Source: a virus
Taxonomy: Duplodnaviria; Caudoviricetes
Virus record (IMG/VR): IMGVR_UViG_3300021964_009400
Reading direction: 5' to 3' (one strand)
Length of the DNA stretch: 64,000 nucleotides
Both the position numbers and the translations under genes were made by a program. The notes under the pieces were generated by a model. The model was not told where the DNA came from and did not search any database. It saw only the letters and a program-made list of their open reading frames with translations. Below, one piece after another: positions 1 through 64,000 of the stretch (positions are counted from its first letter, which is position 1; each line of letters starts with the position of its first letter).

Positions 1-7
1 ACTGGTC

Positions 8-679
8 GTGGGAACTAACTTATTAATATTATTTGGTCAGTTAAGAACATTTGAATATGTAATACCTCATCTAAAAAGAATAGATGATGTTGATGTTGTT
101 ATTTCTACTTGGTCAGAAAATGTTATTAATGGTGAAAAAACATTAGTAGATGAAAATTTAATTCTAAACACTATACCAAATATAAAAAAAATTCATATAT
201 CAAATCAAAATAGTATTGAAATAAATACTATGTTATCTAAACATGGATTTACTTTCCACTTAATGGTTCATCATTGGAAAACTTCAATAAACAATATTGA
301 AAACATAAATCAGTATGATAAGATAATATTACATAGATGCGATTTATATTCGGATTGGGATAAAATTTTAGATTTAGATATTCAAGAAGATACAATTTAT
401 TTACATCACAACAATCTTCCTTATCGTACAACAGATGAATATCCTAATGCAATATGGTGTAATGATTATTTCTTTTTTGGAAAACCTAGTATAATAAAAA
501 AATATATTAATTCTTTTGATAGATATGATTATGATGACCCACATTTAGATATTTATAAAACCTTATACGATAATAATATCAAGTATGAAAGATATGTTTT
601 ATGTGGAAAACTTATAAAAGATATGAACGATACTTTTTCATCATGTGAAATTACTGGTCCTAATGAAATAGCATCATAA
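8..679 (+). CDS. putative glycosyltransferase-like protein (WavE-like)
   Basis: 223 aa; N-terminal LFGQLRTF, DVVISTW, RCD and NDYFFFG motifs typical of phage sugar-transferase-like proteins. GTG start is uncertain at the window edge. Confidence 0.45.
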   Translation: MGTNLLILFGQLRTFEYVIPHLKRIDDVDVVISTWSENVINGEKTLVDENLILNTIPNIKKIHISNQNSIEINTMLSKHGFTFHLMVHHWKTSINNIENINQYDKIILHRCDLYSDWDKILDLDIQEDTIYLHHNNLPYRTTDEYPNAIWCNDYFFFGKPSIIKKYINSFDRYDYDDPHLDIYKTLYDNNIKYERYVLCGKLIKDMNDTFSSCEITGPNEIAS

Positions 680-698
680 AAATAAAAACTTTAAAAGA

Positions 699-732
699 CC
701 ATTGTAGTCTCAGATATTTTTCGTATATTTAC
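699..732 (+). promoter_or_regulatory. Bacteroidota-type promoter, TAGTCTC subclass
   Basis: CCATTGTAGTCTC-N12-TATATTTAC upstream of ORF 738; near-identical copies at 16357, 18991 and 22975. Confidence 0.75.
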
Positions 733-737
733 ATAAT

Positions 738-953
738 ATGGATTTGATACAATTTTTAAGTAGTTATTTTATCATAGGGTTGATATGGACTGCAATAGTA
801 GAATACTTAACCACAAAGTTTGGAGTTGGACCACCATGGGTAAATGGAGAAAGAGTTCTACAAATAACTCTATGGCCTTGGTATGTATTTTTATTTCTCG
901 TAAACTTTATTGGAAGTTTTGCGGATAAGTTTGATGACACTAATGATGATTAA
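738..953 (+). CDS. small membrane protein
   Basis: 71 aa, two hydrophobic segments, directly after a promoter. Confidence 0.75.
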   Translation: MDLIQFLSSYFIIGLIWTAIVEYLTTKFGVGPPWVNGERVLQITLWPWYVFLFLVNFIGSFADKFDDTNDD

Positions 954-961
954 GACCCACA

Positions 962-1315
962 ATGAGAAGATGTAATGTATGTAATAAGAAAAGACCAGAT
1001 GTATGGTATAAGAACAAAAGAAAAAAAACTTGTCGTTCTTGTGAGAATACATGGAAAGGTACACTATTACGATTACTAGTTAAACAAAGAGAACTAACAC
1101 CAGAAGAAAGGTTAGGTAATCGATTAGGTTATATGGGAAGTGGGTTTATTATGATTTCCCCTTATTTACTACCCTATGATAACATAGGTGCATATACTTA
1201 CTTAATTGGAGCGGTATTATCAATTCCTCAAGTATTTCTTGCTAAGCAATGGAATTTAGTAATAATTAATTTAAATTTATTAATTGGGTACGGTCTTTAC
1301 CTATACAATGTGTAA
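962..1315 (+). CDS. zinc-finger-fused small membrane protein
   Basis: CxxC..CxxC N-terminus followed by about 3 hydrophobic helices. Confidence 0.7.
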   Translation: MRRCNVCNKKRPDVWYKNKRKKTCRSCENTWKGTLLRLLVKQRELTPEERLGNRLGYMGSGFIMISPYLLPYDNIGAYTYLIGAVLSIPQVFLAKQWNLVIINLNLLIGYGLYLYNV

Positions 1316-1321
1316 TCTATG

Positions 1322-1330
1322 ATATTTATA
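1322..1330 (+). promoter_or_regulatory. putative late promoter ATATTTATA
   Basis: Intergenic copy of the recurrent motif. Confidence 0.45.
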
Positions 1331-1367
1331 TACAAGGAGTGTAGCACAAAAGTTTACAACCTCGATT

Positions 1368-1514
1368 ATGAATATAGGAAACACATTTAGTATAGATAAA
1401 GAATTTGATGATATGATGGAAAGAAAAAAAAATTCTCTCCAAAAAAATTTCGGTAAATCTAATATATCAAAGAATAACCCTATAACAATTAAGAACGGTA
1501 CCACATTAAAGTAA
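1368..1514 (+). CDS. hypothetical protein (48 aa, not in ORF track)
   Basis: MNIGNTFSIDKEFDDMMERKK...; fills the + strand gap after the ATATTTATA motif. Confidence 0.55.
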   Translation: MNIGNTFSIDKEFDDMMERKKNSLQKNFGKSNISKNNPITIKNGTTLK

Positions 1515-1536
1515 ACTCAGTATATAACTAACAACT

Positions 1537-1953
1537 ATGAAAGATTGGAATGATTTCTTACCTAACGATGATGAAGAACAAGATGATGATATGTTCGGAA
1601 CCAATAGGACTCCTAATCAAGATTGGATAGAAAGACAAGTTGAAATAGAAAAAACTATGTTATTTGCTGATATACAGAAAGGTAACCCTATACCCTTATC
1701 TCCCAAGGACTGGTCAGAGTTATGGGAAATCACACAAGGAGATAAAGAGGAACTCACTCAACTATGGGTAAGACACTATATGAGGATAGGAGATACTACA
1801 AAAGGAAAGTGGGAACTTCTTGATATGTTTCCTCGTAAGTGGTTGACCCTACTCTTGATACATAACGAAGAAAGGGAAGAATACGAACTTTGTTCTCTTA
1901 TTAACGAACTTATCTTATGGGAAAGAAAAAAGGGAAAAGAACTTGTAAGTTAA
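1537..1953 (+). CDS. hypothetical protein with C-terminal EEYExC motif
   Basis: 138 aa, acidic N-terminus, EEREEYELCSLI. Confidence 0.75.
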   Translation: MKDWNDFLPNDDEEQDDDMFGTNRTPNQDWIERQVEIEKTMLFADIQKGNPIPLSPKDWSELWEITQGDKEELTQLWVRHYMRIGDTTKGKWELLDMFPRKWLTLLLIHNEEREEYELCSLINELILWERKKGKELVS

Positions 1954-1972
1954 TAAAAAGCGAGGGGACATT

Positions 1973-1981
1973 ATATTTATA
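1973..1981 (+). promoter_or_regulatory. putative late promoter ATATTTATA
   Basis: Intergenic, upstream of the radical SAM gene. Confidence 0.4.
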
Positions 1982-2066
1982 ATACTATCAATAAAAAGAA
2001 AGGGAAAAATTCTCCGACTGGGTTAGTAAAAAATTTTTAAAAAACCGACACGATTTTAGTTTTCAC

Positions 2067-3875
2067 ATGAACGAGGTTGAAAAAAGAATAAAACATCAAA
2101 TAGATAATAACATTGCTCAAACTGATTTAAAGATTGATTTGGTTCAATATATGTCTCAATCAAAAAGAGCAAAAGATTATTACCTCAAACAAAAGGCAAA
2201 GGGTGAGGAGTTTAAACATCAATTCCGATATGAAGTTATTGGAGAACAAGATGCTCTTTTGATGCAAGTACCAAATATAAACGAATCGGGTTATTACGCG
2301 GGGGTTGTTGCCTTAAAATCATATGTGGATAAGTTCCACTCGGATTTGAATGTTGAGATTATAGACCCGGTCATAGATTACTTTTATTTAAATCCACCCG
2401 ATAAAGAATCCGATTTCTTTCAAATGTTTAACACCTACGCAAGACAAGGTGAATGGGAAGAACTTCTTAAGTTCCAAGAAATACACGATATATGTGAAGG
2501 GTTTATTTTTAAATACATTGATAAATGTAATCCTGCATTTTTTGGTTTAAGTATTATTGATGGTAACATAGACGCATCTCTTGCAATAGCAAGTTTAATA
2601 AAAAAGAAATACCCTCATATTAAAATTCTTATGGGTGGTAATGGAATCGAGGTTTTAGATTTCGGTATGTTACCTAACTCAAAATACACTACAATAGATT
2701 ATAATTTTGTAGATGTATTCTCAAGAGGTGATGGTGAAGCAACATTCGTAGAGATTCTTAAATGTGATATGAGTGATGAATCTCTTTCAAAGATAAAAGG
2801 GATTGTTTGGAGAAAATCAACTGGTGAACATATAGATACTCCAATGGAATTAACTCATAATCCATCGAGAGAAAATATAGATATGAACTCACTTCCAATG
2901 CCTGATTATTCATCTTTGGAAGAAAACTATTATTACCACTCTACATACCAATATTCAGTTCCACTTGTATTAAGTAGAGGATGTCCTTATCGTTGTACCT
3001 TTTGTTCGGTACCTGAATTTATACCTGTATTCCGATATAGAACTCACGAAAGTGTTATGGAAGAAATGGAGTATTGGGTAAATAAGGGAAGAAAAAGTTT
3101 CTTTATGCACGATAGTATTATAAATGGAAACCCAAAATGGTTAATGCAATTTTGTGAAATGATAATCGATAAATGGGGTGAGTACCAAATTGATTTTGGT
3201 GGAAATATGAGATTGCAGAATGTAATGAGAGATTTGGATACTATGTGGTTATTCCGAAGAGCGGGGTTATCTAAAATGATTACTGGTTTTGAATCGGCAT
3301 CTGAACCTGTTTTAAAACATATGAAGAAATATACAAACATGGAAGGTGTACGAGAAATCTTTGATAATGTACGAAGTATAAATAAAGTATTACAAAAAGA
3401 AAGACCTCACGCACCAAAGATGCAATTTGCAATGCAACTTATTATTGGTTATTTAAATGAAACGCGAGAAGATTTTCAACGAACAGTTGATTTCGTAAAA
3501 GAATATAATGATTGTATGTCAGAGATACTCACTTGTTCTGCATTTTTATTACACACTACACTACAAAATAAATGGATAGCAGAGGGAGAACCTCTTATCC
3601 AACATAGGAACTCTGTTATATTTGATACCATGTACAACACTACACAAGATAGATTAAATTGGTTAAATGAAATAGAACAGGTTTTTAAAGATTATAATCT
3701 ACCATACTCTATTTACAATCGAGGAATATTCCACGAACTTATGAAAGAGAATGAAACAGCACAAGAACATTACACATGGATAAATGGAGAATTGTTTTTT
3801 GGCGCAAATGGAGAGAAACCAACACTAGATATGATACACGAAGAGTTGGGAATTAAAAAGAAAAAATTAATGTAA
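2067..3875 (+). CDS. cobalamin-binding radical SAM enzyme (class B methylase-like)
   Basis: SRGCPYRCTFC (CxxxCxxC), upstream B12-binding Rossmann domain (FGLS...IKKKYPHIKILMGG, RGDGE), GFESAS and IIGY motifs. Confidence 0.88.
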   Translation: MNEVEKRIKHQIDNNIAQTDLKIDLVQYMSQSKRAKDYYLKQKAKGEEFKHQFRYEVIGEQDALLMQVPNINESGYYAGVVALKSYVDKFHSDLNVEIIDPVIDYFYLNPPDKESDFFQMFNTYARQGEWEELLKFQEIHDICEGFIFKYIDKCNPAFFGLSIIDGNIDASLAIASLIKKKYPHIKILMGGNGIEVLDFGMLPNSKYTTIDYNFVDVFSRGDGEATFVEILKCDMSDESLSKIKGIVWRKSTGEHIDTPMELTHNPSRENIDMNSLPMPDYSSLEENYYYHSTYQYSVPLVLSRGCPYRCTFCSVPEFIPVFRYRTHESVMEEMEYWVNKGRKSFFMHDSIINGNPKWLMQFCEMIIDKWGEYQIDFGGNMRLQNVMRDLDTMWLFRRAGLSKMITGFESASEPVLKHMKKYTNMEGVREIFDNVRSINKVLQKERPHAPKMQFAMQLIIGYLNETREDFQRTVDFVKEYNDCMSEILTCSAFLLHTTLQNKWIAEGEPLIQHRNSVIFDTMYNTTQDRLNWLNEIEQVFKDYNLPYSIYNRGIFHELMKENETAQEHYTWINGELFFGANGEKPTLDMIHEELGIKKKKLM

Positions 3876-4241
3876 ATGGAAGAAAAATTCAATTGGTTAT
3901 TTTTATTATACGCAGTAATCCTAATAACACTCGGTCAGACCGGGGCTTACCTACAACATAACTACCAATTTTTAGATAAACGATTTCCACCAGAATGGTG
4001 GGGTTGGTATCTAATGGCAATACCAATCACTTGGTTCTTTTTAAAAGGAACATACTATGGAGTAACTGCTTTTGAAGGAGATTTGTGGCCTAATAGATTT
4101 ATTGGTTTTGTAATAGGTATAATATCATATACCATTCTAACATCTTGGTTATTTAAACAACATATAACACCAAAAATATCTGTCCAAATTGTTTTATGTG
4201 TTGCAATATTGATGGTTCAATTTTTATGGAAAGGCAAATAA
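3876..4241 (+). CDS. 4-TM membrane protein (SMR/DMT-like size)
   Basis: 121 aa with four hydrophobic segments. Confidence 0.7.
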   Translation: MEEKFNWLFLLYAVILITLGQTGAYLQHNYQFLDKRFPPEWWGWYLMAIPITWFFLKGTYYGVTAFEGDLWPNRFIGFVIGIISYTILTSWLFKQHITPKISVQIVLCVAILMVQFLWKGK

Positions 4242-5530
4242 GCATAGAAAATTTATTTAAAACAAAAATTCACAATAAGAGAATTTTACTACTAGAACCT
4301 AATTGCGATTTACAGAATTCTACTTTCTGTGGATTAAACTTTAGTCTAACAACAGAATATGATACTCTCTATAATTTAGATGATATTGAAAGATTTGCAA
4401 ATACACATTGGGATTATATAATAGGTCATGTTTTTCATATTAGAAAGTTTACAAAAACCGAAATTAGTTTATTTTCAACCCACAATATTACTTGTGATAC
4501 TCTTGTATGCGATGAGTTGGGTGAGGGCTTTTCACTTAATGCAGATTGTAAACGAATATTATTTGATTTAGAGTTTGATAAGATATTAAAATTAAAAACA
4601 GTAAAATGGCTAACACCCTTTTATGATTATTCTTCAATTCAACACCAATATCCTAATGTTGAATTTTTTAGTGAGAAACATTCTGGTCTACTATTATTCT
4701 GTGGAAAAAGTAATCGTATGATTCATGGAGATACTACCGAGGCACTTCGATATTCAAACAAATTAACCTATGGGTTATCTTGGAAACCTGAATTAAAAGA
4801 AAGATTATTTTTATCATTAAATAATGAAACTCGTACACATCGAAGTTTACTGATACATTATTTAACCGAAGAAAACTTATTAGATAAAGGATATGTATCA
4901 TATTTAAACCCACCACAAGATTTAAAGCTCCAACTAAATTTTAAAACTTATTTAGAAAAATTAAATGTAAAAAGATTAATACTGCCGTGGGAATCTGAAA
5001 TAGATGAAATAAATAGGTTTGGTATTCAAATAAACGCAGCAGAAAAAACTTATATAGATGTTGTTACAGAATCAAGTACAGGTCTATGGCCATTCAAAAC
5101 AGAAAAATGTTTAAAACCATTTTATAACTTACAGTTCCCAATGATATTTGGTCACGAAGGAATTATACAAGATTTAAGAGATGTTGGTTTTGATTTGTTT
5201 GATGATATAATAAATCACGATTATGATGATGGAAGTAATCAGCCAGGATATATTAATAGAATATCGAATGATATGGATTTAACAATAGATGGATATAATG
5301 ATAATAAACGAATACCTTTTTTAGTTAAAGAATTAAAACGATTATCAACACTTGATATAAAAAAAATATATGAAAATAACAAAGATAGATTTCTTAAAAA
5401 TCAACAACTTGTATGGGATTTAACCATAAAAGAAAATAAAATATTATATAAAGTTGGTAAGTTTGTATTTGGAGATGATATAGAATTTTTTGATACACCA
5501 ATAGAAGATTTAAAAAAAGTTTATTTATGA
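4226..5530 (+). CDS. putative glycosyltransferase (GT10/GT-B-like)
   Basis: IDVVTES..KTEKCLKPF..PMIFG..LRDVGFDLF resembles the TEK..P..G motif of fucosyltransferase-like GTs. Start moved to ATG 4226 (MERQ). Confidence 0.5.
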   Translation: MERQISIENLFKTKIHNKRILLLEPNCDLQNSTFCGLNFSLTTEYDTLYNLDDIERFANTHWDYIIGHVFHIRKFTKTEISLFSTHNITCDTLVCDELGEGFSLNADCKRILFDLEFDKILKLKTVKWLTPFYDYSSIQHQYPNVEFFSEKHSGLLLFCGKSNRMIHGDTTEALRYSNKLTYGLSWKPELKERLFLSLNNETRTHRSLLIHYLTEENLLDKGYVSYLNPPQDLKLQLNFKTYLEKLNVKRLILPWESEIDEINRFGIQINAAEKTYIDVVTESSTGLWPFKTEKCLKPFYNLQFPMIFGHEGIIQDLRDVGFDLFDDIINHDYDDGSNQPGYINRISNDMDLTIDGYNDNKRIPFLVKELKRLSTLDIKKIYENNKDRFLKNQQLVWDLTIKENKILYKVGKFVFGDDIEFFDTPIEDLKKVYL

Positions 5531-5748
5531 ATGAAATAGATTTACATGGATTTACCCATGATGAAGCAGTATTTGCAGCAGAGGATTTTGTTTTGTTACA
5601 ATCACAAGATGAGGTGTTTCAATGTACAATAATTACTGGCAATTCTCACAAACTACAAAAAAGAATTCAAGATGAGATTCTTGATAAACATGGATTTAAT
5701 TACTATATACCATCTTGGAATACAGGTGAAATAATAGTTACCCATTAA
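5527..5748 (+). CDS. stand-alone Smr domain protein
   Basis: IDLHGFTHDEA followed by IITG; 73 aa. Confidence 0.75.
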   Translation: MNEIDLHGFTHDEAVFAAEDFVLLQSQDEVFQCTIITGNSHKLQKRIQDEILDKHGFNYYIPSWNTGEIIVTH

Positions 5749-5764
5749 AAAAAGTGTAAAATAA

Positions 5765-5796
5765 TTTGGAGCTTTAAAATATTTTTCGTATATTTG
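5765..5796 (+). promoter_or_regulatory. Bacteroidota sigma-A-type promoter
   Basis: TTTG-N20-TATATTTG (-33/-7 consensus). Confidence 0.8.
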
Positions 5797-5824
5797 TAGT
5801 AATATAAATTTTAAATATAAAACA

Positions 5825-5944
5825 ATGAGTAAAAAGCTATCACAAAAAAGAAAAATGCATTTAGAAAGCACGGCTACTAAAAGTGTAAACAAAAAAATCA
5901 AAAGAAAAAACTACGCAGTTCTTAGAAAAAGAGAAACTGTATAA
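5825..5944 (+). CDS. small highly basic protein (39 aa, not in ORF track)
   Basis: MSKKLSQKRKMHLESTATKSVNKKIKRKNYAVLRKRETV; first ORF after a promoter. Confidence 0.6.
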   Translation: MSKKLSQKRKMHLESTATKSVNKKIKRKNYAVLRKRETV

Positions 5945-5964
5945 TAAATTTAAATTAATAAATC

Positions 5965-6345
5965 ATGAGTGAAAAATTTTATGTAAGAAGGTGTGAGAAA
6001 TACACCTTATGGGAAGCAACAGAAGAACCAATTGAGGTTGATGTTGACAAACTAAGAAAATGCGAACCTCCATATGAGGGAAATACATCAGAAGAACTTT
6101 GGGATTATCTACAAGCGAATCTTTACGATTGGGATTTCCAAGAGGAGTTCGTTGAAACTAATAAAGAAGTTTATGGTGAAGATGAGTTACAAGACCTTTT
6201 ATTAGAAGATGGATATCACGACAGAAAGATATATTCTGATACAAGAGAAAAATATGGAGATGATTGGGTAGAACTTGGACATAAAAACGAAGAGTATAGA
6301 AAGACAGGTGGATTCCAATCTCTACACGATAATGGTAATTGGTAA
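5965..6345 (+). CDS. hypothetical acidic protein
   Basis: 126 aa ORF in operon context. Confidence 0.75.
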   Translation: MSEKFYVRRCEKYTLWEATEEPIEVDVDKLRKCEPPYEGNTSEELWDYLQANLYDWDFQEEFVETNKEVYGEDELQDLLLEDGYHDRKIYSDTREKYGDDWVELGHKNEEYRKTGGFQSLHDNGNW

Positions 6346-6348
6346 GTT

Positions 6349-6615
6349 ATGGCAATAGAAAAAGATAAAGCAAAAGAGTTAGTTAACGATGCGAGATACA
6401 TTCACGATTCGTTAAAAACATATCTCAAAGATGATAGTATAGAAGATTCATTATTATTCTTCTATGGGTACAAATGTATTCAGTTAGCATCTGAACTTTT
6501 TCAAGAGGTAAATTTGAGAGATATAACTAAGAAACAAAAAGGTTATACTTATGATTTACTAAACGCATTTAAGGAAAAGTATCCTGATTTCGAAGATGAA
6601 TTTAATAAACAATAG
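6349..6615 (+). CDS. hypothetical protein
   Basis: 88 aa ORF in operon context. Confidence 0.7.
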   Translation: MAIEKDKAKELVNDARYIHDSLKTYLKDDSIEDSLLFFYGYKCIQLASELFQEVNLRDITKKQKGYTYDLLNAFKEKYPDFEDEFNKQ

Positions 6616-6617
6616 GT

Positions 6618-7178
6618 ATGGCAAATCACATGAGTACTCACATCATTGTTAGAAACGGTGATAACAAAGTATTAGAAAAACTCAGAGAAATCTTTACACC
6701 CAACGAAGGTGAGTATCAAGTTGATACCGAAGATTTAGGAAAACGAATCTTTGATGAAGATGTACCAGAAGAATATGATAGAGATTGGTATATTGATAAT
6801 GTAGGAGCAAAGTGGGTATATTCTGAATACGATGATAGTGATGATATAGATTACATTCATCTTATGTTAACATCAGCATGGTCAGTACCTCAAGGATTAC
6901 TTGAAAAATTAGCAGAAATTTTATCTAATGTGAAAGAGGATTGTTATATTTGTGGTACATATGAAGATGAATCATATGACCCAATAGGTGTTTTTTTATA
7001 TGCAAAAGATTATGATGATATCGAAGATTATGATGATGAAATTGACAATGATAAAATGTGGGATGATGATGAATATAGAGAATCTATATGGGAAAAGGTA
7101 TCATCGTGTAGAGATGATTTTGAAAAATCATATATTGAATATTTAAAAGATTTAGAAGATGAGAAAATTAATATATAA
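6618..7178 (+). CDS. DUF1281/YubB-like ferredoxin-fold protein
   Basis: DWYIDNVGAKW and LTSAWSVP match the W...NWGTKW / TAWsPP pattern. Confidence 0.6.
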   Translation: MANHMSTHIIVRNGDNKVLEKLREIFTPNEGEYQVDTEDLGKRIFDEDVPEEYDRDWYIDNVGAKWVYSEYDDSDDIDYIHLMLTSAWSVPQGLLEKLAEILSNVKEDCYICGTYEDESYDPIGVFLYAKDYDDIEDYDDEIDNDKMWDDDEYRESIWEKVSSCRDDFEKSYIEYLKDLEDEKINI

Positions 7179-7359
7179 AATAACAGAAGAAAAAACACAA
7201 TCTCAATCTATTTATCATATTGAGTTTATTACTGATAGAACACCAGAATGGACAGAAGAACAATACTTGAGAAATAGAAGTAACACAATAATGGAATTGG
7301 TAAGTAATGAAGAAACAAAAGAACAAGAAAGTTTATCAAGAGAAGTTAAGTTGGGATGA
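7159..7359 (+). CDS. hypothetical protein
   Basis: 66 aa, overlapping the neighbouring gene in the operon. Confidence 0.65.
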   Translation: MRKLIYKITEEKTQSQSIYHIEFITDRTPEWTEEQYLRNRSNTIMELVSNEETKEQESLSREVKLG

Positions 7360-7360
7360 T

Positions 7361-7486
7361 ATGACCTATGGTGAGGCATCTCATCATATAGGTAAAAAAA
7401 CTACTGAGAAAGTTCATAAATCAAAAAAGGATTATTCTCGTAAAGGTAAATCAAAAAGAGATTGGATAAGTTATGAAGATGAATAA
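7361..7486 (+). CDS. small basic peptide, ArfA-like motif (41 aa, not in ORF track)
   Basis: MTYGEASHHIGKKTTEKVHKSKKDYSRKGKSKRDWISYEDE; starts 1 nt after the previous stop and overlaps the next start. Confidence 0.6.
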   Translation: MTYGEASHHIGKKTTEKVHKSKKDYSRKGKSKRDWISYEDE

Positions 7487-7973
7487 AAGAGAATTACTAC
7501 TTGTAGGATTTGTTATTATGGCGGTGTTGGTAAGATTATTACCACATCCACCAAACTTTACACCAATAACAGCACTTGCTTTATTCGGTGGAACAACATT
7601 TAAAAACAAGTGGTTGGGTATCTCTTTACCTTTAATAGCAATGGGGATATCTGATATGTATTTAGGTTTCTATGGTATCTCTTATTGGGTATATGGTTCG
7701 TTCTTTCTTATTAGTATATTAGGAACCTATTGGAAAAAGATAAGGGTTAAGAATGTATTTATTTCATCACTTATCTTTTTTATTATTACCAACTTTGGAG
7801 TTTGGTTAATGGGTGGTTATCCAAAAACAATAGAAGGAATTCTATTATGTTATACAATGGCATTACCATTCTTTCTTAACTCTATTGCTGGAGATTTCTT
7901 TTTCAGTTATCTATTGAAATTTTCATTTAGATATTCTGAAAAGAAAATATTGCTCGGTTCGTCTAACGGTTAG
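7479..7973 (+). CDS. DUF6580-like membrane protein (ECF S-component-like)
   Basis: RLLPHPPNFTPITALALFGG and NFGVW motifs, about 5 TM helices; likely ATG at 7479. Confidence 0.7.
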   Translation: MNKRELLLVGFVIMAVLVRLLPHPPNFTPITALALFGGTTFKNKWLGISLPLIAMGISDMYLGFYGISYWVYGSFFLISILGTYWKKIRVKNVFISSLIFFIITNFGVWLMGGYPKTIEGILLCYTMALPFFLNSIAGDFFFSYLLKFSFRYSEKKILLGSSNG

Positions 7974-8023
7974 GACCTCAGGTTTTCATCCTGGTAATAG
8001 GGGTTCGATTCCCCTACCGAGTA
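7952..8023 (+). tRNA. tRNA-Glu(TTC)
   Basis: Acceptor GCTCGGT/ACCGAGT, anticodon arm TCAGG-TT-TTC-AT-CCTGG, T-loop GGTTCGATT. Confidence 0.92.
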
Positions 8024-8069
8024 CAACTATTGTTCATTGAAATATTGTTTAATTAAAAAAAAGAAAATT

Positions 8070-8432
8070 ATGGAAACACTTTATATTGTAATAGGTGCAT
8101 TCTCATCCATCTTTATATTCCTTTTGGGGTATGCGGTGAGTGGTGTATTTAATGGAAAAAAGCGATTAAATTATTTAGAATCCTATATAGAGGATGCTGA
8201 AATACAAATAGCAAATCTCAATAGAGATATTAACGAAAGAGTTAATATTGATGTTGAGATGTTATCTGGTAATATTACTGAATTAGATAGAGATGTTCAT
8301 TCTCTAATTGATTCAAGGTTAGATAAATTAGAAAGTAAATTGAAGGAAATGATTCCACCTACCAACGAAGAGTTGATAAAACGAATCAAAAAAATAGAAG
8401 AAGAATCTTACAGATTAAGAATGAATATGTAA
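8070..8432 (+). CDS. membrane-anchored coiled-coil protein
   Basis: N-terminal TM then heptad-rich region; ATG 8070 preferred. Confidence 0.75.
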   Translation: METLYIVIGAFSSIFIFLLGYAVSGVFNGKKRLNYLESYIEDAEIQIANLNRDINERVNIDVEMLSGNITELDRDVHSLIDSRLDKLESKLKEMIPPTNEELIKRIKKIEEESYRLRMNM

Positions 8433-8455
8433 GATATTAAATTGAACGATAGTTA

Positions 8456-8543
<88 letters not shown>

Positions 8544-8544
8544 T

Positions 8545-8618
8545 GGGGGATTAGCTCAGCTGGCTAGAGCACTTGATTTGCATTCAAGAGGTCATCGGTT
8601 CGACTCCGATATCCTCCA
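8545..8618 (+). tRNA. tRNA-Ala(TGC)
   Basis: Acceptor GGGGGAT/ATCCTCC with the G3:U70 identity pair, anticodon arm CTTGA-TT-TGC-AT-TCAAG. Confidence 0.95.
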
Positions 8619-8638
8619 CTAATTTAAATTAATTAATT

Positions 8639-8857
8639 ATGAAAAATCTATTAGTATTATTTTTTATAACATCAATCTTTGTTAGTTGTACTGACAAAAA
8701 GAAAGATAAAAAAGTATGTGATGTTTGTAAAAAACAAATGACAGAAGAAGTTGTAACAGATTCAAATTCGGTAAAGTTAGAAGGTTTGATAAATGCAGAT
8801 ACTACCGAATTGGAAACACCAACTCCTGAAGTTGTAGAAGAAGTTATTAATCAATAA
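8639..8857 (+). CDS. small lipoprotein
   Basis: MKNLLVLFFITSIFVSC signal peptide and lipobox; lies between tRNA genes. Confidence 0.75.
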   Translation: MKNLLVLFFITSIFVSCTDKKKDKKVCDVCKKQMTEEVVTDSNSVKLEGLINADTTELETPTPEVVEEVINQ

Positions 8858-8866
8858 TAAATTCAA

Positions 8867-8940
8867 GCCTTTGTAGCTCAGCTGGCTAGAGCAGCTGATT
8901 TGTAATCAGCAGGTCGTGGGTTCGAGTCCCTCCGAAGGCT
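8867..8940 (+). tRNA. tRNA-Thr(TGT)
   Basis: Acceptor GCCTTTG/CGAAGGC, anticodon arm GCTGA-TT-TGT-AA-TCAGC, GGTTCGAGT T-loop. Confidence 0.95.
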
Positions 8941-8953
8941 CTTAATAAATAAA

Positions 8954-9157
8954 ATGAGATTTCCAATTAATAAAAGACCAATCGAATATATTAATGGTAA
9001 CCCCTATCTTATATGTGCTATTATACCAATTGAAAACTGTAAAAATGTGAGTTTGATTAAAGAATGGTTGGGAGCAGATACTGCATTCAAAGTACAAAGG
9101 GAAGGTAAGTATTGGTTCTGTGAAACAATTCAAGAAATAAATTACGAACCAATATAG
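8954..9157 (+). CDS. hypothetical protein
   Basis: 67 aa ORF after tRNA-Thr. Confidence 0.7.
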   Translation: MRFPINKRPIEYINGNPYLICAIIPIENCKNVSLIKEWLGADTAFKVQREGKYWFCETIQEINYEPI

Positions 9158-9165
9158 TTATAGTT

Positions 9166-9624
9166 ATGAGATGGGTAGAATACTTTAGAAACTTGGCACA
9201 TCAAGTAAAACTTAAATCTAAAGATGAGAACACACAAATAGGTGCAATCATTGTTGGTAAGGATAAGGAAATCGTATCTACTGGTTACAACTCATTTCCA
9301 CGAGGATTAAAAGATAATAAAAAAGAAAGACAAGAACGACCTGAAAAGTATTATTGGTTCGAACATGGAGAAAGAAATGCTATCTACAATGCTGCAAGAA
9401 TAGGAGTATCAACTAAAGGTTGTACTATGTATCTATCTTGTGGAATTCCATGTGTAGATTGTGCACGAGGAATCATAAACGCTGGTATCACACGAATCTT
9501 TTGTGAACGAGGTGTTACTACTAAAGGAGACCATTGGGAAGAAAACTACCACAGAAGTTTCTCAATGTTAGAAGAAGCTGGAATAAATATTCAATTTTAT
9601 GATGATGAATATGGTGGATTGTAA
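9166..9624 (+). CDS. dCMP deaminase
   Basis: STGYN, EHGERNAI and PCVDCARGII zinc-deaminase motifs. Confidence 0.92.
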   Translation: MRWVEYFRNLAHQVKLKSKDENTQIGAIIVGKDKEIVSTGYNSFPRGLKDNKKERQERPEKYYWFEHGERNAIYNAARIGVSTKGCTMYLSCGIPCVDCARGIINAGITRIFCERGVTTKGDHWEENYHRSFSMLEEAGINIQFYDDEYGGL

Positions 9625-9652
9625 TACTTATGTATGCAAGGAGGTTGTATTA

Positions 9653-9817
9653 ATGGGATTCACAAATTCAGAATATTCAGAAGAACTATTACATAAATCA
9701 CATTCATTAGGAATTAAGGATGAATTGTGGGAAACTGTTTCTCAAATAAGAAAAGATGACCCCTTTCTTACCATACACGAAGCAATAGAAAAAGCATACT
9801 ATACATTAACAAATTAG
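9653..9817 (+). CDS. hypothetical protein
   Basis: ATG 9653 preceded by AAGGAGG; 54 aa. Confidence 0.65.
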   Translation: MGFTNSEYSEELLHKSHSLGIKDELWETVSQIRKDDPFLTIHEAIEKAYYTLTN

Positions 9818-9825
9818 ATATAAAT

Positions 9826-9834
9826 ATATTTATA
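9826..9834 (+). promoter_or_regulatory. putative late promoter ATATTTATA
   Basis: Intergenic, 18 nt before ORF 9853. Confidence 0.6.
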
Positions 9835-9852
9835 CTAAACGAGTAATGTACA

Positions 9853-10962
9853 ATGGCATATAAATTACCTAATATTGATAGTGGATTAATTACTGATATA
9901 AGTGGACAACTTTTATCAGATAATAGTGAAATGATAATTGAAAAAGGTGGTGGTAGTAGTATTTCTAAACCAACCCTATCAAACATATTAAGACCAATTC
10001 AAGATGTTTCGCTTCCAAGTCCAAACACAAAGCCAGAAAATAAAAAACCACAACCATCTTTAGCAAGACCAGAAATAGAACAAGATATCGTTAGTGATGA
10101 AAATGTAGATACGGTATCTGAGGTGTTAGGTGTTAGTAGTTTACCATACATTCAAAACCCATATCCAACAGAAGTAGGAACTGACCCATCTCCAAACTAC
10201 ACAGTAAAGGACGAAGCAATAACATTTACAGGCAAATATTCAGAAAACTTTTTAGAGTTTAAAACAAAAAATATTGATGATATACTTTCATTAAACATTA
10301 ATGAATATCCAACAAGTTTTAATTTTATAGTAGAATTTGTAAATGGTAATGAAAGAGATTATTATGCATCACCTATTTTATTAGGAGAATTAAAGGCAGA
10401 GTTAAACGCCGGTAATCCCTATAAAAACCGAACTACTATTCCTGTTATTAAATTTGATTTTTCATTTATAGAAAACTATTCAAAGGAAGCTCAATTTAAA
10501 ATACCTGAAGATTATGCAGAAGTTACAGTTACAAAAACTTTAACAACTAAAGAAGATATTTTAAGACATATTGATTGGATGGTAAGTAGTGATGAAACAT
10601 TAAGAAGAGCAAGTGATATTGGTGCATGGAAAATTGAATTAACAAAAGAACTTGGAATGGACCATTCTAAAGAGTTAGATAATTTAAACAAAAGAATATT
10701 GAATGAAGAATCAAATATATCAGATAATTTAAATCAAAGTGGTGAAAATTTAGATGGAGATAGTGATGGTACCTCACTAGGTAATCAAAATAATGTTGGA
10801 GATTTTGATGATAATGATAATCAAAAACCAGATAATAGTTCTGGCTTACTATATCCACCATTTGGTGTGCCAGGTAGAAGGACAGGAGAACGAAGAAAAA
10901 AGGGTGGAACAACTTACAGGTGGAGTAAAGTTAGAAATACTTGGATAGTATTAAGGTCTTAA
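9853..10962 (+). CDS. hypothetical late protein
   Basis: 369 aa, Pro/Ser-rich N-terminal linker, basic C-terminus; follows the late motif. Confidence 0.75.
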   Translation: MAYKLPNIDSGLITDISGQLLSDNSEMIIEKGGGSSISKPTLSNILRPIQDVSLPSPNTKPENKKPQPSLARPEIEQDIVSDENVDTVSEVLGVSSLPYIQNPYPTEVGTDPSPNYTVKDEAITFTGKYSENFLEFKTKNIDDILSLNINEYPTSFNFIVEFVNGNERDYYASPILLGELKAELNAGNPYKNRTTIPVIKFDFSFIENYSKEAQFKIPEDYAEVTVTKTLTTKEDILRHIDWMVSSDETLRRASDIGAWKIELTKELGMDHSKELDNLNKRILNEESNISDNLNQSGENLDGDSDGTSLGNQNNVGDFDDNDNQKPDNSSGLLYPPFGVPGRRTGERRKKGGTTYRWSKVRNTWIVLRS

Positions 10963-10963
10963 T

Positions 10964-11329
10964 ATGATAAACAATAATTTGTTAGCAACAACATCTTGGA
11001 GAAATTATTTACTTCCAAGAAATAAAAGAGTGAAAAACTTTTTAAAACAACGAGGTGCAGATGTTCTTTGGCAAGTATGTCAAAACATACACGAAGCGTA
11101 TCGTGATAAAAGAAGTGAGGTAGTAATACTGATACATCCAAATTTATCTCATGCTATACTAATTCCACAAAAAGATTATATTGAAGTATTAGAGGTTGGT
11201 TTAAAATATTTTACAAAACAAGAAAATTACGAAAAGTGTATTAAAATTAATGCAATCAAAATTGATATTAAAGAAAAAAGAGAACTAGGAAAGCCAATAT
11301 ATGATAAAATAAAACGAGATATATTATAA
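10964..11329 (+). CDS. hypothetical protein with ENYExC motif
   Basis: 121 aa; KQENYEKCIKI. Confidence 0.75.
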   Translation: MINNNLLATTSWRNYLLPRNKRVKNFLKQRGADVLWQVCQNIHEAYRDKRSEVVILIHPNLSHAILIPQKDYIEVLEVGLKYFTKQENYEKCIKINAIKIDIKEKRELGKPIYDKIKRDIL

Positions 11330-11346
11330 TAAATTTGATAAAAGAT

Positions 11347-11355
11347 ATACTTATA
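11347..11355 (+). promoter_or_regulatory. putative late promoter variant ATACTTATA
   Basis: One mismatch to the recurrent motif; intergenic, upstream of the Hint protein. Confidence 0.5.
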
Positions 11356-11392
11356 TAAGAGGAATACTATTTAAAAAAAGTACATATATACC

Positions 11393-13183
11393 ATGAAAGG
11401 AACATTAATATCAGCCGATTTCATTAAAGATGAAAACGAAGATTTAAGACTTTTAGAAATAAATACAGATACTGGTTTTATATCAGCATCTTTTAGTAGT
11501 TTAGATTTTACAGAATTATTCGATGTATTTACAAGTGAATCAATTGATACTGTTCATGTAATATATAAAGATTTTCATTTAGAGTTTGTTGATTATTTTT
11601 CAAGTTCATTAAACGCAGCATTAAGTTCATCTGTTACTACATTTGAAAGAGATTTGATTGAAATATGTACAATATATCCTGAATCAGTTACAGATGCAGA
11701 AAACAAATTTATCTTAAGATTAGCTTATGATGAATCAGCAATATTAGATAGTGAATACGCAAAAGATAATATAAATTTATATAAATTATATGCTGATAAT
11801 TCTGATAGTGGTTCTATCGTACCGTTTGCATATTCTTCATCTGCATTTGAACACGATAACTTAGGAGTTGATACAATTAACTCATCTTCAAACCTACCTG
11901 ATATAGCAGTTAGAAATAGTAGAATTGGACCAAAAGCAGCAATGAGTTTTTTCAAAATAGGAAACTCAACAAGTTCATCTCTTGATAGATTAAATCATAC
12001 AAAAGAAGTTTTACAAAATGATGATACTCTAATCCAAAAATATTATACAGGCGATGTTACTGCAAATAAAGTATCATCAATTAGGTCTTATAAAGTAATA
12101 TATGGAAGTGATTTAGATATTGCTACTATTGGAGAGTATGAAGTTGAAGCAATATTAGAAAAACCAACATCAATCCCAGTCGATGATAATTTAATAGTAA
12201 ATTGGCTGCCAACACACCATTACTTTGAATTTACAACTAATGAAATAAGAGTAAACTCAGAGGGTATAATTGGAGAACAAGAAGTAGTTGCAAGTGATGG
12301 GACTCATGTACCGATTTCTGGTAGTTCGATTGGTGATAGTTTAAAAGCATATTATATACATGGTGCACCTGATACTGATGAGCAGGAAATATTTAGAGAG
12401 TGGTCTCACGCAGGTTCAACTTTACCAAGTGGTTCTTATGCAACATCTTCTCAAGTTACTTTTGTTTACGAAGAACAATCTAAATATAATGCAGTTGCAA
12501 ACATAACACTTTCAAGTGGCTCATTTAGAGTATCACCATTTGTTTATTTACTTGTCTATGATAGTGTGAATAATCAAATAGTATATAGGTTCCCATATGA
12601 AATGAACACATCAGATTTTCAGTTGTTTGATGAAAGTGGTTCATTAGAAAGTATTAGTTCAATTAATATAGAAATTCTTTCAGGCTCTTATACAATGTAT
12701 AGTTTAAACTTAGAAGAAGTGGATAACTTTATATTAGCAGATGGTGGTTTATCAAGTAATGTTGTTACTCACAACTGCTTCGTTGCAGGTACTGAAATTA
12801 GTTTATCGAATGGAGATGTAAAGAATATTGAAGATATTAATATTGGAGAGGAAGTACTTACCTATAATGAAGAAAGTGAAAGTAATGAAAAAGGAACTGT
12901 TGGTAAATTAAAACAACATGAAGTTAATTCTGTAATTAGAATTACCCTTGATAACGAAAATATAATTATTACTACATCAGAACACCCATTCTATATAAAT
13001 GGAAAAGGGTGGGTTAAGGCTAGTGAGATAGAAGTTCTTGATACTTGTAAAAAAGTAAATGGAGAAGAATCCTTAGTTTCAACAGTAGATGTATTGGATG
13101 AAACACATACAGTTTATAACCTATTAAGTGTATCTGAAAATCACAACTTTTATGCAAACGGCATTTTAGTACATAACAAATAA
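11393..13183 (+). CDS. circularly permuted ATP-grasp-like domain fused to two tandem Hint (intein-like) domains
   Basis: N-terminal ADFIKDENEDLRLLEINTDTG; degenerate Hint aa 291-461 ending VVTHN; second Hint aa 462-595 (CFVAGT..IGEEVLTY..TSEHPF..VYNL..HNF..LVHN) plus one Lys. Confidence 0.75.
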   Translation: MKGTLISADFIKDENEDLRLLEINTDTGFISASFSSLDFTELFDVFTSESIDTVHVIYKDFHLEFVDYFSSSLNAALSSSVTTFERDLIEICTIYPESVTDAENKFILRLAYDESAILDSEYAKDNINLYKLYADNSDSGSIVPFAYSSSAFEHDNLGVDTINSSSNLPDIAVRNSRIGPKAAMSFFKIGNSTSSSLDRLNHTKEVLQNDDTLIQKYYTGDVTANKVSSIRSYKVIYGSDLDIATIGEYEVEAILEKPTSIPVDDNLIVNWLPTHHYFEFTTNEIRVNSEGIIGEQEVVASDGTHVPISGSSIGDSLKAYYIHGAPDTDEQEIFREWSHAGSTLPSGSYATSSQVTFVYEEQSKYNAVANITLSSGSFRVSPFVYLLVYDSVNNQIVYRFPYEMNTSDFQLFDESGSLESISSINIEILSGSYTMYSLNLEEVDNFILADGGLSSNVVTHNCFVAGTEISLSNGDVKNIEDINIGEEVLTYNEESESNEKGTVGKLKQHEVNSVIRITLDNENIIITTSEHPFYINGKGWVKASEIEVLDTCKKVNGEESLVSTVDVLDETHTVYNLLSVSENHNFYANGILVHNK

Positions 13184-13194
13184 AAGAAAGAATT

Positions 13195-13332
13195 ATGGCA
13201 CAAGTTTATAAAACATTATCACCAGAGGCGGTAAAAACAAGAACAACTACACCATTAACTACTAGTGAAAAAAATCAAGTAAATTCAATACTTGGTAATT
13301 TTATAACATATTTTAAAGCAGCACATGCATAA
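13195..13332 (+). CDS. small protein (45 aa, not in ORF track)
   Basis: MAQVYKTLSPEAVKTRTTTPLTTSEKNQVNSILGNFITYFKAAHA; fills the gap exactly. Confidence 0.65.
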   Translation: MAQVYKTLSPEAVKTRTTTPLTTSEKNQVNSILGNFITYFKAAHA

Positions 13333-13340
13333 CACTCGTT

Positions 13341-13994
13341 ATGATTTACGCTACAATGTGTGTTGGTAGTGATTGGATTAATAGATTTAAAGAAGATATA
13401 AATAAATTTTCTACCACCAATAGTTTACATATATTAACTGATGATTCAACTCAGTTTAGTAATACTGCTTCATGTTATGAATACACTAGAGATATATTTA
13501 GTTATTACGAAAAAATAAAATTCATTTTAGATTTATCGAAAACATACGAGGAAAGAATCACATACATTGATTCTGATTGGATTTCTCAATATAATACAAA
13601 CCTTAAATATGATAATTCAAGTTTATACACCTATATGATTTTTGATTTATCATCTGAAATAGATAGACCTATGTGGTTTAGTGATTTTGAAATTGAAATG
13701 AGAAATGGGAAATTATTAAATATAATAAATGAAACAGGTATTATTTCACAATATATACTAGAAGCATTAATTTCATTTCCATATCAAGAAAACATTGATG
13801 AGCTTATTGATGATTCAAAAAAACTTCAAACCTTTTTGGAAAGTACATATAAGACTGATACTAAGACAAGTAAAAGATTAAATAGATATAAAAAAGGAAT
13901 AGGATATGCAGAAGGTTGGGGAATGAGTGCACTTTGTGTGAAGTATAATATTGATATCAAAGATATTGATTGGAGAAAAAAAAGTTTAGTATAA
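13341..13994 (+). CDS. putative GT-A fold glycosyltransferase
   Basis: IYATMCVG start, LHILTD, EKIKFI, and TYIDSD (DxD) motif. Confidence 0.5.
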   Translation: MIYATMCVGSDWINRFKEDINKFSTTNSLHILTDDSTQFSNTASCYEYTRDIFSYYEKIKFILDLSKTYEERITYIDSDWISQYNTNLKYDNSSLYTYMIFDLSSEIDRPMWFSDFEIEMRNGKLLNIINETGIISQYILEALISFPYQENIDELIDDSKKLQTFLESTYKTDTKTSKRLNRYKKGIGYAEGWGMSALCVKYNIDIKDIDWRKKSLV

Positions 13995-14488
13995 TGACAA
14001 AAAAATTAAGTAATAGCGATTTTAGTAAAATTAACGAACTACTTGATGGTGCTAAAATAATATCAAAAAAAGAATTTGATAAAAGAGTTAGTATCTTTCC
14101 AACATGGAAATTAGTAGATGAAGGTAAAGATTTTACAGATATGAAATTACAACATTACGATAATTCAAATACAGAGTTGATTGAAATACTTAATAGAATA
14201 AGTGGTTGTGCTAGTAAAGATATAACATCGTTACATACTGTAACATATACTGAAGGACACTTTTTAAGACCACATTTGGATAGAAGTTCAAAAGTAACTT
14301 TAAATATTTTATTAGAAGCTGATTGTGATGGTGGTGAATTATACATAGATGGAAAAGATAGTGGTTTAAACTTTCCTGGTGATTATGTTATATACAATGG
14401 TGGTAAGCAGGAACACGAAGTAAAACTAATAAAAAAAGGAAAAAGAAAAACTTTAATTATTTGGTACGATAAGAAAATTCTAATGTAA
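13994..14488 (+). CDS. 2OG-Fe(II) oxygenase
   Basis: HLD...GGEL...HEV...R facial triad and 2OG-binding Arg; ATG 13994. Confidence 0.85.
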   Translation: MTKKLSNSDFSKINELLDGAKIISKKEFDKRVSIFPTWKLVDEGKDFTDMKLQHYDNSNTELIEILNRISGCASKDITSLHTVTYTEGHFLRPHLDRSSKVTLNILLEADCDGGELYIDGKDSGLNFPGDYVIYNGGKQEHEVKLIKKGKRKTLIIWYDKKILM

Positions 14489-14492
14489 TAAT

Positions 14493-14501
14493 ATATTTAT
14501 A
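14493..14501 (+). promoter_or_regulatory. putative late promoter ATATTTATA
   Basis: Intergenic, 11 nt before ORF 14513. Confidence 0.55.
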
Positions 14502-14512
14502 ATAAAGGTATT

Positions 14513-15031
14513 ATGGTTAACAAAAAAGATGTTGTACAAATGAGAATTTGGGCACCCGAATTCAAACTTCCTTGTGAACTCGATTCACGATATACCTATG
14601 TGGAGGTAACTGATTTATCTTATAAATCTGATTTAAAAAAAATCATTGACAGTATTAATGAAGAATTATCCGATTGGAAAGATAGACCTGATTTGGAAAA
14701 TCTACAAAAAAGATTTGATGTAGGTTGTTCGTGTTTTATTCAATATTTTAAAGGAGAAGTATGTGGTTGGTTTTGGACATGTAATTTCTTAACTTATGAT
14801 TGGATTGAAAAAGTAAAAGATTTACCAACTCCAAACTCTAACTATTCTGGTGGAACTTATGTAATTAAAAAAGTTGCACCAAGAAATGGTGGATATCAAT
14901 TATATGCATATTGTGTTAGAGAGGTTATGAGCAGAACTGATTATGGTTATGCATATGTAGATAAATGGAATAAGGCACCAATTAGATTAAACTTTAATTG
15001 TGGTGCAACATTTATTGATAATTTATTATAA
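14513..15031 (+). CDS. GNAT-like acyltransferase (tentative)
   Basis: CFIQYFKGEVCGWFW and YV...RNGGY..L; final strand YAYVDKWNKAPIRL is consistent with a GNAT layout. Confidence 0.4.
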   Translation: MVNKKDVVQMRIWAPEFKLPCELDSRYTYVEVTDLSYKSDLKKIIDSINEELSDWKDRPDLENLQKRFDVGCSCFIQYFKGEVCGWFWTCNFLTYDWIEKVKDLPTPNSNYSGGTYVIKKVAPRNGGYQLYAYCVREVMSRTDYGYAYVDKWNKAPIRLNFNCGATFIDNLL

Positions 15032-15035
15032 AACT

Positions 15036-15698
15036 ATGACACAAAATATTAAGAAACAAGCCCCAAAGGGTAAAGTAAAATTTTCAATAACTCTATCTGA
15101 AGAACAAAAGATGGCAAAGACAAATATCTTATACCATCCTTATAATTTTGTAATGGGTAAAGCAGGTTCTGGTAAAACACTTCTTGCAGTACAAATTGCA
15201 TTAGATATGTTCTTCACAAGACAGATAAACAAAATCATTATAACAAGACCAACAGTATCAAACGAAGATAATGGATATCTACCTGGTTCGCTTGATGAAA
15301 AGATGGAACCTTGGTTAGTACCGATTCGTTCTAATATGAGAAAAGTTTACAACAAGCCAGCTATTCTACAAAAGATGGAATCAGAAGAAAGTATAGAATT
15401 AGTATCACTATCTCACTTTAGAGGAAGAACATTTGAAAATTCTTGTGTAATTGTAGATGAGTTTCAAAACTTAACTAAATCACAATTAGGAATGGTGTTG
15501 GGTAGATTAGGAAAAAAATCAACTATGATTCTTACTGGTGACCCACAACAAATTGATTTAAAGTTCCCAAATGATTCAGCAATACACGAAGTACCAAAAG
15601 TTAAAGAATCTAAATATGTTTATGCAATAACTCTTGTTGATAATCATAGACACGAGGCGTTAGATGAACTACTAAGATTGTTACAAACTTACTCATGA
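15036..15698 (+). CDS. phoH: PhoH family ATPase
   Basis: GKAGSGKT, IIITRP, GYLPG, RGRTF, DEFQN, GDPQQID motifs. Confidence 0.95.
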   Translation: MTQNIKKQAPKGKVKFSITLSEEQKMAKTNILYHPYNFVMGKAGSGKTLLAVQIALDMFFTRQINKIIITRPTVSNEDNGYLPGSLDEKMEPWLVPIRSNMRKVYNKPAILQKMESEESIELVSLSHFRGRTFENSCVIVDEFQNLTKSQLGMVLGRLGKKSTMILTGDPQQIDLKFPNDSAIHEVPKVKESKYVYAITLVDNHRHEALDELLRLLQTYS

Positions 15699-16324
15699 AA
15701 ATTTTAATTATAGGCATACCAAGAACAGGTAGTACATCGCTCTGGTCTAATATAATTAACTTAGGATATAGTGGTTTGAATGAACCATATAGAAGATACA
15801 ATCATAATTATTTAAAACACCCATATCCATTAGATATTTTAAAAAACGAAAAGATAGTAGTGAAGCATTTAATACACGATATACCACGAAAAAAGTATAT
15901 CGGTAATATGAGTGATATTGAAGTATGTAAGGAGATGTCAGAACAATTTGATAAAACTATTATACTTGATAGAAGAAACTCTCAAGAAATTTTGGAAAGT
16001 TATATTGGTTTATACTATAATTTAGATAACAATATGGATATTCATTCTAGTTGGGAATTTTCTAATATTCCTAAAGAATATGTAAATCAATTTATATTAG
16101 ATAATAAGCACAAATTGATTTATGATTTTAAAACAAAAATACAGACATTATCAACACTACTATCTATACCAATTACTTATTATGAAGATTTATACGGAGA
16201 AGATAGAGAACTATCTTTAAACATAATTAAATCTTGGAAACTTGATATAGATGAAGAACGATTAAACGATACATTAAATCCATTAAATCGATATAGATTA
16301 TTCCAAAAAAAATCTATAATTTAG
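15695..16324 (+). CDS. sulfotransferase-like protein
   Basis: IIGIPRTGSTSL 5'-PSB-like loop, LNEPY, ILDRRN, ITYYEDL. Confidence 0.7.
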   Translation: MKILIIGIPRTGSTSLWSNIINLGYSGLNEPYRRYNHNYLKHPYPLDILKNEKIVVKHLIHDIPRKKYIGNMSDIEVCKEMSEQFDKTIILDRRNSQEILESYIGLYYNLDNNMDIHSSWEFSNIPKEYVNQFILDNKHKLIYDFKTKIQTLSTLLSIPITYYEDLYGEDRELSLNIIKSWKLDIDEERLNDTLNPLNRYRLFQKKSII

Positions 16325-16356
16325 AAACTTTTTATTGCAAAAATAATTGAAAAAAG

Positions 16357-16399
16357 CCATTGTAGTCTCGGCTTTTTTTCGTATATTTACTATGTAAAT
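16357..16399 (+). promoter_or_regulatory. Bacteroidota-type promoter, TAGTCTC subclass, with ATTTAC-N3-GTAAAT palindrome
   Basis: CCATTGTAGTCTC-N12-TATATTTAC-TAT-GTAAAT. Confidence 0.75.
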
Positions 16400-16431
16400 G
16401 AGTGATAATTAAACCCTTTAAAACCTTAAAA

Positions 16432-16731
16432 ATGATAAAAGAAACACACATCGGATTAGTAAGAATGAACGAGAGTAAAACTAAGTTATATGGCGTTCAG
16501 TATATGTTATCTAAGTGGGAAAGAAACTTAGGTGATACTTTAAATATTGATGGAACTAAATGGTTAGTTGGTATGATTGGTGATACTAAGAACGATGTAA
16601 TCTCTGCTCTTAATGTTATTATTAAGAAACAAAATTCTATAATCAATAAGAAAAAATACCAACAGAGAAAAGAAGAAAAGTTCATTATGAATAATATTCT
16701 TAACAATGTAATGAAAGAATTAAACCTTTAA
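16432..16731 (+). CDS. hypothetical protein
   Basis: ORF after the promoter; ATG 16432 or GTG 16402. Confidence 0.7.
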   Translation: MIKETHIGLVRMNESKTKLYGVQYMLSKWERNLGDTLNIDGTKWLVGMIGDTKNDVISALNVIIKKQNSIINKKKYQQRKEEKFIMNNILNNVMKELNL

Positions 16732-16734
16732 AAT

Positions 16735-16941
16735 ATGATAAAAGTAAACGATAAAATAAAATTTGAAAATAAGTATGGACAAATCCAAGAGGGAATTGTT
16801 ACCGATAATAACTACCAATGTGAATTTGATGCAGACCTTAATGGTTGTGTTAGAGTATCGGTAGATTATGGTAGTAGTATTATTGGAACTGTAAATACAT
16901 TAATCGATAAATCACAAATCTTAAAAAACGTAAAATTATGA
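16735..16941 (+). CDS. hypothetical small beta-rich protein
   Basis: 68 aa in operon context. Confidence 0.7.
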   Translation: MIKVNDKIKFENKYGQIQEGIVTDNNYQCEFDADLNGCVRVSVDYGSSIIGTVNTLIDKSQILKNVKL

Positions 16942-17177
16942 GTAAATCAAATGAAAGATATCCTAATGGGTACATGGGTAAAATTGAGTATTGGACTAGT
17001 AAGTTGAATGCTGAGGTTATGAATACGAAAGTTCCGAACTTGGAGGAGATAGATAGGATTCACCGAAAGTTAGATTACTTTATCCAAAGACAATTCGATA
17101 CACAAGTAATTCTGAAAGAACCAGAACAACCTCTAGTGGGAGATACGTTCTTAAGAAGTATCGGAATTTTAAAATAA
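16938..17177 (+). CDS. hypothetical protein
   Basis: 79 aa, ATGA overlap with the previous gene. Confidence 0.7.
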   Translation: MSKSNERYPNGYMGKIEYWTSKLNAEVMNTKVPNLEEIDRIHRKLDYFIQRQFDTQVILKEPEQPLVGDTFLRSIGILK

Positions 17178-17208
17178 AATTTAGTACGAACCAGTAAAAT
17201 TAATTAAA

Positions 17209-17379
17209 ATGATAAAAGCAATTAAAAGTAAAATGTTAACTTACCTATTCAAAGATTGGGTAATGAATGAAAAAGACCTAGATAGTTTAAAAATTACAAA
17301 AAACTTTATTAGAAAAAGAGAAATTGAAATTATAGGACATGTGCCTGTTGTTGGATTTAGGTCTTACTCAAAAAAATAA
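17209..17379 (+). CDS. hypothetical protein (56 aa, not in ORF track)
   Basis: MIKAIKSKMLTYLFKDWVMNEK...; fills the gap. Confidence 0.6.
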   Translation: MIKAIKSKMLTYLFKDWVMNEKDLDSLKITKNFIRKREIEIIGHVPVVGFRSYSKK

Positions 17380-17390
17380 TATTTTAACAA

Positions 17391-17819
17391 GTGGGTAAAT
17401 ATAAATTTGTAAATAGAAAATTCCCAAAGGAATTTCAGAGACTTGTAGATTATATCAAACTAAAAAAAGGGGTTGATGTAAAATTATCTCACATTACAAA
17501 ATATTTAGGTCCATGGAATAGAACAATATTTATACATCATAACTATGATTTAAAAAAGAATGGATTAATTGCATTGTTACATGAAATTGGTCATGTCTTA
17601 CAACCACCTACAAATGTTGGTGTTAATTCATATAAAAACATAGATATAGATAGATACCCAAGTGAATATGAAATGGGTAGGTTTCTAAACGAATTAGACG
17701 CATGGGAGCGTGGTTATAAAATACTAAAAGAATTAAATATAAAAATAAATAAAAATGATTGGAATACTCAAAAACAAGAAGCCCTTATTACTTATTGGCC
17801 TACTAATACTATTAGGTAG
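17391..17819 (+). CDS. HExxH metallopeptidase-like protein (ImmA/IrrE-like)
   Basis: LLHEIGH and downstream ELDAW. Confidence 0.65.
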   Translation: MGKYKFVNRKFPKEFQRLVDYIKLKKGVDVKLSHITKYLGPWNRTIFIHHNYDLKKNGLIALLHEIGHVLQPPTNVGVNSYKNIDIDRYPSEYEMGRFLNELDAWERGYKILKELNIKINKNDWNTQKQEALITYWPTNTIR

Positions 17820-18990
17820 TTGTGAATACGAACCATACGAAAGTTCAGATATAGGTAAAAATCCACAAAAAGAAATTGTAAAATCAGAATCTTACTATAA
17901 CCAAAAAAGTGGAATAGTATTTAGATGGGGAGATTATCAAGGAGACCCTAATAATTCTCATTCATCAATAATGAATAACCTATCGGGTAAACAAGGCTGG
18001 TATGGTCATCAAGCATATGGTGATGTAAACAAAGATGGGTTTCAAGATATACTTACAACTCATTGGAATTCTGAATACGATAGTGATACTAATTGGTATA
18101 TTAATAGTGGAGATAATAAAACATTTACCGAAGACGCACAATATATTAACTCATCACTTAAGGGATTGGGTAATTATAAAATATTAAAAACAGATGTTAA
18201 TAATGATAGTTTAGCAGATTATGTTTTACTTGGGGTAGATGAAAGAATACCAGGTGATTATGGTGGAAACTTTACAGTATTAATTCAAAATAAACAAGGT
18301 AAGTTTGATGTTAACTCAATAGATGAAGGTAAGGGGTTGTGGTATCACACCGGAGCTAGTGGAGATTTAGATGGAGATGGGTTTGTTGATATAGTAACTG
18401 CAACTTATATTTGGTTGGGAGATGGTACAGGTAATTTTATTAATACTAATATTAGTGTTGATGATTTTGGAATTAAACCTGCATTGAGTTATGAAATACT
18501 TGATATAAACAAAGACGGGTATAATGATATTATTGTAGGAACAATGAAACCAGGACCTGATATGTATGGTAGTAATTCAAGTATAATGTTGGGTAAACCT
18601 ACTTTTGGAGAATATGATATTATTTCATTACCCACTACTGAAACAAATGCTACACTTGATTTTGAATTTTTAGATTATGATAATGATGGAGATTTAGATA
18701 TATTAGAATTAAGAAACATAAATGCTGGTATAGATACCTGGTCAGATTACTCTTACATACATTTATATGAAAATGATAATTTAACCTTTACATTGAATAA
18801 TGAATTATTTAAAGAGGCAAAAGATGGTGGGTATATGCATGGTTCTCAAGATAAACATGGTTGGTCAAGATTTAAGATTGATGATATAGATAACGATGGA
18901 GTTATGGATATTGTTGCAGAAAATTATCAAGATGGATATTACAATGGACTAAAAAAGATTGCAGGTGAGTGGAAAAAACATCGATTTTAA
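17755..18990 (+). CDS. FG-GAP/VCBS-repeat lipoprotein
   Basis: Lipobox LLGSC; six D(V/L/I/Y)(N/D)xD(G/S)xxD(I/Y) repeats (e.g. GDVNKDGFQDI, GDLDGDGFVDI, DYDNDGDLDI). Confidence 0.85.
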   Translation: MIGILKNKKPLLLIGLLILLGSCEYEPYESSDIGKNPQKEIVKSESYYNQKSGIVFRWGDYQGDPNNSHSSIMNNLSGKQGWYGHQAYGDVNKDGFQDILTTHWNSEYDSDTNWYINSGDNKTFTEDAQYINSSLKGLGNYKILKTDVNNDSLADYVLLGVDERIPGDYGGNFTVLIQNKQGKFDVNSIDEGKGLWYHTGASGDLDGDGFVDIVTATYIWLGDGTGNFINTNISVDDFGIKPALSYEILDINKDGYNDIIVGTMKPGPDMYGSNSSIMLGKPTFGEYDIISLPTTETNATLDFEFLDYDNDGDLDILELRNINAGIDTWSDYSYIHLYENDNLTFTLNNELFKEAKDGGYMHGSQDKHGWSRFKIDDIDNDGVMDIVAENYQDGYYNGLKKIAGEWKKHRF

Positions 18991-19032
18991 TTTGCTAGTC
19001 TCAATTATTTTTCGTATATTTACATAGTAAAT
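18991..19032 (+). promoter_or_regulatory. Bacteroidota-type promoter, TAGTCTC subclass, with palindrome
   Basis: TTTGCTAGTCTC-N12-TATATTTAC-ATA-GTAAAT. Confidence 0.75.
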
Positions 19033-19546
19033 GAGTGATAATAATAACATTAAAACAAACAATTTGAAGAAAAAAATAGTTTACATTGATATGGATGGGG
19101 TCTTAGTTGATTTCGGTAAAGCAATCGAAGATTGGTTTAAACAACATCCACATTTAGAAGAAAGATACAAATCATTTCCTGACCACATACAAGGATTGTT
19201 CAGAATCGCTCCACCATATAAGGGGGCTATCGAGGCAGTTAAGAAACTACACGAAAGTGGTAAGTATGAATTATTTATTGCCACTTCTGCTCCTTGGGGT
19301 AATCCACAATCACTTACCGATAAAAGATTTTGGTTAGAAGATTACTTCGGTGATATCTTCCACAAAAGATTATTTACTACTCACAGAAAAGATTTATTAA
19401 TGGGAGATTATCTTATTGATGATAGGTTGAAGAATGGTGCTGGTGAGTTTAGTGGAGAGTTATTGAGATTTGGATATGATTGGGAAAACGATAACAAACC
19501 AAACGAATATCCTGATTGGGATTCTATTTTAGATTACTTATTATAA
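19031..19546 (+). CDS. 5'(3')-deoxyribonucleotidase (HAD, NT5C-like)
   Basis: YIDMDGVLVDF, IATS, LIDDR motifs. Confidence 0.9.
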   Translation: MSDNNNIKTNNLKKKIVYIDMDGVLVDFGKAIEDWFKQHPHLEERYKSFPDHIQGLFRIAPPYKGAIEAVKKLHESGKYELFIATSAPWGNPQSLTDKRFWLEDYFGDIFHKRLFTTHRKDLLMGDYLIDDRLKNGAGEFSGELLRFGYDWENDNKPNEYPDWDSILDYLL

Positions 19547-20001
19547 TGAAAGATTTTTTAGATAGTTTAGGAAATTACTTTATAGTTGTATTAATAGTAG
19601 TATTGATGATAATTGCATCTTCGTGTACAACTGAAGATGATGATGTTTTATTAACTCTACCTGCACCAAGTTTAAAACTAAATGGAAACTTAGAACTAGA
19701 TAGTAATGGTTACTATCGTTTAGATTTAAACGAAAATACAAACCAAACAATCCACAGAATAAGTGGCATTGTTCACAATCACCAATACTATGAATCACTT
19801 AAAGTATCTTGGGATAGTAATCTTACTTGGGAATATCAAGGAGAGGTTGTAAGTACATCTAATCAAGCATCTTATGTGGTTGATGGTAAAGTTTATAATG
19901 TAATAGCACCAATCAATACAATGATAGGAGATACTCTTATACTAACAGGTACTATCAGAGAACATTTAGTTACTGATAGTATAAAAATAATACTTGAATG
20001 A
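19546..20001 (+). CDS. lipoprotein
   Basis: Hydrophobic stretch ending IIASSC, then an Ig-like beta-rich region; ATG 19546. Confidence 0.7.
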   Translation: MKDFLDSLGNYFIVVLIVVLMIIASSCTTEDDDVLLTLPAPSLKLNGNLELDSNGYYRLDLNENTNQTIHRISGIVHNHQYYESLKVSWDSNLTWEYQGEVVSTSNQASYVVDGKVYNVIAPINTMIGDTLILTGTIREHLVTDSIKIILE

Positions 20002-20327
20002 GTACTGATATCGAATGGCCATTAACTCCAATTACCGAAGAAACTTTTGAAAGACAAGATTGGGAAAGATATGATGAAGTTGAAATAACAAAAGATGGTA
20101 AAAAAGATAAATACTATTATTTTATGTTACCACTACCAAAAGATAATCCTGATGATAAAGCAGCGTGTTTAGTATCATCAACAAATGATGAGTATGAAGA
20201 TTTTGAGTTTTTAAAAAAAGGAGAATACTTGATTCAACTAGAAGGTACTATGGGGTTGGGAGTTTGTAGGCATGAAGAAGAATTAGCAATATTATATAAA
20301 TCATTAACAAAACAAGATATAGAATGA
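19998..20327 (+). CDS. hypothetical acidic protein
   Basis: 109 aa with ATGA overlaps on both sides. Confidence 0.75.
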   Translation: MSTDIEWPLTPITEETFERQDWERYDEVEITKDGKKDKYYYFMLPLPKDNPDDKAACLVSSTNDEYEDFEFLKKGEYLIQLEGTMGLGVCRHEEELAILYKSLTKQDIE

Positions 20328-20983
20328 GAAAATACACCGCAGAACAATTACAAGAAAACTATAATAAGTTTATAGAGGCACTAAAGAAAGTATTTAGTGG
20401 AGAAAGATTAGAAAAACTTCTTCATATGTACTCTGAAGAAGAATTAGGACAAGAACTTGCAGTAGCACCAGCAAGTGGAAGATTGGCATTTCACTCTGCA
20501 TATGTAGGTGGTTATATTGACCATGTTATGAATGTAGCAAAAAATGCGTATAAGATGAAAAAACTATATGAAGAAGGTGGAGTAAAAATTGATTTTACCG
20601 ATGAAGAATTATTCTTTGCAGCGTTTCATCACGATTTAGGAAAATTAGGAAACGATGAGGGTCCATTATATTTACCTGAAACATCGGATTGGCACAGAAA
20701 AAATCAAGGTAAAGTATTTAAACAAAATACAGATTTAAATTTTATGGATGTTACACATAGGGCATTACATCTACTCGCTAAATATCAAATTCCTTATACT
20801 GAAAAGGAAATGTTAGGAATAATGTTAGCAGATGGGTTATACAATGAAGCAACTAAACCTTACTTTATTTCTTTTAATCCAGATTATGGATTAAAAACTG
20901 ATTTACCATATATCTTACATTGGGCAGACCACATGAGTTGTAGACAAGAAAGAAAAGAATTTGAAGATTCAAAACCTTTCTAA
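20324..20983 (+). CDS. HD-domain phosphohydrolase
   Basis: GGYIDHV, HHDLGK and LHWAD motifs. Confidence 0.85.
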   Translation: MRKYTAEQLQENYNKFIEALKKVFSGERLEKLLHMYSEEELGQELAVAPASGRLAFHSAYVGGYIDHVMNVAKNAYKMKKLYEEGGVKIDFTDEELFFAAFHHDLGKLGNDEGPLYLPETSDWHRKNQGKVFKQNTDLNFMDVTHRALHLLAKYQIPYTEKEMLGIMLADGLYNEATKPYFISFNPDYGLKTDLPYILHWADHMSCRQERKEFEDSKPF

Positions 20984-20984
20984 C

Positions 20985-21056
20985 TGACAAATAGTCATAA
21001 CCAAAAGTGATTATACTGACAAATTGTCATACTTTTGAGATTGGTATAGATTTGGT
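20985..21056 (+). promoter_or_regulatory. tandem TGACA-N3-TGTCA palindromes plus sigma54-like element upstream of Hsp20
   Basis: TGACAAATAGTCA (20985-97) and TGACAAATTGTCA (21017-29), 32 bp apart, then TTGGTATAGATTTGGT (21041-56). Confidence 0.6.
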
Positions 21057-21095
21057 AATATAATATGTAAATGTTTAATTAAAAAAAGGAATATT

Positions 21096-21467
21096 ATGTT
21101 TTACACAATTAATGAAAATTTCGTAGATAACTTTTTTAGAGACATCTACACAACAAAAACAACAAACAAGTTAAACTCATCTTTCGAAGCAGAAGTATTA
21201 GAAGATGGTAAACAACAAGTTATTGTAAACACTATCGGACATAATCCGAAAGATATTACAGTAGATGTTACTGAAGAAGAAATCAAAATCAAATCTAAAA
21301 AAGGAGAAGGAAGTTCTCGTTTTGTAAAAGATATTGATTTGACTCTTACAGTTGGTACTGATTACGATGGTACAAAAACAACTGCAAGTTTTGATAATGG
21401 GTTACTCACTCTCCAAATTGATAAGAAAATAAATAAAAAAGCTAAGTCTTTGAAGATTTCTTATTAA
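21096..21467 (+). CDS. small heat-shock protein (Hsp20/alpha-crystallin)
   Basis: DITVDV..EEIKI and TASFDNGLLTLQI. Confidence 0.85.
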   Translation: MFYTINENFVDNFFRDIYTTKTTNKLNSSFEAEVLEDGKQQVIVNTIGHNPKDITVDVTEEEIKIKSKKGEGSSRFVKDIDLTLTVGTDYDGTKTTASFDNGLLTLQIDKKINKKAKSLKISY

Positions 21468-21489
21468 TATCCATAATCAGAAAAAAAAG

Positions 21490-21519
21490 AAAGGGGGGTT
21501 GTAAAATCTCCCTTTTTTT
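21490..21519 (+). terminator. intrinsic terminator
   Basis: AAAGGGGGGTT-GTAA-AATCTCCCTTT stem-loop with T-run. Confidence 0.8.
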
Positions 21520-21527
21520 ATATCTTA

Positions 21528-21536
21528 ATATTTATA
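21528..21536 (+). promoter_or_regulatory. putative late promoter ATATTTATA
   Basis: Right after the terminator, before ORF 21561. Confidence 0.6.
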
Positions 21537-21560
21537 AGTACACAATAAAATATATCATAT

Positions 21561-21740
21561 ATGAAACCAATATATAAAGATAGAGTTACAAACAACTTAG
21601 AATCTTCTATTACTAAACTAAAAGTAGTAAAGGAGATGGTAACAGGAAAAAGACCTGCTGATTCTAAAATGGCAGATTCGAATCTACAACAAGTAATCAA
21701 AGTACTTGGTGAAATCCAAGAGGTTGTAGAACGAGGATAA
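21561..21740 (+). CDS. hypothetical protein (59 aa, not in ORF track)
   Basis: MKPIYKDRVTNNLESSITKLKVVKEMV...; replaces the antisense ORF 21518..21745. Confidence 0.7.
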   Translation: MKPIYKDRVTNNLESSITKLKVVKEMVTGKRPADSKMADSNLQQVIKVLGEIQEVVERG

Positions 21741-21744
21741 TACA

Positions 21745-22971
21745 ATGAAATTTAGAACTTTACTATTAGGGCTATCGGCACTTTTTGTGGCATTCAATGC
21801 GGCGTTCTTCTCAGTAAGTGGTTTATCGAAACTATTTGCTGGTGCTTCTATATCTGTAATCTTAATGGCAAGTTCATTAGAATTAGCAAAATTAATTACT
21901 GCTGGTTATCTTTACAACTATTGGGAAAAGATAAACAAAGTATTTAGATGGTACCTAGTCACAGGTGTTGTTATACTTGTACTAATTACCTCACTTGGTA
22001 TTTATGGATTCCTTACATCTGCGTTCCAAGATACATTTAATCAATTCTCAGTAAATGAAAAAGAAAAAACATTCTTACAACAAAAAGAAAAGTTCTACTC
22101 TGATGATGTTGCGAGATATGATGAAGAACTTGAAAGAATATCTAATAACATTAGTACTCTTTCCAATGCTAAATCTCAATCAATCCAAGTACGAGACACC
22201 TCGGTGGTTGGAGGCGTTAGAACCACAATATCCACGGCTGAGTTACGCTTGGCACAAAGTAGAATTAATGTGGAAGAAGAAAATAGGAAAGGTGTTCAGG
22301 CGAAAAGAGAAGTAGCAGCTGATTCATTACAATCTATTCAGTTAAAGATTTTAGATTTAGATACAAACTTAGAAGGAGCATCTGAATTAGGACCACTACA
22401 ATACCTAAGTGGATTGACTGGGTATGGAATGGATAAGATTATCAACTGGTTAATTCTAATCATTATCTTTGTGTTTGACCCACTTGCAGTTGCACTTGTA
22501 GTTGCGTTTAACAATGCTATTAAAGTGGATAGGGGTATTGTAGATAAACAGAAAGTAATTCGTAAGAGAGAGTTATATGATGAAGTACCAGATGAAGAAG
22601 AAATTTATGAAGAGGAAGATGAACTCGAAGAAGAAGGTGAATTAGAAGATGAGAAAGTAATTGAAGAAGAAATTAATAAAAATGCAATTCATAAAGCATT
22701 AAAAAAAGAATCTGAAAAAGAAACTATAAATGATGGTTATGATTTAACAGAGGAACAGGTTAACGAATACTATGAAAAAGAAGGTTGGAAACTTCCTTTT
22801 AATGGTAAACCTTACTATACACATCCAAGGTTTGATTGGGAAAGAACAGAAAGATGGGTAAATGATAGAAATGCTATTAACTATTGGATGAAACGAAAAG
22901 GTGGTAGTTCACAAGAGTTAAGACAGTTAAAAGAACAATACCCAACAGATTTTTCAAAAAAAACTTACTAA
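21745..22971 (+). CDS. multi-pass membrane protein with long coiled coil and acidic tail
   Basis: Three N-terminal TMs, coiled coil, a fourth TM (IIFVFDPLAVAL), Glu-rich segment. Confidence 0.75.
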   Translation: MKFRTLLLGLSALFVAFNAAFFSVSGLSKLFAGASISVILMASSLELAKLITAGYLYNYWEKINKVFRWYLVTGVVILVLITSLGIYGFLTSAFQDTFNQFSVNEKEKTFLQQKEKFYSDDVARYDEELERISNNISTLSNAKSQSIQVRDTSVVGGVRTTISTAELRLAQSRINVEEENRKGVQAKREVAADSLQSIQLKILDLDTNLEGASELGPLQYLSGLTGYGMDKIINWLILIIIFVFDPLAVALVVAFNNAIKVDRGIVDKQKVIRKRELYDEVPDEEEIYEEEDELEEEGELEDEKVIEEEINKNAIHKALKKESEKETINDGYDLTEEQVNEYYEKEGWKLPFNGKPYYTHPRFDWERTERWVNDRNAINYWMKRKGGSSQELRQLKEQYPTDFSKKTY

Positions 22972-22974
22972 AAG

Positions 22975-23018
22975 CCATTGTAGTCTCAAATATTTTTCGT
23001 ATATTTACTTTGTAAATA
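22975..23018 (+). promoter_or_regulatory. Bacteroidota-type promoter, TAGTCTC subclass, with palindrome
   Basis: CCATTGTAGTCTC-N12-TATATTTAC-TTT-GTAAATA. Confidence 0.75.
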
Positions 23019-23036
23019 AACTATAAAAGATATAAT

Positions 23037-23984
23037 ATGAATTTAGGTTATGCATGTATTAATATGACTTTAGGTAAACAAAAACCTAAAGTAACCACTA
23101 ATCGTTCAATGATTAAAAGAACCTTCTTAGAGAAGGGTGTAGATTATGCTGGTGAGCTATCTCTCCAAAATGTAAGAGATTTATTTACTATATTAGAATG
23201 GAACAATGAAAATAATATAAAATGTTTCAGAGTATCCTCTGATATATTTCCTTGGGCTTCTGAATATGGTATTGAAAATTCTCCTTACTATTTGAGAATA
23301 AAAACTATACTAAATGCATGTGGTCATTATGCAAAACAACATGGTATTCGTATTACTTCACATCCTGGTCCTTTCAATGTTTTAGTATCTCCTAATCCAA
23401 AAGTTGTTGATAATACAATTACTGATTTAGAGATACATGGTAAAGTATTTGATATGATGGGGTTATCTAAAACTCCATACAACAAACTAAACATTCATTG
23501 TAACGGTGTGTATGGTGATAAGATTTCTGCTATGGATAGATTCTGTAAGAACTTTGAAAAGTTATCAGAATCAGTACAAGGTAGATTGACTGTTGAGAAT
23601 GATGATAAAGCATCTATGTACTCAGTAAAAGATTTGATGTACATACATGAGAGAATTGGTATTCCTATTGTATTCGATTATCATCACCACAAATTCAACA
23701 CAGGTGGTTTAACTGAACAAGAGGCACTTGAATTGGCAATCTCTACATGGCCAAAAGATATCAAACCAATTGTTCATTATTCAGAATCAAAAGCATTACA
23801 CGAAGGTAATGAAAAACTAAAACCACAGGCTCATTCAGATTACATCAATGATTTACCTGATTTGTATGGTAACGATGTAGATGTTATGGTAGAAGCTAAA
23901 GCAAAAGAGTTATCTATACTACCTTTCATTAAATCAAACAGATGTGAATATAGTGGTTTACTAAACACATCAAGTTACGAATGA
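23037..23984 (+). CDS. uvsE: UV-damage endonuclease (UVDE)
   Basis: LGYACIN, FRVSS, HPGPF, TVENDD, VFDYHHH, HYSES, AHSDY, MVEAKAKE. Confidence 0.95.
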   Translation: MNLGYACINMTLGKQKPKVTTNRSMIKRTFLEKGVDYAGELSLQNVRDLFTILEWNNENNIKCFRVSSDIFPWASEYGIENSPYYLRIKTILNACGHYAKQHGIRITSHPGPFNVLVSPNPKVVDNTITDLEIHGKVFDMMGLSKTPYNKLNIHCNGVYGDKISAMDRFCKNFEKLSESVQGRLTVENDDKASMYSVKDLMYIHERIGIPIVFDYHHHKFNTGGLTEQEALELAISTWPKDIKPIVHYSESKALHEGNEKLKPQAHSDYINDLPDLYGNDVDVMVEAKAKELSILPFIKSNRCEYSGLLNTSSYE

Positions 23985-24053
23985 GTGCAAAGAATTGGTT
24001 AGAAAAATTAAAACAAATAAAAAATAAAATAAAAATTAATAAATTTATATAAT

Positions 24054-24296
24054 ATGAATAAATCAGAAATTACAAAAAATTTAAAACAGATTAAAAAGTT
24101 ATTGGAAGAAGAATCTCCAATAATAGCAAAAGAAAGAATTGGTTTTTTAATCAATGATATTGAAAAAGAAAGATTATATAGAAGTAATCAAGGAAGAAGT
24201 GATAGACAAGTTGAAAACAATTACAAAATATTAGTTTGGTCTGTAATCGGTTTGGTTACTGCATTTCTTGTTTCACTACTATTTCCTTGGGTTTAA
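24054..24296 (+). CDS. small protein with C-terminal TM
   Basis: 80 aa, hydrophobic C-terminus. Confidence 0.7.
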   Translation: MNKSEITKNLKQIKKLLEEESPIIAKERIGFLINDIEKERLYRSNQGRSDRQVENNYKILVWSVIGLVTAFLVSLLFPWV

Positions 24297-24305
24297 AAAA
24301 AAGTT

Positions 24306-24536
24306 ATGAAAGATTCAAAAATTATTAAATGGAATATTAAGTGGTTAGTAATATCTACTATCTTAGTATTGGGTGTGGTATTACTTACAAGTTTTAGTAC
24401 AACACAAAAAGAAATTTCGTGGGAACAAAAGTATCATGAAATAAAAAAAGAAAGAGATTATTATAAAAAAGCATCCGAAAAACTCTTAAAAAATTGGAAA
24501 GAGTGTGAAGTAAAAATTATAAAAATCATTGAGTAA
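24306..24536 (+). CDS. TM plus coiled-coil small protein
   Basis: 76 aa. Confidence 0.7.
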   Translation: MKDSKIIKWNIKWLVISTILVLGVVLLTSFSTTQKEISWEQKYHEIKKERDYYKKASEKLLKNWKECEVKIIKIIE

Positions 24537-24744
24537 TATTAACGCAATGCCACAAGTAGTGGTAGTACATAAAAATCCACGAAAGAACGGTAAAGTATTT
24601 TTAGAGGTATTTGAAAATACAAGAGTTGATGATATTATATCAACTGCAAAAAGAAAACCATTAATACCAAAAGAAAACGAAATATTAGATATTGGCGTGG
24701 GAATATCATTTAAAGAAAAATATAAAAAGAAACACAAATTATGA
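24529..24744 (+). CDS. hypothetical protein
   Basis: 71 aa, TTG start, overlapping neighbours. Confidence 0.65.
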   Translation: MSNINAMPQVVVVHKNPRKNGKVFLEVFENTRVDDIISTAKRKPLIPKENEILDIGVGISFKEKYKKKHKL

Positions 24745-24974
24745 AAAAATTAAAATTATTTTGGGAATTATATTATCCAGTAATACTGGCATTTTTATCA
24801 TTCTTATTCTCAGTATCCTTATGGTTTAGCGGGAATGAATTAGAAGGAATATTTGTTGGAATATGGGTTCCATCAATATTGGCTTTTTCAATTGCAATCA
24901 GACAAAGAAGAAATGATTACTTTAGAAAAGAAGCAGCAAAAAAAAGATATTATAATAGAAAAAGAAAGAAATGA
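24741..24974 (+). CDS. 2-TM membrane protein with basic tail
   Basis: GIFVGIWVPSIL helix; K/R-rich C-terminus. Confidence 0.7.
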   Translation: MKKLKLFWELYYPVILAFLSFLFSVSLWFSGNELEGIFVGIWVPSILAFSIAIRQRRNDYFRKEAAKKRYYNRKRKK

Positions 24975-25183
24975 CACTAGGTATTTTTCTATTTGGGTTT
25001 TTCGTATTTTCATTGTATCTAGTTGGATTGCTTACAATGTTAAATAAAGCACACCAACAACAAACAAAAGAATTGCAAAATGATCCTGAATTGAAAGAAT
25101 TTGATTGGAAGGAATATGATAAAAAGATGTTAGAAACACCTAATAAAAAAAGAAAAAGTTATAAAAGAAAACAAAAGACTTGA
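24971..25183 (+). CDS. small membrane protein
   Basis: N-terminal TM, basic tail. Confidence 0.7.
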   Translation: MTLGIFLFGFFVFSLYLVGLLTMLNKAHQQQTKELQNDPELKEFDWKEYDKKMLETPNKKRKSYKRKQKT

Positions 25184-25764
25184 AACAAAAAAAGATTTTA
25201 ATTGTAGTAGGACATCCAAATAAGAAATCATTCTGTTGGAATGGTATCTATAAAACTGCTACAAGACAAATGAGGAAACATAAACAATCATATCGAGTGA
25301 TTGATTTGTACAGAGATTCCTTTTCAAGACCAAGAACAGAGTTGATTAAGAAGTACCAAGATTTGGTAACTTGGTCAACTCACATTTACTTTATATCTCC
25401 TGTATGGTGGTTTAGATTAACACCAAGAATGGAAGTATTCTTTGATGAAGTATTCACACCAGGTTTCGCATACAAGTTTGTAAATATAACTAAACTATAT
25501 GCGTATCCTAAACCATTCCTCAAAGATAAAAAAGTGAGAACTTATATTACACATGGAGCACCCATGTTACCTGTCATAACTCTATATCTTAACTCAGTCA
25601 AACTAAGATTAGTGTTGGGTGTGTTTACCTTTGTATTTGGTTGGAAACCAAGCAGGTGGTTTAAAACAAAACAATTCTGGTCAGTACCATTTGTATCAGA
25701 TAAAAAAAGAAGAACGTATCTTACAACAGTAAAAAATGATATTAGAAAAGATTTAGGACTTTGA
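25180..25764 (+). CDS. flavodoxin-like NAD(P)H dehydrogenase (Flavodoxin_2, KefF/MdaB-like)
   Basis: ILIVVGHPNKKSF, VIDLY, SPVWWF, FFDEVFTPGFAY. Confidence 0.85.
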   Translation: MKQKKILIVVGHPNKKSFCWNGIYKTATRQMRKHKQSYRVIDLYRDSFSRPRTELIKKYQDLVTWSTHIYFISPVWWFRLTPRMEVFFDEVFTPGFAYKFVNITKLYAYPKPFLKDKKVRTYITHGAPMLPVITLYLNSVKLRLVLGVFTFVFGWKPSRWFKTKQFWSVPFVSDKKRRTYLTTVKNDIRKDLGL

Positions 25765-27140
25765 AATTAAGAGAGAATCAAATAGAACCAGTAGCAATTG
25801 GAGTTGAGTTTTTACGAACTCCAAAAATGAAACCATCTATTATTGTGGCACCAACTGCCTTCGGTAAATCGATTGTTATTGCTGCAATTGCAAAAGAACT
25901 TGGTGAAAAAATTCTCGTACTGCAACCATCAAAAGAACTTTTAGAACAAAACTATAATAAGTTTATAACTCTCGGTGGAGAGGCATCTATTTATTCTGCT
26001 TCAATGGGAAGTAAAGAATTGGGTGATGTAACTTATGCAACGATTGGTTCGATAATCAATATTGCGTATAAGTTTAAAGAGATGGGGGTCACTAAGATTA
26101 TAATCGATGAGTGCGACAGATATCCAAGAAACAAATCAGGACAGTTAAGAAGATTTGTAGATGGTATGAAAGCAACTCATGTACTTGGTCTTACTGCAAC
26201 CCCCTTAAAATTACAAACCAACATGGGAGAAACTGGTCCATATTCAAAGTTGGTGATGTTAACAAATCGTTCTAAACATGGAGTATTCTTTAAGTACATA
26301 CTTCATGTTTCTCAGATTCAAGACATTGTTAAGTTGAAATATTGGAGTCCATTAGAATATCAATCTTATGATTTTGATACTGGTGCTTTAGTTTACAATT
26401 CAAGTGGTGCTGAATATACACAAGAATCTATTGCTCGTTCTTATGAGAACCAAAACATTGGTGATAAGATTGTAAAGAAAATTGCAGAAGTACAAGATAG
26501 AAAATCTATACTTGTTGCAGTGCCAACAATAGAACAAGCAACTAATCTTGCAAAACGAATTCCACAAGCAGCGGTTGTACATGGTGGTACACCAACACAA
26601 GAAAGAAAGAGAATCATAGAAGAGTTTAGAAACCAACAGATACGAGTTATCGTACAAGTAAACGTACTAACAGTTGGATTTGATTATCCTGAATTAGATT
26701 GTTTGATTACAGGTAGACCAACCGCATCTATATCTTGGTGGTATCAATTTGTTGGTAGAGGAACTCGTATTCATCCACAAAAAGAAAATTGTTTAGTGGT
26801 TGATTTTGTAGGTTCAGTAGAAAAGTTTGGTAAAGTAGAAGAACTATACTATAAAGATACTGGTGGTGAAGAATGGGAATTGTTCGGAGAAGGTAAGAAA
26901 CAAATCACAGGTATCCCAATGCATGAAATCGGAGTACACTTAGAAGGTGGTATTAACCTTGCAGAGAAAACAAATGAAGATGGTGATATAGAAAAGGTTT
27001 ATATGACCTTTGGAAAATACAAAGGTAAACCAGTTGCATCGGTTCCACCATATTATAGAAAGTGGATGATAGATAATATTACTTGGGGTCCTTGGAATAT
27101 GAAAATAAAAAACGAAATAGAAAGATTATCTAATTTATAA
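25761..27140 (+). CDS. superfamily 2 DEAD/DEAH-box helicase (RadD/YejH/UvsW-like)
   Basis: APTAFGKS, DECD, LTAT, LTVGFDYP, QFVGRGTR; C-terminal MTFGKYKG..VP..Y..W motif. Confidence 0.92.
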   Translation: MKLRENQIEPVAIGVEFLRTPKMKPSIIVAPTAFGKSIVIAAIAKELGEKILVLQPSKELLEQNYNKFITLGGEASIYSASMGSKELGDVTYATIGSIINIAYKFKEMGVTKIIIDECDRYPRNKSGQLRRFVDGMKATHVLGLTATPLKLQTNMGETGPYSKLVMLTNRSKHGVFFKYILHVSQIQDIVKLKYWSPLEYQSYDFDTGALVYNSSGAEYTQESIARSYENQNIGDKIVKKIAEVQDRKSILVAVPTIEQATNLAKRIPQAAVVHGGTPTQERKRIIEEFRNQQIRVIVQVNVLTVGFDYPELDCLITGRPTASISWWYQFVGRGTRIHPQKENCLVVDFVGSVEKFGKVEELYYKDTGGEEWELFGEGKKQITGIPMHEIGVHLEGGINLAEKTNEDGDIEKVYMTFGKYKGKPVASVPPYYRKWMIDNITWGPWNMKIKNEIERLSNL

Positions 27141-27718
27141 TGTATAAGAAGTTTTTGTTTAATGATGATTGTGTTTTAGACCTTAAACTAAATAAGGTAA
27201 TATATAATTTTAATAGTGAGTATGAAGATTATTTAGAATGGAAAAAACAAAATCCAAATCTTGATTATATAATAACCAAAGAAAGAGATGGTAAATTAAA
27301 ATGGAATCAAGGAGTACCTATAAAAAAAGAAAATGAAGAATTGTATTACCAATTAAATGGTAAACTTTTTAGAAAAAAAATATTTGACGAAGGAAAGTTA
27401 GTAAAAGAATTAGAATATTTTACAGAGGACGAGTTAAATTTTGACGCAGAAGTAATCTATAAAGAAACTAAATACGCCAATGAAATAAAAACAGATGAGA
27501 TACGATATTACTATTTTCCAAGAAATGTACAAACTCATATAATTTTTTATCCACCTAGTGATGAATACGAATTATCATATTATAAAAAAGAATTAGATAT
27601 TCAAGGAAAATTAAATAACGAAGTGGAGTGTATAATAAAAAATAATGTTAAGTATTTTAAAGAAACTATTTTTGATGCAATTGGTAATATAAAAAATACA
27701 AAAGAGTGGGAAGAATAA
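27140..27718 (+). CDS. hypothetical protein
   Basis: 192 aa; EYEDYLEW motif and Tyr-rich beta-hairpin-like repeats. Confidence 0.7.
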   Translation: MYKKFLFNDDCVLDLKLNKVIYNFNSEYEDYLEWKKQNPNLDYIITKERDGKLKWNQGVPIKKENEELYYQLNGKLFRKKIFDEGKLVKELEYFTEDELNFDAEVIYKETKYANEIKTDEIRYYYFPRNVQTHIIFYPPSDEYELSYYKKELDIQGKLNNEVECIIKNNVKYFKETIFDAIGNIKNTKEWEE

Positions 27719-28206
27719 GAAAAACTTTTATTGATAAAATTATAAAAGAAAAAAATATTAAGTTTAATAGACCGAAAAATTTTTATGTTTATGTATATAT
27801 AAATGTGGAAAATGGTGAAGGTGTATTTAATATAAACAATAATCTAGAGCGTAATGTGGTAGAAGAATTGGTAGATTATATAAATGAAGTAGAGTATAAA
27901 AATGTTGTACTTATTTGCAGAAGTGAAAAAGAACAATTTTCAGAACCATTTCCAAGTATATCGGAAGTTAAATTTTTAAAAGAAGAAACAAATAAAAATG
28001 TAAAAATTTTTTATCAAGAACCATGGCCTGCAAAAGTTCCTAACTTTATTGAAAGCGATGAAACTTTATTTATAAGGTTTGGATTTGATGAGGGTTGTGA
28101 CTTTGATAAATTATGTGTTTCCTCTCCAACATTTAAAACAAAAAAAGAAGATGGTGAATACTTTTTTTTAATAAACGAAACTAATAGTAAATTATTATAT
28201 GAATAA
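27706..28206 (+). CDS. stand-alone relative of the N-terminal domain of the Hint protein (11393)
   Basis: VPNFIESDETLFIRFGFDEGCDFD aligns with YPESVTDAENKFILRLAYDESAILD; EELVDYINEVEYKNVVLI aligns with TELFDVFTSESIDTVHVI. Confidence 0.5.
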   Translation: MGRIRKTFIDKIIKEKNIKFNRPKNFYVYVYINVENGEGVFNINNNLERNVVEELVDYINEVEYKNVVLICRSEKEQFSEPFPSISEVKFLKEETNKNVKIFYQEPWPAKVPNFIESDETLFIRFGFDEGCDFDKLCVSSPTFKTKKEDGEYFFLINETNSKLLYE

Positions 28207-29107
28207 CTTAGATTTACAATACCAAGATTTACTTCAAGATATTTTACTTGAAGGTAAAGAAAAAACTGATAGGACTGGAACAGGTACAAAATCTGTTTTC
28301 GGTAAACAAATCAGACACAAAATGAATGAAGGGTTTCCACTTCTTACAACAAAGAAGATGGCAATCAAATCAATCATGACAGAACTTAAATGGTTCTTAA
28401 AAGGAAAAACCAATATAAAATATTTGGTAGAGAATGGATGTAACATTTGGAATGGTGATGCTTATAAAACATATGAAAGAACATATAACTATGAGTTAGA
28501 AGATGCACCACTTACTCAAAAAGAATTTGTAGAAAAAATTAAAACAGATGATGATTTCGCTAGGGTTTGGGGAGAACTTGGACCTGTTTATGGAAAACAA
28601 TGGAGAAGAATTGAAAAAAGACATGGTTCATCACCAACATATAAAATAGACCAAATTAAAAACCTTATAGAACTTATTAAAGAAAATCCTGATAGTAGAA
28701 GATTGGTGGTTAATTCTTGGAACCCATCAGAGTTAGATGAAATGGTTTTACCACCTTGTCATTATGGATTTCAATGTTATGTAAACGATGGTAAACTATC
28801 TTTAATGTGGAATCAAAGAAGTGTTGATACTTTCTTAGGATTACCATTTAACATTGCATCTTATGGAATGTTATTACTTCTATTATGTGAGGAAACAAAT
28901 TTAGAACCAGATGAACTAATTGGGAACTTGGGTGATACTCATTTATATAAAAATCATATAGAACAGGCAGAAGAACAAAGATTAAGAAAATCTTTTCAAT
29001 TACCAACTGTTAAATTATCAAATGTAGATATTTTAAATGGAGAATTTGATTATGAAATTATAGGATACCAATCACAACCAATAATTAAAGCACCTTTATC
29101 AAATTAA
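28199..29107 (+). CDS. thyA: thymidylate synthase
   Basis: DRTGTGT, ELGPVYGKQWR, LPPCH, QRSVD, PFNIASY, GDTHLY. Confidence 0.97.
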   Translation: MNNLDLQYQDLLQDILLEGKEKTDRTGTGTKSVFGKQIRHKMNEGFPLLTTKKMAIKSIMTELKWFLKGKTNIKYLVENGCNIWNGDAYKTYERTYNYELEDAPLTQKEFVEKIKTDDDFARVWGELGPVYGKQWRRIEKRHGSSPTYKIDQIKNLIELIKENPDSRRLVVNSWNPSELDEMVLPPCHYGFQCYVNDGKLSLMWNQRSVDTFLGLPFNIASYGMLLLLLCEETNLEPDELIGNLGDTHLYKNHIEQAEEQRLRKSFQLPTVKLSNVDILNGEFDYEIIGYQSQPIIKAPLSN

Positions 29108-29108
29108 G

Positions 29109-29228
29109 ATGGATTTAAAATTAAAAAAAAAGTTATTAGAAAATATTCTGAAATTAAAAATGCAAAAAGGAAATTCAGAAACTAAACTTCAAATTCAGAA
29201 ACTTCAACAAAAATTAAATGATAAGTGA
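29109..29228 (+). CDS. small basic coiled-coil peptide (39 aa, not in ORF track)
   Basis: MDLKLKKKLLENILKLKMQKG...; fills the gap. Confidence 0.5.
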   Translation: MDLKLKKKLLENILKLKMQKGNSETKLQIQKLQQKLNDK

Positions 29229-29970
29229 AATAATATGTATTGGAACTTCTTTTACAGAAGGTGATGGGTTGCATGTAAACGATTCTTATAATTCTTGGTT
29301 AAAGAAAAATAAAGGAATTTATGTTAAATCAATGAAAGATGTTGCTTGGCCAAAACAATTAGAAACTCTTTCTAATATCAAAACTAGAAATCTTGGAAAG
29401 TGTGGTTCAAGTATAGAATATCTAATGAGAAATGTTGAGGAAATACTTGAATTAGAAGATTGTTCAGATAAATTATTTATATTAGAATATTCAAACTGGG
29501 GTAGAAGTGAATTATGGTCAACTGAATTTAATAAGTGGCTAGTAACAAATTGGGGACCTCGTGATGGAGTAGACCCAACAAATGAAGGTTATGCCGTAAT
29601 GATGACAACCGATTACAAATATGGAAAACAATTGGACTATAATAAATTTCCAATCTATGAAAACTATTTAGATAACTTTTTTAATGAAAAAGAATATTTG
29701 ATTCAATTAGATAGAAATTTTTTAAATCTACTTTATAAGTTAAAATCAAAAAATATAGATTTTAAAATTATAACATTAGAAGAAGTTTTTTGGAAACCTT
29801 TGGAAAATGATAAATTATTTAAAGACTCTACTATACTTTATAATTTATATGAGTTTATAAATAAAAATAAATTATCAATAGAAAATATTACTAATAATGA
29901 AGTAAACGATGGTCATCCTTCCATAGAAGGACATATTAAAATAGCAAAAAAAATATATGAAAAAATTTAA
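29218..29970 (+). CDS. SGNH/GDSL hydrolase-fold protein
   Basis: IGTSFTEG (block I), NLGKCGSS (block II), DGHP (block V). Confidence 0.75.
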   Translation: MISEIICIGTSFTEGDGLHVNDSYNSWLKKNKGIYVKSMKDVAWPKQLETLSNIKTRNLGKCGSSIEYLMRNVEEILELEDCSDKLFILEYSNWGRSELWSTEFNKWLVTNWGPRDGVDPTNEGYAVMMTTDYKYGKQLDYNKFPIYENYLDNFFNEKEYLIQLDRNFLNLLYKLKSKNIDFKIITLEEVFWKPLENDKLFKDSTILYNLYEFINKNKLSIENITNNEVNDGHPSIEGHIKIAKKIYEKI

Positions 29971-30139
29971 AAGAAATAAATTAAATAGAAAATTAGCAGG
30001 TATTTGTGGTGGATTAGGAAACTACTTTGATACAGACCCTCTCCTTTGGAGATTGTTATTTGTGTTACTGTTTTTCATTCCAGCAGTACCAATATTCATT
30101 TTATATATAATAACAACATTAATTACAAAATCCGAATAA
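29957..30139 (+). CDS. pspC: PspC domain protein
   Basis: RKLAGICGGLGNYF.TDP.L.R.LFV signature. Confidence 0.9.
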   Translation: MKKFKRNKLNRKLAGICGGLGNYFDTDPLLWRLLFVLLFFIPAVPIFILYIITTLITKSE

Positions 30140-31099
30140 ATGATTAGAACGGCAGAATGTGTATCACCGATGCACCCAGACAAAATGTGTGATAGAATAT
30201 CAGACACATTATTAGATTTATATTTACAAGGAGACCCTAATTCACGAGTAGCAATTGAAACTGCAGGTGGAAATGGAAAAGTATTTATAACTGGTGAAGT
30301 AACCTCAAATACTGAAGTAACAGAAACAGATATTAGAACAGTTGTAAATAATATATCAGGAGTAAAAGATGTAATCATACATCTTAACTCACAATCACCA
30401 GAGATTGCTCAAGGAGTTGATACTGGTGGGGCAGGTGACCAAGGAATTATGATTGGTTATGCTTGTAGAGATAACGAACAATTTTTACCACAAGAATATT
30501 ATTTATCAAGAGAACTTAATAAGTTTATATTTGATAAGTTTCCTTACGATGGTAAAACACAAGTTACGATGAATGGAAACTCACTTAGAGTTGTTTGTTC
30601 ATTTCAAAATGCACCAAAGGAAATGTTAGAAGGTTTGGTTGGAGGATTCTTTAGTAGATATCCACAATATCATATTGAATCATTACATTGTAATCCTGCA
30701 GGTGATTGGAACATTGGTGGGTTTACTGCCGATGCTGGGTTAACTGGTAGAAAGTTAGCAGTTGATAATTATGGCCCAAGAGTTCCACTTGGTGGTGGAG
30801 CATTTAGTGGTAAAGATTGTACTAAGGTTGATAGAAGTGCTGCATATATGGGAAGAAGAATTGCAGTAGATATCTTAGAAGAAAGACCAGAGGTAAATGA
30901 AGTGATAGTTCAACTTGCTTATGCAATCGGATATGACCAACCACTTCAAGCAACTGCAATCGTTGATGGAGAGCACGAATTTATCAAAGGATATGATTTA
31001 TCACCAAAAGGAATTATTGATTTCTTAGAACTAAGAAAACCGATATTTGGAGAATCAGCAGCGTTTGGACATATGGGAGCTGGATTTTCTTGGAAATAA
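30140..31099 (+). CDS. metK: S-adenosylmethionine synthetase
   Basis: ECVSPMHPDKMCD, GAGDQG, DGKTQV, GLTGRK, GGGAFSGKD.TKVDRSAAY. Confidence 0.96.
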   Translation: MIRTAECVSPMHPDKMCDRISDTLLDLYLQGDPNSRVAIETAGGNGKVFITGEVTSNTEVTETDIRTVVNNISGVKDVIIHLNSQSPEIAQGVDTGGAGDQGIMIGYACRDNEQFLPQEYYLSRELNKFIFDKFPYDGKTQVTMNGNSLRVVCSFQNAPKEMLEGLVGGFFSRYPQYHIESLHCNPAGDWNIGGFTADAGLTGRKLAVDNYGPRVPLGGGAFSGKDCTKVDRSAAYMGRRIAVDILEERPEVNEVIVQLAYAIGYDQPLQATAIVDGEHEFIKGYDLSPKGIIDFLELRKPIFGESAAFGHMGAGFSWK

Positions 31100-31142
31100 T
31101 TAGGAATTGTAAAATAATTTTCGTATATTTGTATAACAAATA
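31100..31142 (+). promoter_or_regulatory. Bacteroidota-type promoter with palindrome
   Basis: TTAG-N20-TATATTTG, with TATTTGT-ATA-ACAAATA overlapping the -7 element. Confidence 0.7.
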
Positions 31143-31149
31143 GTTTATA

Positions 31150-31623
31150 ATGAGTAAAAAGTATAAAGTAATTTTAATAAGTGGTGGATTTGATCCTGTT
31201 CATAAAGGTCACATAGAATGTATCCAAAATGCTAAGAAGTTAGCAGATGAAGTTTGGATAGGATTAAACAACGATAGTTGGTTAAGGAGAAAAAAGGGTA
31301 AATCATTTATGAAAGAAGATGAAAGAGCTTTCATAATGGAATCATTAAGAGATGTGGATTATGTTTATGTAATGAATCCACTTATACATGGAGATGATAC
31401 AGCAATTGATTTCATAGACCATGCAAGAAGAAAGTATATAAGTGAAAATGGTGATTTACCAAAAGGTGTAATGGCATTTGGTAATGGTGGTGATAGAACA
31501 GAAACAACCACACCAGAAAACGATGTTTGTAATTCATATGGAATAGATTCAGTATGGGGATTGGGAGATAAGATTCAATCATCATCTTGGTTACTAGAAA
31601 AATATTTAAACATAGCAGAATAA
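31150..31623 (+). CDS. cytidylyltransferase-like nucleotidyltransferase (TagD/RfaE-like)
   Basis: SGGFDPVHKGH (HxGH), GLNNDSW, NGGDR, KIQSSS. Confidence 0.88.
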   Translation: MSKKYKVILISGGFDPVHKGHIECIQNAKKLADEVWIGLNNDSWLRRKKGKSFMKEDERAFIMESLRDVDYVYVMNPLIHGDDTAIDFIDHARRKYISENGDLPKGVMAFGNGGDRTETTTPENDVCNSYGIDSVWGLGDKIQSSSWLLEKYLNIAE

Positions 31624-31625
31624 AA

Positions 31626-32411
31626 ATGAAAAACAAATATTATCACGATTTATTTAATGATAGATTTATAAATGAAATTATATTTGGAGGAAAAGAGAAT
31701 GGATATTTTGTTGAAATAGGTGCATTGGATGGATTAGTTTGTTCTCAAACACATTTTTTAGAAAAAGAAAAAAATTGGAATGGGATTGTAGTTGAACCAA
31801 ATACATACTGGCACGAAAATTTACATAAATACAGAAAGTGTCACATTGAAAAAAAACCTATATTAGATGTAGAAAAAAAAGTAAAATTTTTAAGACATAT
31901 ACAAAAACCTGAATATTCAAAAATACAAGGTAATAGTAATCAAAAAACTGAGTTTCCTGTTGGAGATACTGACGAACTCATTTTAAAAAGTATAACCCTA
32001 ACAAATTTACTTAAAAAATTTAAAGCACCAAATATAATTGATGTACTTGCACTCGATATAGAAGGACATGAATTAAATGTATTAACAGAGTATTTTAAAA
32101 ATTCAAAAATAAAAATAAATACTATTATTTTGGAATATGGTTCACCATCAGAAATACAAAACTTTTTCTTTGATAAACCTTATATTCAAATAAAAAATCC
32201 ACTACTAGATTTTGCAAGAATTGATAGAAAAAGAGATGTAATTGTAACCTGGCAAAACAACGATTGGGTTGGGTTAGATAAAAAAGTATATTCTAATTTA
32301 AAAGAAATAAATGATTTAGAAGAGGTAGATTGGGAATATTATTTTGTTCACATTGACCTTTTAAAAGAATATCCAAATTTAAAAAAACTAATAGTAACCA
32401 CCAACTTATAA
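31626..32411 (+). CDS. FkbM family methyltransferase
   Basis: GYFVEIGALDG, WNGIVVEPN, IDVLALDIEGHE. Confidence 0.85.
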   Translation: MKNKYYHDLFNDRFINEIIFGGKENGYFVEIGALDGLVCSQTHFLEKEKNWNGIVVEPNTYWHENLHKYRKCHIEKKPILDVEKKVKFLRHIQKPEYSKIQGNSNQKTEFPVGDTDELILKSITLTNLLKKFKAPNIIDVLALDIEGHELNVLTEYFKNSKIKINTIILEYGSPSEIQNFFFDKPYIQIKNPLLDFARIDRKRDVIVTWQNNDWVGLDKKVYSNLKEINDLEEVDWEYYFVHIDLLKEYPNLKKLIVTTNL

Positions 32412-32422
32412 AATATACAATA

Positions 32423-32668
32423 ATGAATATAGAACAATTAGTAAATGAGTATCCCAACGATATGGAACTTGGAAAAAAAGTAAGAGAATTATATCTTAAA
32501 GGAATTAAATACAGAGAAGAACTTTCTGAAAAAATGAAAGATGCTAAAATCTTTGAATCACCTGATGGGGGTAAAACAGTTTATGTAAGAGGATGGGGAC
32601 ATCCGATTTCTGAAAGAAAATTAGTAGAAAATACAAACCAATTAAATTTATTTAATGATGTTAATTAA
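32423..32668 (+). CDS. hypothetical protein
   Basis: 81 aa; YPNDMELG and IFESPDGGKTVY. Confidence 0.75.
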   Translation: MNIEQLVNEYPNDMELGKKVRELYLKGIKYREELSEKMKDAKIFESPDGGKTVYVRGWGHPISERKLVENTNQLNLFNDVN

Positions 32669-33272
32669 AGACCCAAGTAAACTTAAAAGAAAAATAGAAC
32701 CATCTACTTTTACTAAAGAAGAAATAGAAGATATTTCTGTTAAGCTATTAAATGGTTTAAAAAAATATGGAGGTATCGGATTATCAGCAAATCAAATAGG
32801 AATAGATAAAAGAGCCTGTGTAATCAATGTAAAAGACCCATTGGTACTCATAAACCCTCGTGTTGTTGAAGTATCGGATGATGCAGTTGCTTATGTAGAA
32901 CAGTGTTTATCAATTCCCAAATCAATGCGTAAACCAGTTAAGACAGTAAGACATAAATCATTTACAGTTGAGTGTGATAATTTAGGAACAGTTATATTCT
33001 CACCTGATTCAGAAACAGGTACATGGAAAAATTCAGAAGAATTTTTTTCAGATGAGGGAATGTTAGAATCTGTTGTTGCTCAACACGAAATAGACCATCT
33101 TAACGGTGTTTTAATTACAGATTCTATAAGAAAATATACTGAAACTGTTGTTAGAAAAAAGAAGTATGGAAGAAACGAAAGAGTAATGGTTAAACTACCA
33201 AATGGTGAAACCGAATTTATGAAATACAAAAAAGCACAACCATTATTAACACAAGGAGCAGAAATCCTATAA
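32655..33272 (+). CDS. def: peptide deformylase
   Basis: GIGLSANQIG, EQCLS, QHEIDHLNG. Confidence 0.93.
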   Translation: MMLIKDPSKLKRKIEPSTFTKEEIEDISVKLLNGLKKYGGIGLSANQIGIDKRACVINVKDPLVLINPRVVEVSDDAVAYVEQCLSIPKSMRKPVKTVRHKSFTVECDNLGTVIFSPDSETGTWKNSEEFFSDEGMLESVVAQHEIDHLNGVLITDSIRKYTETVVRKKKYGRNERVMVKLPNGETEFMKYKKAQPLLTQGAEIL

Positions 33273-33281
33273 AACGAAAAA

Positions 33282-33551
33282 ATGAGTAAACTTATATTTA
33301 CATATACAGATAAAGAGTTTGTAGAGGCAAACAGAGAAGCATCTAAAATAGAATTTGAAGTACCAGATGATATGAACATCAACGAGTACAAAATTGTTTG
33401 TGTTAGGTTAGCAGCAGCATTAGGTTATAGTGATAAATCAATCAAAAAATCCTTTGGTGATTTGGTTTTAGGAGATGAGAATATAAACGAATTAAAAGAT
33501 TTATTAAATGAACTTAACATCAAAAAAAATAATAAAGAGATTACAAAGTAA
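33282..33551 (+). CDS. hypothetical protein
   Basis: 89 aa in operon context. Confidence 0.75.
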   Translation: MSKLIFTYTDKEFVEANREASKIEFEVPDDMNINEYKIVCVRLAAALGYSDKSIKKSFGDLVLGDENINELKDLLNELNIKKNNKEITK

Positions 33552-33792
33552 ATTACTTACTCAAAGTTTAGTAACACAAAGTATCATGGATTTGCTTATA
33601 CAGAAAAATGTTTTCACAAAAAAAGAAATACTAAATAAAATAGATTTCAATGTAAAGTTATGGGAGAATGTAACGAAAGAAAACAAAGCTCTCCTTGAAA
33701 TGACTAATGATATACTAGAAGATACGCAAGAAAATGAAGATTTAGATGAGGAGTTTAGTGGGTTATACTATGGACCAACAGGTGAGTGTTAA
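33508..33792 (+). CDS. hypothetical protein
   Basis: 94 aa overlapping the previous gene. Confidence 0.65.
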   Translation: MNLTSKKIIKRLQSKLLTQSLVTQSIMDLLIQKNVFTKKEILNKIDFNVKLWENVTKENKALLEMTNDILEDTQENEDLDEEFSGLYYGPTGEC

Positions 33793-33808
33793 AAAAACTC
33801 CCTAAAAA

Positions 33809-33850
33809 TTTGGATATATCGAAAATTTTTCGTATATTTACATAGTAAAT
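33809..33850 (+). promoter_or_regulatory. Bacteroidota-type promoter with palindrome
   Basis: TTTG-N20-TATATTTAC-ATA-GTAAAT. Confidence 0.75.
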
Positions 33851-33867
33851 CAAAAGGAGCAATCCCT

Positions 33868-34455
33868 ATGAGAAAACAAATATTAACGGTAGTAATTTCA
33901 ATGTTTGTAACATTGGGATTAGTTGGATTCACAGCCAACATTATATTACCAACAGTTCAGCCAGTAGCAGAGGTATTAGAACCTAAACCAGTTGAACTTA
34001 TAGAAATAGAAATAGAGCCTATTAAAATAGAAATAAATCAACACGATATGTTTCTTGAAGCAATAGGAATGAGAGAATCCTCAAACAGATACGATGTTGT
34101 AAATGGTTGGGGTTATATGGGAAAATACCAATTCGGTAAACGAACTCTCAAATCATTAGGATACGATGTATCAAAAGAACAATTTCTTAATTCACCTTAC
34201 TTACAAGAAAAAGCAATGTTAGATTTACTTTTACATAATAAAAAAATACTTCAGAAGTATATTGATAAATGGGAAGGTAAATCCATACATGGTAGAGAGA
34301 TTACCGAAAGTGGTATTCTTGCAGCTGCACACTTAGCAGGACCAGGTAATGTTAAAAGATTCTTAAAAAAAGGAAAAGAATTCAGAGATGGTAACGGTAC
34401 AAAATTAACTTCCTACCTTACACAATTTAGTGGATACAAATTAAACTTAGAATAA
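33868..34455 (+). CDS. lysozyme-fold/lytic transglycosylase with N-terminal membrane anchor
   Basis: AIGMRESS, GYMGKYQFG, LAAAHLAGPG; hydrophobic residues 5-27. Confidence 0.75.
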   Translation: MRKQILTVVISMFVTLGLVGFTANIILPTVQPVAEVLEPKPVELIEIEIEPIKIEINQHDMFLEAIGMRESSNRYDVVNGWGYMGKYQFGKRTLKSLGYDVSKEQFLNSPYLQEKAMLDLLLHNKKILQKYIDKWEGKSIHGREITESGILAAAHLAGPGNVKRFLKKGKEFRDGNGTKLTSYLTQFSGYKLNLE

Positions 34456-34456
34456 T

Positions 34457-34732
34457 ATGTTAGAAATATTTACAACCTATAATATCATTATAGGAGTTTC
34501 AGTAATACTGAACATTGTCTTATTAATAGGTGTTAGAAACCTTTTAAGACAGAATGAACAACTTGAAGATAGATTTATAAATACGATAGATTCTACAAGA
34601 GAGCAAGTTTCAGCTGCTCTCAACAATATGAGAAAATTGGATAATAGAGAAGCTTTTGAAAAAGATGATGAAGTTGGAGTTACATTTGATGAGATAAAAA
34701 AAATAATAGAGAACCTTGATAACGAATTATAA
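34457..34732 (+). CDS. membrane-anchored coiled-coil protein
   Basis: N-terminal TM plus heptads, 91 aa. Confidence 0.7.
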   Translation: MLEIFTTYNIIIGVSVILNIVLLIGVRNLLRQNEQLEDRFINTIDSTREQVSAALNNMRKLDNREAFEKDDEVGVTFDEIKKIIENLDNEL

Positions 34733-34733
34733 T

Positions 34734-35501
34734 ATGCCAAAGAAAAGAAGAAAAAAATCCAAAATATATTTCGGTACACCTGCGCAAGAAGCAATTATCG
34801 AATATAACAAATGTAAAGACCCGGTAGAGAGGTCTAAAATTTACGAGGAACGAATTAAATTTCCTTTTGAAAAATTGGCAGAGAATGTAATGAATACATT
34901 TAAATTTACTTATTTTGATGTGCCAAAAAAAGATGTTCAAATGGAAGTAGTTTCTGTTATGGTGGAAAAGATGCATATGTTTCAAGAAGGTAAAGGTAGG
35001 GCTTTTTCTTATTTTACTATTATTGCAAAGAACCATTTGATTTTAGCAAACAATGGTAATTACAAAAGATGGAAACAAAATTCTTTATTATCTCAAATGC
35101 CAGAAACCTGGAACCCTGAAAATGATTTTGTAAAAAAACAAGTAGATAATGAATTTAATGAATTTAAAAACATAATGTTAAAATATTGGGATAAAAACCT
35201 AAATATAGTATTTACAAAAAAAAGAGATTTACAGATTGCAGATTCTATACTTGAATTATTTAGAAGAAGTGAACATATAGAAAACTTTAATAAAAAGCAT
35301 TTATATCTACTTATAAGAGAGATGACTGATTGTAAAACTCATTACATCACCAAAGTTGTAAATGTAATGAAAAAACATCAGAAAAAACTTTTAAATGATT
35401 TTTTAGAATATGGAGAAATAATTGATGTAAAAAAATCTCCATTTTGGAAACAAGAAGAAGAGGTTGACGAAAATCCTTTTCTAGATAATGAATATTTGTA
35501 A
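34734..35501 (+). CDS. T4 gp55-like late-transcription sigma factor
   Basis: Region-2-like KLAENV..F.F.YFD and KGRAFSYFTIIAKN; ATG 34734. Confidence 0.7.
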   Translation: MPKKRRKKSKIYFGTPAQEAIIEYNKCKDPVERSKIYEERIKFPFEKLAENVMNTFKFTYFDVPKKDVQMEVVSVMVEKMHMFQEGKGRAFSYFTIIAKNHLILANNGNYKRWKQNSLLSQMPETWNPENDFVKKQVDNEFNEFKNIMLKYWDKNLNIVFTKKRDLQIADSILELFRRSEHIENFNKKHLYLLIREMTDCKTHYITKVVNVMKKHQKKLLNDFLEYGEIIDVKKSPFWKQEEEVDENPFLDNEYL

Positions 35502-37216
35502 TGAGTTATATTTTAGGAATAAGTTGTGGATATCATGATAGTGCAGCTGCATTAATTAAGGATGGAAAAGTTCTAGGTGCGTGTGAAGAAGAAAGATTTA
35601 CAGGCATCAAACACGATTATTCGTTTCCAAGTAACACTATTAATTGGTTACTAAAAACATATAATGTAGATAACGAAAGTATAAATGCAATATGTTTTTA
35701 TGAAATACCCAAACAAAAATTAGATAGAATAGAAGTTAGTACAAAAAAGAAACCTAAAAAATGGTATGATTTTTTTTCAAGTAAAGAAAATAAAATTTTA
35801 ACTAGAAATCAAGAATCATATGAAGTATTAAAAAAACAAATAAAAAATATTGCTGGTAAAAATACCAAAATATATTATACTGACCATCATCAATCCCATT
35901 TAGCATATTCATACTACACTTCAGAATTTCAAGATGCAGCAATTTTATCAGTAGATGGTGTGGGTGAATGGGAAACCACTTGCTTTGCACAAGGACATAA
36001 AAACAAAATCAAGAAATTACATAGTATAAACTTTCCACATTCATTAGGAATGTTATATTCTACCTTCACTGCCTTTCTTGGTTTCAAACCAAACGAAGGT
36101 GAATATAAAGTTATGGGATTAGCCCCATATGGCGATAACCAAAAGTATTTAAAAGAATTTAAACAACTATATAAAGTAAATTCAGAAGATGGTACATTCG
36201 AATTAAATATGGATTACTTTACTTATGAATATGATGATAAAAGTATGTTTAATGAAAAACTTGGAAAGTTATTTAAGATACCAAATAGATTGCCTGAAGA
36301 TGAATTAACCCAAGACCATAAAGATATTGCAGCTTGTCTACAAACTATATATGAGTTTTTATTTTTTAAATTATTAAATTCATTATATAAAAAAACCAAA
36401 TCAGAAAATCTTTGTTTAAGTGGTGGTTGTGCATATAATGGAACTGCTAATGGTAAAATTTTAACAAAAACAAAATTTAAAAAATTATACATACCACCAG
36501 CACCATCAGATGCAGGTTCTGCAATTGGTTGTGCATTAGATTATCATTATAAATCAAATGAAACAAGAGTATTAAACAACAATCCATATCTTGGTCCAAG
36601 TTATAATAAAGAAGAAATTTTGACTGCAATAGAAAAATATAAAGATGTTATATGGATAGAAACAAAATTATATGAACAAATTATTCCTGTTATAGCAAAA
36701 GAAATTAAAGAAGGAAATGTAGTTGGTTGGTTTCAAGGAAGAATGGAGTTTGGTGCTAGAGCATTGGGTAATCGTTCTATACTTGCGAATCCAAGAGACC
36801 CTCAAATGAAATCTCGATTAAATAAAATGATTAAAAAGAGAGAAGGGTTTAGACCTTTTGCTCCTATTGTAATAGAAGAACAATCTACATCTTATTTTAA
36901 ATATGATGATAAAGTTCCTTATATGAATCAAGTTGTAAAAGTAAAATCAGAACACATAGAAAACTTACCAGCCATAACTCATATTGATTCATCTGCAAGA
37001 ATACAAACTTTAAATAAACAACAACACAGATATATATATTCTTTATTACAAAGTTTAGAAGAAATAAATGGATATCCAATTGTTATTAACACTTCATTTA
37101 ATTTAAAAGACCAAACAATGGTTCTTACACCAGAAGATGCAATTAAAACATTTTTAAATTGTGAAATGGATATTCTAGTTCTTCACAATAATATTTTAAG
37201 AAAGAAAATCATTTAA
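35501..37216 (+). CDS. carbamoyltransferase (NodU/CmcH/TobZ family)
   Basis: GYHDSAAAL, EEERF, HHQSH, DGVGE, EGEYKVMGLAPYG, DAGSAIG, GARALGNRSILA, REGFRPFAP, NTSFN. Confidence 0.95.
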   Translation: MSYILGISCGYHDSAAALIKDGKVLGACEEERFTGIKHDYSFPSNTINWLLKTYNVDNESINAICFYEIPKQKLDRIEVSTKKKPKKWYDFFSSKENKILTRNQESYEVLKKQIKNIAGKNTKIYYTDHHQSHLAYSYYTSEFQDAAILSVDGVGEWETTCFAQGHKNKIKKLHSINFPHSLGMLYSTFTAFLGFKPNEGEYKVMGLAPYGDNQKYLKEFKQLYKVNSEDGTFELNMDYFTYEYDDKSMFNEKLGKLFKIPNRLPEDELTQDHKDIAACLQTIYEFLFFKLLNSLYKKTKSENLCLSGGCAYNGTANGKILTKTKFKKLYIPPAPSDAGSAIGCALDYHYKSNETRVLNNNPYLGPSYNKEEILTAIEKYKDVIWIETKLYEQIIPVIAKEIKEGNVVGWFQGRMEFGARALGNRSILANPRDPQMKSRLNKMIKKREGFRPFAPIVIEEQSTSYFKYDDKVPYMNQVVKVKSEHIENLPAITHIDSSARIQTLNKQQHRYIYSLLQSLEEINGYPIVINTSFNLKDQTMVLTPEDAIKTFLNCEMDILVLHNNILRKKII

Positions 37217-37256
37217 CCTTTCCATAATATTTACTTAACAATTTCTTAACATTGGT

Positions 37257-37265
37257 ATATTTATA
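37257..37265 (+). promoter_or_regulatory. putative late promoter ATATTTATA
   Basis: Intergenic, followed by AAAGGAGG and ATG 37280. Confidence 0.6.
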
Positions 37266-37279
37266 CTAAAGGAGGAATT

Positions 37280-37657
37280 ATGAATGAACAATTATTCAAA
37301 GTAAAGGTTGTTCAAATAATAGCAATCCTATTATTTTCTCTGTGTACCATTCCACTCTTTGGACAACAAACCAAAGTTATTACACAGATAGATAACAATC
37401 TTTACGAGTATAGAGCATTCAACGAAGATGGTTCTATACACCAAAAAGGAACATACATCAAAACCGAAGATGGTAAATTATTAGTCCACTCTTATTGGAG
37501 TGATGATGTAGGTACTAAAGCTCTCTATAACAAAGGAAAGTTAGTATGGATTAAACCAAAAGGACATTCTCGTTATACTTATAAAGAGATAGAGTACGAA
37601 CAAATGAAGGCTCGTATTAGAGACTTAGAAAATAAACTGGCAATATTAAAGCCCTAA
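37280..37657 (+). CDS. secreted/periplasmic protein
   Basis: Signal-peptide-like N-terminus, beta-hairpin repeats, short C-terminal coiled coil. Confidence 0.7.
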   Translation: MNEQLFKVKVVQIIAILLFSLCTIPLFGQQTKVITQIDNNLYEYRAFNEDGSIHQKGTYIKTEDGKLLVHSYWSDDVGTKALYNKGKLVWIKPKGHSRYTYKEIEYEQMKARIRDLENKLAILKP

Positions 37658-37686
37658 TCGTAATTCAAAGTGATTAGTAAAGTTTC

Positions 37687-37713
37687 AACCCCACAATTAG
37701 TGGGGTTTTTTTT
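37687..37713 (+). terminator. intrinsic terminator
   Basis: AACCCCAC-AATTA-GTGGGGTT plus T-run. Confidence 0.85.
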
Positions 37714-37860
37714 ATTGACACCCAATATTGTTTACCTATTGGGTGTGAAAATCAAAAACATACTTTTTATTTTATATATATTATAGTTATTCGTGGACAA
37801 GTCCAATGTTTTGGAATATGAAAAAGTTATTATTCTTAATTAAAACAAAGGAGAAACAAT

Positions 37861-38091
37861 ATGGATTTTTTAAAGAAAATCGGCTCTTGGGCTGATGAAT
37901 TAACAAAAATCGGTATTAGTATCGTTGCCTTGGGAGTTGTACTAGAAGTATTATTCAAGGGTACAAACATTCCATTCTGGCCAGAAGTATCAGTAGTTGA
38001 TAACATTATGGGCATTTTAGGAAGTTTGAGTGCTGAAGGTCTGTTAGGACTGGTTGGTGCTTTCGTACTTTACCATATTATTAAGAAGTAA
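37861..38091 (+). CDS. small 2-TM membrane protein (monocistronic)
   Basis: 76 aa, AAAGGAG upstream, own terminator. Confidence 0.8.
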   Translation: MDFLKKIGSWADELTKIGISIVALGVVLEVLFKGTNIPFWPEVSVVDNIMGILGSLSAEGLLGLVGAFVLYHIIKK

Positions 38092-38126
38092 GATTTACTT
38101 ATTAATATTCAAAACGCGTTAAGAAA

Positions 38127-38155
38127 AAAACCCCTTACAGAAATGTAGGGGTTTT
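38127..38155 (+). terminator. intrinsic terminator
   Basis: AAAACCCCTTACA-GAAA-TGTAGGGGTTTT. Confidence 0.8.
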
Positions 38156-38164
38156 ATATTTATA
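38156..38164 (+). promoter_or_regulatory. putative late promoter ATATTTATA
   Basis: Immediately after the terminator; very close to the next ATG. Confidence 0.4.
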
Positions 38165-38167
38165 TAT

Positions 38168-38935
38168 ATGATATTAGATAGAGAATTATTATTAAAACAA
38201 GGGTTTCTACATTTTAATTTAAAAGAAATAGATGAGGAACTGTATAATAAATTATACACAGAGTTTAATCAAAAGCCAATTAGTACTAAAAATTGGAGCT
38301 TTCGATATGAAAAGAAACTCTATGTAGAATCTGAAACAGAGATACGAGATACGATATCGAAACTTACTGAAAACTGTGAAAGAGCAAGATTTAGTATAGA
38401 TGAACCAATACCTCCTCGTAGCGCAATGATACGACTTTTGATTGAAGAAGAAGATTTTGATAAATTACATTCTATACAAAAACAATTAGATAGTTACAAA
38501 TCTTTCAACAATGGTCAAAATTGGTATTTCAAAAATAAAATTCCATTTAATAGAAAAATTCTTAAAGAAGTTTTCGATAAAACAATTATAACAGATTTAT
38601 ACAATGAAAATATAATAGATAAAACTAAGTATTCCGAGTTTGAACATATATATCGTGAAACTGATTTTACACTATATGTAAAAAATAATTTTATTGAAGA
38701 GCATGCAGATGCAGAAGATAGTGGAAGGTTGTGTGTATTTTTAATGTATTTATCTGATGATTACAAAGATGGATATGGTGGGGAAATCGTAATTAATAAA
38801 TCTGTTAAAATTACTCCTGAATTTGGTAACATTGTTATTTTGGATTTTACAAAACATAATTTAAACCACGAAGTATTAGCAGTAACAGAACCAGATTTTA
38901 AACGATACGCTATTATCAATTTTTTATACCAATAA
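38168..38935 (+). CDS. 2OG-Fe(II) oxygenase (prolyl-hydroxylase-like)
   Basis: HAD, FLMYL..D....YGGE, HEV, RYA. Confidence 0.85.
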   Translation: MILDRELLLKQGFLHFNLKEIDEELYNKLYTEFNQKPISTKNWSFRYEKKLYVESETEIRDTISKLTENCERARFSIDEPIPPRSAMIRLLIEEEDFDKLHSIQKQLDSYKSFNNGQNWYFKNKIPFNRKILKEVFDKTIITDLYNENIIDKTKYSEFEHIYRETDFTLYVKNNFIEEHADAEDSGRLCVFLMYLSDDYKDGYGGEIVINKSVKITPEFGNIVILDFTKHNLNHEVLAVTEPDFKRYAIINFLYQ

Positions 38936-38943
38936 TATTTATA
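38935..38943 (+). promoter_or_regulatory. putative late promoter ATATTTATA
   Basis: Directly upstream of the non-coding structured element. Confidence 0.6.
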
Positions 38944-38944
38944 T

Positions 38945-39153
38945 GTAGACCGTGTGGACTGGTCTTTACAATACAGTCGCGGGTGGAGTGAACGCATCCG
39001 AAACAATCGTTGCATATGTTGAACCTTTAAAAGAAAGGATTGATATGAGCGATGAATATTTAATGGCACTTGAACCAAACCAAGGTCATCTCCAGGCTCT
39101 CTCGAAGGACACGGAAGAATAGAGATTAAACCTCTCTTCGGAGAGGTTTTTTT
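38945..39153 (+). ncRNA. structured non-coding RNA, 6S-like candidate
   Basis: GC-enriched ORF-free gap; end-closing helix CCGTGT/ACACGG, long irregular hairpin 39006-39053, small hairpin 38980-39000; own promoter motif and terminator. Confidence 0.6.
39128..39153 (+). terminator. intrinsic terminator
   Basis: AAACCTCTC-TTCG-GAGAGGTTT plus T-run (UUCG tetraloop). Confidence 0.9.
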
Positions 39154-39160
39154 ATTTACT

Positions 39161-39169
39161 ATATTTATA
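39161..39169 (+). promoter_or_regulatory. putative late promoter ATATTTATA
   Basis: Head of the baseplate operon. Confidence 0.65.
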
Positions 39170-39191
39170 TACAAGAAAATATGGTATAATC

Positions 39192-39602
39192 ATGAGTACA
39201 AATTTTGAATTATTTCCTGGCAAAAACTTAAGTGGGTTGTTTGAGGATATCTATGAAAACCAACAAACAAAAAAACAAAGAATATCAGAACTAATTGCTG
39301 AAATGAAAAAGGTAATCAGACATTCTGGTGATATGGCAGTAATAGGACCCATTATAAAAGATTTAGTTGATACTTCGGTAAGAAATGATGAAACATTAAT
39401 CAAAATGGCAGCAATAGCACAAAGAATGATTGCATCAAAAGATAAATCAGAAGGAGATACTGGTTTCCTTACTGATAAAGAAAAAGAACAATTACTACAA
39501 CAGTTAGAAGAAACTGTTTACGAAGTAGAAACTGAAAAAACAAAGGTTGATGATTTAACAAACGAAGTTGAAGAATTAAAACAAAAAGTAAATAATGAAT
39601 AG
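39192..39602 (+). CDS. helical protein, possible terminase small subunit (T4 gp16-like)
   Basis: AVIGPIIKDLVD...LIKMA resembles the gp16 EVxGQLIKxxxD helix; weak. Confidence 0.3.
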   Translation: MSTNFELFPGKNLSGLFEDIYENQQTKKQRISELIAEMKKVIRHSGDMAVIGPIIKDLVDTSVRNDETLIKMAAIAQRMIASKDKSEGDTGFLTDKEKEQLLQQLEETVYEVETEKTKVDDLTNEVEELKQKVNNE

Positions 39603-40908
39603 AGGAGTAGGTGCATCAGTAACCATACAAAATACAAGTCAAAGAGGAGCATTTGATGTATCTTCAAAAAGCGGTATTGTTTTAGATATAGTTTATAATG
39701 ATGCCCACCCTAAAATAGAAGAAATAGAAGCAAACAGTATTCCAGAAACTGTTGATAAAAGACGAGTTGATTTTTTATATTACGCAAAGGTAAGAAAGGA
39801 TTCTGATGTATCGAGTAAATTAAGCGATGGACAATGGATACCACCACATAGTTATACTGATTTGGATTTACCAGTCAAAGGAGAACGAGTGCATCTAATT
39901 GATGTACAAGGTAGACAGTGTTATAAAAGAATAGGAAGTTTTGATTTAAATTTAGGAAATTTTGACCCAAATGGTTTAATAGCATCAAATCCAGTCGTAG
40001 ATATAAGAGAAAGAAATAAAAAAAATAAATACAAAGAAGTATCAAAGAGTGGTACACCGACCTCCAAATCTCAAGGTAGTGATGAATCACAATTACAAAA
40101 TAATTTTATTAAACCCCAACAAATAAATCCACTAAAAGTATTTGAAGGAGATAAAGTAATTCAATCACGATTTGGTCAATCAATTAGATTTAGTGCTCAT
40201 TATAATAATACACAAGAGTTTTCTCCAACTATTGTAATCAGAAATAGACAAGGAAATAAACAAACTTCTGAATTATTAGAAAAAACTCCAACACTAGAAG
40301 ATTTTAAAGATGATGGTTCTATTATTGCATTAACAAGTAATAATCAAAAACTTCCATATACAAAAGATTTTTTAGATGCACAAGTAACTGCATTTGGTGG
40401 GGGATATACTGATGGTGGAGAGTTTGAGGAAAGTACATATCCTGCAGAATTTACTGGCGATAACATCTTAATTAAAAGTTCAAGAATAGCACTTGCATCA
40501 CAAGAAGGAGAAATGATATTTTTATCTAAAGGAAACTATGGATTTATTTCTGATGGTTTATTTACTATTGATAATTTTAATCCTAATGCTCAAGAAGATG
40601 AAAAGGGTGGTGGTGGTGCACTTTTAAATTTTGGTGGAGATGTTGTAATAAAAACCAATGGTGATGATATAAAGTTATTAGGAGATGATGCAGGATTGGT
40701 TTATATTAATACATTAAATCAAGATGAACCAATTGTAAAAGGTAATACATTATTAGACCTATTAACAGAACTAATAAATTTAATCAACGCACAACAATAT
40801 CAAACACCATCTGGTCCTAGTGCATTAGGACCTGATAACAGAGAGGATTTTAACAAGTTACGAGATAGGTTAAATGCTTTCTTATCAGAAAAAAACTTTA
40901 CGGAGTAA
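39595..40908 (+). CDS. baseplate central spike/hub (gp5/gpV-like)
   Basis: OB-like N-terminus (LPVKGERV), beta-repeat middle, C-terminal EPIVKGNTL and TPSGPS; baseplate context. Confidence 0.65.
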   Translation: MNRGVGASVTIQNTSQRGAFDVSSKSGIVLDIVYNDAHPKIEEIEANSIPETVDKRRVDFLYYAKVRKDSDVSSKLSDGQWIPPHSYTDLDLPVKGERVHLIDVQGRQCYKRIGSFDLNLGNFDPNGLIASNPVVDIRERNKKNKYKEVSKSGTPTSKSQGSDESQLQNNFIKPQQINPLKVFEGDKVIQSRFGQSIRFSAHYNNTQEFSPTIVIRNRQGNKQTSELLEKTPTLEDFKDDGSIIALTSNNQKLPYTKDFLDAQVTAFGGGYTDGGEFEESTYPAEFTGDNILIKSSRIALASQEGEMIFLSKGNYGFISDGLFTIDNFNPNAQEDEKGGGGALLNFGGDVVIKTNGDDIKLLGDDAGLVYINTLNQDEPIVKGNTLLDLLTELINLINAQQYQTPSGPSALGPDNREDFNKLRDRLNAFLSEKNFTE

Positions 40909-40911
40909 ACA

Positions 40912-42366
40912 ATGTCTTTCCAAGTATTCAAAAGAAATATGAGTTCATGGATGCAAACACCAGATAAGCGCGCAACTGGTAATGCAGAATCGTATGAAGA
41001 TTTCGCTGATAAATTAACAAAAGAATATGATTTAGCAGTCAAAAGTGGATTTCAATCAATAAATTTAGTAAATGTAGCAAAAGGTAATACTGAGTTAATG
41101 AAATCATTAATAAATATTGCTTGTCTTAAAGCTTTATCTGTAAAGGGTGGTAAACATAATTTCATAGATGATATTGGAAAAGCAGTAGTAGGATATTGGA
41201 CTGGTGTACGATTATCATCTGGATTACCACCAGTTATGCCTGCGTTTGGTGCAACATATAACATTTCAACAATATATGCTTTTTGTAGTACATCGGGTGT
41301 GTGGATACCAATTGGTCCAATAGAACCTATAAACGATAGTAATATATTTTTAGATAGATTGATTTCTTCAATGCAAATGCATTTAACTACTTTAACATTT
41401 GTTTATTTTACATTATCAATATATCCTAGTCCTATATTATTAGGACCTGCTCCTGGTGTTTTACTTTCAGCCACATATACTATTCCACCTCAAAAACCAA
41501 CACCTCCGAACTTAATTCAAGAAGTTCAAAAAGATATTATAGAACCAATTTTAGATAAAAATGATATTTTAAGTGATGTTGAAGTTCAAATTATAAAAGA
41601 AAAAGTTGAAGCTGCTAATATATTGTTACAAAAAGATTCGAGTTTACCAGAACAAGAACAAGCTACAATAAGCTCAGTTGCATTAGAATATAAATCTAGA
41701 GGAGCACAATTAATAGAAACAAAACAACACGATTCTACTCCTGCTGATTTAAAGGATAACCAATTAAATAAAATCGATGAAATACAACCTAACGAATTTT
41801 TATGTAAAAGTGGTGCAAAAGTTGTTGCAGCTGCAAAAGCAGATTTGCAGATAGCAGAATACAAAAATAGAAACTATGGAGGATTTCCCAATGGTGAGCA
41901 GAAAAATGAAGCAGGAAGAATTGATGCTATGCATTTACCGGATATCGATAATCCAAAACTTTGGAGAAGAAAAGGTAAAGGTGCTTTTTGGTGTGCATCT
42001 GCAGTAAAAACTTGGTGGAGCGAAGCAGGTTTACCAATTCCAACATACGGTGAACCAAAGGTAAAAGGATACAACACTGGTCCTGCTCTATGTAATCGTT
42101 GGTTACAATGGGCAAAAGATAATGGATATTTTTCAAGTACACCAAAACAAGGAGCAGCTATTTTATATAGAGGAAAGAGAAAACCAGGAGCAGTTCACAT
42201 TGGAATTGTAGAAGCTCTTTTACCAGGTATTGGAGTTGTGACCATAGAGGGAAATACTACCGGCGGATCCAGATTTTCAGATAATGGTGGGGGTTGTTAT
42301 AGAAAAATTGCAAAATGGAGTAAAGGTAATATAATAGGGTTTGTAATTCCACCCGATTGTCTATAA
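40912..42366 (+). CDS. baseplate-associated protein with C-terminal CHAP amidase
   Basis: FWCASAV, HIGIVE and TIEGNT CHAP motifs. Confidence 0.8.
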   Translation: MSFQVFKRNMSSWMQTPDKRATGNAESYEDFADKLTKEYDLAVKSGFQSINLVNVAKGNTELMKSLINIACLKALSVKGGKHNFIDDIGKAVVGYWTGVRLSSGLPPVMPAFGATYNISTIYAFCSTSGVWIPIGPIEPINDSNIFLDRLISSMQMHLTTLTFVYFTLSIYPSPILLGPAPGVLLSATYTIPPQKPTPPNLIQEVQKDIIEPILDKNDILSDVEVQIIKEKVEAANILLQKDSSLPEQEQATISSVALEYKSRGAQLIETKQHDSTPADLKDNQLNKIDEIQPNEFLCKSGAKVVAAAKADLQIAEYKNRNYGGFPNGEQKNEAGRIDAMHLPDIDNPKLWRRKGKGAFWCASAVKTWWSEAGLPIPTYGEPKVKGYNTGPALCNRWLQWAKDNGYFSSTPKQGAAILYRGKRKPGAVHIGIVEALLPGIGVVTIEGNTTGGSRFSDNGGGCYRKIAKWSKGNIIGFVIPPDCL

Positions 42367-42385
42367 CCATAAAATCAATAATAAT

Positions 42386-42394
42386 ATATTTATA
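42386..42394 (+). promoter_or_regulatory. putative late promoter ATATTTATA
   Basis: Intergenic in the structural module. Confidence 0.65.
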
Positions 42395-42417
42395 TTAGTA
42401 AGGAAAATTATATAATT

Positions 42418-42990
42418 ATGAATTCAAAACAATTAGTAAAAGTAATAAAAACTATTGTAGAAGCAGAAGTTGCTAAAAAGCACGCAAGTTTTTTAACAAA
42501 AACTTTTCCTAAAATATTAGAGGAAGAAGTTAACAAAAGATTAAAAGAGGTGAAGGGGGGTGTTGTGCCGTCCTCTACGCAATTAGTAGAAGATGATATA
42601 GTAGACCCTTTTGCACAAGCAGAACTTGCTTTACAAGAAGAAAGAACACAACCTAAAAGACAATTCACTAAAAACGAAGTGTTAAATGAGGTTCTTAATA
42701 ACACAAAACCGTTTTCTTCAGACGAAAGAAAAGGAACAACACCATCAAAATCTGTATTGGATAATTTCCAATCAGTAAATGAAAGTATGGATAAAACAGT
42801 TACATTTAATCAACAAGGTGCTGGTGCAGGATTACAAGGTATGAAAGCAAATATGGCAGCACAAATGGGATATGGTAATGTATCTCAAGTTCAAAATAAA
42901 ACTGGTCTTGGTGTTAAAACTGGTTTGCCAGGATTAGATAGAATTTTAAATAGAGATAATTCAGAACTTGTTAAAAAGTTTAAAAGATAG
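42418..42990 (+). CDS. hypothetical late protein
   Basis: 190 aa in the baseplate operon. Confidence 0.75.
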   Translation: MNSKQLVKVIKTIVEAEVAKKHASFLTKTFPKILEEEVNKRLKEVKGGVVPSSTQLVEDDIVDPFAQAELALQEERTQPKRQFTKNEVLNEVLNNTKPFSSDERKGTTPSKSVLDNFQSVNESMDKTVTFNQQGAGAGLQGMKANMAAQMGYGNVSQVQNKTGLGVKTGLPGLDRILNRDNSELVKKFKR

Positions 42991-43000
42991 GAGATAGTAA

Positions 43001-43432
43001 GTGGCTTATATTCTTGATAAAAAAGTAGTAACTGATACTGAAGAATTTTCAAATCAGGCATATGGTATTACTTTACCTGCACAACGAGGTAATTCAGGTT
43101 TCTTTGCACAAGCTTTTAATTCTTTTGAACAAGCAAAAAGTAATTTAAAGAATTTACTTTTAACAAGAAAAGGAGAAAGAGTATTTCAACCAAACTTTGG
43201 CTCTGGTATTCACGAGTTATTGTTTGAACAAGCAACTGATAATCTTGAACAAAGATTACAAGAAAATATAACAAATAGTGTAAATTTTTGGTTACCTTAC
43301 ATAGATATATCTACGATTGAGGTAAACATGACCGATGCAATGAAAGATAAAAATACTGCAGAAATGAAAGTACAATTTACTGTCGGTAATGTTTTTGAAC
43401 CACAAGAAATTACATTTTTAGTTGAGGGATAA
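43001..43432 (+). CDS. baseplate wedge protein gp25/gpW
   Basis: KSNLKNLLLTRKGERVFQPNFGS.I.ELLFE. Confidence 0.92.
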   Translation: MAYILDKKVVTDTEEFSNQAYGITLPAQRGNSGFFAQAFNSFEQAKSNLKNLLLTRKGERVFQPNFGSGIHELLFEQATDNLEQRLQENITNSVNFWLPYIDISTIEVNMTDAMKDKNTAEMKVQFTVGNVFEPQEITFLVEG

Positions 43433-43438
43433 TAAAAT

Positions 43439-45463
43439 ATGGCATTAAATAGTTTAGATAGAAAACCAAATACTGGAAGAAATATAAAGTATCTTAATAA
43501 AGATTTTGCTCAATTTAGAGAAAATCTAATTCAGTATGCTAAAACTTATTTTCCAACAACCTATTCTGATTTTAATGAATCATCACCAGGTATGATGTTT
43601 ATAGAAATGGCATCTTATATTGGGGATGTTCTTTCTTATTATACTGATGATACTTTAAAAGAATCTTTAATTACAACTGCAGAAGATAGAGAAAATATTA
43701 TTGCACTTGCAGAGTATTTAGGATATAAACCAAAAGTAACTTCACCAGCAGTTGTAAAATTAGCAGTTTATCAAACAGTTCCTCCATTAGAAGCAGGAAC
43801 AACTAATGTTAGACCAGATGATAAATATTATTTAAGAGTTAAACAAGGAATGGTAGTTACTGCAACCATAGGCGACCAAAATTTTAGAACAACAGAGATA
43901 TTAGATTTTGCAGATGATAATGAAAGAGAAATTTCTGTTTACCAAACTGATGAAAATGGAGAACCTACGCTTTATTTAATAAAAAAATACATAAATGCAA
44001 TTTCAGGTGATTTAAAAACTATTACAAAAGATTTTGGTTCCACACCACAACAATTTGCAAAAGTATCATTGATTGAAAGTAATGTTGTTGATATCGTAGA
44101 TGTAAGAGATGAAAACAATAATAAGTGGTATGAAGTACCTTATCTTGCACAAGAAATGGTATTCACAGATTATGCAACAGGAGAGGCAAATGATAAAACT
44201 CTTGCACAATTTAAAGATAGTGTATCTAGTGTTTTAACAACACTAAAAACCTCAAGAAGATTTACAACAAAAGTAAATGCAAATAATACAACAACTCTTG
44301 TATTTGGTGCAGGTAATGCAACATCATCAGATGAACAACTAGTACCATCATTTAAAAATGTAGGATTGGGATTAAAATCATCTATTGATAAATTAGGTTC
44401 ATCATTTGACCCTGCTAACTTTTTGAAAACAACTTCATATGGACAATCACCAACTGGCACATTTACTATTCAATATGTAGTAGGTGGTGGAGTAGATTCA
44501 AATGTTGGTGTTGGTGAGTTAGTACAAATAGATAGAATAGAATTTGAAGATGATAGAGAAGTATTTTCAAGCGATGGAGAACGAATATTATTACAACAAT
44601 GTAAAAACTCAATAGCATGTGATAATGAACAACCTGCAACAGGTGGTAAAGGTGCAGATACAACAGAAGAAATTAGACAAAATGCATTGGCAAACTTTGG
44701 TACACAAAACAGAGCAGTAACAAGAAAGGATTATCAAGTAAGAGCATTATCACTACCATCAAAGTATGGTGGTATTGCAAAAGCATATTGTGCTCCTGAT
44801 GGAGAGTTAGATAATAACTCACCAAGTTCTATACTTACTGATAAAGATTCATTAGAAGAATTTGTAGGATTGGTAGAACAACTTAAAAATTCAGATTCAT
44901 CTGAAAAAGAAATTAAAGAAAGAGTTGTTCAATATCTAGGTGCTAAAAAGAAAAATGTAAATGAAAAAAATAATCCATTTGCTATTAACTTATATGTCTT
45001 GGGTTATGATTCTACAAAAGCTCTTACAACTTTAAATCAAGCAATAAAAGAAAATCTTAAAACTTATTTAAGTGAATATAGAATGTTAACTGATGGTGTT
45101 AATATAATAAATGGATTTATTATTAATATTGGTGTTGATTTTGAAATAAAAGTTTATAGTGGATACAATAAAAGACAAGTTCTTACACGAGTACAAATAG
45201 AATTAGAAAACTATTTTAATATAGATAATTGGACTTTTAATATGCCAATTAATATTTCTGAAGTTGAATTATTAATCGCAGGTGTAGAAGGAGTACAATC
45301 AGTACCAAAGTGTGAAATTACTAATAAATGTTTAGGAAACTATTCACAAAATTCATATAATATATCAGATGCAACTAAAGGTAAAATTGTTTACCCATCT
45401 TTAGACCCATCTGTATTTGAAGTGAAGTTTCCAAACAAAGATATAAGGGGGAGGGTAGTATAA
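43439..45463 (+). CDS. baseplate wedge subunit gp6 / baseplate J-like
   Basis: DFAQFRENL, IIALAEYLGYKP, GGKGADT.EEIR, QNRAVT..DY. Confidence 0.9.
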   Translation: MALNSLDRKPNTGRNIKYLNKDFAQFRENLIQYAKTYFPTTYSDFNESSPGMMFIEMASYIGDVLSYYTDDTLKESLITTAEDRENIIALAEYLGYKPKVTSPAVVKLAVYQTVPPLEAGTTNVRPDDKYYLRVKQGMVVTATIGDQNFRTTEILDFADDNEREISVYQTDENGEPTLYLIKKYINAISGDLKTITKDFGSTPQQFAKVSLIESNVVDIVDVRDENNNKWYEVPYLAQEMVFTDYATGEANDKTLAQFKDSVSSVLTTLKTSRRFTTKVNANNTTTLVFGAGNATSSDEQLVPSFKNVGLGLKSSIDKLGSSFDPANFLKTTSYGQSPTGTFTIQYVVGGGVDSNVGVGELVQIDRIEFEDDREVFSSDGERILLQQCKNSIACDNEQPATGGKGADTTEEIRQNALANFGTQNRAVTRKDYQVRALSLPSKYGGIAKAYCAPDGELDNNSPSSILTDKDSLEEFVGLVEQLKNSDSSEKEIKERVVQYLGAKKKNVNEKNNPFAINLYVLGYDSTKALTTLNQAIKENLKTYLSEYRMLTDGVNIINGFIINIGVDFEIKVYSGYNKRQVLTRVQIELENYFNIDNWTFNMPINISEVELLIAGVEGVQSVPKCEITNKCLGNYSQNSYNISDATKGKIVYPSLDPSVFEVKFPNKDIRGRVV

Positions 45464-46521
45464 TGTATTATTTTACAACGGCATCAAAAGATGCAACAAT
45501 TTATTTACAACAACCTACCCAAAATACAGGTAGAGATGAAATATTAGAAATATCAAAAGTTTATTATGGTAACCTAAAAGATATATCTCGTTCACTAATT
45601 AAATTTGATACAAATCTTTTATCACAATCCATAGCAAGTGGTGATGTTACTATGAGTAGTGCAGAACTTATTGTTAGAGAATGTGAATCAAATGAAATAC
45701 CAAATGAATATTCAATCTATGCATATCCTGTTTCTCAATCATGGGATGTGGGTATAGGAACAAGATTTGATGAAATATCAACCGATGGTGTTTCGTGGGA
45801 AAAAAGAAAAACATCAACAAATTGGTTAGTAGGTTCAGCATCTCTTGAAAGTTCTGGTTCATTTAATGGTAAAGGTGGTATGTGGTACACTGGTTCATAT
45901 GTAACACAATCTTTTAGTTATGAATCAGCAGATATTGTAATGGATGTACTAACCCCATTAAACACATGGATAAGTGGAACTTTACCCAACGAAGGCTTTA
46001 TATTAAAACACGATTCTGCAAAAGAAAATGATACTATTGATTATGGTCAATTAAAATTCTTCTCAAAAGAAACAAATACCATATACCAACCAAAGATAAG
46101 AATTGGTTGGGATGATTCTACATTTGTAACTGGTTCATTAACCGCATTAACTGCTGATGATATTCATGTAACTTTTAAAAGATTGAAAACTAGATACAAA
46201 GTTGGAAGTAAACCTGAAATCAGAGTTTTTGGAAGAGAAAAATATCCTCTAAAAACTTACACCAATCAATATTCTTATACTGATGTTTATTATTTACCAA
46301 CCTCTAGTTATTATCAAGTTAAAGATATAGTTACAGAGGAAATAGTTGTACCTTTTGGAGATTATACAAAATTATCTTGTGATTCAAATGGAAATTACTT
46401 TAAACTTAATTTAACAAATTGGGAATATAATAGAGATTATTATTTAGAAATTAAAATAGATAGAGATGGTGTAATTGAATATTTTACTGATAAGGATTTA
46501 ACTTTCACCGTAGAAAAGTAA
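45463..46521 (+). CDS. virion protein with DNRLRE-like beta-sandwich
   Basis: ASKDATIY..P.QNTG.DEIL, SRSLIKFD, NEGFILK, YQPKI. Confidence 0.6.
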   Translation: MYYFTTASKDATIYLQQPTQNTGRDEILEISKVYYGNLKDISRSLIKFDTNLLSQSIASGDVTMSSAELIVRECESNEIPNEYSIYAYPVSQSWDVGIGTRFDEISTDGVSWEKRKTSTNWLVGSASLESSGSFNGKGGMWYTGSYVTQSFSYESADIVMDVLTPLNTWISGTLPNEGFILKHDSAKENDTIDYGQLKFFSKETNTIYQPKIRIGWDDSTFVTGSLTALTADDIHVTFKRLKTRYKVGSKPEIRVFGREKYPLKTYTNQYSYTDVYYLPTSSYYQVKDIVTEEIVVPFGDYTKLSCDSNGNYFKLNLTNWEYNRDYYLEIKIDRDGVIEYFTDKDLTFTVEK

Positions 46522-46522
46522 T

Positions 46523-47713
46523 ATGGCATTAACTGATAAATTTAGAATTAACGAACTCACACAAAAAGGTTCCAAGGTAGAGAGAAGAGATTCTGCTGGT
46601 AGAATATCTGTGCGCAGGGTTGATGGTAAAGAAGTTAAACCAAAAAATCAAAAATCAGATAAAGATTTTGGTCAAGAAGTAATCAAATTAAAAAACAAAG
46701 ACCCTAGATTTAAATCAGAACTTAATGAGGTGGATATTACACCTAACGAAGAACAAATTTCTTTTAGTGGAGAATCTACTGGCTATGTAGAAAAACCAAA
46801 ATATAATGAAGAAGAATTAAAAAAAGCAATAGATGTTAAGGTTGATGAACTTATAAAAGAAAAAAAACCTAAACGAGGACCATATATTTTAAAATCAAAA
46901 TATGATGATTTAAGAAAAAAGTACGAAGATGCGTTAGAACAAATTGCAGATTTAAGGAGACAATTATCCGAAGCAAATGCTGAAATTCAAAGATTACAAG
47001 GAGTGATACAACAACTTGAGGTAGAAACCGATTCAGCAAAATTACAACAAGCAGCTGCAGAAAACGAATTACAAGCTGCAAATCAAAGATATATTACTTT
47101 ACTTAGTGATTTCCAACAGGCAATTACAAAAGGTACAAAGGAAGCAATTGAAAGAGTATCATTAGAAGCACAAGTAAGAGGTTTACAAGCACAGAAAGAA
47201 ACACTAATTAGAATAGAAGAACAAGAAGAAGCAGCACAAGAAGAAACGGCAATTAGAGCAAACTTAAGTGGACCTGATAATTCATATGACCAAAAAGGTG
47301 ATAGTGGTTGGAAAATTCCTGGTCCATTCGGAGATAACCAATTATTAGAAAAAGGTAATTTTTATTTTAGAAGTAATAGAAAATCTTCAGGTTGGAATGG
47401 TCAAGATAGTCTTGAATTATATAACTTTAATGAAGAACAAGAAATTAGTTATTCGATTACTATTCAAGCAGGAAGAGGTGGACATGGTTCTCCTTGGATT
47501 GGGTTCTCAAAGCAATCTGGTACAATACCACCAAGAAGTGGAGAAACACCTGGTAAGGTAACTTTAGATGCAAAAAAAGTAAGAAATGTAAACTCACCAA
47601 GAGGAAGAAAAAGAGAATTTATAGATGATATTAAACTTACTATTGGAGAAGAAAGTTATGATTTAACTGCATATTTCTATCGTAAACTACGAACTGGAGG
47701 AAAAGGTAATTAA
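46523..47713 (+). CDS. virion coiled-coil protein
   Basis: Long heptad region aa ~125-240 and a beta-rich C-terminus. Confidence 0.7.
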   Translation: MALTDKFRINELTQKGSKVERRDSAGRISVRRVDGKEVKPKNQKSDKDFGQEVIKLKNKDPRFKSELNEVDITPNEEQISFSGESTGYVEKPKYNEEELKKAIDVKVDELIKEKKPKRGPYILKSKYDDLRKKYEDALEQIADLRRQLSEANAEIQRLQGVIQQLEVETDSAKLQQAAAENELQAANQRYITLLSDFQQAITKGTKEAIERVSLEAQVRGLQAQKETLIRIEEQEEAAQEETAIRANLSGPDNSYDQKGDSGWKIPGPFGDNQLLEKGNFYFRSNRKSSGWNGQDSLELYNFNEEQEISYSITIQAGRGGHGSPWIGFSKQSGTIPPRSGETPGKVTLDAKKVRNVNSPRGRKREFIDDIKLTIGEESYDLTAYFYRKLRTGGKGN

Positions 47714-49437
47714 TGGCTATACAAGACTTTAAAGATATAGAAGGAAGAAAAGGCTATCTTGTTGAAAAAGAAGATAGAAAGATATTTCAAAAAGAAATAT
47801 CAAAGGCAAACTTTGGTCTTGGTTGTGCTGATATGATTGAGTTTATTCTTTATGATGTTAGTGATAACAAATTACCACAAGGAGATGATGGAAAATTAGT
47901 TCGTTATATACACCTTGATGATGCAAATATTTCAAAATACTTTTTAATATCAGATAATATTTTAACAAAAAAGAAAGGCGATGTACCAGAATTTGTTGTA
48001 GATTTAGAAACTCTTATTAGAGAAGCTGGATATAGTAATGGTATATTTAAAACACAAGTAACTCTTTTAAACAGAAGATTGGGTAACGAAGGTGATGAAA
48101 ATGATAAACTGTGGATACACGAAATATCTCCTTCACGAACTGAAATTAGAGTTTTACCAATAAGAGCAAAAAAAGAAAATAAAGATTTAGAAAAAAGATA
48201 TAATGTTTTTACAAATGAAGATACTTTTAGAGATGATGTAATTTATTATATTGAAAATTTTATTGAAAGTTTTGATTTACAAAAAATTATATCAACATTT
48301 TTACTTTCAAAGGGAAAAGAATCTGATGGAAAGCAATATATAAATAAAATCAAAAAAGAATTTAAAATTCAAAACTTTGAAATATTCATGTATCAAGTTG
48401 AAAGAAAACTTGTAGAATCAATGAAGTATTATGCAAACAAACGAGTTTGGAATATAAATGATGTAAATTATGGGAAACCATCTGAAGCACAAGATTGTAT
48501 AGAATTATCAATTAAGAAATTAAAAGAAGATACAATTACTGCATTAATTAATTCTATTGATTATCATTTACCAAAAAGAAATATTTTAGATAATAGTGTT
48601 TTAACTAAAGAAGAACAAATAACTTTAGATAAAGTAAAACAATTATTAAAAACTAGAACATCTAATAATATTTACCAAACAACAGAACCAGAGGTAGTAG
48701 TTAGAGGTTGTACAGACCCTAAAGCAACAAATTACAATGAAACTGCAACAACAGACGATGGTAGTTGTTTGTATGCAACTAGAATTACAATAAAAGGTTG
48801 TACTGATTCAGCAGCTTTAAACTATGACCCTAAGGCAACTGAAGATGATGGTAGTTGTCAATATCCAACACAACAAGAAAAGAAAAATTACTATATATGG
48901 TCTGATATAGCATCATTTCAGTATAGAGATGGGAGTGGTATTTTACAAACTATTAATGGAGTTGAATATGATTCATTCTCAGTAAATCAAGAAAAAGGAA
49001 GCTTAAATGTATTGAATGGAGATGTAAGAGAAGTTCCTAAATTATCAGTAGCCGTTAATACATATTTTTATATAATACGAAATGATTGGAATCAGCAAAA
49101 CTTATTTAATGGTGAAATAAACTTAGGAGTTGGACAAATTGGGAATGTAAGTTATATAGATGCAAGTGGAAGCCCTAAAAATTCAAGTCAAATTAGACCT
49201 GGAGAACAAATTACTATTTGTGCACAAGAAGATAGCATACATGGGGCACACTATTTAACAGTCAATAAAACTGGTCAATGTATTATAAATGATTTAGGAG
49301 CAGGTGATACTATAATTGGTAGTGGAAGAATTAAACCAATTTATTCGAACCAAGATACAGTTAGCGTTGCTAATGATAGAGATATAATATCAAGAGAAGA
49401 AATACTATTAAACATAACAGAAAGGAGTGATTACTAA
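47713..49437 (+). CDS. baseplate/virion protein with two GCTD-NY-DDGSC repeats
   Basis: IHEISPSRTEIRV; repeats at 48706 and 48796. Confidence 0.7.
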   Translation: MAIQDFKDIEGRKGYLVEKEDRKIFQKEISKANFGLGCADMIEFILYDVSDNKLPQGDDGKLVRYIHLDDANISKYFLISDNILTKKKGDVPEFVVDLETLIREAGYSNGIFKTQVTLLNRRLGNEGDENDKLWIHEISPSRTEIRVLPIRAKKENKDLEKRYNVFTNEDTFRDDVIYYIENFIESFDLQKIISTFLLSKGKESDGKQYINKIKKEFKIQNFEIFMYQVERKLVESMKYYANKRVWNINDVNYGKPSEAQDCIELSIKKLKEDTITALINSIDYHLPKRNILDNSVLTKEEQITLDKVKQLLKTRTSNNIYQTTEPEVVVRGCTDPKATNYNETATTDDGSCLYATRITIKGCTDSAALNYDPKATEDDGSCQYPTQQEKKNYYIWSDIASFQYRDGSGILQTINGVEYDSFSVNQEKGSLNVLNGDVREVPKLSVAVNTYFYIIRNDWNQQNLFNGEINLGVGQIGNVSYIDASGSPKNSSQIRPGEQITICAQEDSIHGAHYLTVNKTGQCIINDLGAGDTIIGSGRIKPIYSNQDTVSVANDRDIISREEILLNITERSDY

Positions 49438-52400
49438 TGGCAGATAATAACGAAACTTTATTGTCTACAAATTCAACTAGTGGTACAACTCCAAAAAAGA
49501 TTGTTGACAACATAGCTGTCTTTGATACAAGTGGAGTTGGTACTACCATATTGACAAATAATTTAGTACCTAAAGCCGGTCAATTACCAATAAACAATTT
49601 AAATATTAATAACTTGGTATTGCCTATCAATAAAGGTTGTATGGATAGGTCAGCGTTAAATTACAATCCATTAGCAACTGTTGCCGATAATACAAGTTGT
49701 ATATATTCAACAAATATAGAAAATCCACTTTCGTTAAGTCCAAACTTAACAGTTGTTGTTAAATCAAATAGAGAATCGCAAATAATCATTGATGGTAATG
49801 ATTCACAACAAAGAACTACTGCTACATTTAATTATTCTGCGAAAGAATTGTTAAGTGGTAAAACATTTACAGTTAGAGCAAGTGAAAACTTTAAATCAAA
49901 TGATACATACAAAATTGCTGCAGTACAAAAAAGTTTTTTAAAAAATCTTAAACCAATTGTACCAGTTGAAAATTTTGAAATTGAATTAAATGAAAGAAGA
50001 TTAAATGATTTAGAAACTTTAAGACCTTTAGAAATTGGTAGTGTTAAATATTCTTATTATGAATTTCAAGTATTAAAAAATGGAAAACCATTTAAAACAT
50101 TCGAACTTGATTATAGAAATTTATTAGAAAATAGATTAGTAGAACTGAGTTTTAATCTTGAGAGTGATGGTATAAGAATAGACCCATCATCAGTTGGTAC
50201 TAATGTTTTAATCACATCTAATGTATCTTCAAATGATATAATAAGATATAAAACATCAACTGGTCAAAGTGATTTTTTACTTACAGATGACGAGGTAGAA
50301 TTACAACTTTCACGAAACTCATCAGATACACCATTATTTATTGAGTTTTTTGGTGTTGGTATAGATGATACAACACATACAGTAACTTATACATTTGATA
50401 CTCCAAACAATAGAGCAAAAAAAGTTGTAACTAATATTGATTACAAAATTGAATTACAAGAAGGTACTACAAATATAATCGTAGATGCAATAAAAATACC
50501 ACGAGTAAAACCACCATCTATACCTCTTTTAAATGTAAGTTCAAATCAATTCAAGTATAATATCAATGATAAAAACCCATTAAAAATAGTTTACAAAACT
50601 GTCAATGCTGATATTGTTGAATACTCATTAGGAAAATTAAAAAGAGAAATTGGACCAAATGGTAGTATTACTTTAAGTAGTAACGATTTTTCAAATGGTG
50701 TTGGTTCATATACCTTGTACCTACAACCAATAAATAAAGCAGGTGTTGGTGATATTGAAAAGGTTAGTATTATAGTTGAGAGTAAAGAATATTTACCAGG
50801 ACCGGATATTACAAACATAAACTATCCACAGAGTATTAAAGGTGCAGATTTCAAAGAATTTAATGTTCCATTTGATATTAGTTGGCAATCTATTAATACA
50901 GATTATATTAGAGTTTACGCTGGAAAGTATAACCCACAAGCAGAAAAAGATTTCTTTTTAGGACAGTTTTCTAAAACAGGCAATGCAAGATTTACAGTTG
51001 AAGATGTTTTAAGAGCTGCGAAAAGACAGTTTGATGAAGATGATAACATATTACAATTCCAATTATTCTTAATACCATTTAATGCACAAGGAGATGAATT
51101 AACTTCTGGTAAAGTAGAAAAGATAACAATTACTTTTGATAAAGGAGATTTAACTTTAAGAAGGGGAGATGTTATTGGTGATATTAGAAAAGCGTTTGAA
51201 TATTGTTTTGATTATTCAACCTTTGATGAAAGCACATCAACTCTTTTAACTCATTATTTACATCTTGGAGAAGGTGATAATAAATTAATATCAACTTATG
51301 GTATTGATACAGAAACATTTTCAGAGTACGAATTTATAAACGATACAAATGAAAGAAAAAAGATAAAAGAATCTAAATCCATTGTTTTAAAACTATACGA
51401 ACCACTAGATGGTGCAATCGATGTAAATGATAAGATATGGATTTCTAAAATTCAATCTATACCATTAATAGACCAGATAACAATTATAGATGATGTAACT
51501 ACAAATTGTATTCCTCTAACACCAAATTTAAGTTTAGAGTTAAACGATGATATTGGTTATCAAATTTATGATGAATTGGTTGCAAGTGGTTCGACATCAT
51601 CAGAATCAGTAATACAAGAATTTGTATCAGGTAGTGGATTTTCATTAGATACACTTCAGTTAGAATATACATCGGGTAGTGCAATACAATGGGGTAATTT
51701 TGTAAAATATTCATCTGCAAAAGAAAGAGTTGCAAACTTCTATTACAAAATCAAGTTATTAGAATCATATAGAAGTAAACACGAGTTACTAGCAACTGCA
51801 ACTGGTTCTGCAGGCTCAGTTTCAAGTCAAAACGAACAAAAAAGAATACTTGGAAAGATATCAGAAATTAAACAAAACTTCGATGCATTTGAAAAACATC
51901 TTTATACAGTAAGTGGTTCATTACAATATCCAAAAAGTGGAAGTGTTGTTGGTGATATTAAACTTACTAATACTGGTAGTTTATTAAATCCAACTGGCTC
52001 TGATGCAATTAATTGGTATAACGATACTTATGCAACTGCATCTTTATATGATAGAAATAATACAGAAAGATTAGTAAATAATTTGCCTATTCATATACAA
52101 GAAGATGATAAAGGACAAGAGTTTGTTTTATTCTTTGATATGATTGGACAGCATTTTGATATTTTATATCACTATATTAATAGATTATCAAAATCTAAAA
52201 AAGCTGAAAATAAATTTAAAGATGGAATTATAAGTGATTTAATGTATGAAATGTTAAGTTCACTTGGTTGGGATGCTGATTTAGGAATATCATCTGAAAC
52301 TCTTTGGGAATATGCATTTGGTGAACATTCAGATGGTACTCAAGTTTCTACAATGTCAGGTAAAGATAGACAACAAGAAACATGGAGAAGAATTTTAAAT

Positions 52401-54653
52401 AACTTACCTTATCTATATAAACACAAAGGTACTAAGAGGGCAATTCATGCAGCATTATCGATATATGGAATTCCAAATTCTATGTTAACAATAATGGAAT
52501 TTGGTGGACCAAAAGATAACACCACTTCAAGATTAGTTAAATATACATACGATGATACAACATCTGCATTAAATATTTCTGGTTCTCAACAACTTATTAT
52601 TCCTTGGAAAGCATATACTGGTTCTTTGTATCCAAGTTCTGTTGAAGTAAGAGTTGAAACTAATACAAAACAATCTCAAACATTACTTTCAAGTAGTGGT
52701 TGGAGTTTAGATTTAAATTACATATCGGGTTCAGATGCAAAATTACAATTAAATGTATTATCTGGTTCAACTTACTATTCAGAATCAACAGACCAATTTC
52801 CTTATTTTAATCAAGATTATACACAGATAGTTGTAAATAAAACATCTGGTTCATCTACCACATTTGAAGTATTTGCAAAAGAAGGATTCCAAGAAAGAAT
52901 TAGAAATCAAGTAAGTGCATCACTTACACTTACAAATCATAGTTGGGATACCGGTACAGAATTATTAATTGGTGGTTTGGGTGTTAGTGGTAGTTCATTT
53001 ACTGGTTCAGTAGATGAAATTAGATTATGGAAAACTCCACTATCACAATCAAGAATTGATAATCATGCATTGAATGGAGATGCAATAGATGGTAACCATT
53101 CATCTTCCTCAACTGAAGATTTATTATTAAGAGTTGATTTTGAACATCCACGAAATTTAGATTCAACTGGTAGTAATTGGAGAAACACACTTGTTTCAGC
53201 ATCTATGGTTTCGGATGGATTAAGTTCATTATCAGGTTCATTAGAAAGTGTTTCCCCAATAACAACTTATGCAAACTTTATAACTGCATCTAATTTCCCA
53301 TCTGCTTCATATCCATATGGATTTACATTTTATGATAGAAAAAATACATCAAATGTACCAAGTGTTGGTTTAAGTGTTGGTGATAAAATTAGGTTTGAAA
53401 CACAAACTTTAGAATCAGATTTAAATTACAGAAGTAGAGCAACTAAAAAATCATATGACCAATCACCATTAGACTCGGATAAATTAGGATTATTCTTCTC
53501 ACCAGCAAAAGAATTAAATCTTGACATTGTAAAAACAATAGGAGATTTTAGTATAGATGATTTAATCGGTGACCCAAGTGATTATTATGAAGATAGTTAT
53601 TCATCATTAAATAATTTTAGAAATTACTATTTTAGTAGATATAATGTAAACTTCTCTGAATATATTCAATTAGTAAAGTATATTGATAAATCCTTATTTA
53701 AACTTTTAGAATCTCTTGTACCTGCAAGAGCCAAAGTTACAACTGGTTTATTGATAGAACCTCACATGCTAGAGAGAAGTAAAATTAAAAGAACAAAACC
53801 TACTGCAGAAAATAAACAATATGAAACTTCAATTGGTATTCAAGATAATTTAGTTGTAACATCATCAAAAGATGATTACTTAGTTGAACTTGATTTAAAA
53901 GAAGAAGTGTTCTTAAGTGGTTCAAAGGATTCATATGAAGTTGAAATACAAAATGTAGTAAGTAGTAGTTTGGTAGGAACAAACGATACCTACGAAAGCA
54001 TAATTTCAGCATCAGATAATTATGTTACTACTGGTGATATTACTAGAAACTCTGGTTCAGATATGGCAGGATTTGATATTACAATCGAAGCAACAATATC
54101 TCAATCAGTACAAGGTGAGTATGATTCAACTGCATATGAACAAATAGGAATGGAACCAGACTCATTAACAGTAGCTGGCTTTGGTTTATATGGTAGTGGT
54201 TCACATACAATTATTACAAAATTAGATAAAAACAATAACTTTGTTAGAGAAAGAGCTAAAGTATTTTTAATTAAAGAATCATATACAGTTAATGTACCAA
54301 AATTATTAAATTCAGCATCTTTATATACAGAATTGGAAACAGTAACTAAGTTTAGACATAAAGTAAATATTTTACCATTTACTGGCTCTGATGGAAATGA
54401 AACATCTGGCTCAGTTGTAGGTGGTAATATTGTAGAGGTAACTCCATTAAATGGTGCATTTCCAACACATTATATAACCACTGGTGATTTAACAACTGGT
54501 CTAGAAAATTCATTCTTTAATGGTTCAAAACAAACTGCAGCAACTACATTAGATGGTAGTTCACCAGTTCAATCATTTACTACAAACCCAAATACATTAA
54601 AAGTTTCTGATAGTGGTAGAGGTAGTGGAGAGCCAATTTTAGAGGTAGAATAG
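49437..54653 (+). CDS. large baseplate wedge/tail protein (gp7/P2 gpI-like core plus LamG-like domain)
   Basis: WRRILNNLPYLYKHKGTKRAI..ALSIYG; FTGSVDEIRLW LamG-like motif; 1738 aa. Confidence 0.75.
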   Translation: MADNNETLLSTNSTSGTTPKKIVDNIAVFDTSGVGTTILTNNLVPKAGQLPINNLNINNLVLPINKGCMDRSALNYNPLATVADNTSCIYSTNIENPLSLSPNLTVVVKSNRESQIIIDGNDSQQRTTATFNYSAKELLSGKTFTVRASENFKSNDTYKIAAVQKSFLKNLKPIVPVENFEIELNERRLNDLETLRPLEIGSVKYSYYEFQVLKNGKPFKTFELDYRNLLENRLVELSFNLESDGIRIDPSSVGTNVLITSNVSSNDIIRYKTSTGQSDFLLTDDEVELQLSRNSSDTPLFIEFFGVGIDDTTHTVTYTFDTPNNRAKKVVTNIDYKIELQEGTTNIIVDAIKIPRVKPPSIPLLNVSSNQFKYNINDKNPLKIVYKTVNADIVEYSLGKLKREIGPNGSITLSSNDFSNGVGSYTLYLQPINKAGVGDIEKVSIIVESKEYLPGPDITNINYPQSIKGADFKEFNVPFDISWQSINTDYIRVYAGKYNPQAEKDFFLGQFSKTGNARFTVEDVLRAAKRQFDEDDNILQFQLFLIPFNAQGDELTSGKVEKITITFDKGDLTLRRGDVIGDIRKAFEYCFDYSTFDESTSTLLTHYLHLGEGDNKLISTYGIDTETFSEYEFINDTNERKKIKESKSIVLKLYEPLDGAIDVNDKIWISKIQSIPLIDQITIIDDVTTNCIPLTPNLSLELNDDIGYQIYDELVASGSTSSESVIQEFVSGSGFSLDTLQLEYTSGSAIQWGNFVKYSSAKERVANFYYKIKLLESYRSKHELLATATGSAGSVSSQNEQKRILGKISEIKQNFDAFEKHLYTVSGSLQYPKSGSVVGDIKLTNTGSLLNPTGSDAINWYNDTYATASLYDRNNTERLVNNLPIHIQEDDKGQEFVLFFDMIGQHFDILYHYINRLSKSKKAENKFKDGIISDLMYEMLSSLGWDADLGISSETLWEYAFGEHSDGTQVSTMSGKDRQQETWRRILNNLPYLYKHKGTKRAIHAALSIYGIPNSMLTIMEFGGPKDNTTSRLVKYTYDDTTSALNISGSQQLIIPWKAYTGSLYPSSVEVRVETNTKQSQTLLSSSGWSLDLNYISGSDAKLQLNVLSGSTYYSESTDQFPYFNQDYTQIVVNKTSGSSTTFEVFAKEGFQERIRNQVSASLTLTNHSWDTGTELLIGGLGVSGSSFTGSVDEIRLWKTPLSQSRIDNHALNGDAIDGNHSSSSTEDLLLRVDFEHPRNLDSTGSNWRNTLVSASMVSDGLSSLSGSLESVSPITTYANFITASNFPSASYPYGFTFYDRKNTSNVPSVGLSVGDKIRFETQTLESDLNYRSRATKKSYDQSPLDSDKLGLFFSPAKELNLDIVKTIGDFSIDDLIGDPSDYYEDSYSSLNNFRNYYFSRYNVNFSEYIQLVKYIDKSLFKLLESLVPARAKVTTGLLIEPHMLERSKIKRTKPTAENKQYETSIGIQDNLVVTSSKDDYLVELDLKEEVFLSGSKDSYEVEIQNVVSSSLVGTNDTYESIISASDNYVTTGDITRNSGSDMAGFDITIEATISQSVQGEYDSTAYEQIGMEPDSLTVAGFGLYGSGSHTIITKLDKNNNFVRERAKVFLIKESYTVNVPKLLNSASLYTELETVTKFRHKVNILPFTGSDGNETSGSVVGGNIVEVTPLNGAFPTHYITTGDLTTGLENSFFNGSKQTAATTLDGSSPVQSFTTNPNTLKVSDSGRGSGEPILEVE

Positions 54654-54693
54654 TATTTATAGGTAATAAAAATTATTAAAAATATAAATCGTT

Positions 54694-54702
54694 ATATTTA
54701 TA
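54694..54702 (+). promoter_or_regulatory. putative late promoter ATATTTATA
   Basis: Intergenic in the structural module. Confidence 0.65.
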
Positions 54703-54728
54703 TATTGTAACATAATAGGGAAAAAACT

Positions 54729-55352
54729 ATGGCATATTTAGATAATACAGAAATAACAGTAGATGCAATTCTTACTAAAAAAGGTAGAGAGAAACTTGCA
54801 TCGGGTGAAGGTCTTAATATCACCAAGTTCGCTTTAGGTGATGATGAGATTGATTACACATTATACGAACCGGCACACCCAAAAGGTTCAGCATACTATG
54901 ATGCAGCAATTAAAGCAATACCAATAACTGAAGCATCGCCAGATGAAACGCAAATTTTAAGATATAAATTAGTTACTCTTCCAAAGGGTACTACAAAAAT
55001 TCCAAAGGTAGAATTTGGTGTACCATCTATTTCTGTAAATCAGAATTCAGGTCAAGTTTCCCTTACACCAACTACATCACCAAGTGGAAATACACAAAGT
55101 GGATATACCGTAGTTTTATCAAATAAAAATGCAGGTAGTATTGTTGGAGCAGGTTTATCGGGTGTTGCAAGTTCAGTACCAACATTCTTAGGAGATGAAA
55201 TAACTGCAACAGCAGCAATAGAGACAGGATTAACATTTACATTTATACCTAATCCAAATATAACTGCTACAATTGCAACAACAATTACAGTATATGGTAA
55301 TGAAACTGGAGGTTCAGCAACGATACCAGTAACAATAACATATGTATCATAA
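54729..55352 (+). CDS. tail-collar/fibre-attachment-like virion protein
   Basis: ILTKKGREKLA...ITKFALGD resembles the N-half of the P2 gpH-type (DUF3751) domain; Ig-like C-terminus. Confidence 0.6.
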   Translation: MAYLDNTEITVDAILTKKGREKLASGEGLNITKFALGDDEIDYTLYEPAHPKGSAYYDAAIKAIPITEASPDETQILRYKLVTLPKGTTKIPKVEFGVPSISVNQNSGQVSLTPTTSPSGNTQSGYTVVLSNKNAGSIVGAGLSGVASSVPTFLGDEITATAAIETGLTFTFIPNPNITATIATTITVYGNETGGSATIPVTITYVS

Positions 55353-55372
55353 TTTAAAGAGGAAATAATAAA

Positions 55373-56602
55373 ATGGCACAAATACAAGGACAAGCAGGAG
55401 TAAATTTGACACAAGAGTTGGCAAATTATTTAGATGCCAGTGGTGGTAGTCTTACTTCAGAACAATTATCAACGATTATCAACCAATATCTTTCAGGTGG
55501 TGATAAACTAGGTGCAACTGGTGGTTCAATTTCAAATGGTATATATAAAAGATTTGGAGAATTTGACCAAGTAAGTGGAAAAGTACAAGTTGTAACTACT
55601 GGTCTTTGGAGTGGAGATACTGGTTCCTTAACTACATTTTTTACTTCATCTACACAAGCTTCAGCAAATAGTTCAAATTATTATGTAAATGTATATGATA
55701 CTGCAGCTAATGATAATGTACAATTTGCAGTTGCATATGGACATAAATTTGGTAGTGGTTCAGTATCACTTGCAAATGATGATACATCTACTTTAGCAAC
55801 TAAAGCAACTTACGCACAATATAAATCAATTCTTTTAGACCAAGATGATACTAAATTTGTAGTTCCTAACATTTCTGGTTCAACTCAAGAAATAGATGAT
55901 ATCTTTGTTATTAACTTATCAAGAGCAAGATACAAAGAGAAAATGGATGCAGGAAACTGGTCATTAACATTAAATGGAGAAAGTGGTTCATTTACATTCA
56001 TTGATGATAGTGGAAAGAAATTTTCAGATACAGTTGGAAAAGCAGGTAGAGTATTTGATGTAGTAAAGGGTTCACTAAACTTAGGTTCAGAAAACGAAGC
56101 AACAATTGAATCAAAATATGCAAGTGGTTCCGATGCACAAGGACAAGGATTTGGTAAATTTTATCCAGACCAAGGAATTATAATTCTCAACCCAAAGGCT
56201 ATTCAAGATGAACTAAAAACATTTCCAAGAAATGCAGCAGGTGCAGTATCACAATCGTTATCATATGGAATTGCATCAGAAGCAAAAAATCATTTCTTAT
56301 TAGAAAGTGCAATTTCAGGTGGAGGAGATTTTGAAGCAAGAAGAACAGAAAATGTTTCTACATCACACTATTTTGTAAGAGCAACGAATAGAGAATTTAA
56401 CTTCTCAAATAACCCAACATTTGTAAGTGGTTCAGATAATTCATTTGCTGAATCATCTTTTGAAAAAGACCCAAAAACATTTATTACAACTATTGGATTA
56501 TATAGTGATTCAAACGAAATATTAGCAGTGGCTAAAACATCACAACCAATCGCTAAATCATTTGATAAAGAAGTATTAATCAAAGTAAAACTTGATTTCT
56601 AA
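55373..56602 (+). CDS. virion structural protein (paralog of 56683)
   Basis: C-terminal ITTIGLY....ILAVAK..QPI.K; GKFYPDQGIIIL; EFNFSNNP. Confidence 0.7.
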   Translation: MAQIQGQAGVNLTQELANYLDASGGSLTSEQLSTIINQYLSGGDKLGATGGSISNGIYKRFGEFDQVSGKVQVVTTGLWSGDTGSLTTFFTSSTQASANSSNYYVNVYDTAANDNVQFAVAYGHKFGSGSVSLANDDTSTLATKATYAQYKSILLDQDDTKFVVPNISGSTQEIDDIFVINLSRARYKEKMDAGNWSLTLNGESGSFTFIDDSGKKFSDTVGKAGRVFDVVKGSLNLGSENEATIESKYASGSDAQGQGFGKFYPDQGIIILNPKAIQDELKTFPRNAAGAVSQSLSYGIASEAKNHFLLESAISGGGDFEARRTENVSTSHYFVRATNREFNFSNNPTFVSGSDNSFAESSFEKDPKTFITTIGLYSDSNEILAVAKTSQPIAKSFDKEVLIKVKLDF

Positions 56603-56622
56603 AATTATTAAACTTTAATAAG

Positions 56623-56647
56623 AACCCCACTTCGAGTGGGGTTTTTT
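56623..56647 (+). terminator. intrinsic terminator
   Basis: AACCCCACT-TCG-AGTGGGGTT plus T-run. Confidence 0.85.
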
Positions 56648-56655
56648 GTTTTAAT

Positions 56656-56664
56656 ATATTTATA
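56656..56664 (+). promoter_or_regulatory. putative late promoter ATATTTATA
   Basis: Right after the terminator, before ORF 56683. Confidence 0.65.
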
Positions 56665-56682
56665 TAGAGGAGCAATACTATC

Positions 56683-57822
56683 ATGTTAAAACCAATACCT
56701 AAATCGAGTATAAATCAAAGAACTTTTAAAGTTCACAAAAAGTTTATACAAACAGATGCAACTAATCCAATTTATATTGGTGCTTTATCTAGTGGTAGTG
56801 CATACGATTCTGGTTCAGAGGCAACTACAAATGGTGTTTCTAATCATTCTTTATATGCATCTATAAAATCTAAATATTATAGAAATGATGGTAATATATT
56901 TACCACCTATGGTAATTATGGTAATTTAGGACAAATTTCACAAGAAAGAATTATTGGTGGTCAAATTAGAGTTATTACAATTCCACAAAATAAAAAAGGA
57001 TTAGGAATTAAAAAAGGTAGTGTACTTTTAACAGATATAGATACATCAACTGTTTACAGAGATACTGGTGAAGGAAATATAGCATCTCTAACACCACGAT
57101 ACACCTTAACAGAACTTGATTTTAATACTGGTGTTATAACAATTACTGATGCAGATGACCAGAATTTTACTGGTACCATAACAAGTATCGATTTTAATAC
57201 AGGTAACTCAGTATTAACATTTGGAGTAGAAACCAAAGATGTTACAATTACTCAACTTGATTTTAATACAGGTATTTTATTGACAGCTGAACCTTTAGAT
57301 TTTGATGGTTTGGATATCGATGAGGCAAGATATGGAAATATATTTTATTCAGATGGATTAATAGTTTTATCAGATGTTACAAGTTTAGTTTCATATAGTT
57401 TAGAGTATCGTTCAACTGAAACAATAACAGAACAAGAAGTTTTACTTACTGCAAAAGCAGGAGAGTTTAACTATTCTCAAAACCCATCGGCAGTTGAATC
57501 ACAATTAAGTGGTTCATATGATTTTACAACTACTGCAATACCAAATGTTTCTTCGGCAAGAACAAGAAAAATAAAAGAGTATAGTGATATAAAACGAAGA
57601 GAATTTTTCTCTGGTTCTTTTAACTCAACAATAAGTGGTAGTTGGGATGATTATTATGCATCTGCATCAGTAGATACAACTGGTTCATATTTATCAACAT
57701 ATATTAGTACAATTGGATTATATGATAAAAGTGGAGATATGGTAGCCGTTGCTAAACTACCAAAACCAATAAAGAATTTACCAGACTACGATGTAAATTT
57801 TATAGTAAGATTTGATGTATAA
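56683..57822 (+). CDS. virion structural protein (paralog of 55373) with DFNTG repeats
   Basis: ISTIGLY....MVAVAKL.KPIK; GNIFYSDGLIVL; EFNYSQNP. Confidence 0.7.
   Translation: MLKPIPKSSINQRTFKVHKKFIQTDATNPIYIGALSSGSAYDSGSEATTNGVSNHSLYASIKSKYYRNDGNIFTTYGNYGNLGQISQERIIGGQIRVITIPQNKKGLGIKKGSVLLTDIDTSTVYRDTGEGNIASLTPRYTLTELDFNTGVITITDADDQNFTGTITSIDFNTGNSVLTFGVETKDVTITQLDFNTGILLTAEPLDFDGLDIDEARYGNIFYSDGLIVLSDVTSLVSYSLEYRSTETITEQEVLLTAKAGEFNYSQNPSAVESQLSGSYDFTTTAIPNVSSARTRKIKEYSDIKRREFFSGSFNSTISGSWDDYYASASVDTTGSYLSTYISTIGLYDKSGDMVAVAKLPKPIKNLPDYDVNFIVRFDV
57115..57273 (+). repeat. three intragenic GATTTTAATAC(T/A)GGT repeats (DFNTG)
   Basis: Copies near 57118, 57190 and 57259, spaced 72 and 69 nt. 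Confidence 0.75.
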
Positions 57823-57834
57823 CTAAAATTTGTT

Positions 57835-57843
57835 ATATTTATA
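57835..57843 (+). promoter_or_regulatory. putative late promoter ATATTTATA
   Basis: Intergenic; supports ATG 57863 as the real start. Confidence 0.6.
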
Positions 57844-57862
57844 TAAAAACAAAGATAATATT

Positions 57863-58081
57863 ATGGCTTATCAAATTTTAAAAGTGAATAAAGAAGTAGT
57901 AGAAGATAACCTAGAGTTAACTGATGAACAAATACAAGAGTATTTTGCATCAGAAGAATTCAATTACTTTATTTATGATAGTTACGAAGATGATACAGAT
58001 ATCTTTTCTGCACTTTTAGAAGAAAAAGGTGAAGCAGGTTGTGAAGATATTAGAATAATAAAACCAATAATAGAGGAGTAA
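57863..58081 (+). CDS. small acidic protein
   Basis: 72 aa from ATG 57863. Confidence 0.7.
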   Translation: MAYQILKVNKEVVEDNLELTDEQIQEYFASEEFNYFIYDSYEDDTDIFSALLEEKGEAGCEDIRIIKPIIEE

Positions 58082-58086
58082 AAATT

Positions 58087-58290
58087 ATGGCATTACAATA
58101 TAATATTTGTGATATTGATGGAAACATTATAGATGAAAATGTTTCAATTGATATAATCAACGAAAAACTTGAAGGAGATGTAAATATATTTTGGGACGAT
58201 GAAGGATTAGTTGAAAGACTAAAAGAAGGAGACGAAGATGTTTCAGAACATTTACTTATTAAAACAATAGAAATAGACGAAGAGGAATAA
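58087..58290 (+). CDS. small acidic protein
   Basis: 67 aa, GAGGAG upstream. Confidence 0.7.
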   Translation: MALQYNICDIDGNIIDENVSIDIINEKLEGDVNIFWDDEGLVERLKEGDEDVSEHLLIKTIEIDEEE

Positions 58291-58293
58291 GAT

Positions 58294-58482
58294 ATGGCTT
58301 CACTTGAAGAATTATATAATAAATCTGAGTTTTCTAAATTAGGAAAATCTAACAAAGATAAAACACCTTTATCAGCTGGCGATTACGAAGTTTCTGGTTT
58401 GCAAAAAAATGAAAAGCAACTTAACAAAGCCAGAGGTGGAAAGCTTAATTTAAAGAAATATTCTGATTCTGTAAAACTATAA
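58294..58482 (+). CDS. small basic protein
   Basis: 62 aa. Confidence 0.7.
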   Translation: MASLEELYNKSEFSKLGKSNKDKTPLSAGDYEVSGLQKNEKQLNKARGGKLNLKKYSDSVKL

Positions 58483-58492
58483 ATTCTCTAAT

Positions 58493-59074
58493 TTGAGTTT
58501 ACTTATAAACCATTACTCAAAATGGGCATTCGTTCATATACCAAAAACTGGTGGAACATCATTAACAAACATTTTATTAAAAGATAAAAATACCGAACAA
58601 GTTTCGGTGCACGATTCTTTAAGAATGTTAGATGCTGATTCCTCTTACTATATTTTTACAATAGTAAGAAATCCATTTACTCGAATATGTAGTGCTTTTG
58701 AAGATGAGTATAGAAAAGGAAATACCAAACACGATTTTAGCTTTTATCTAAAAAATATTGACGAAACAAATGTTTGGTTGTTACCTCAAAGTTACTTTAT
58801 TGAGGCGGGAAAAACAAAAAATAAAAAAGTTTCATTCATAGGAAGATATGAAAACTATGATACTGATTGTAATCAAATTTTACAAAAATTAAAATATTCA
58901 GAAAAAATTCCGCATCTTAACCGAAATCCAATATATGATAGACATCCAAATTTAAATCAAGAACAGTATTATAGTAAAATATATTACACAGAAGATTGGA
59001 TGATAGATTGGGTAAAAGAAAGGTACGAAAATGATTTTAAAATTCTTAACTATGGCATGGAATTACCAAGGTAG
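58493..59074 (+). CDS. sulfotransferase family 2 (carbohydrate sulfotransferase-like)
   Basis: FVHIPKTGGTS, FTIVRNPF.R..SAF, LLPQ, FIGRYEN. Confidence 0.88.
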   Translation: MSLLINHYSKWAFVHIPKTGGTSLTNILLKDKNTEQVSVHDSLRMLDADSSYYIFTIVRNPFTRICSAFEDEYRKGNTKHDFSFYLKNIDETNVWLLPQSYFIEAGKTKNKKVSFIGRYENYDTDCNQILQKLKYSEKIPHLNRNPIYDRHPNLNQEQYYSKIYYTEDWMIDWVKERYENDFKILNYGMELPR

Positions 59075-59498
59075 AACAATAACAGAAATTTCTGATATGC
59101 CCGAGGGGACTATCGGATTTATATACAAAATAACAAATCACCAAACAGGTCAATACTATATAGGGAAAAAATCTTTATATGCAAAAAGAACACTACCACC
59201 ACTAAAAGGGTATAAAAGAAAACGAAAGGTAATCAAAGAATCCAAATGGATAGATTATCGTTCTTCAAATCCATCAGTACAATTATGGTTTCATGAACAC
59301 GAGGCTGCAAAATTAGATGGTAATCGAGATAAAATAAATGATAGTTTGGAGTTAAAAATACTTAGATTTTGTAAAACACCAAAATCATTAACTTATTATG
59401 AAGTAGAAGAATTGTTTCAAAATAAGGTTTTAGAAGATAAATTATCGTTAAATGATAATATATTAGGCAAATTTTTTAGAAAAGATTTGGATATTTAA
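59052..59498 (+). CDS. GIY-YIG nuclease domain protein
   Basis: GFIYKITN..TGQYYIGKK; ATG 59052. Confidence 0.8.
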   Translation: MAWNYQGRTITEISDMPEGTIGFIYKITNHQTGQYYIGKKSLYAKRTLPPLKGYKRKRKVIKESKWIDYRSSNPSVQLWFHEHEAAKLDGNRDKINDSLELKILRFCKTPKSLTYYEVEELFQNKVLEDKLSLNDNILGKFFRKDLDI

Positions 59499-59517
59499 AT
59501 TATTTTTCGTATATTTG
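59486..59517 (+). promoter_or_regulatory. Bacteroidota sigma-A-type promoter
   Basis: TTTG-N20-TATATTTG upstream of the primase. Confidence 0.8.
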
Positions 59518-59537
59518 TATAGTTTTAAGTAGTAACC

Positions 59538-60482
59538 ATGCTTTCACAACACGATAAACAACAAGTTATAACAATATTAGATGAGGTATTGGGTGTAGGT
59601 ACATCCATGAAAGGAGATGAACAGGCTCACTATTGTCCTTTCTGTCATCATCATAAGAAAAAGTTACAAGTTAATTTGATAAATCAATATTGGCATTGTT
59701 GGGTTTGTGATGCAAAAGGAAGAAAGATACAGAGGTTATTAAAACGACTTCATGTAGATTCTCGCAAATTAAAGAAAATATATGAAATCTATGGAGATGA
59801 TTATGTAGTTTATTCTAAAGATACCGAAGATGAAAAGGTAGAATTGAGGTTACCTAACGAGTTTCAGTCACTTTTAAAGATACCAAAGGGTAAAGTTAAC
59901 CCTTTATATAGAAAGGCATTAAAATATGCAGACGAACGAGGAATTACTAAAGAAGATATTAGAAGATATAATATCGGTTATTGTGATTCTGGTCATTATG
60001 CCAATCGTATTATTATTCCTTCTTATGATAGAGATAACAGACTCAATTACTTCATCGCGAGGTCTGTATTTAGTGAGGAGAAATTTAAATACAAAAATCC
60101 ACCAGTTTCGAAAAATGTTATCATGTTCGAAAACCAAATAAATTGGAATGAACCAATAACATTAGTAGAAGGTGTATTTGATGCATTGACAGTTAAACGA
60201 AACGCAATACCAATACTAGGAAAATTCATACCAAAAAAATTATCCGATGCGATACTTAAAAATGGAGTAAGTAGTATTAATATTTTATTAGATGAAGACG
60301 CACAACAAGAAGCATTAAGATATACTATGCAATTTAGTAATCAAGGCATTAGTACAAAAAACATAATTCCATCAGATAAAGATGCATCTGAAATGGGTTT
60401 TAAAGAAGTAAACGAAAAACTAAAACAAACAAAAGAGACTGGTTTTGAAGATATCATATTACAAAAATTAAAAGGATTATGA
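59538..60482 (+). CDS. dnaG: DNA primase (zinc finger plus TOPRIM)
   Basis: CPFCH..., WHCWVC, KYKNP, LVEGVFDAL, LDEDA. Confidence 0.9.
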   Translation: MLSQHDKQQVITILDEVLGVGTSMKGDEQAHYCPFCHHHKKKLQVNLINQYWHCWVCDAKGRKIQRLLKRLHVDSRKLKKIYEIYGDDYVVYSKDTEDEKVELRLPNEFQSLLKIPKGKVNPLYRKALKYADERGITKEDIRRYNIGYCDSGHYANRIIIPSYDRDNRLNYFIARSVFSEEKFKYKNPPVSKNVIMFENQINWNEPITLVEGVFDALTVKRNAIPILGKFIPKKLSDAILKNGVSSINILLDEDAQQEALRYTMQFSNQGISTKNIIPSDKDASEMGFKEVNEKLKQTKETGFEDIILQKLKGL

Positions 60483-61621
60483 TTCATGTAATACCACATC
60501 ATATTGGAAAAGGTTCATACGCTGCATGGTATGATGTTATAGATTTTGAAACAGAAACTCAAGAAGTTAAATTTCATAAGTTTGATAATAGTGTTTCTAT
60601 TGAAGATAAATACATTTTTGAAGAACAACCACCAAACAATGATTATTTTAAATTATTAGAATCACATATACAAGAAATAAAACCAAAACCAAATGATTGG
60701 ATTGTTTGTGATTTTCAATATTTAAATTACCAAGAACAACCTGATAATGAAATAATTAAATTAGCAGAAAAATATAAAGTTAAATTTGTTTTCATAGATG
60801 ATGATAATTATCAATGTTTTATGGATACTAAATATTTTACATTTCACTCTAATAAATTTTATTTAAAGGATTCAACAAAGGTTTTCAACTATTACAGATA
60901 TAGAATACCACACACAGATTTTTATAAAAATCTTGATACTATTCACATTCCATTTTTTGATAACATAAGAGAAAAAAAATTAAATATGTTTGTTGGTGTG
61001 GATAAAAAAGAAAGATTTGAAGTATTTAAGCATATACATAATATAGGTTTAGATAAGGATTCATATCTTGCATATAGTGCATTTACAAGCAATTATTCAG
61101 ATGATGAGTTATCTTCGGATTTATTAAAATGGAAAAAACAATATATACCAAAAATATTAGATACACCACTTAAAAAAAGCTCTCATGGTGGAGTAAATCC
61201 AGACATACCACCATTACCATATTGTATGAATAGTTATGTTTCTTGTATATTAGAAACACAACTAATGATTGATACTGATAATATAGAAATACACTTAAGT
61301 GAAAAAAGTTGGAATCCTTTTGCATCATTTAATATACCACTTTATCTATGTGCACATGGAACTCGTAGATATTTAAAAAGACATGGATTTTGGTTGGCAT
61401 CTGATTTATTTGATACAACTGAAAAAAACTCAAGAAGAGAAATAATTGAACAATTTAAATCTAATTTAGATATTATAAATAAAATGTCTAAGGAAGAACT
61501 ACGAAAATATTATACAAATAATTGGAATAAAATCCAAAACAATTATAATAAGTTGATGAAACAAAAATTTACATTTAGTAAAAAAAATTATATTCAACCA
61601 AAATATAAAACAATTTTATGA
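60479..61621 (+). CDS. putative glycosyltransferase (paralog family of 4226..5530)
   Basis: SCILET..HLSEKSWNPF...IPLY...G...LKRHGF.L..DLFD. Confidence 0.5.
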   Translation: MIHVIPHHIGKGSYAAWYDVIDFETETQEVKFHKFDNSVSIEDKYIFEEQPPNNDYFKLLESHIQEIKPKPNDWIVCDFQYLNYQEQPDNEIIKLAEKYKVKFVFIDDDNYQCFMDTKYFTFHSNKFYLKDSTKVFNYYRYRIPHTDFYKNLDTIHIPFFDNIREKKLNMFVGVDKKERFEVFKHIHNIGLDKDSYLAYSAFTSNYSDDELSSDLLKWKKQYIPKILDTPLKKSSHGGVNPDIPPLPYCMNSYVSCILETQLMIDTDNIEIHLSEKSWNPFASFNIPLYLCAHGTRRYLKRHGFWLASDLFDTTEKNSRREIIEQFKSNLDIINKMSKEELRKYYTNNWNKIQNNYNKLMKQKFTFSKKNYIQPKYKTIL

Positions 61622-64000
61622 TTATAAATAAGGTTTATCATTTGGCAGATTTGCATATTAGAAATCTCCAAAGACATAAAGAATATCGTTTAGTATTCAA
61701 AAAGTTTTTAAAACAAGTTAAACAAGATAAAATAGAAGATTCGGTTATTTATATCGCTGGTGATATTGCACATGCTAAAACAGAGATGTCACCAGAGTTA
61801 ATAAAAGAAATTTCATGGTTTCTAACAGAATGTTCTAAATTAAGAGAAACTATAATAATTACAGGTAATCACGATTGTAATTTAAACAATTCACATAGAT
61901 TGGATGTTTTATCACCCATCGTTGAGAATTTAAATAATCCAAGAATACATTACTTAAAAGATACTGGTGTTTATAATATCCATAATCTTACTTTCTGTGT
62001 GTATTCTATTTTAGATGATAAAGAAAACTGGCCAAAAGGAAAAGATGTAAATGGAGAAAATACAATCTGTTTATTTCATGGACCAGTAAACAAAGCACAA
62101 ACTGATATTGGATATACAGTTTCCTCTAATTCATTCCAAGTGGATATGTTTGATGGATTCGATATGGCAATGTTAGGTGATATTCACAAGAGACAAACAT
62201 TTGGTAAAGGATACGAGTGGGTTGCCTACGCAGGTTCAATGATTCAACAGAATCATGGAGAACTACTCGAAAATCATGGTTACTTATTATGGGATATTCC
62301 CACTCGAACCTTTACTGAACATCATATACACAATGATTATGGATTCTTAACAGTTGATGTAGTAAATGGTAAGATACCTCAATGGGTGTATGATGAAGTT
62401 GGTACTAAACTTCCAAAGTATCCAAGATTAAGATTGAGATTCACAAGAACAGAAGCTTCTGATATGAAAAGAAGAATAACTGAACTAAAAAAGTTATTCA
62501 AAGTTGCTGAAGTTACTGTAACGAGAACCGATACAATCGGACAATTAAAAACAAATCAAAAGGTAAATAAAAACATTGTTGGTGATGTTAAAAATGAAAC
62601 ATTTCAAAACTCACTCATTCGAGATTACTTAGAAAGACAGTATCTATTAGAAAACGAAGAATTAGATAAGATACAAGAAATAAATTCAGAATTAAATTCA
62701 CAGATAGATGATTCAGATTCAATGGGTAATATTCTGTGGACACCAAAAACTTTTGAATTCTCTAATATGTTTTCATATGGAGAAAATAATTTAGTTCGAT
62801 TTGATAAAGCACAAGGTATTATGGGTATCTTTGCTCCCAACGCATCAGGTAAATCTTCTATGTGGGATGCTTTATCTTTCTGTATCTATGATAAAACTTC
62901 TCGTACAACCTCATCTAAAAACATTTTAAATAATCGTAGGGATAACTTTTATTGTAAGTTTAACTTTGAGATAGATGGAATAAATTACTTTATTGAAAGA
63001 CGTGCTAAGTGGACAAGAAAGCAAACCAATCTTAAAGTAGATGTATCTTTTTGGAGAGAAACTGGTGGAGTTATAGAATCACTCAATGGAGAACAACGAA
63101 GAGAAACTAACAAGAACATTGAAAAGTATTTAGGTAAGTTTGAGGATTTTGTACTAACAACACTTTCACTACAAGGAAATAATGCTTTATTTATTGATAA
63201 ATCACAATCGGAAAGAAAAGAAATTCTTTCTCAATTTATTGGAGTAGATATCTTTGATAAATTATATCAAAAGGCAAGTGATGAAAATAGGGATAATGCA
63301 ACACTTATCAGAAAATTCAAGTCTGATGATTTTACACAAAAATTAGCGGACATCGACACTGATTTAAAAGAAAACAAAAATGAATATAAATTAATAGAAT
63401 TAAGTCAAAAAGCATTAAAAGAAGAAGAAGAACTTTTAAACAAAAAGATTATATCCCTAAACGAGAAAATCGTTAAGTTGAATGCTGATAGTGGAGTTTC
63501 AATCGAAGAATTAGAAAAGAGATTAGGAATCCTCGAAAATAAAAAAGGAGATATTGAAACCTCGAAAAGTTCTATACAAGATAGGATTACTCATAGAGAA
63601 GAATTACAAATTCAATTAGAAGAAATCTTAGATAAATTTGATGAAGAAGATTTAGAAGAAGGAATTACAAAATTAAAAATATTTAAAAAAGATTTATCTA
63701 ACAATGATTTAGAAATTCAAAAAATTTCTATTAAACTAGAAACATTATACGAAAGAAAAGACCATTTAGATTCTCACAAATATAATGAAGATTGTGATGT
63801 TTGTATGGAAAATTCTAAATCTATTTTAGAAACAAAAGATGAAGTTAATACTAAAATAAAAGAAAATGAAGAAACTCTACAAGAGTTTGAAAAGCAAAAG
63901 TTAAATTTAAATATTGAAATAGATTCTTTAAAAGATTACGAAAAAGAATGGAGTAATTTCCAAGAAGCAAAAGAAAAAGAAGATAAGATAGATAGAGAGA
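61618..64000 (+). CDS. Mre11/SbcD nuclease fused to Rad50/SbcC ATPase (3'-truncated by window end)
   Basis: Open frame from ATG 61618 to the window end: ADLH, AGDI, GNHD, LFHG, GDIH, then FSNMFSYG, Walker A APNASGKS, QGNN Q-loop and coiled coil. Checked stop-free across the junction. Confidence 0.9.
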   Translation, partial: MIINKVYHLADLHIRNLQRHKEYRLVFKKFLKQVKQDKIEDSVIYIAGDIAHAKTEMSPELIKEISWFLTECSKLRETIIITGNHDCNLNNSHRLDVLSPIVENLNNPRIHYLKDTGVYNIHNLTFCVYSILDDKENWPKGKDVNGENTICLFHGPVNKAQTDIGYTVSSNSFQVDMFDGFDMAMLGDIHKRQTFGKGYEWVAYAGSMIQQNHGELLENHGYLLWDIPTRTFTEHHIHNDYGFLTVDVVNGKIPQWVYDEVGTKLPKYPRLRLRFTRTEASDMKRRITELKKLFKVAEVTVTRTDTIGQLKTNQKVNKNIVGDVKNETFQNSLIRDYLERQYLLENEELDKIQEINSELNSQIDDSDSMGNILWTPKTFEFSNMFSYGENNLVRFDKAQGIMGIFAPNASGKSSMWDALSFCIYDKTSRTTSSKNILNNRRDNFYCKFNFEIDGINYFIERRAKWTRKQTNLKVDVSFWRETGGVIESLNGEQRRETNKNIEKYLGKFEDFVLTTLSLQGNNALFIDKSQSERKEILSQFIGVDIFDKLYQKASDENRDNATLIRKFKSDDFTQKLADIDTDLKENKNEYKLIELSQKALKEEEELLNKKIISLNEKIVKLNADSGVSIEELEKRLGILENKKGDIETSKSSIQDRITHREELQIQLEEILDKFDEEDLEEGITKLKIFKKDLSNNDLEIQKISIKLETLYERKDHLDSHKYNEDCDVCMENSKSILETKDEVNTKIKENEETLQEFEKQKLNLNIEIDSLKDYEKEWSNFQEAKEKEDKIDRE

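What the first reader, a model, noticed from the sequence alone, without database searches (positions are those of the whole stretch)
45463..57822. [S/T]-G-S tripeptide strongly enriched in a subset of virion proteins: candidate phage virion-glycosylation system
Seen: by hand count there are 22 SGS/TGS plus 7 SAS/TAS in the last ~1020 aa of ORF 49437..54653 and none in its first ~715 aa. There are 4 (counting one SAS) in 45463, 6 in 55373, 7 (one SAS) in 56683 and 7 (one SAS) in the Hint protein 11393. No SGS/TGS was found in gp6, the spike, the helicase, primase, MetK, the carbamoyltransferase or the radical SAM enzyme. A rough composition-based expectation is 1-2 per 1000 aa. The same genome segment encodes GT-like proteins (8, 4226, 13341, 60479), two sulfotransferases, a carbamoyltransferase, an FkbM methyltransferase, an SGNH protein, a nucleotidyltransferase and MetK. 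Known: Ser-Gly is the glycosaminoglycan attachment context in proteoglycans, and some phages glycosylate virion proteins with their own GTs. Inference: S/T-G-S is an acceptor sequon for a phage-built, sulfated/carbamoylated/methylated glycan coat on exposed baseplate and tail surfaces (receptor binding, shielding or polysaccharide mimicry). An alternative is that these are just tight beta-turns.
Basis: partly seen in the sequence, partly recalled or inferred. Interest (0 to 1): 0.88.

Follow-up and report, generated by a model that had tools for sequence, protein, structure and literature searches.

The report
SGS motif studding phage tail surfaces
A widespread marine T4-like phage carries the tripeptide Ser/Thr-Gly-Ser six to ten times more often than chance, only on its outward-facing tail proteins and at exposed hairpin tips; its relatives that share this also share a particular pair of sugar-transferase genes, so the motif is probably an attachment site for a phage-made sugar coat, though no chemical proof exists.

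Summary
[ST]GS occurs 43 times in five window proteins (5.4 expected), and 69 times (11.9 expected, p about 1e-29) once the 2430-aa tail fibre just past the window is added. The other 83 ORFs hold 3 (9.4 expected). The signal is at protein level: many codon combinations, SGS 48 against SGT 5, Asn/Asp disfavoured before Gly, and no shared domains between the proteins. T4 shows none.

The fold does not need SGS, because the syntenic phage LR756508 has other residues there.

Enrichment is confined to fibres, outer baseplate and outer sheath in three lineages: this marine clade, Microcystis phage Mel-JY01 and Flavobacterium phage immuto. Only these share an orthologous GT4+GT2 pair. Mel-JY01 also encodes a true TibC-type protein-serine heptosyltransferase inside its SGS-rich fibre cluster.

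Best reading (about 0.5): a hairpin-tip acceptor site for phage-encoded tail O-glycosylation. The scan noted this same stretch once before (e1-5362825).

The parts
49437..54653 (+). 1738-aa baseplate/tail protein. The N-terminal 716 aa carry no motif. Residues 717-1659 (nt 51585-54413) carry 22 [ST]GS and 7 [ST]AS and include a LamG-like beta-sandwich (aa about 1033-1200).
   Evidence: counts. (Laminin_G_3, E 8e-4). (more than 850 marine homologues, mean 12 sites against 2.3 expected; sites 717, 1097, 1189, 1539 and 1649 are kept in 63-97% of 115 homologues, the others turn over). (AlphaFold: sites 1048, 1097, 1109 and 1137 lie at hairpin turns).
45463..46521 (+). 352-aa baseplate protein directly after the gp6 homologue; 3 [ST]GS (0.45 expected) plus 2 [ST]AS.
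   Evidence: Orthologues in Mel-JY01, immuto and LR756508.
55373..56602 (+). 409-aa, highly conserved tail/baseplate protein; 6 [ST]GS (0.97 expected). Member of a paralogous family with a conserved C-terminal module.
   Evidence: Sites 83, 128 and 352 are kept in at least 82% of 119 homologues. A GSGS site (aa 127-130) is conserved in every relative except RM378, and a separate SGS site near aa 232 (KGS in this phage) is conserved as far as RM378.
56683..57822 (+). 379-aa paralogue of the 409-aa protein (shared C-terminal 110 aa); 6 [ST]GS (0.73 expected) plus 1 SAS.
11393..13183 (+). 596-aa Hint-domain protein; 6 SGS (0.77 expected) plus 1 SAS, mostly in aa 309-432. Whether it is part of the virion is not known.
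   Evidence: The orthologue in G001 is also enriched (5 against 0.56).
43439..45463 (+). gp6-like baseplate wedge protein: an inner virion protein with 0 sites, used as internal contrast.
54729..55352 (+). 207-aa Thr-rich protein conserved in all relatives; 0 sites (contrast, function unknown).
58493..59074 (+). Sulfotransfer_2-family sulfotransferase, 670 nt downstream of the SGS-rich genes (three small ORFs lie between); candidate glycan-tailoring enzyme.
   Evidence: E 2e-15.
13341..13994 (+). 217-aa possible GT-A-fold glycosyltransferase next to the Hint gene (lead only).
   Evidence: No Pfam or PHROG hit. ESM Atlas score 0.95 to GT8/GT6/Nucleotid_trans clusters.
35501..37216 (+). NodU/CmcH-type carbamoyltransferase just upstream of the baseplate operon; candidate glycan-tailoring enzyme.
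   Evidence: E 8e-75 and 3e-66.
31587..32411 (+). FkbM-family methyltransferase; candidate glycan-tailoring enzyme.
   Evidence: E 2e-12.

Best explanation
[S/T]-G-S is a short surface motif under selection in its own right. It marks the tips of beta-hairpins on the outward-facing parts of the tail: fibres, outer baseplate proteins and the outer domains of the sheath.

The most likely function is as an acceptor site, a small structural 'sequon'. Phage-encoded cytoplasmic glycosyltransferases would O-glycosylate a serine there on folded or folding tail proteins before assembly, giving the tail a sugar coat.

Shown here:
- the enrichment, its residue specificity and its hairpin-tip location;
- its restriction to exposed tail parts;
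- its co-distribution with an orthologous GT4+GT2 pair;
- a protein-serine glycosyltransferase (TibC family) inside the fibre cluster of one enriched relative.

Inferred, not shown:
- that any serine is modified, and which one;
- which enzyme starts the chain and what the glycan is;
- whether the sulfo-, carbamoyl- and methyl-transferases act on it;
- what the coat does (shielding from proteases or antibodies, adhesion, or host-surface mimicry).
For: 1. Size and specificity.
- 69 sites against 11.9 expected in six tail proteins; 3 against 9.4 in all other ORFs.
- Of 84 SGx tripeptides, 48 are SGS and only 5 are SGT.
- Of 103 xGS tripeptides, 69 start with S or T; N and D are depleted.
- 21 different codon combinations encode the 43 sites.

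2. Independent origins. The proteins share no domains apart from one 110-aa module. Sites turn over among homologues while their density is kept.

3. Not a general fibre property. T4 baseplate and fibre proteins have 7 against 10.3 expected, and the whole T4 genome 16 against 25. NG is not depleted, so this is an added motif and not a replaced turn type.

4. Exposure.
- In the confident LamG model four sites are 2-3-residue hairpin turns.
- Sheath sites (5, 7 and 4 in the three enriched lineages) all lie in the variable N-terminal and middle part, and none in the conserved C-terminal core. That this part faces outward is inferred from T4 gp18.
- Major capsid protein, portal, tube, protease and gp6 have 0-1.

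5. The fold does not need it. The syntenic orthologues of LR756508 have other residues at the same hairpins and no enrichment.

6. Phyletic profile.
- Of 51 Mel-JY01 ORFs shared with both immuto and G001, the only ones missing from LR756508 are PhoH, a GT4, a GT2 and three weak partial matches: one to tape-measure-like low-complexity sequence, one 60-aa match, and the GT4 domain of Mel-JY01's own fibre-cluster protein.
- That GT4 occurs in no other of 50,697 phage records.
- PF00535 (GT2) is absent from LR756508 and T4.
- The GT4-GT4-GT2 cassette is 43-48% identical between immuto and G001 and 37-43% between immuto and Mel-JY01. This is close to the 37-54% seen for gp6 and the capsid protein, and these phages infect hosts of different phyla. 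That points to a phage-intrinsic substrate.

7. A protein-serine glycosyltransferase in a relative. Mel-JY01 encodes a 1227-aa GT4 plus TibC-homologue protein between SGS-rich fibre genes. It matches TibC at E 1.4e-69 over TibC residues 23-383, with the catalytic Asp and the Cys motifs aligned. TibC modifies Ser, not Thr, in Ser-Gly and Ser-Ala turns of a beta-helix adhesin (PMC4358343).

8. Gene position.
- In G001 a GT-B-like ORF starts 4 nt after the last gene of an SGS-rich fibre cluster and lies before the sheath gene.
- In this phage a glycan island with two GT7+LamG enzymes starts directly after the tail fibre gene, and no exporter appears among its called genes.
Against: - There is no chemical evidence of any modification.
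- S/T-G-S matches the known residue preferences of type II' beta-turns (background knowledge). The sites are hairpin turns in the only confident model, so a purely structural role is sufficient for their location.
- The three enriched lineages form one clade (support 69). The GT4/GT2 correlation therefore counts as one evolutionary event. RM378 gives only weak hints of a second.
- The GT4+GT2 cassette could act on DNA or on the host envelope instead.
- The TibC homologue is absent from this clade and from immuto.
- The cassette was verified in the 81.5%-identical relative G001 and in small contigs from samples that also hold this phage, but not on the window's own contig.
- The GT7 and putative GT10 enzymes are chain-elongating types. 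No recognised protein-initiating GT was found in this phage.
- The Hint protein also carries the motif, and its virion location is unknown.
Confidence: 0.5

Rival explanations
1. Purely structural motif. S/T-G-S is this lineage's preferred tight turn (type II'-like: Gly at i+1, Ser at i+2, Ser/Thr cap at i). It is used to build or stabilise beta-hairpins in fast-evolving beta-rich tail proteins and carries no modification.
For: - Four sites in the confident LamG model are 2-3-residue hairpin turns.
- Flanks show the alternating hydrophobic pattern of beta-strands.
- Some sites are conserved as far as RM378 and LR756508 (GSGS in all but RM378; the SGS near aa 232 in both), as expected for structural positions.
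Against: - Orthologous hairpins in LR756508 use other residues, and T4 tail proteins, also beta-rich, show no enrichment.
- N and D, which make good turns, are disfavoured before Gly, and Thr is almost excluded at the third position.
- The rest of the proteome is mildly depleted (3 against 9.4, P = 0.016).
- Some sites lie in predicted helical regions, and some homologues carry SSS or SAS there instead, which does not fit an obligatory Gly turn.
- It does not explain the co-distribution with GT4/GT2.
Confidence: 0.28
2. Acceptor site for a different serine modification, such as phosphorylation, acylation, ADP-ribosylation or direct sulfation, made by another phage or host enzyme.
For: - The motif has the same residue specificity and surface exposure.
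- The genome holds many tailoring enzymes, including sulfotransferases, 2OG oxygenases and a radical SAM enzyme.
- Several of them share a KK-x-hydrophobic C-terminus.
Against: - No kinase or ADP-ribosyltransferase was seen in the stretches examined.
- The only enzymes that track the trait across genomes are glycosyltransferases.
- The one enzyme of known protein specificity found in a relative is a glycosyltransferase.
Confidence: 0.07
3. Recognition or binding motif. The SGS tips are contacted by a lineage-specific assembly chaperone, or they form small anion- or sugar-binding loops used in weak adhesion to host polysaccharide.
For: The sites are exposed hairpin tips on receptor-facing proteins, many per protein.
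Against: - No candidate chaperone tracks the trait.
- Sites turn over freely in position, which is unlike a defined docking site.
- A three-residue loop of small residues is a poor binding determinant.
Confidence: 0.07
4. Chance, composition or DNA-level artefact, such as Ser/Gly-rich composition, a repeated domain or a nucleotide motif.
For: The proteins are Ser-rich (10-13%).
Against: - The signal is six- to ten-fold over composition and two-fold over a dipeptide-aware model.
- There are no shared domains.
- 21 codon combinations are used.
- It is reproduced in hundreds of homologues and in three distant lineages.
Confidence: 0.01

Closest known systems
Bacterial autotransporter heptosyltransferases (BAHT: TibC/TibA, Aah/AIDA-I)
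   Same: A cytoplasmic enzyme hyperglycosylates many serines, not threonines, in short Ser-Gly or Ser-Ala turns between beta-strands of a beta-rich surface adhesin (PMC4358343). Relative Mel-JY01 encodes a true TibC homologue within its SGS-rich fibre genes.
   Different: No TibC/GT9 homologue exists in this marine clade or in immuto. The substrates are phage tail proteins of varied folds, not a beta-helix passenger. The motif is a sharper tripeptide. The donor sugar is unknown, and the candidate enzymes here are GT4, GT2 and GT-B types.
Mycobacteriophage virion glycosylation (Freeman et al. 2023, Cell Host Microbe; cited in PMC12619734)
   Same: Phage-encoded GTs placed next to structural genes decorate virion proteins in the cytoplasm. 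The proposed role is shielding.
   Different: There the glycans sit on C-terminal tails of the capsid and tail-tube subunits. Here capsid and tube have 0-1 motifs, the candidate sites are internal hairpin tips of fibres, baseplate and sheath, and modification is not demonstrated.
Serine-rich-repeat adhesin glycosylation (GtfA/GtfB, a GT4-type O-GlcNAc transferase) in Gram-positive bacteria (background knowledge, not tested here)
   Same: A cytoplasmic GT4-family enzyme starts O-glycosylation on serines flanked by small residues (S-A-S-type repeats) of a surface fibre. Further GTs then extend the chain.
   Different: Those substrates are long low-complexity tandem repeats. Here sites are isolated tripeptides in folded domains, and homology of the phage GT4s to GtfA was not tested.
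Proteoglycan Ser-Gly glycosaminoglycan attachment (xylosyltransferase, then beta4GalT7, then sulfotransferases)
   Same: The context is Ser-Gly. The genome has two GT7 enzymes that match beta4GalT1 and beta4GalT7 (E 1e-22 and 5e-21) and a Sulfotransfer_2-family enzyme.
   Different: Flanks are hydrophobic rather than acidic. No xylosyltransferase (GT14) was looked for or found. The GT7 genes are not shared with the other enriched lineages.
Type II' beta-hairpin turns (general protein structure; background knowledge)
   Same: Gly at i+1 with Ser at i+2 and a Ser/Thr cap is a favoured tight turn, and four modelled sites are such turns.
   Different: General turn statistics do not predict near-exclusion of Thr, Asn and Asp, restriction to exposed tail proteins of one phage clade, or absence from the orthologous hairpins of LR756508.

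Membership tests
BAHT-type protein O-heptosylation system | TibC/Aah-family glycosyltransferase (GT9-like fold with Fe-binding Cys motifs and a catalytic Asp) | tested here: not met
   PF01075 is absent from G001 (the complete close relative), immuto, LR756508 and RM378. There is no tblastn match in the 94 kb held from this phage. The feature is met only in relative Mel-JY01 (E 1.4e-69 to TibC).
BAHT-type protein O-heptosylation system | Many Ser (not Thr) acceptors in short turns between beta-strands of a surface protein | tested here: met
   The third position is Ser in 48 of 84 SGx and Thr in only 5. Sites lie on hairpin turns in the LamG model. There are 22-41 sites per large protein. That they are actually acceptors is untested.
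Phage virion glycosylation (mycobacteriophage type) | Phage GT genes embedded in or next to the structural genes | tested here: met
   The glycan island starts directly after the tail fibre gene. In G001 a GT-B-like ORF starts 4 nt after the last fibre gene (Atlas-level evidence only).
Phage virion glycosylation (mycobacteriophage type) | Glycans on C-terminal Ser/Thr-rich tails of the capsid and tail-tube subunits | tested here: not met
   The major capsid protein and tube of G001 have 0 [ST]GS. The motif lies in fibres, baseplate and sheath.
Phage virion glycosylation (any type) | Covalent sugar demonstrated on virion proteins | not testable with these tools
   This needs mass spectrometry, glycoprotein staining or cryo-EM. 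Cultured relatives (immuto, Mel-JY01) exist.
Proteoglycan-like GAG attachment | Ser-Gly acceptor with acidic flanks | tested here: not met
   Flanks are enriched in L, I, V, F and Y. Asp is only 1.6-1.8-fold at some positions.
Proteoglycan-like GAG attachment | Linker and tailoring enzymes (GT7 beta4GalT7-like, carbohydrate sulfotransferase) | tested here: met
   Two GT7 enzymes match beta4GalT1 and beta4GalT7. Sulfotransfer_2 lies at 58493. The initiating xylosyltransferase was not searched for.
Type II' beta-turn motif | Gly at i+1, a small polar residue at i+2, location at a two-residue hairpin loop | tested here: met
   Sites 1048, 1097, 1109 and 1137 lie at strand-turn-strand junctions, pLDDT 80-93. 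Turn type (phi/psi) could not be read because the tool returns no coordinates.

The most novel reading that the evidence does not exclude
A clade of abundant aquatic T4-related phages builds a proteoglycan-like tail. A defined tripeptide at hairpin tips would act as a viral O-glycosylation sequon. Phage GT4/GT2 enzymes would start the chains, GT7/LamG and fucosyltransferase-like enzymes would extend them, and phage sulfo-, carbamoyl- and methyl-transferases would tailor them. The coat would decide adsorption, shielding or persistence of a major group of marine viruses.
Probability: 0.12. Interest if true: 0.92.

Novelty: new variant of a known kind. Interest (0 to 1): 0.72.

Why it matters
Virion glycosylation in phages is documented essentially only for mycobacteriophage capsid and tube tails. 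No short acceptor motif is known for any phage.

Here a sharply defined tripeptide marks dozens to hundreds of exposed sites on the tails of a phage group with thousands of homologues in ocean metagenomes. It tracks with a conserved GT pair. If the serines are glycosylated, three things follow:
- It would give the first sequence-readable predictor of phage tail glycosylation.
- It would reinterpret the large "LPS/cell-wall" gene islands of marine phages as virion-coat factories.
- It would bear on adsorption, protease and grazing resistance, and the antigenicity of phages.

The question is directly testable, because two enriched relatives (Flavobacterium phage immuto and Microcystis phage Mel-JY01) are in culture. 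If the motif is only structural, it is still an unusual lineage-specific turn "dialect" worth noting for fibre engineering.

Tried and rejected
- DNA-level motif: rejected. 21 codon combinations are used, with only a modest GGT preference.
- Composition or dipeptide artefact: rejected.
- Spread by domain duplication: rejected. All-against-all BLASTP finds only the shared C-terminal 110 aa of the 409- and 379-aa proteins.
- Avoidance of deamidation-prone Asn-Gly turns: rejected. NG observed/expected is 0.82-1.04, much as in T4.
- General property of myovirus fibres: rejected by the T4 control.
- AlphaFold of the 409-aa protein gave a poor model (pLDDT 54). Foldseek against the PDB found nothing. 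Sequence and profile searches of the PDB with the 409-aa family, the big ORF and its 700-1310 segment found nothing useful. The tail fibre matched only a T4-type fibre tip.
- The conserved 408-aa ORF 21745 was tested as a trait-linked gene. It is also present in LR756508 and RM378, so it was dropped.
- The whole genome of the window is not held. An exact 40-mer was absent from IMG/VR. Walking 10 kb upstream found no GTs.
- Showing that the window's own 278.5-kb contig carries the GT4 failed. The 84%-identical GT4 from the same sample sits only on 4-6-kb contigs.
- The last broad protein search, with immuto GT4, returned only immuto-like sequences.

Full report
**What the window is**

The window is a stretch of about 29% GC with nearly all genes on one strand. 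It comes from a large T4-related phage.
- It holds a gp6-like wedge protein, a CHAP-domain spike-like protein, PhoH, thymidylate synthase, MetK, UvdE, primase and SbcCD.
- Identical proteins lie on JGI and ENA marine contigs, the longest being 278,535 bp.
- A complete IMG/VR relative of 275,970 bp, here called G001, is 81.5% identical in nucleotides over 46 kb of the window.

| ORF | [ST]GS observed | Expected |
|---|---|---|
| 49437 (all sites after residue 716) | 22 | 2.5 |
| 55373 | 6 | 0.97 |
| 56683 | 6 | 0.73 |
| 11393 (Hint protein) | 6 | 0.77 |
| 45463 | 3 | 0.45 |
| the other 57 ORFs | 2 | about 6 |

- SGS is the single most enriched tripeptide in the five proteins (32 against 3.1, p about 1e-21).
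- The 2430-aa tail fibre that starts just past the window has 26 against 6.5.
- Over the 94 kb I could assemble, the six proteins hold 69 against 11.9 (p about 7e-30), and 34 under a dipeptide-aware model. The other 83 ORFs hold 3 against 9.4 (P = 0.016).

**It is a protein-level tripeptide, not a repeat or a DNA word**

- Twenty-one codon combinations encode the 43 window sites.
- Of 84 SGx tripeptides 48 are SGS and only 5 SGT. Of 103 xGS, 48 begin with S and 21 with T, while N and D are under-represented. Of 128 SxS, 48 have G.
- Flanks show only a weak alternating hydrophobic pattern.
- The proteins share no domains apart from a 110-aa C-terminal module common to the 409- and 379-aa paralogues. 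The motif therefore arose many times independently.
- NG and DG are not depleted, so SGS has been added and has not replaced classical turns.

**It is inherited yet dynamic**

- More than 850 metagenomic homologues of the big ORF average 12 sites against 2.3 expected (range 6-20).
- Five sites are kept in 63-97% of 115 homologues. The rest come and go, often swapping with SSS, SAS, TSS or NGS.
- The 409-aa family behaves the same way.
- Its GSGS site is conserved in every relative except RM378, and the SGS near aa 232 is conserved as far as RM378. Part of the signal is therefore old structure.

**Where the sites sit**

- The AlphaFold model of the 409-aa protein was poor.
- The model of big-ORF residues 700-1310 has a confident LamG-type sandwich (pLDDT 80-93). 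In it, sites 1048, 1097, 1109 and 1137 are 2-3-residue turns between antiparallel strands.
- At the same hairpins the LR756508 orthologue has unrelated residues, so the fold does not demand SGS.

**Which proteins carry it**

An unbiased scan of G001 was run over 241 plus-strand ORFs (200 sites against 84 expected). Enrichment is found only in the following:
- the Hint protein;
- the baseplate and fibre block;
- a second fibre cluster at 123.8-146 kb (41 against 12, 32 against 7.4, 9 against 1.4, 5 against 0.5);
- more mildly, the sheath (5 against 1.26), with all sites in the variable N-terminal and middle part.

Capsid, portal, tube, protease, terminase, the packaged polyprotein and gp6 have none.

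**Controls and relatives**

| Genome | [ST]GS pattern |
|---|---|
| T4 | none: 7 against 10.3 in 16 structural proteins; 16 against 25 genome-wide |
| Microcystis phage Mel-JY01 | enriched in baseplate, fibres, spikes and sheath; SGS and TGS are by far the commonest Gly-centred tripeptides |
| Flavobacterium phage immuto | same as Mel-JY01 |
| Uncultured 484-kb phage LR756508 | same gene order from gp6 to the fibre, yet no enrichment beyond the old conserved sites; sheath 0 |
| RM378 | weak enrichment |

**What tracks the trait**

- Both cultured enriched phages carry a syntenic cassette of GT4, GT4 and GT2 followed by sugar-modifying genes.
- G001 has the same three genes at 204.7-208.8 kb, 43-48% identical to immuto's. 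They are followed by an epimerase, a UDP-sugar dehydrogenase, a CgeB-like GT, an NTP-transferase and a WecE aminotransferase.
- Of 51 Mel-JY01 ORFs shared with both immuto and G001, the only ones absent from LR756508 are PhoH, the second GT4, the GT2 and three weak partial matches. These are one to tape-measure-like sequence, one of 60 aa, and the GT4 domain of Mel-JY01's fibre-cluster protein.
- That GT4 is found in no other of 50,697 phage records. PF00535 is absent from LR756508 and T4.
- A core-gene tree places G001, Mel-JY01 and immuto together, with LR756508, RM378 and T4 outside. The correlation is therefore clean but equals one evolutionary event.
- RM378 has a degenerate-looking cassette and weak enrichment, which hints at a second event (loss in LR756508). 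I do not lean on it.

**A protein-serine glycosyltransferase among the fibres of a relative**

- Mel-JY01's 1227-aa ORF lies between SGS-rich fibre ORFs and itself has no SGS.
- It combines a GT4 domain with a C-terminal domain that matches TibC at E 1.4e-69 over TibC residues 23-383, including the catalytic Asp and the Cys motifs.
- TibC-family enzymes heptosylate serines, not threonines, in Ser-Gly and Ser-Ala turns of beta-helical adhesins in the cytoplasm (PMC4358343).
- This domain is absent from G001 and immuto. It cannot be the common cause, but it shows that fibre glycosylation is a live strategy in this group.

**Glycan genes around the tail genes of this phage**

- Directly after the tail fibre come DUF6734, a methyltransferase, a weak GT2-like ORF, two GT7 enzymes with inserted LamG domains (beta4GalT1 and beta4GalT7, E about 1e-22), a cytidylyltransferase, a radical SAM enzyme, a free LamG protein, three epimerases and RmlC. 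No exporter was seen among the called genes.
- In the window are a Sulfotransfer_2 (58493), a carbamoyltransferase (35501), an FkbM methyltransferase (31587) and 2OG oxygenases.
- In G001 a 331-aa ORF starting 4 nt after the last gene of the second fibre cluster is GT-B-like by the ESM Atlas (0.97), but it has no Pfam hit.

**Weighing**

For a glycosylation acceptor:
- sharp Ser specificity;
- independent origins with density maintained;
- exposure, and restriction to the outer tail;
- absence from orthologous hairpins in a relative that lacks the GT4/GT2 pair;
- a TibC enzyme in a relative's fibre cluster.

Against:
- there is no chemistry;
- SGS is a good turn anyway;
- the correlation is a single event;
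- the cassette could serve DNA or the host envelope;
- I could not place the cassette on the window's own contig, only in G001 and on small contigs from samples that also hold this phage.

I put tail O-glycosylation at about 0.5, a purely structural turn at about 0.28, another serine modification at about 0.07, and a binding or assembly motif at about 0.07.

**Earlier notes of this scan**

- The same stretch was flagged once before (e1-5362825).
- Other notes led me to the island after the fibre (e1-5362837, confirmed), the second fibre cluster with an embedded GT (e1-5362754, confirmed in G001 only) and the GT4/GT2 island (e1-5362769, confirmed in G001 only).

Noticed in passing
window 2067-3875, 13341-13994, 13970-14488, 15695-16324, 35501-37216 (C-termini): Five unrelated tailoring-type ORFs end in a similar basic-hydrophobic tail: KKKLM (radical SAM), KKSLV (GT-A-like), KKILM (2OG oxygenase), KKSII (sulfotransferase-like) and RKKII (carbamoyltransferase). 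No structural ORF does.
   Followed up: partly
Mel-JY01 record PP395634.1 4747-8430 (L017:4747-8430): A 1227-aa fusion of a GT4 domain and a full TibC-family (BAHT) protein-serine heptosyltransferase domain (E 1.4e-69 to PDB 4RAP) sits between SGS-rich fibre genes. It is annotated only as hypothetical.
   Followed up: yes
window 55373-56602 and 56683-57822; paralogues in Mel-JY01, immuto, LR756508 and RM378: A multi-copy tail protein family has a strongly conserved C-terminal module (core TT[IV]GLY, then AVAKL-KP, ending in a hydrophobic VK[LF]D-type tail). Each phage has 2-5 paralogues. There is no Pfam, PHROG, PDB or Foldseek match.
   Followed up: partly
all ORFs outside the six tail proteins, window 1-64000 plus 30 kb downstream: [ST]GS is mildly depleted in non-tail proteins (3 observed, 9.4 expected, P = 0.016). 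This is what one might expect if a cytoplasmic enzyme acts on the motif and off-target sites are avoided.
   Followed up: partly
L007:13080-14501 and L007:14905-16374 (about 11.7 and 13.5 kb beyond the window end): Two GT7 (beta-1,4-galactosyltransferase-like) enzymes each carry a LamG lectin-like domain inserted after the catalytic motifs, and a free LamG protein lies nearby. The SGS-rich part of the big baseplate protein also contains a LamG domain.
   Followed up: partly
window 21745-22971: A 408-aa protein of unknown function is unusually conserved (53-62% identity to immuto, and present in Mel-JY01, LR756508 and RM378). It has no family match anywhere.
   Followed up: partly
L188, L253-L255 (marine contigs of 4-6 kb): In samples that also yield 30-68-kb contigs of this phage, the GT4-GT4-GT2 cassette assembles only as short contigs. 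This suggests strain-level microdiversity or rearrangement at that locus.
   Followed up: no
LR756508.1, whole record (W04): This 484-kb phage keeps the gp181-like GT4 but has no PF00535 GT2 at all and no gp180-like GT4. It shares the baseplate-to-fibre gene order, which makes it a natural negative control for the trait.
   Followed up: yes
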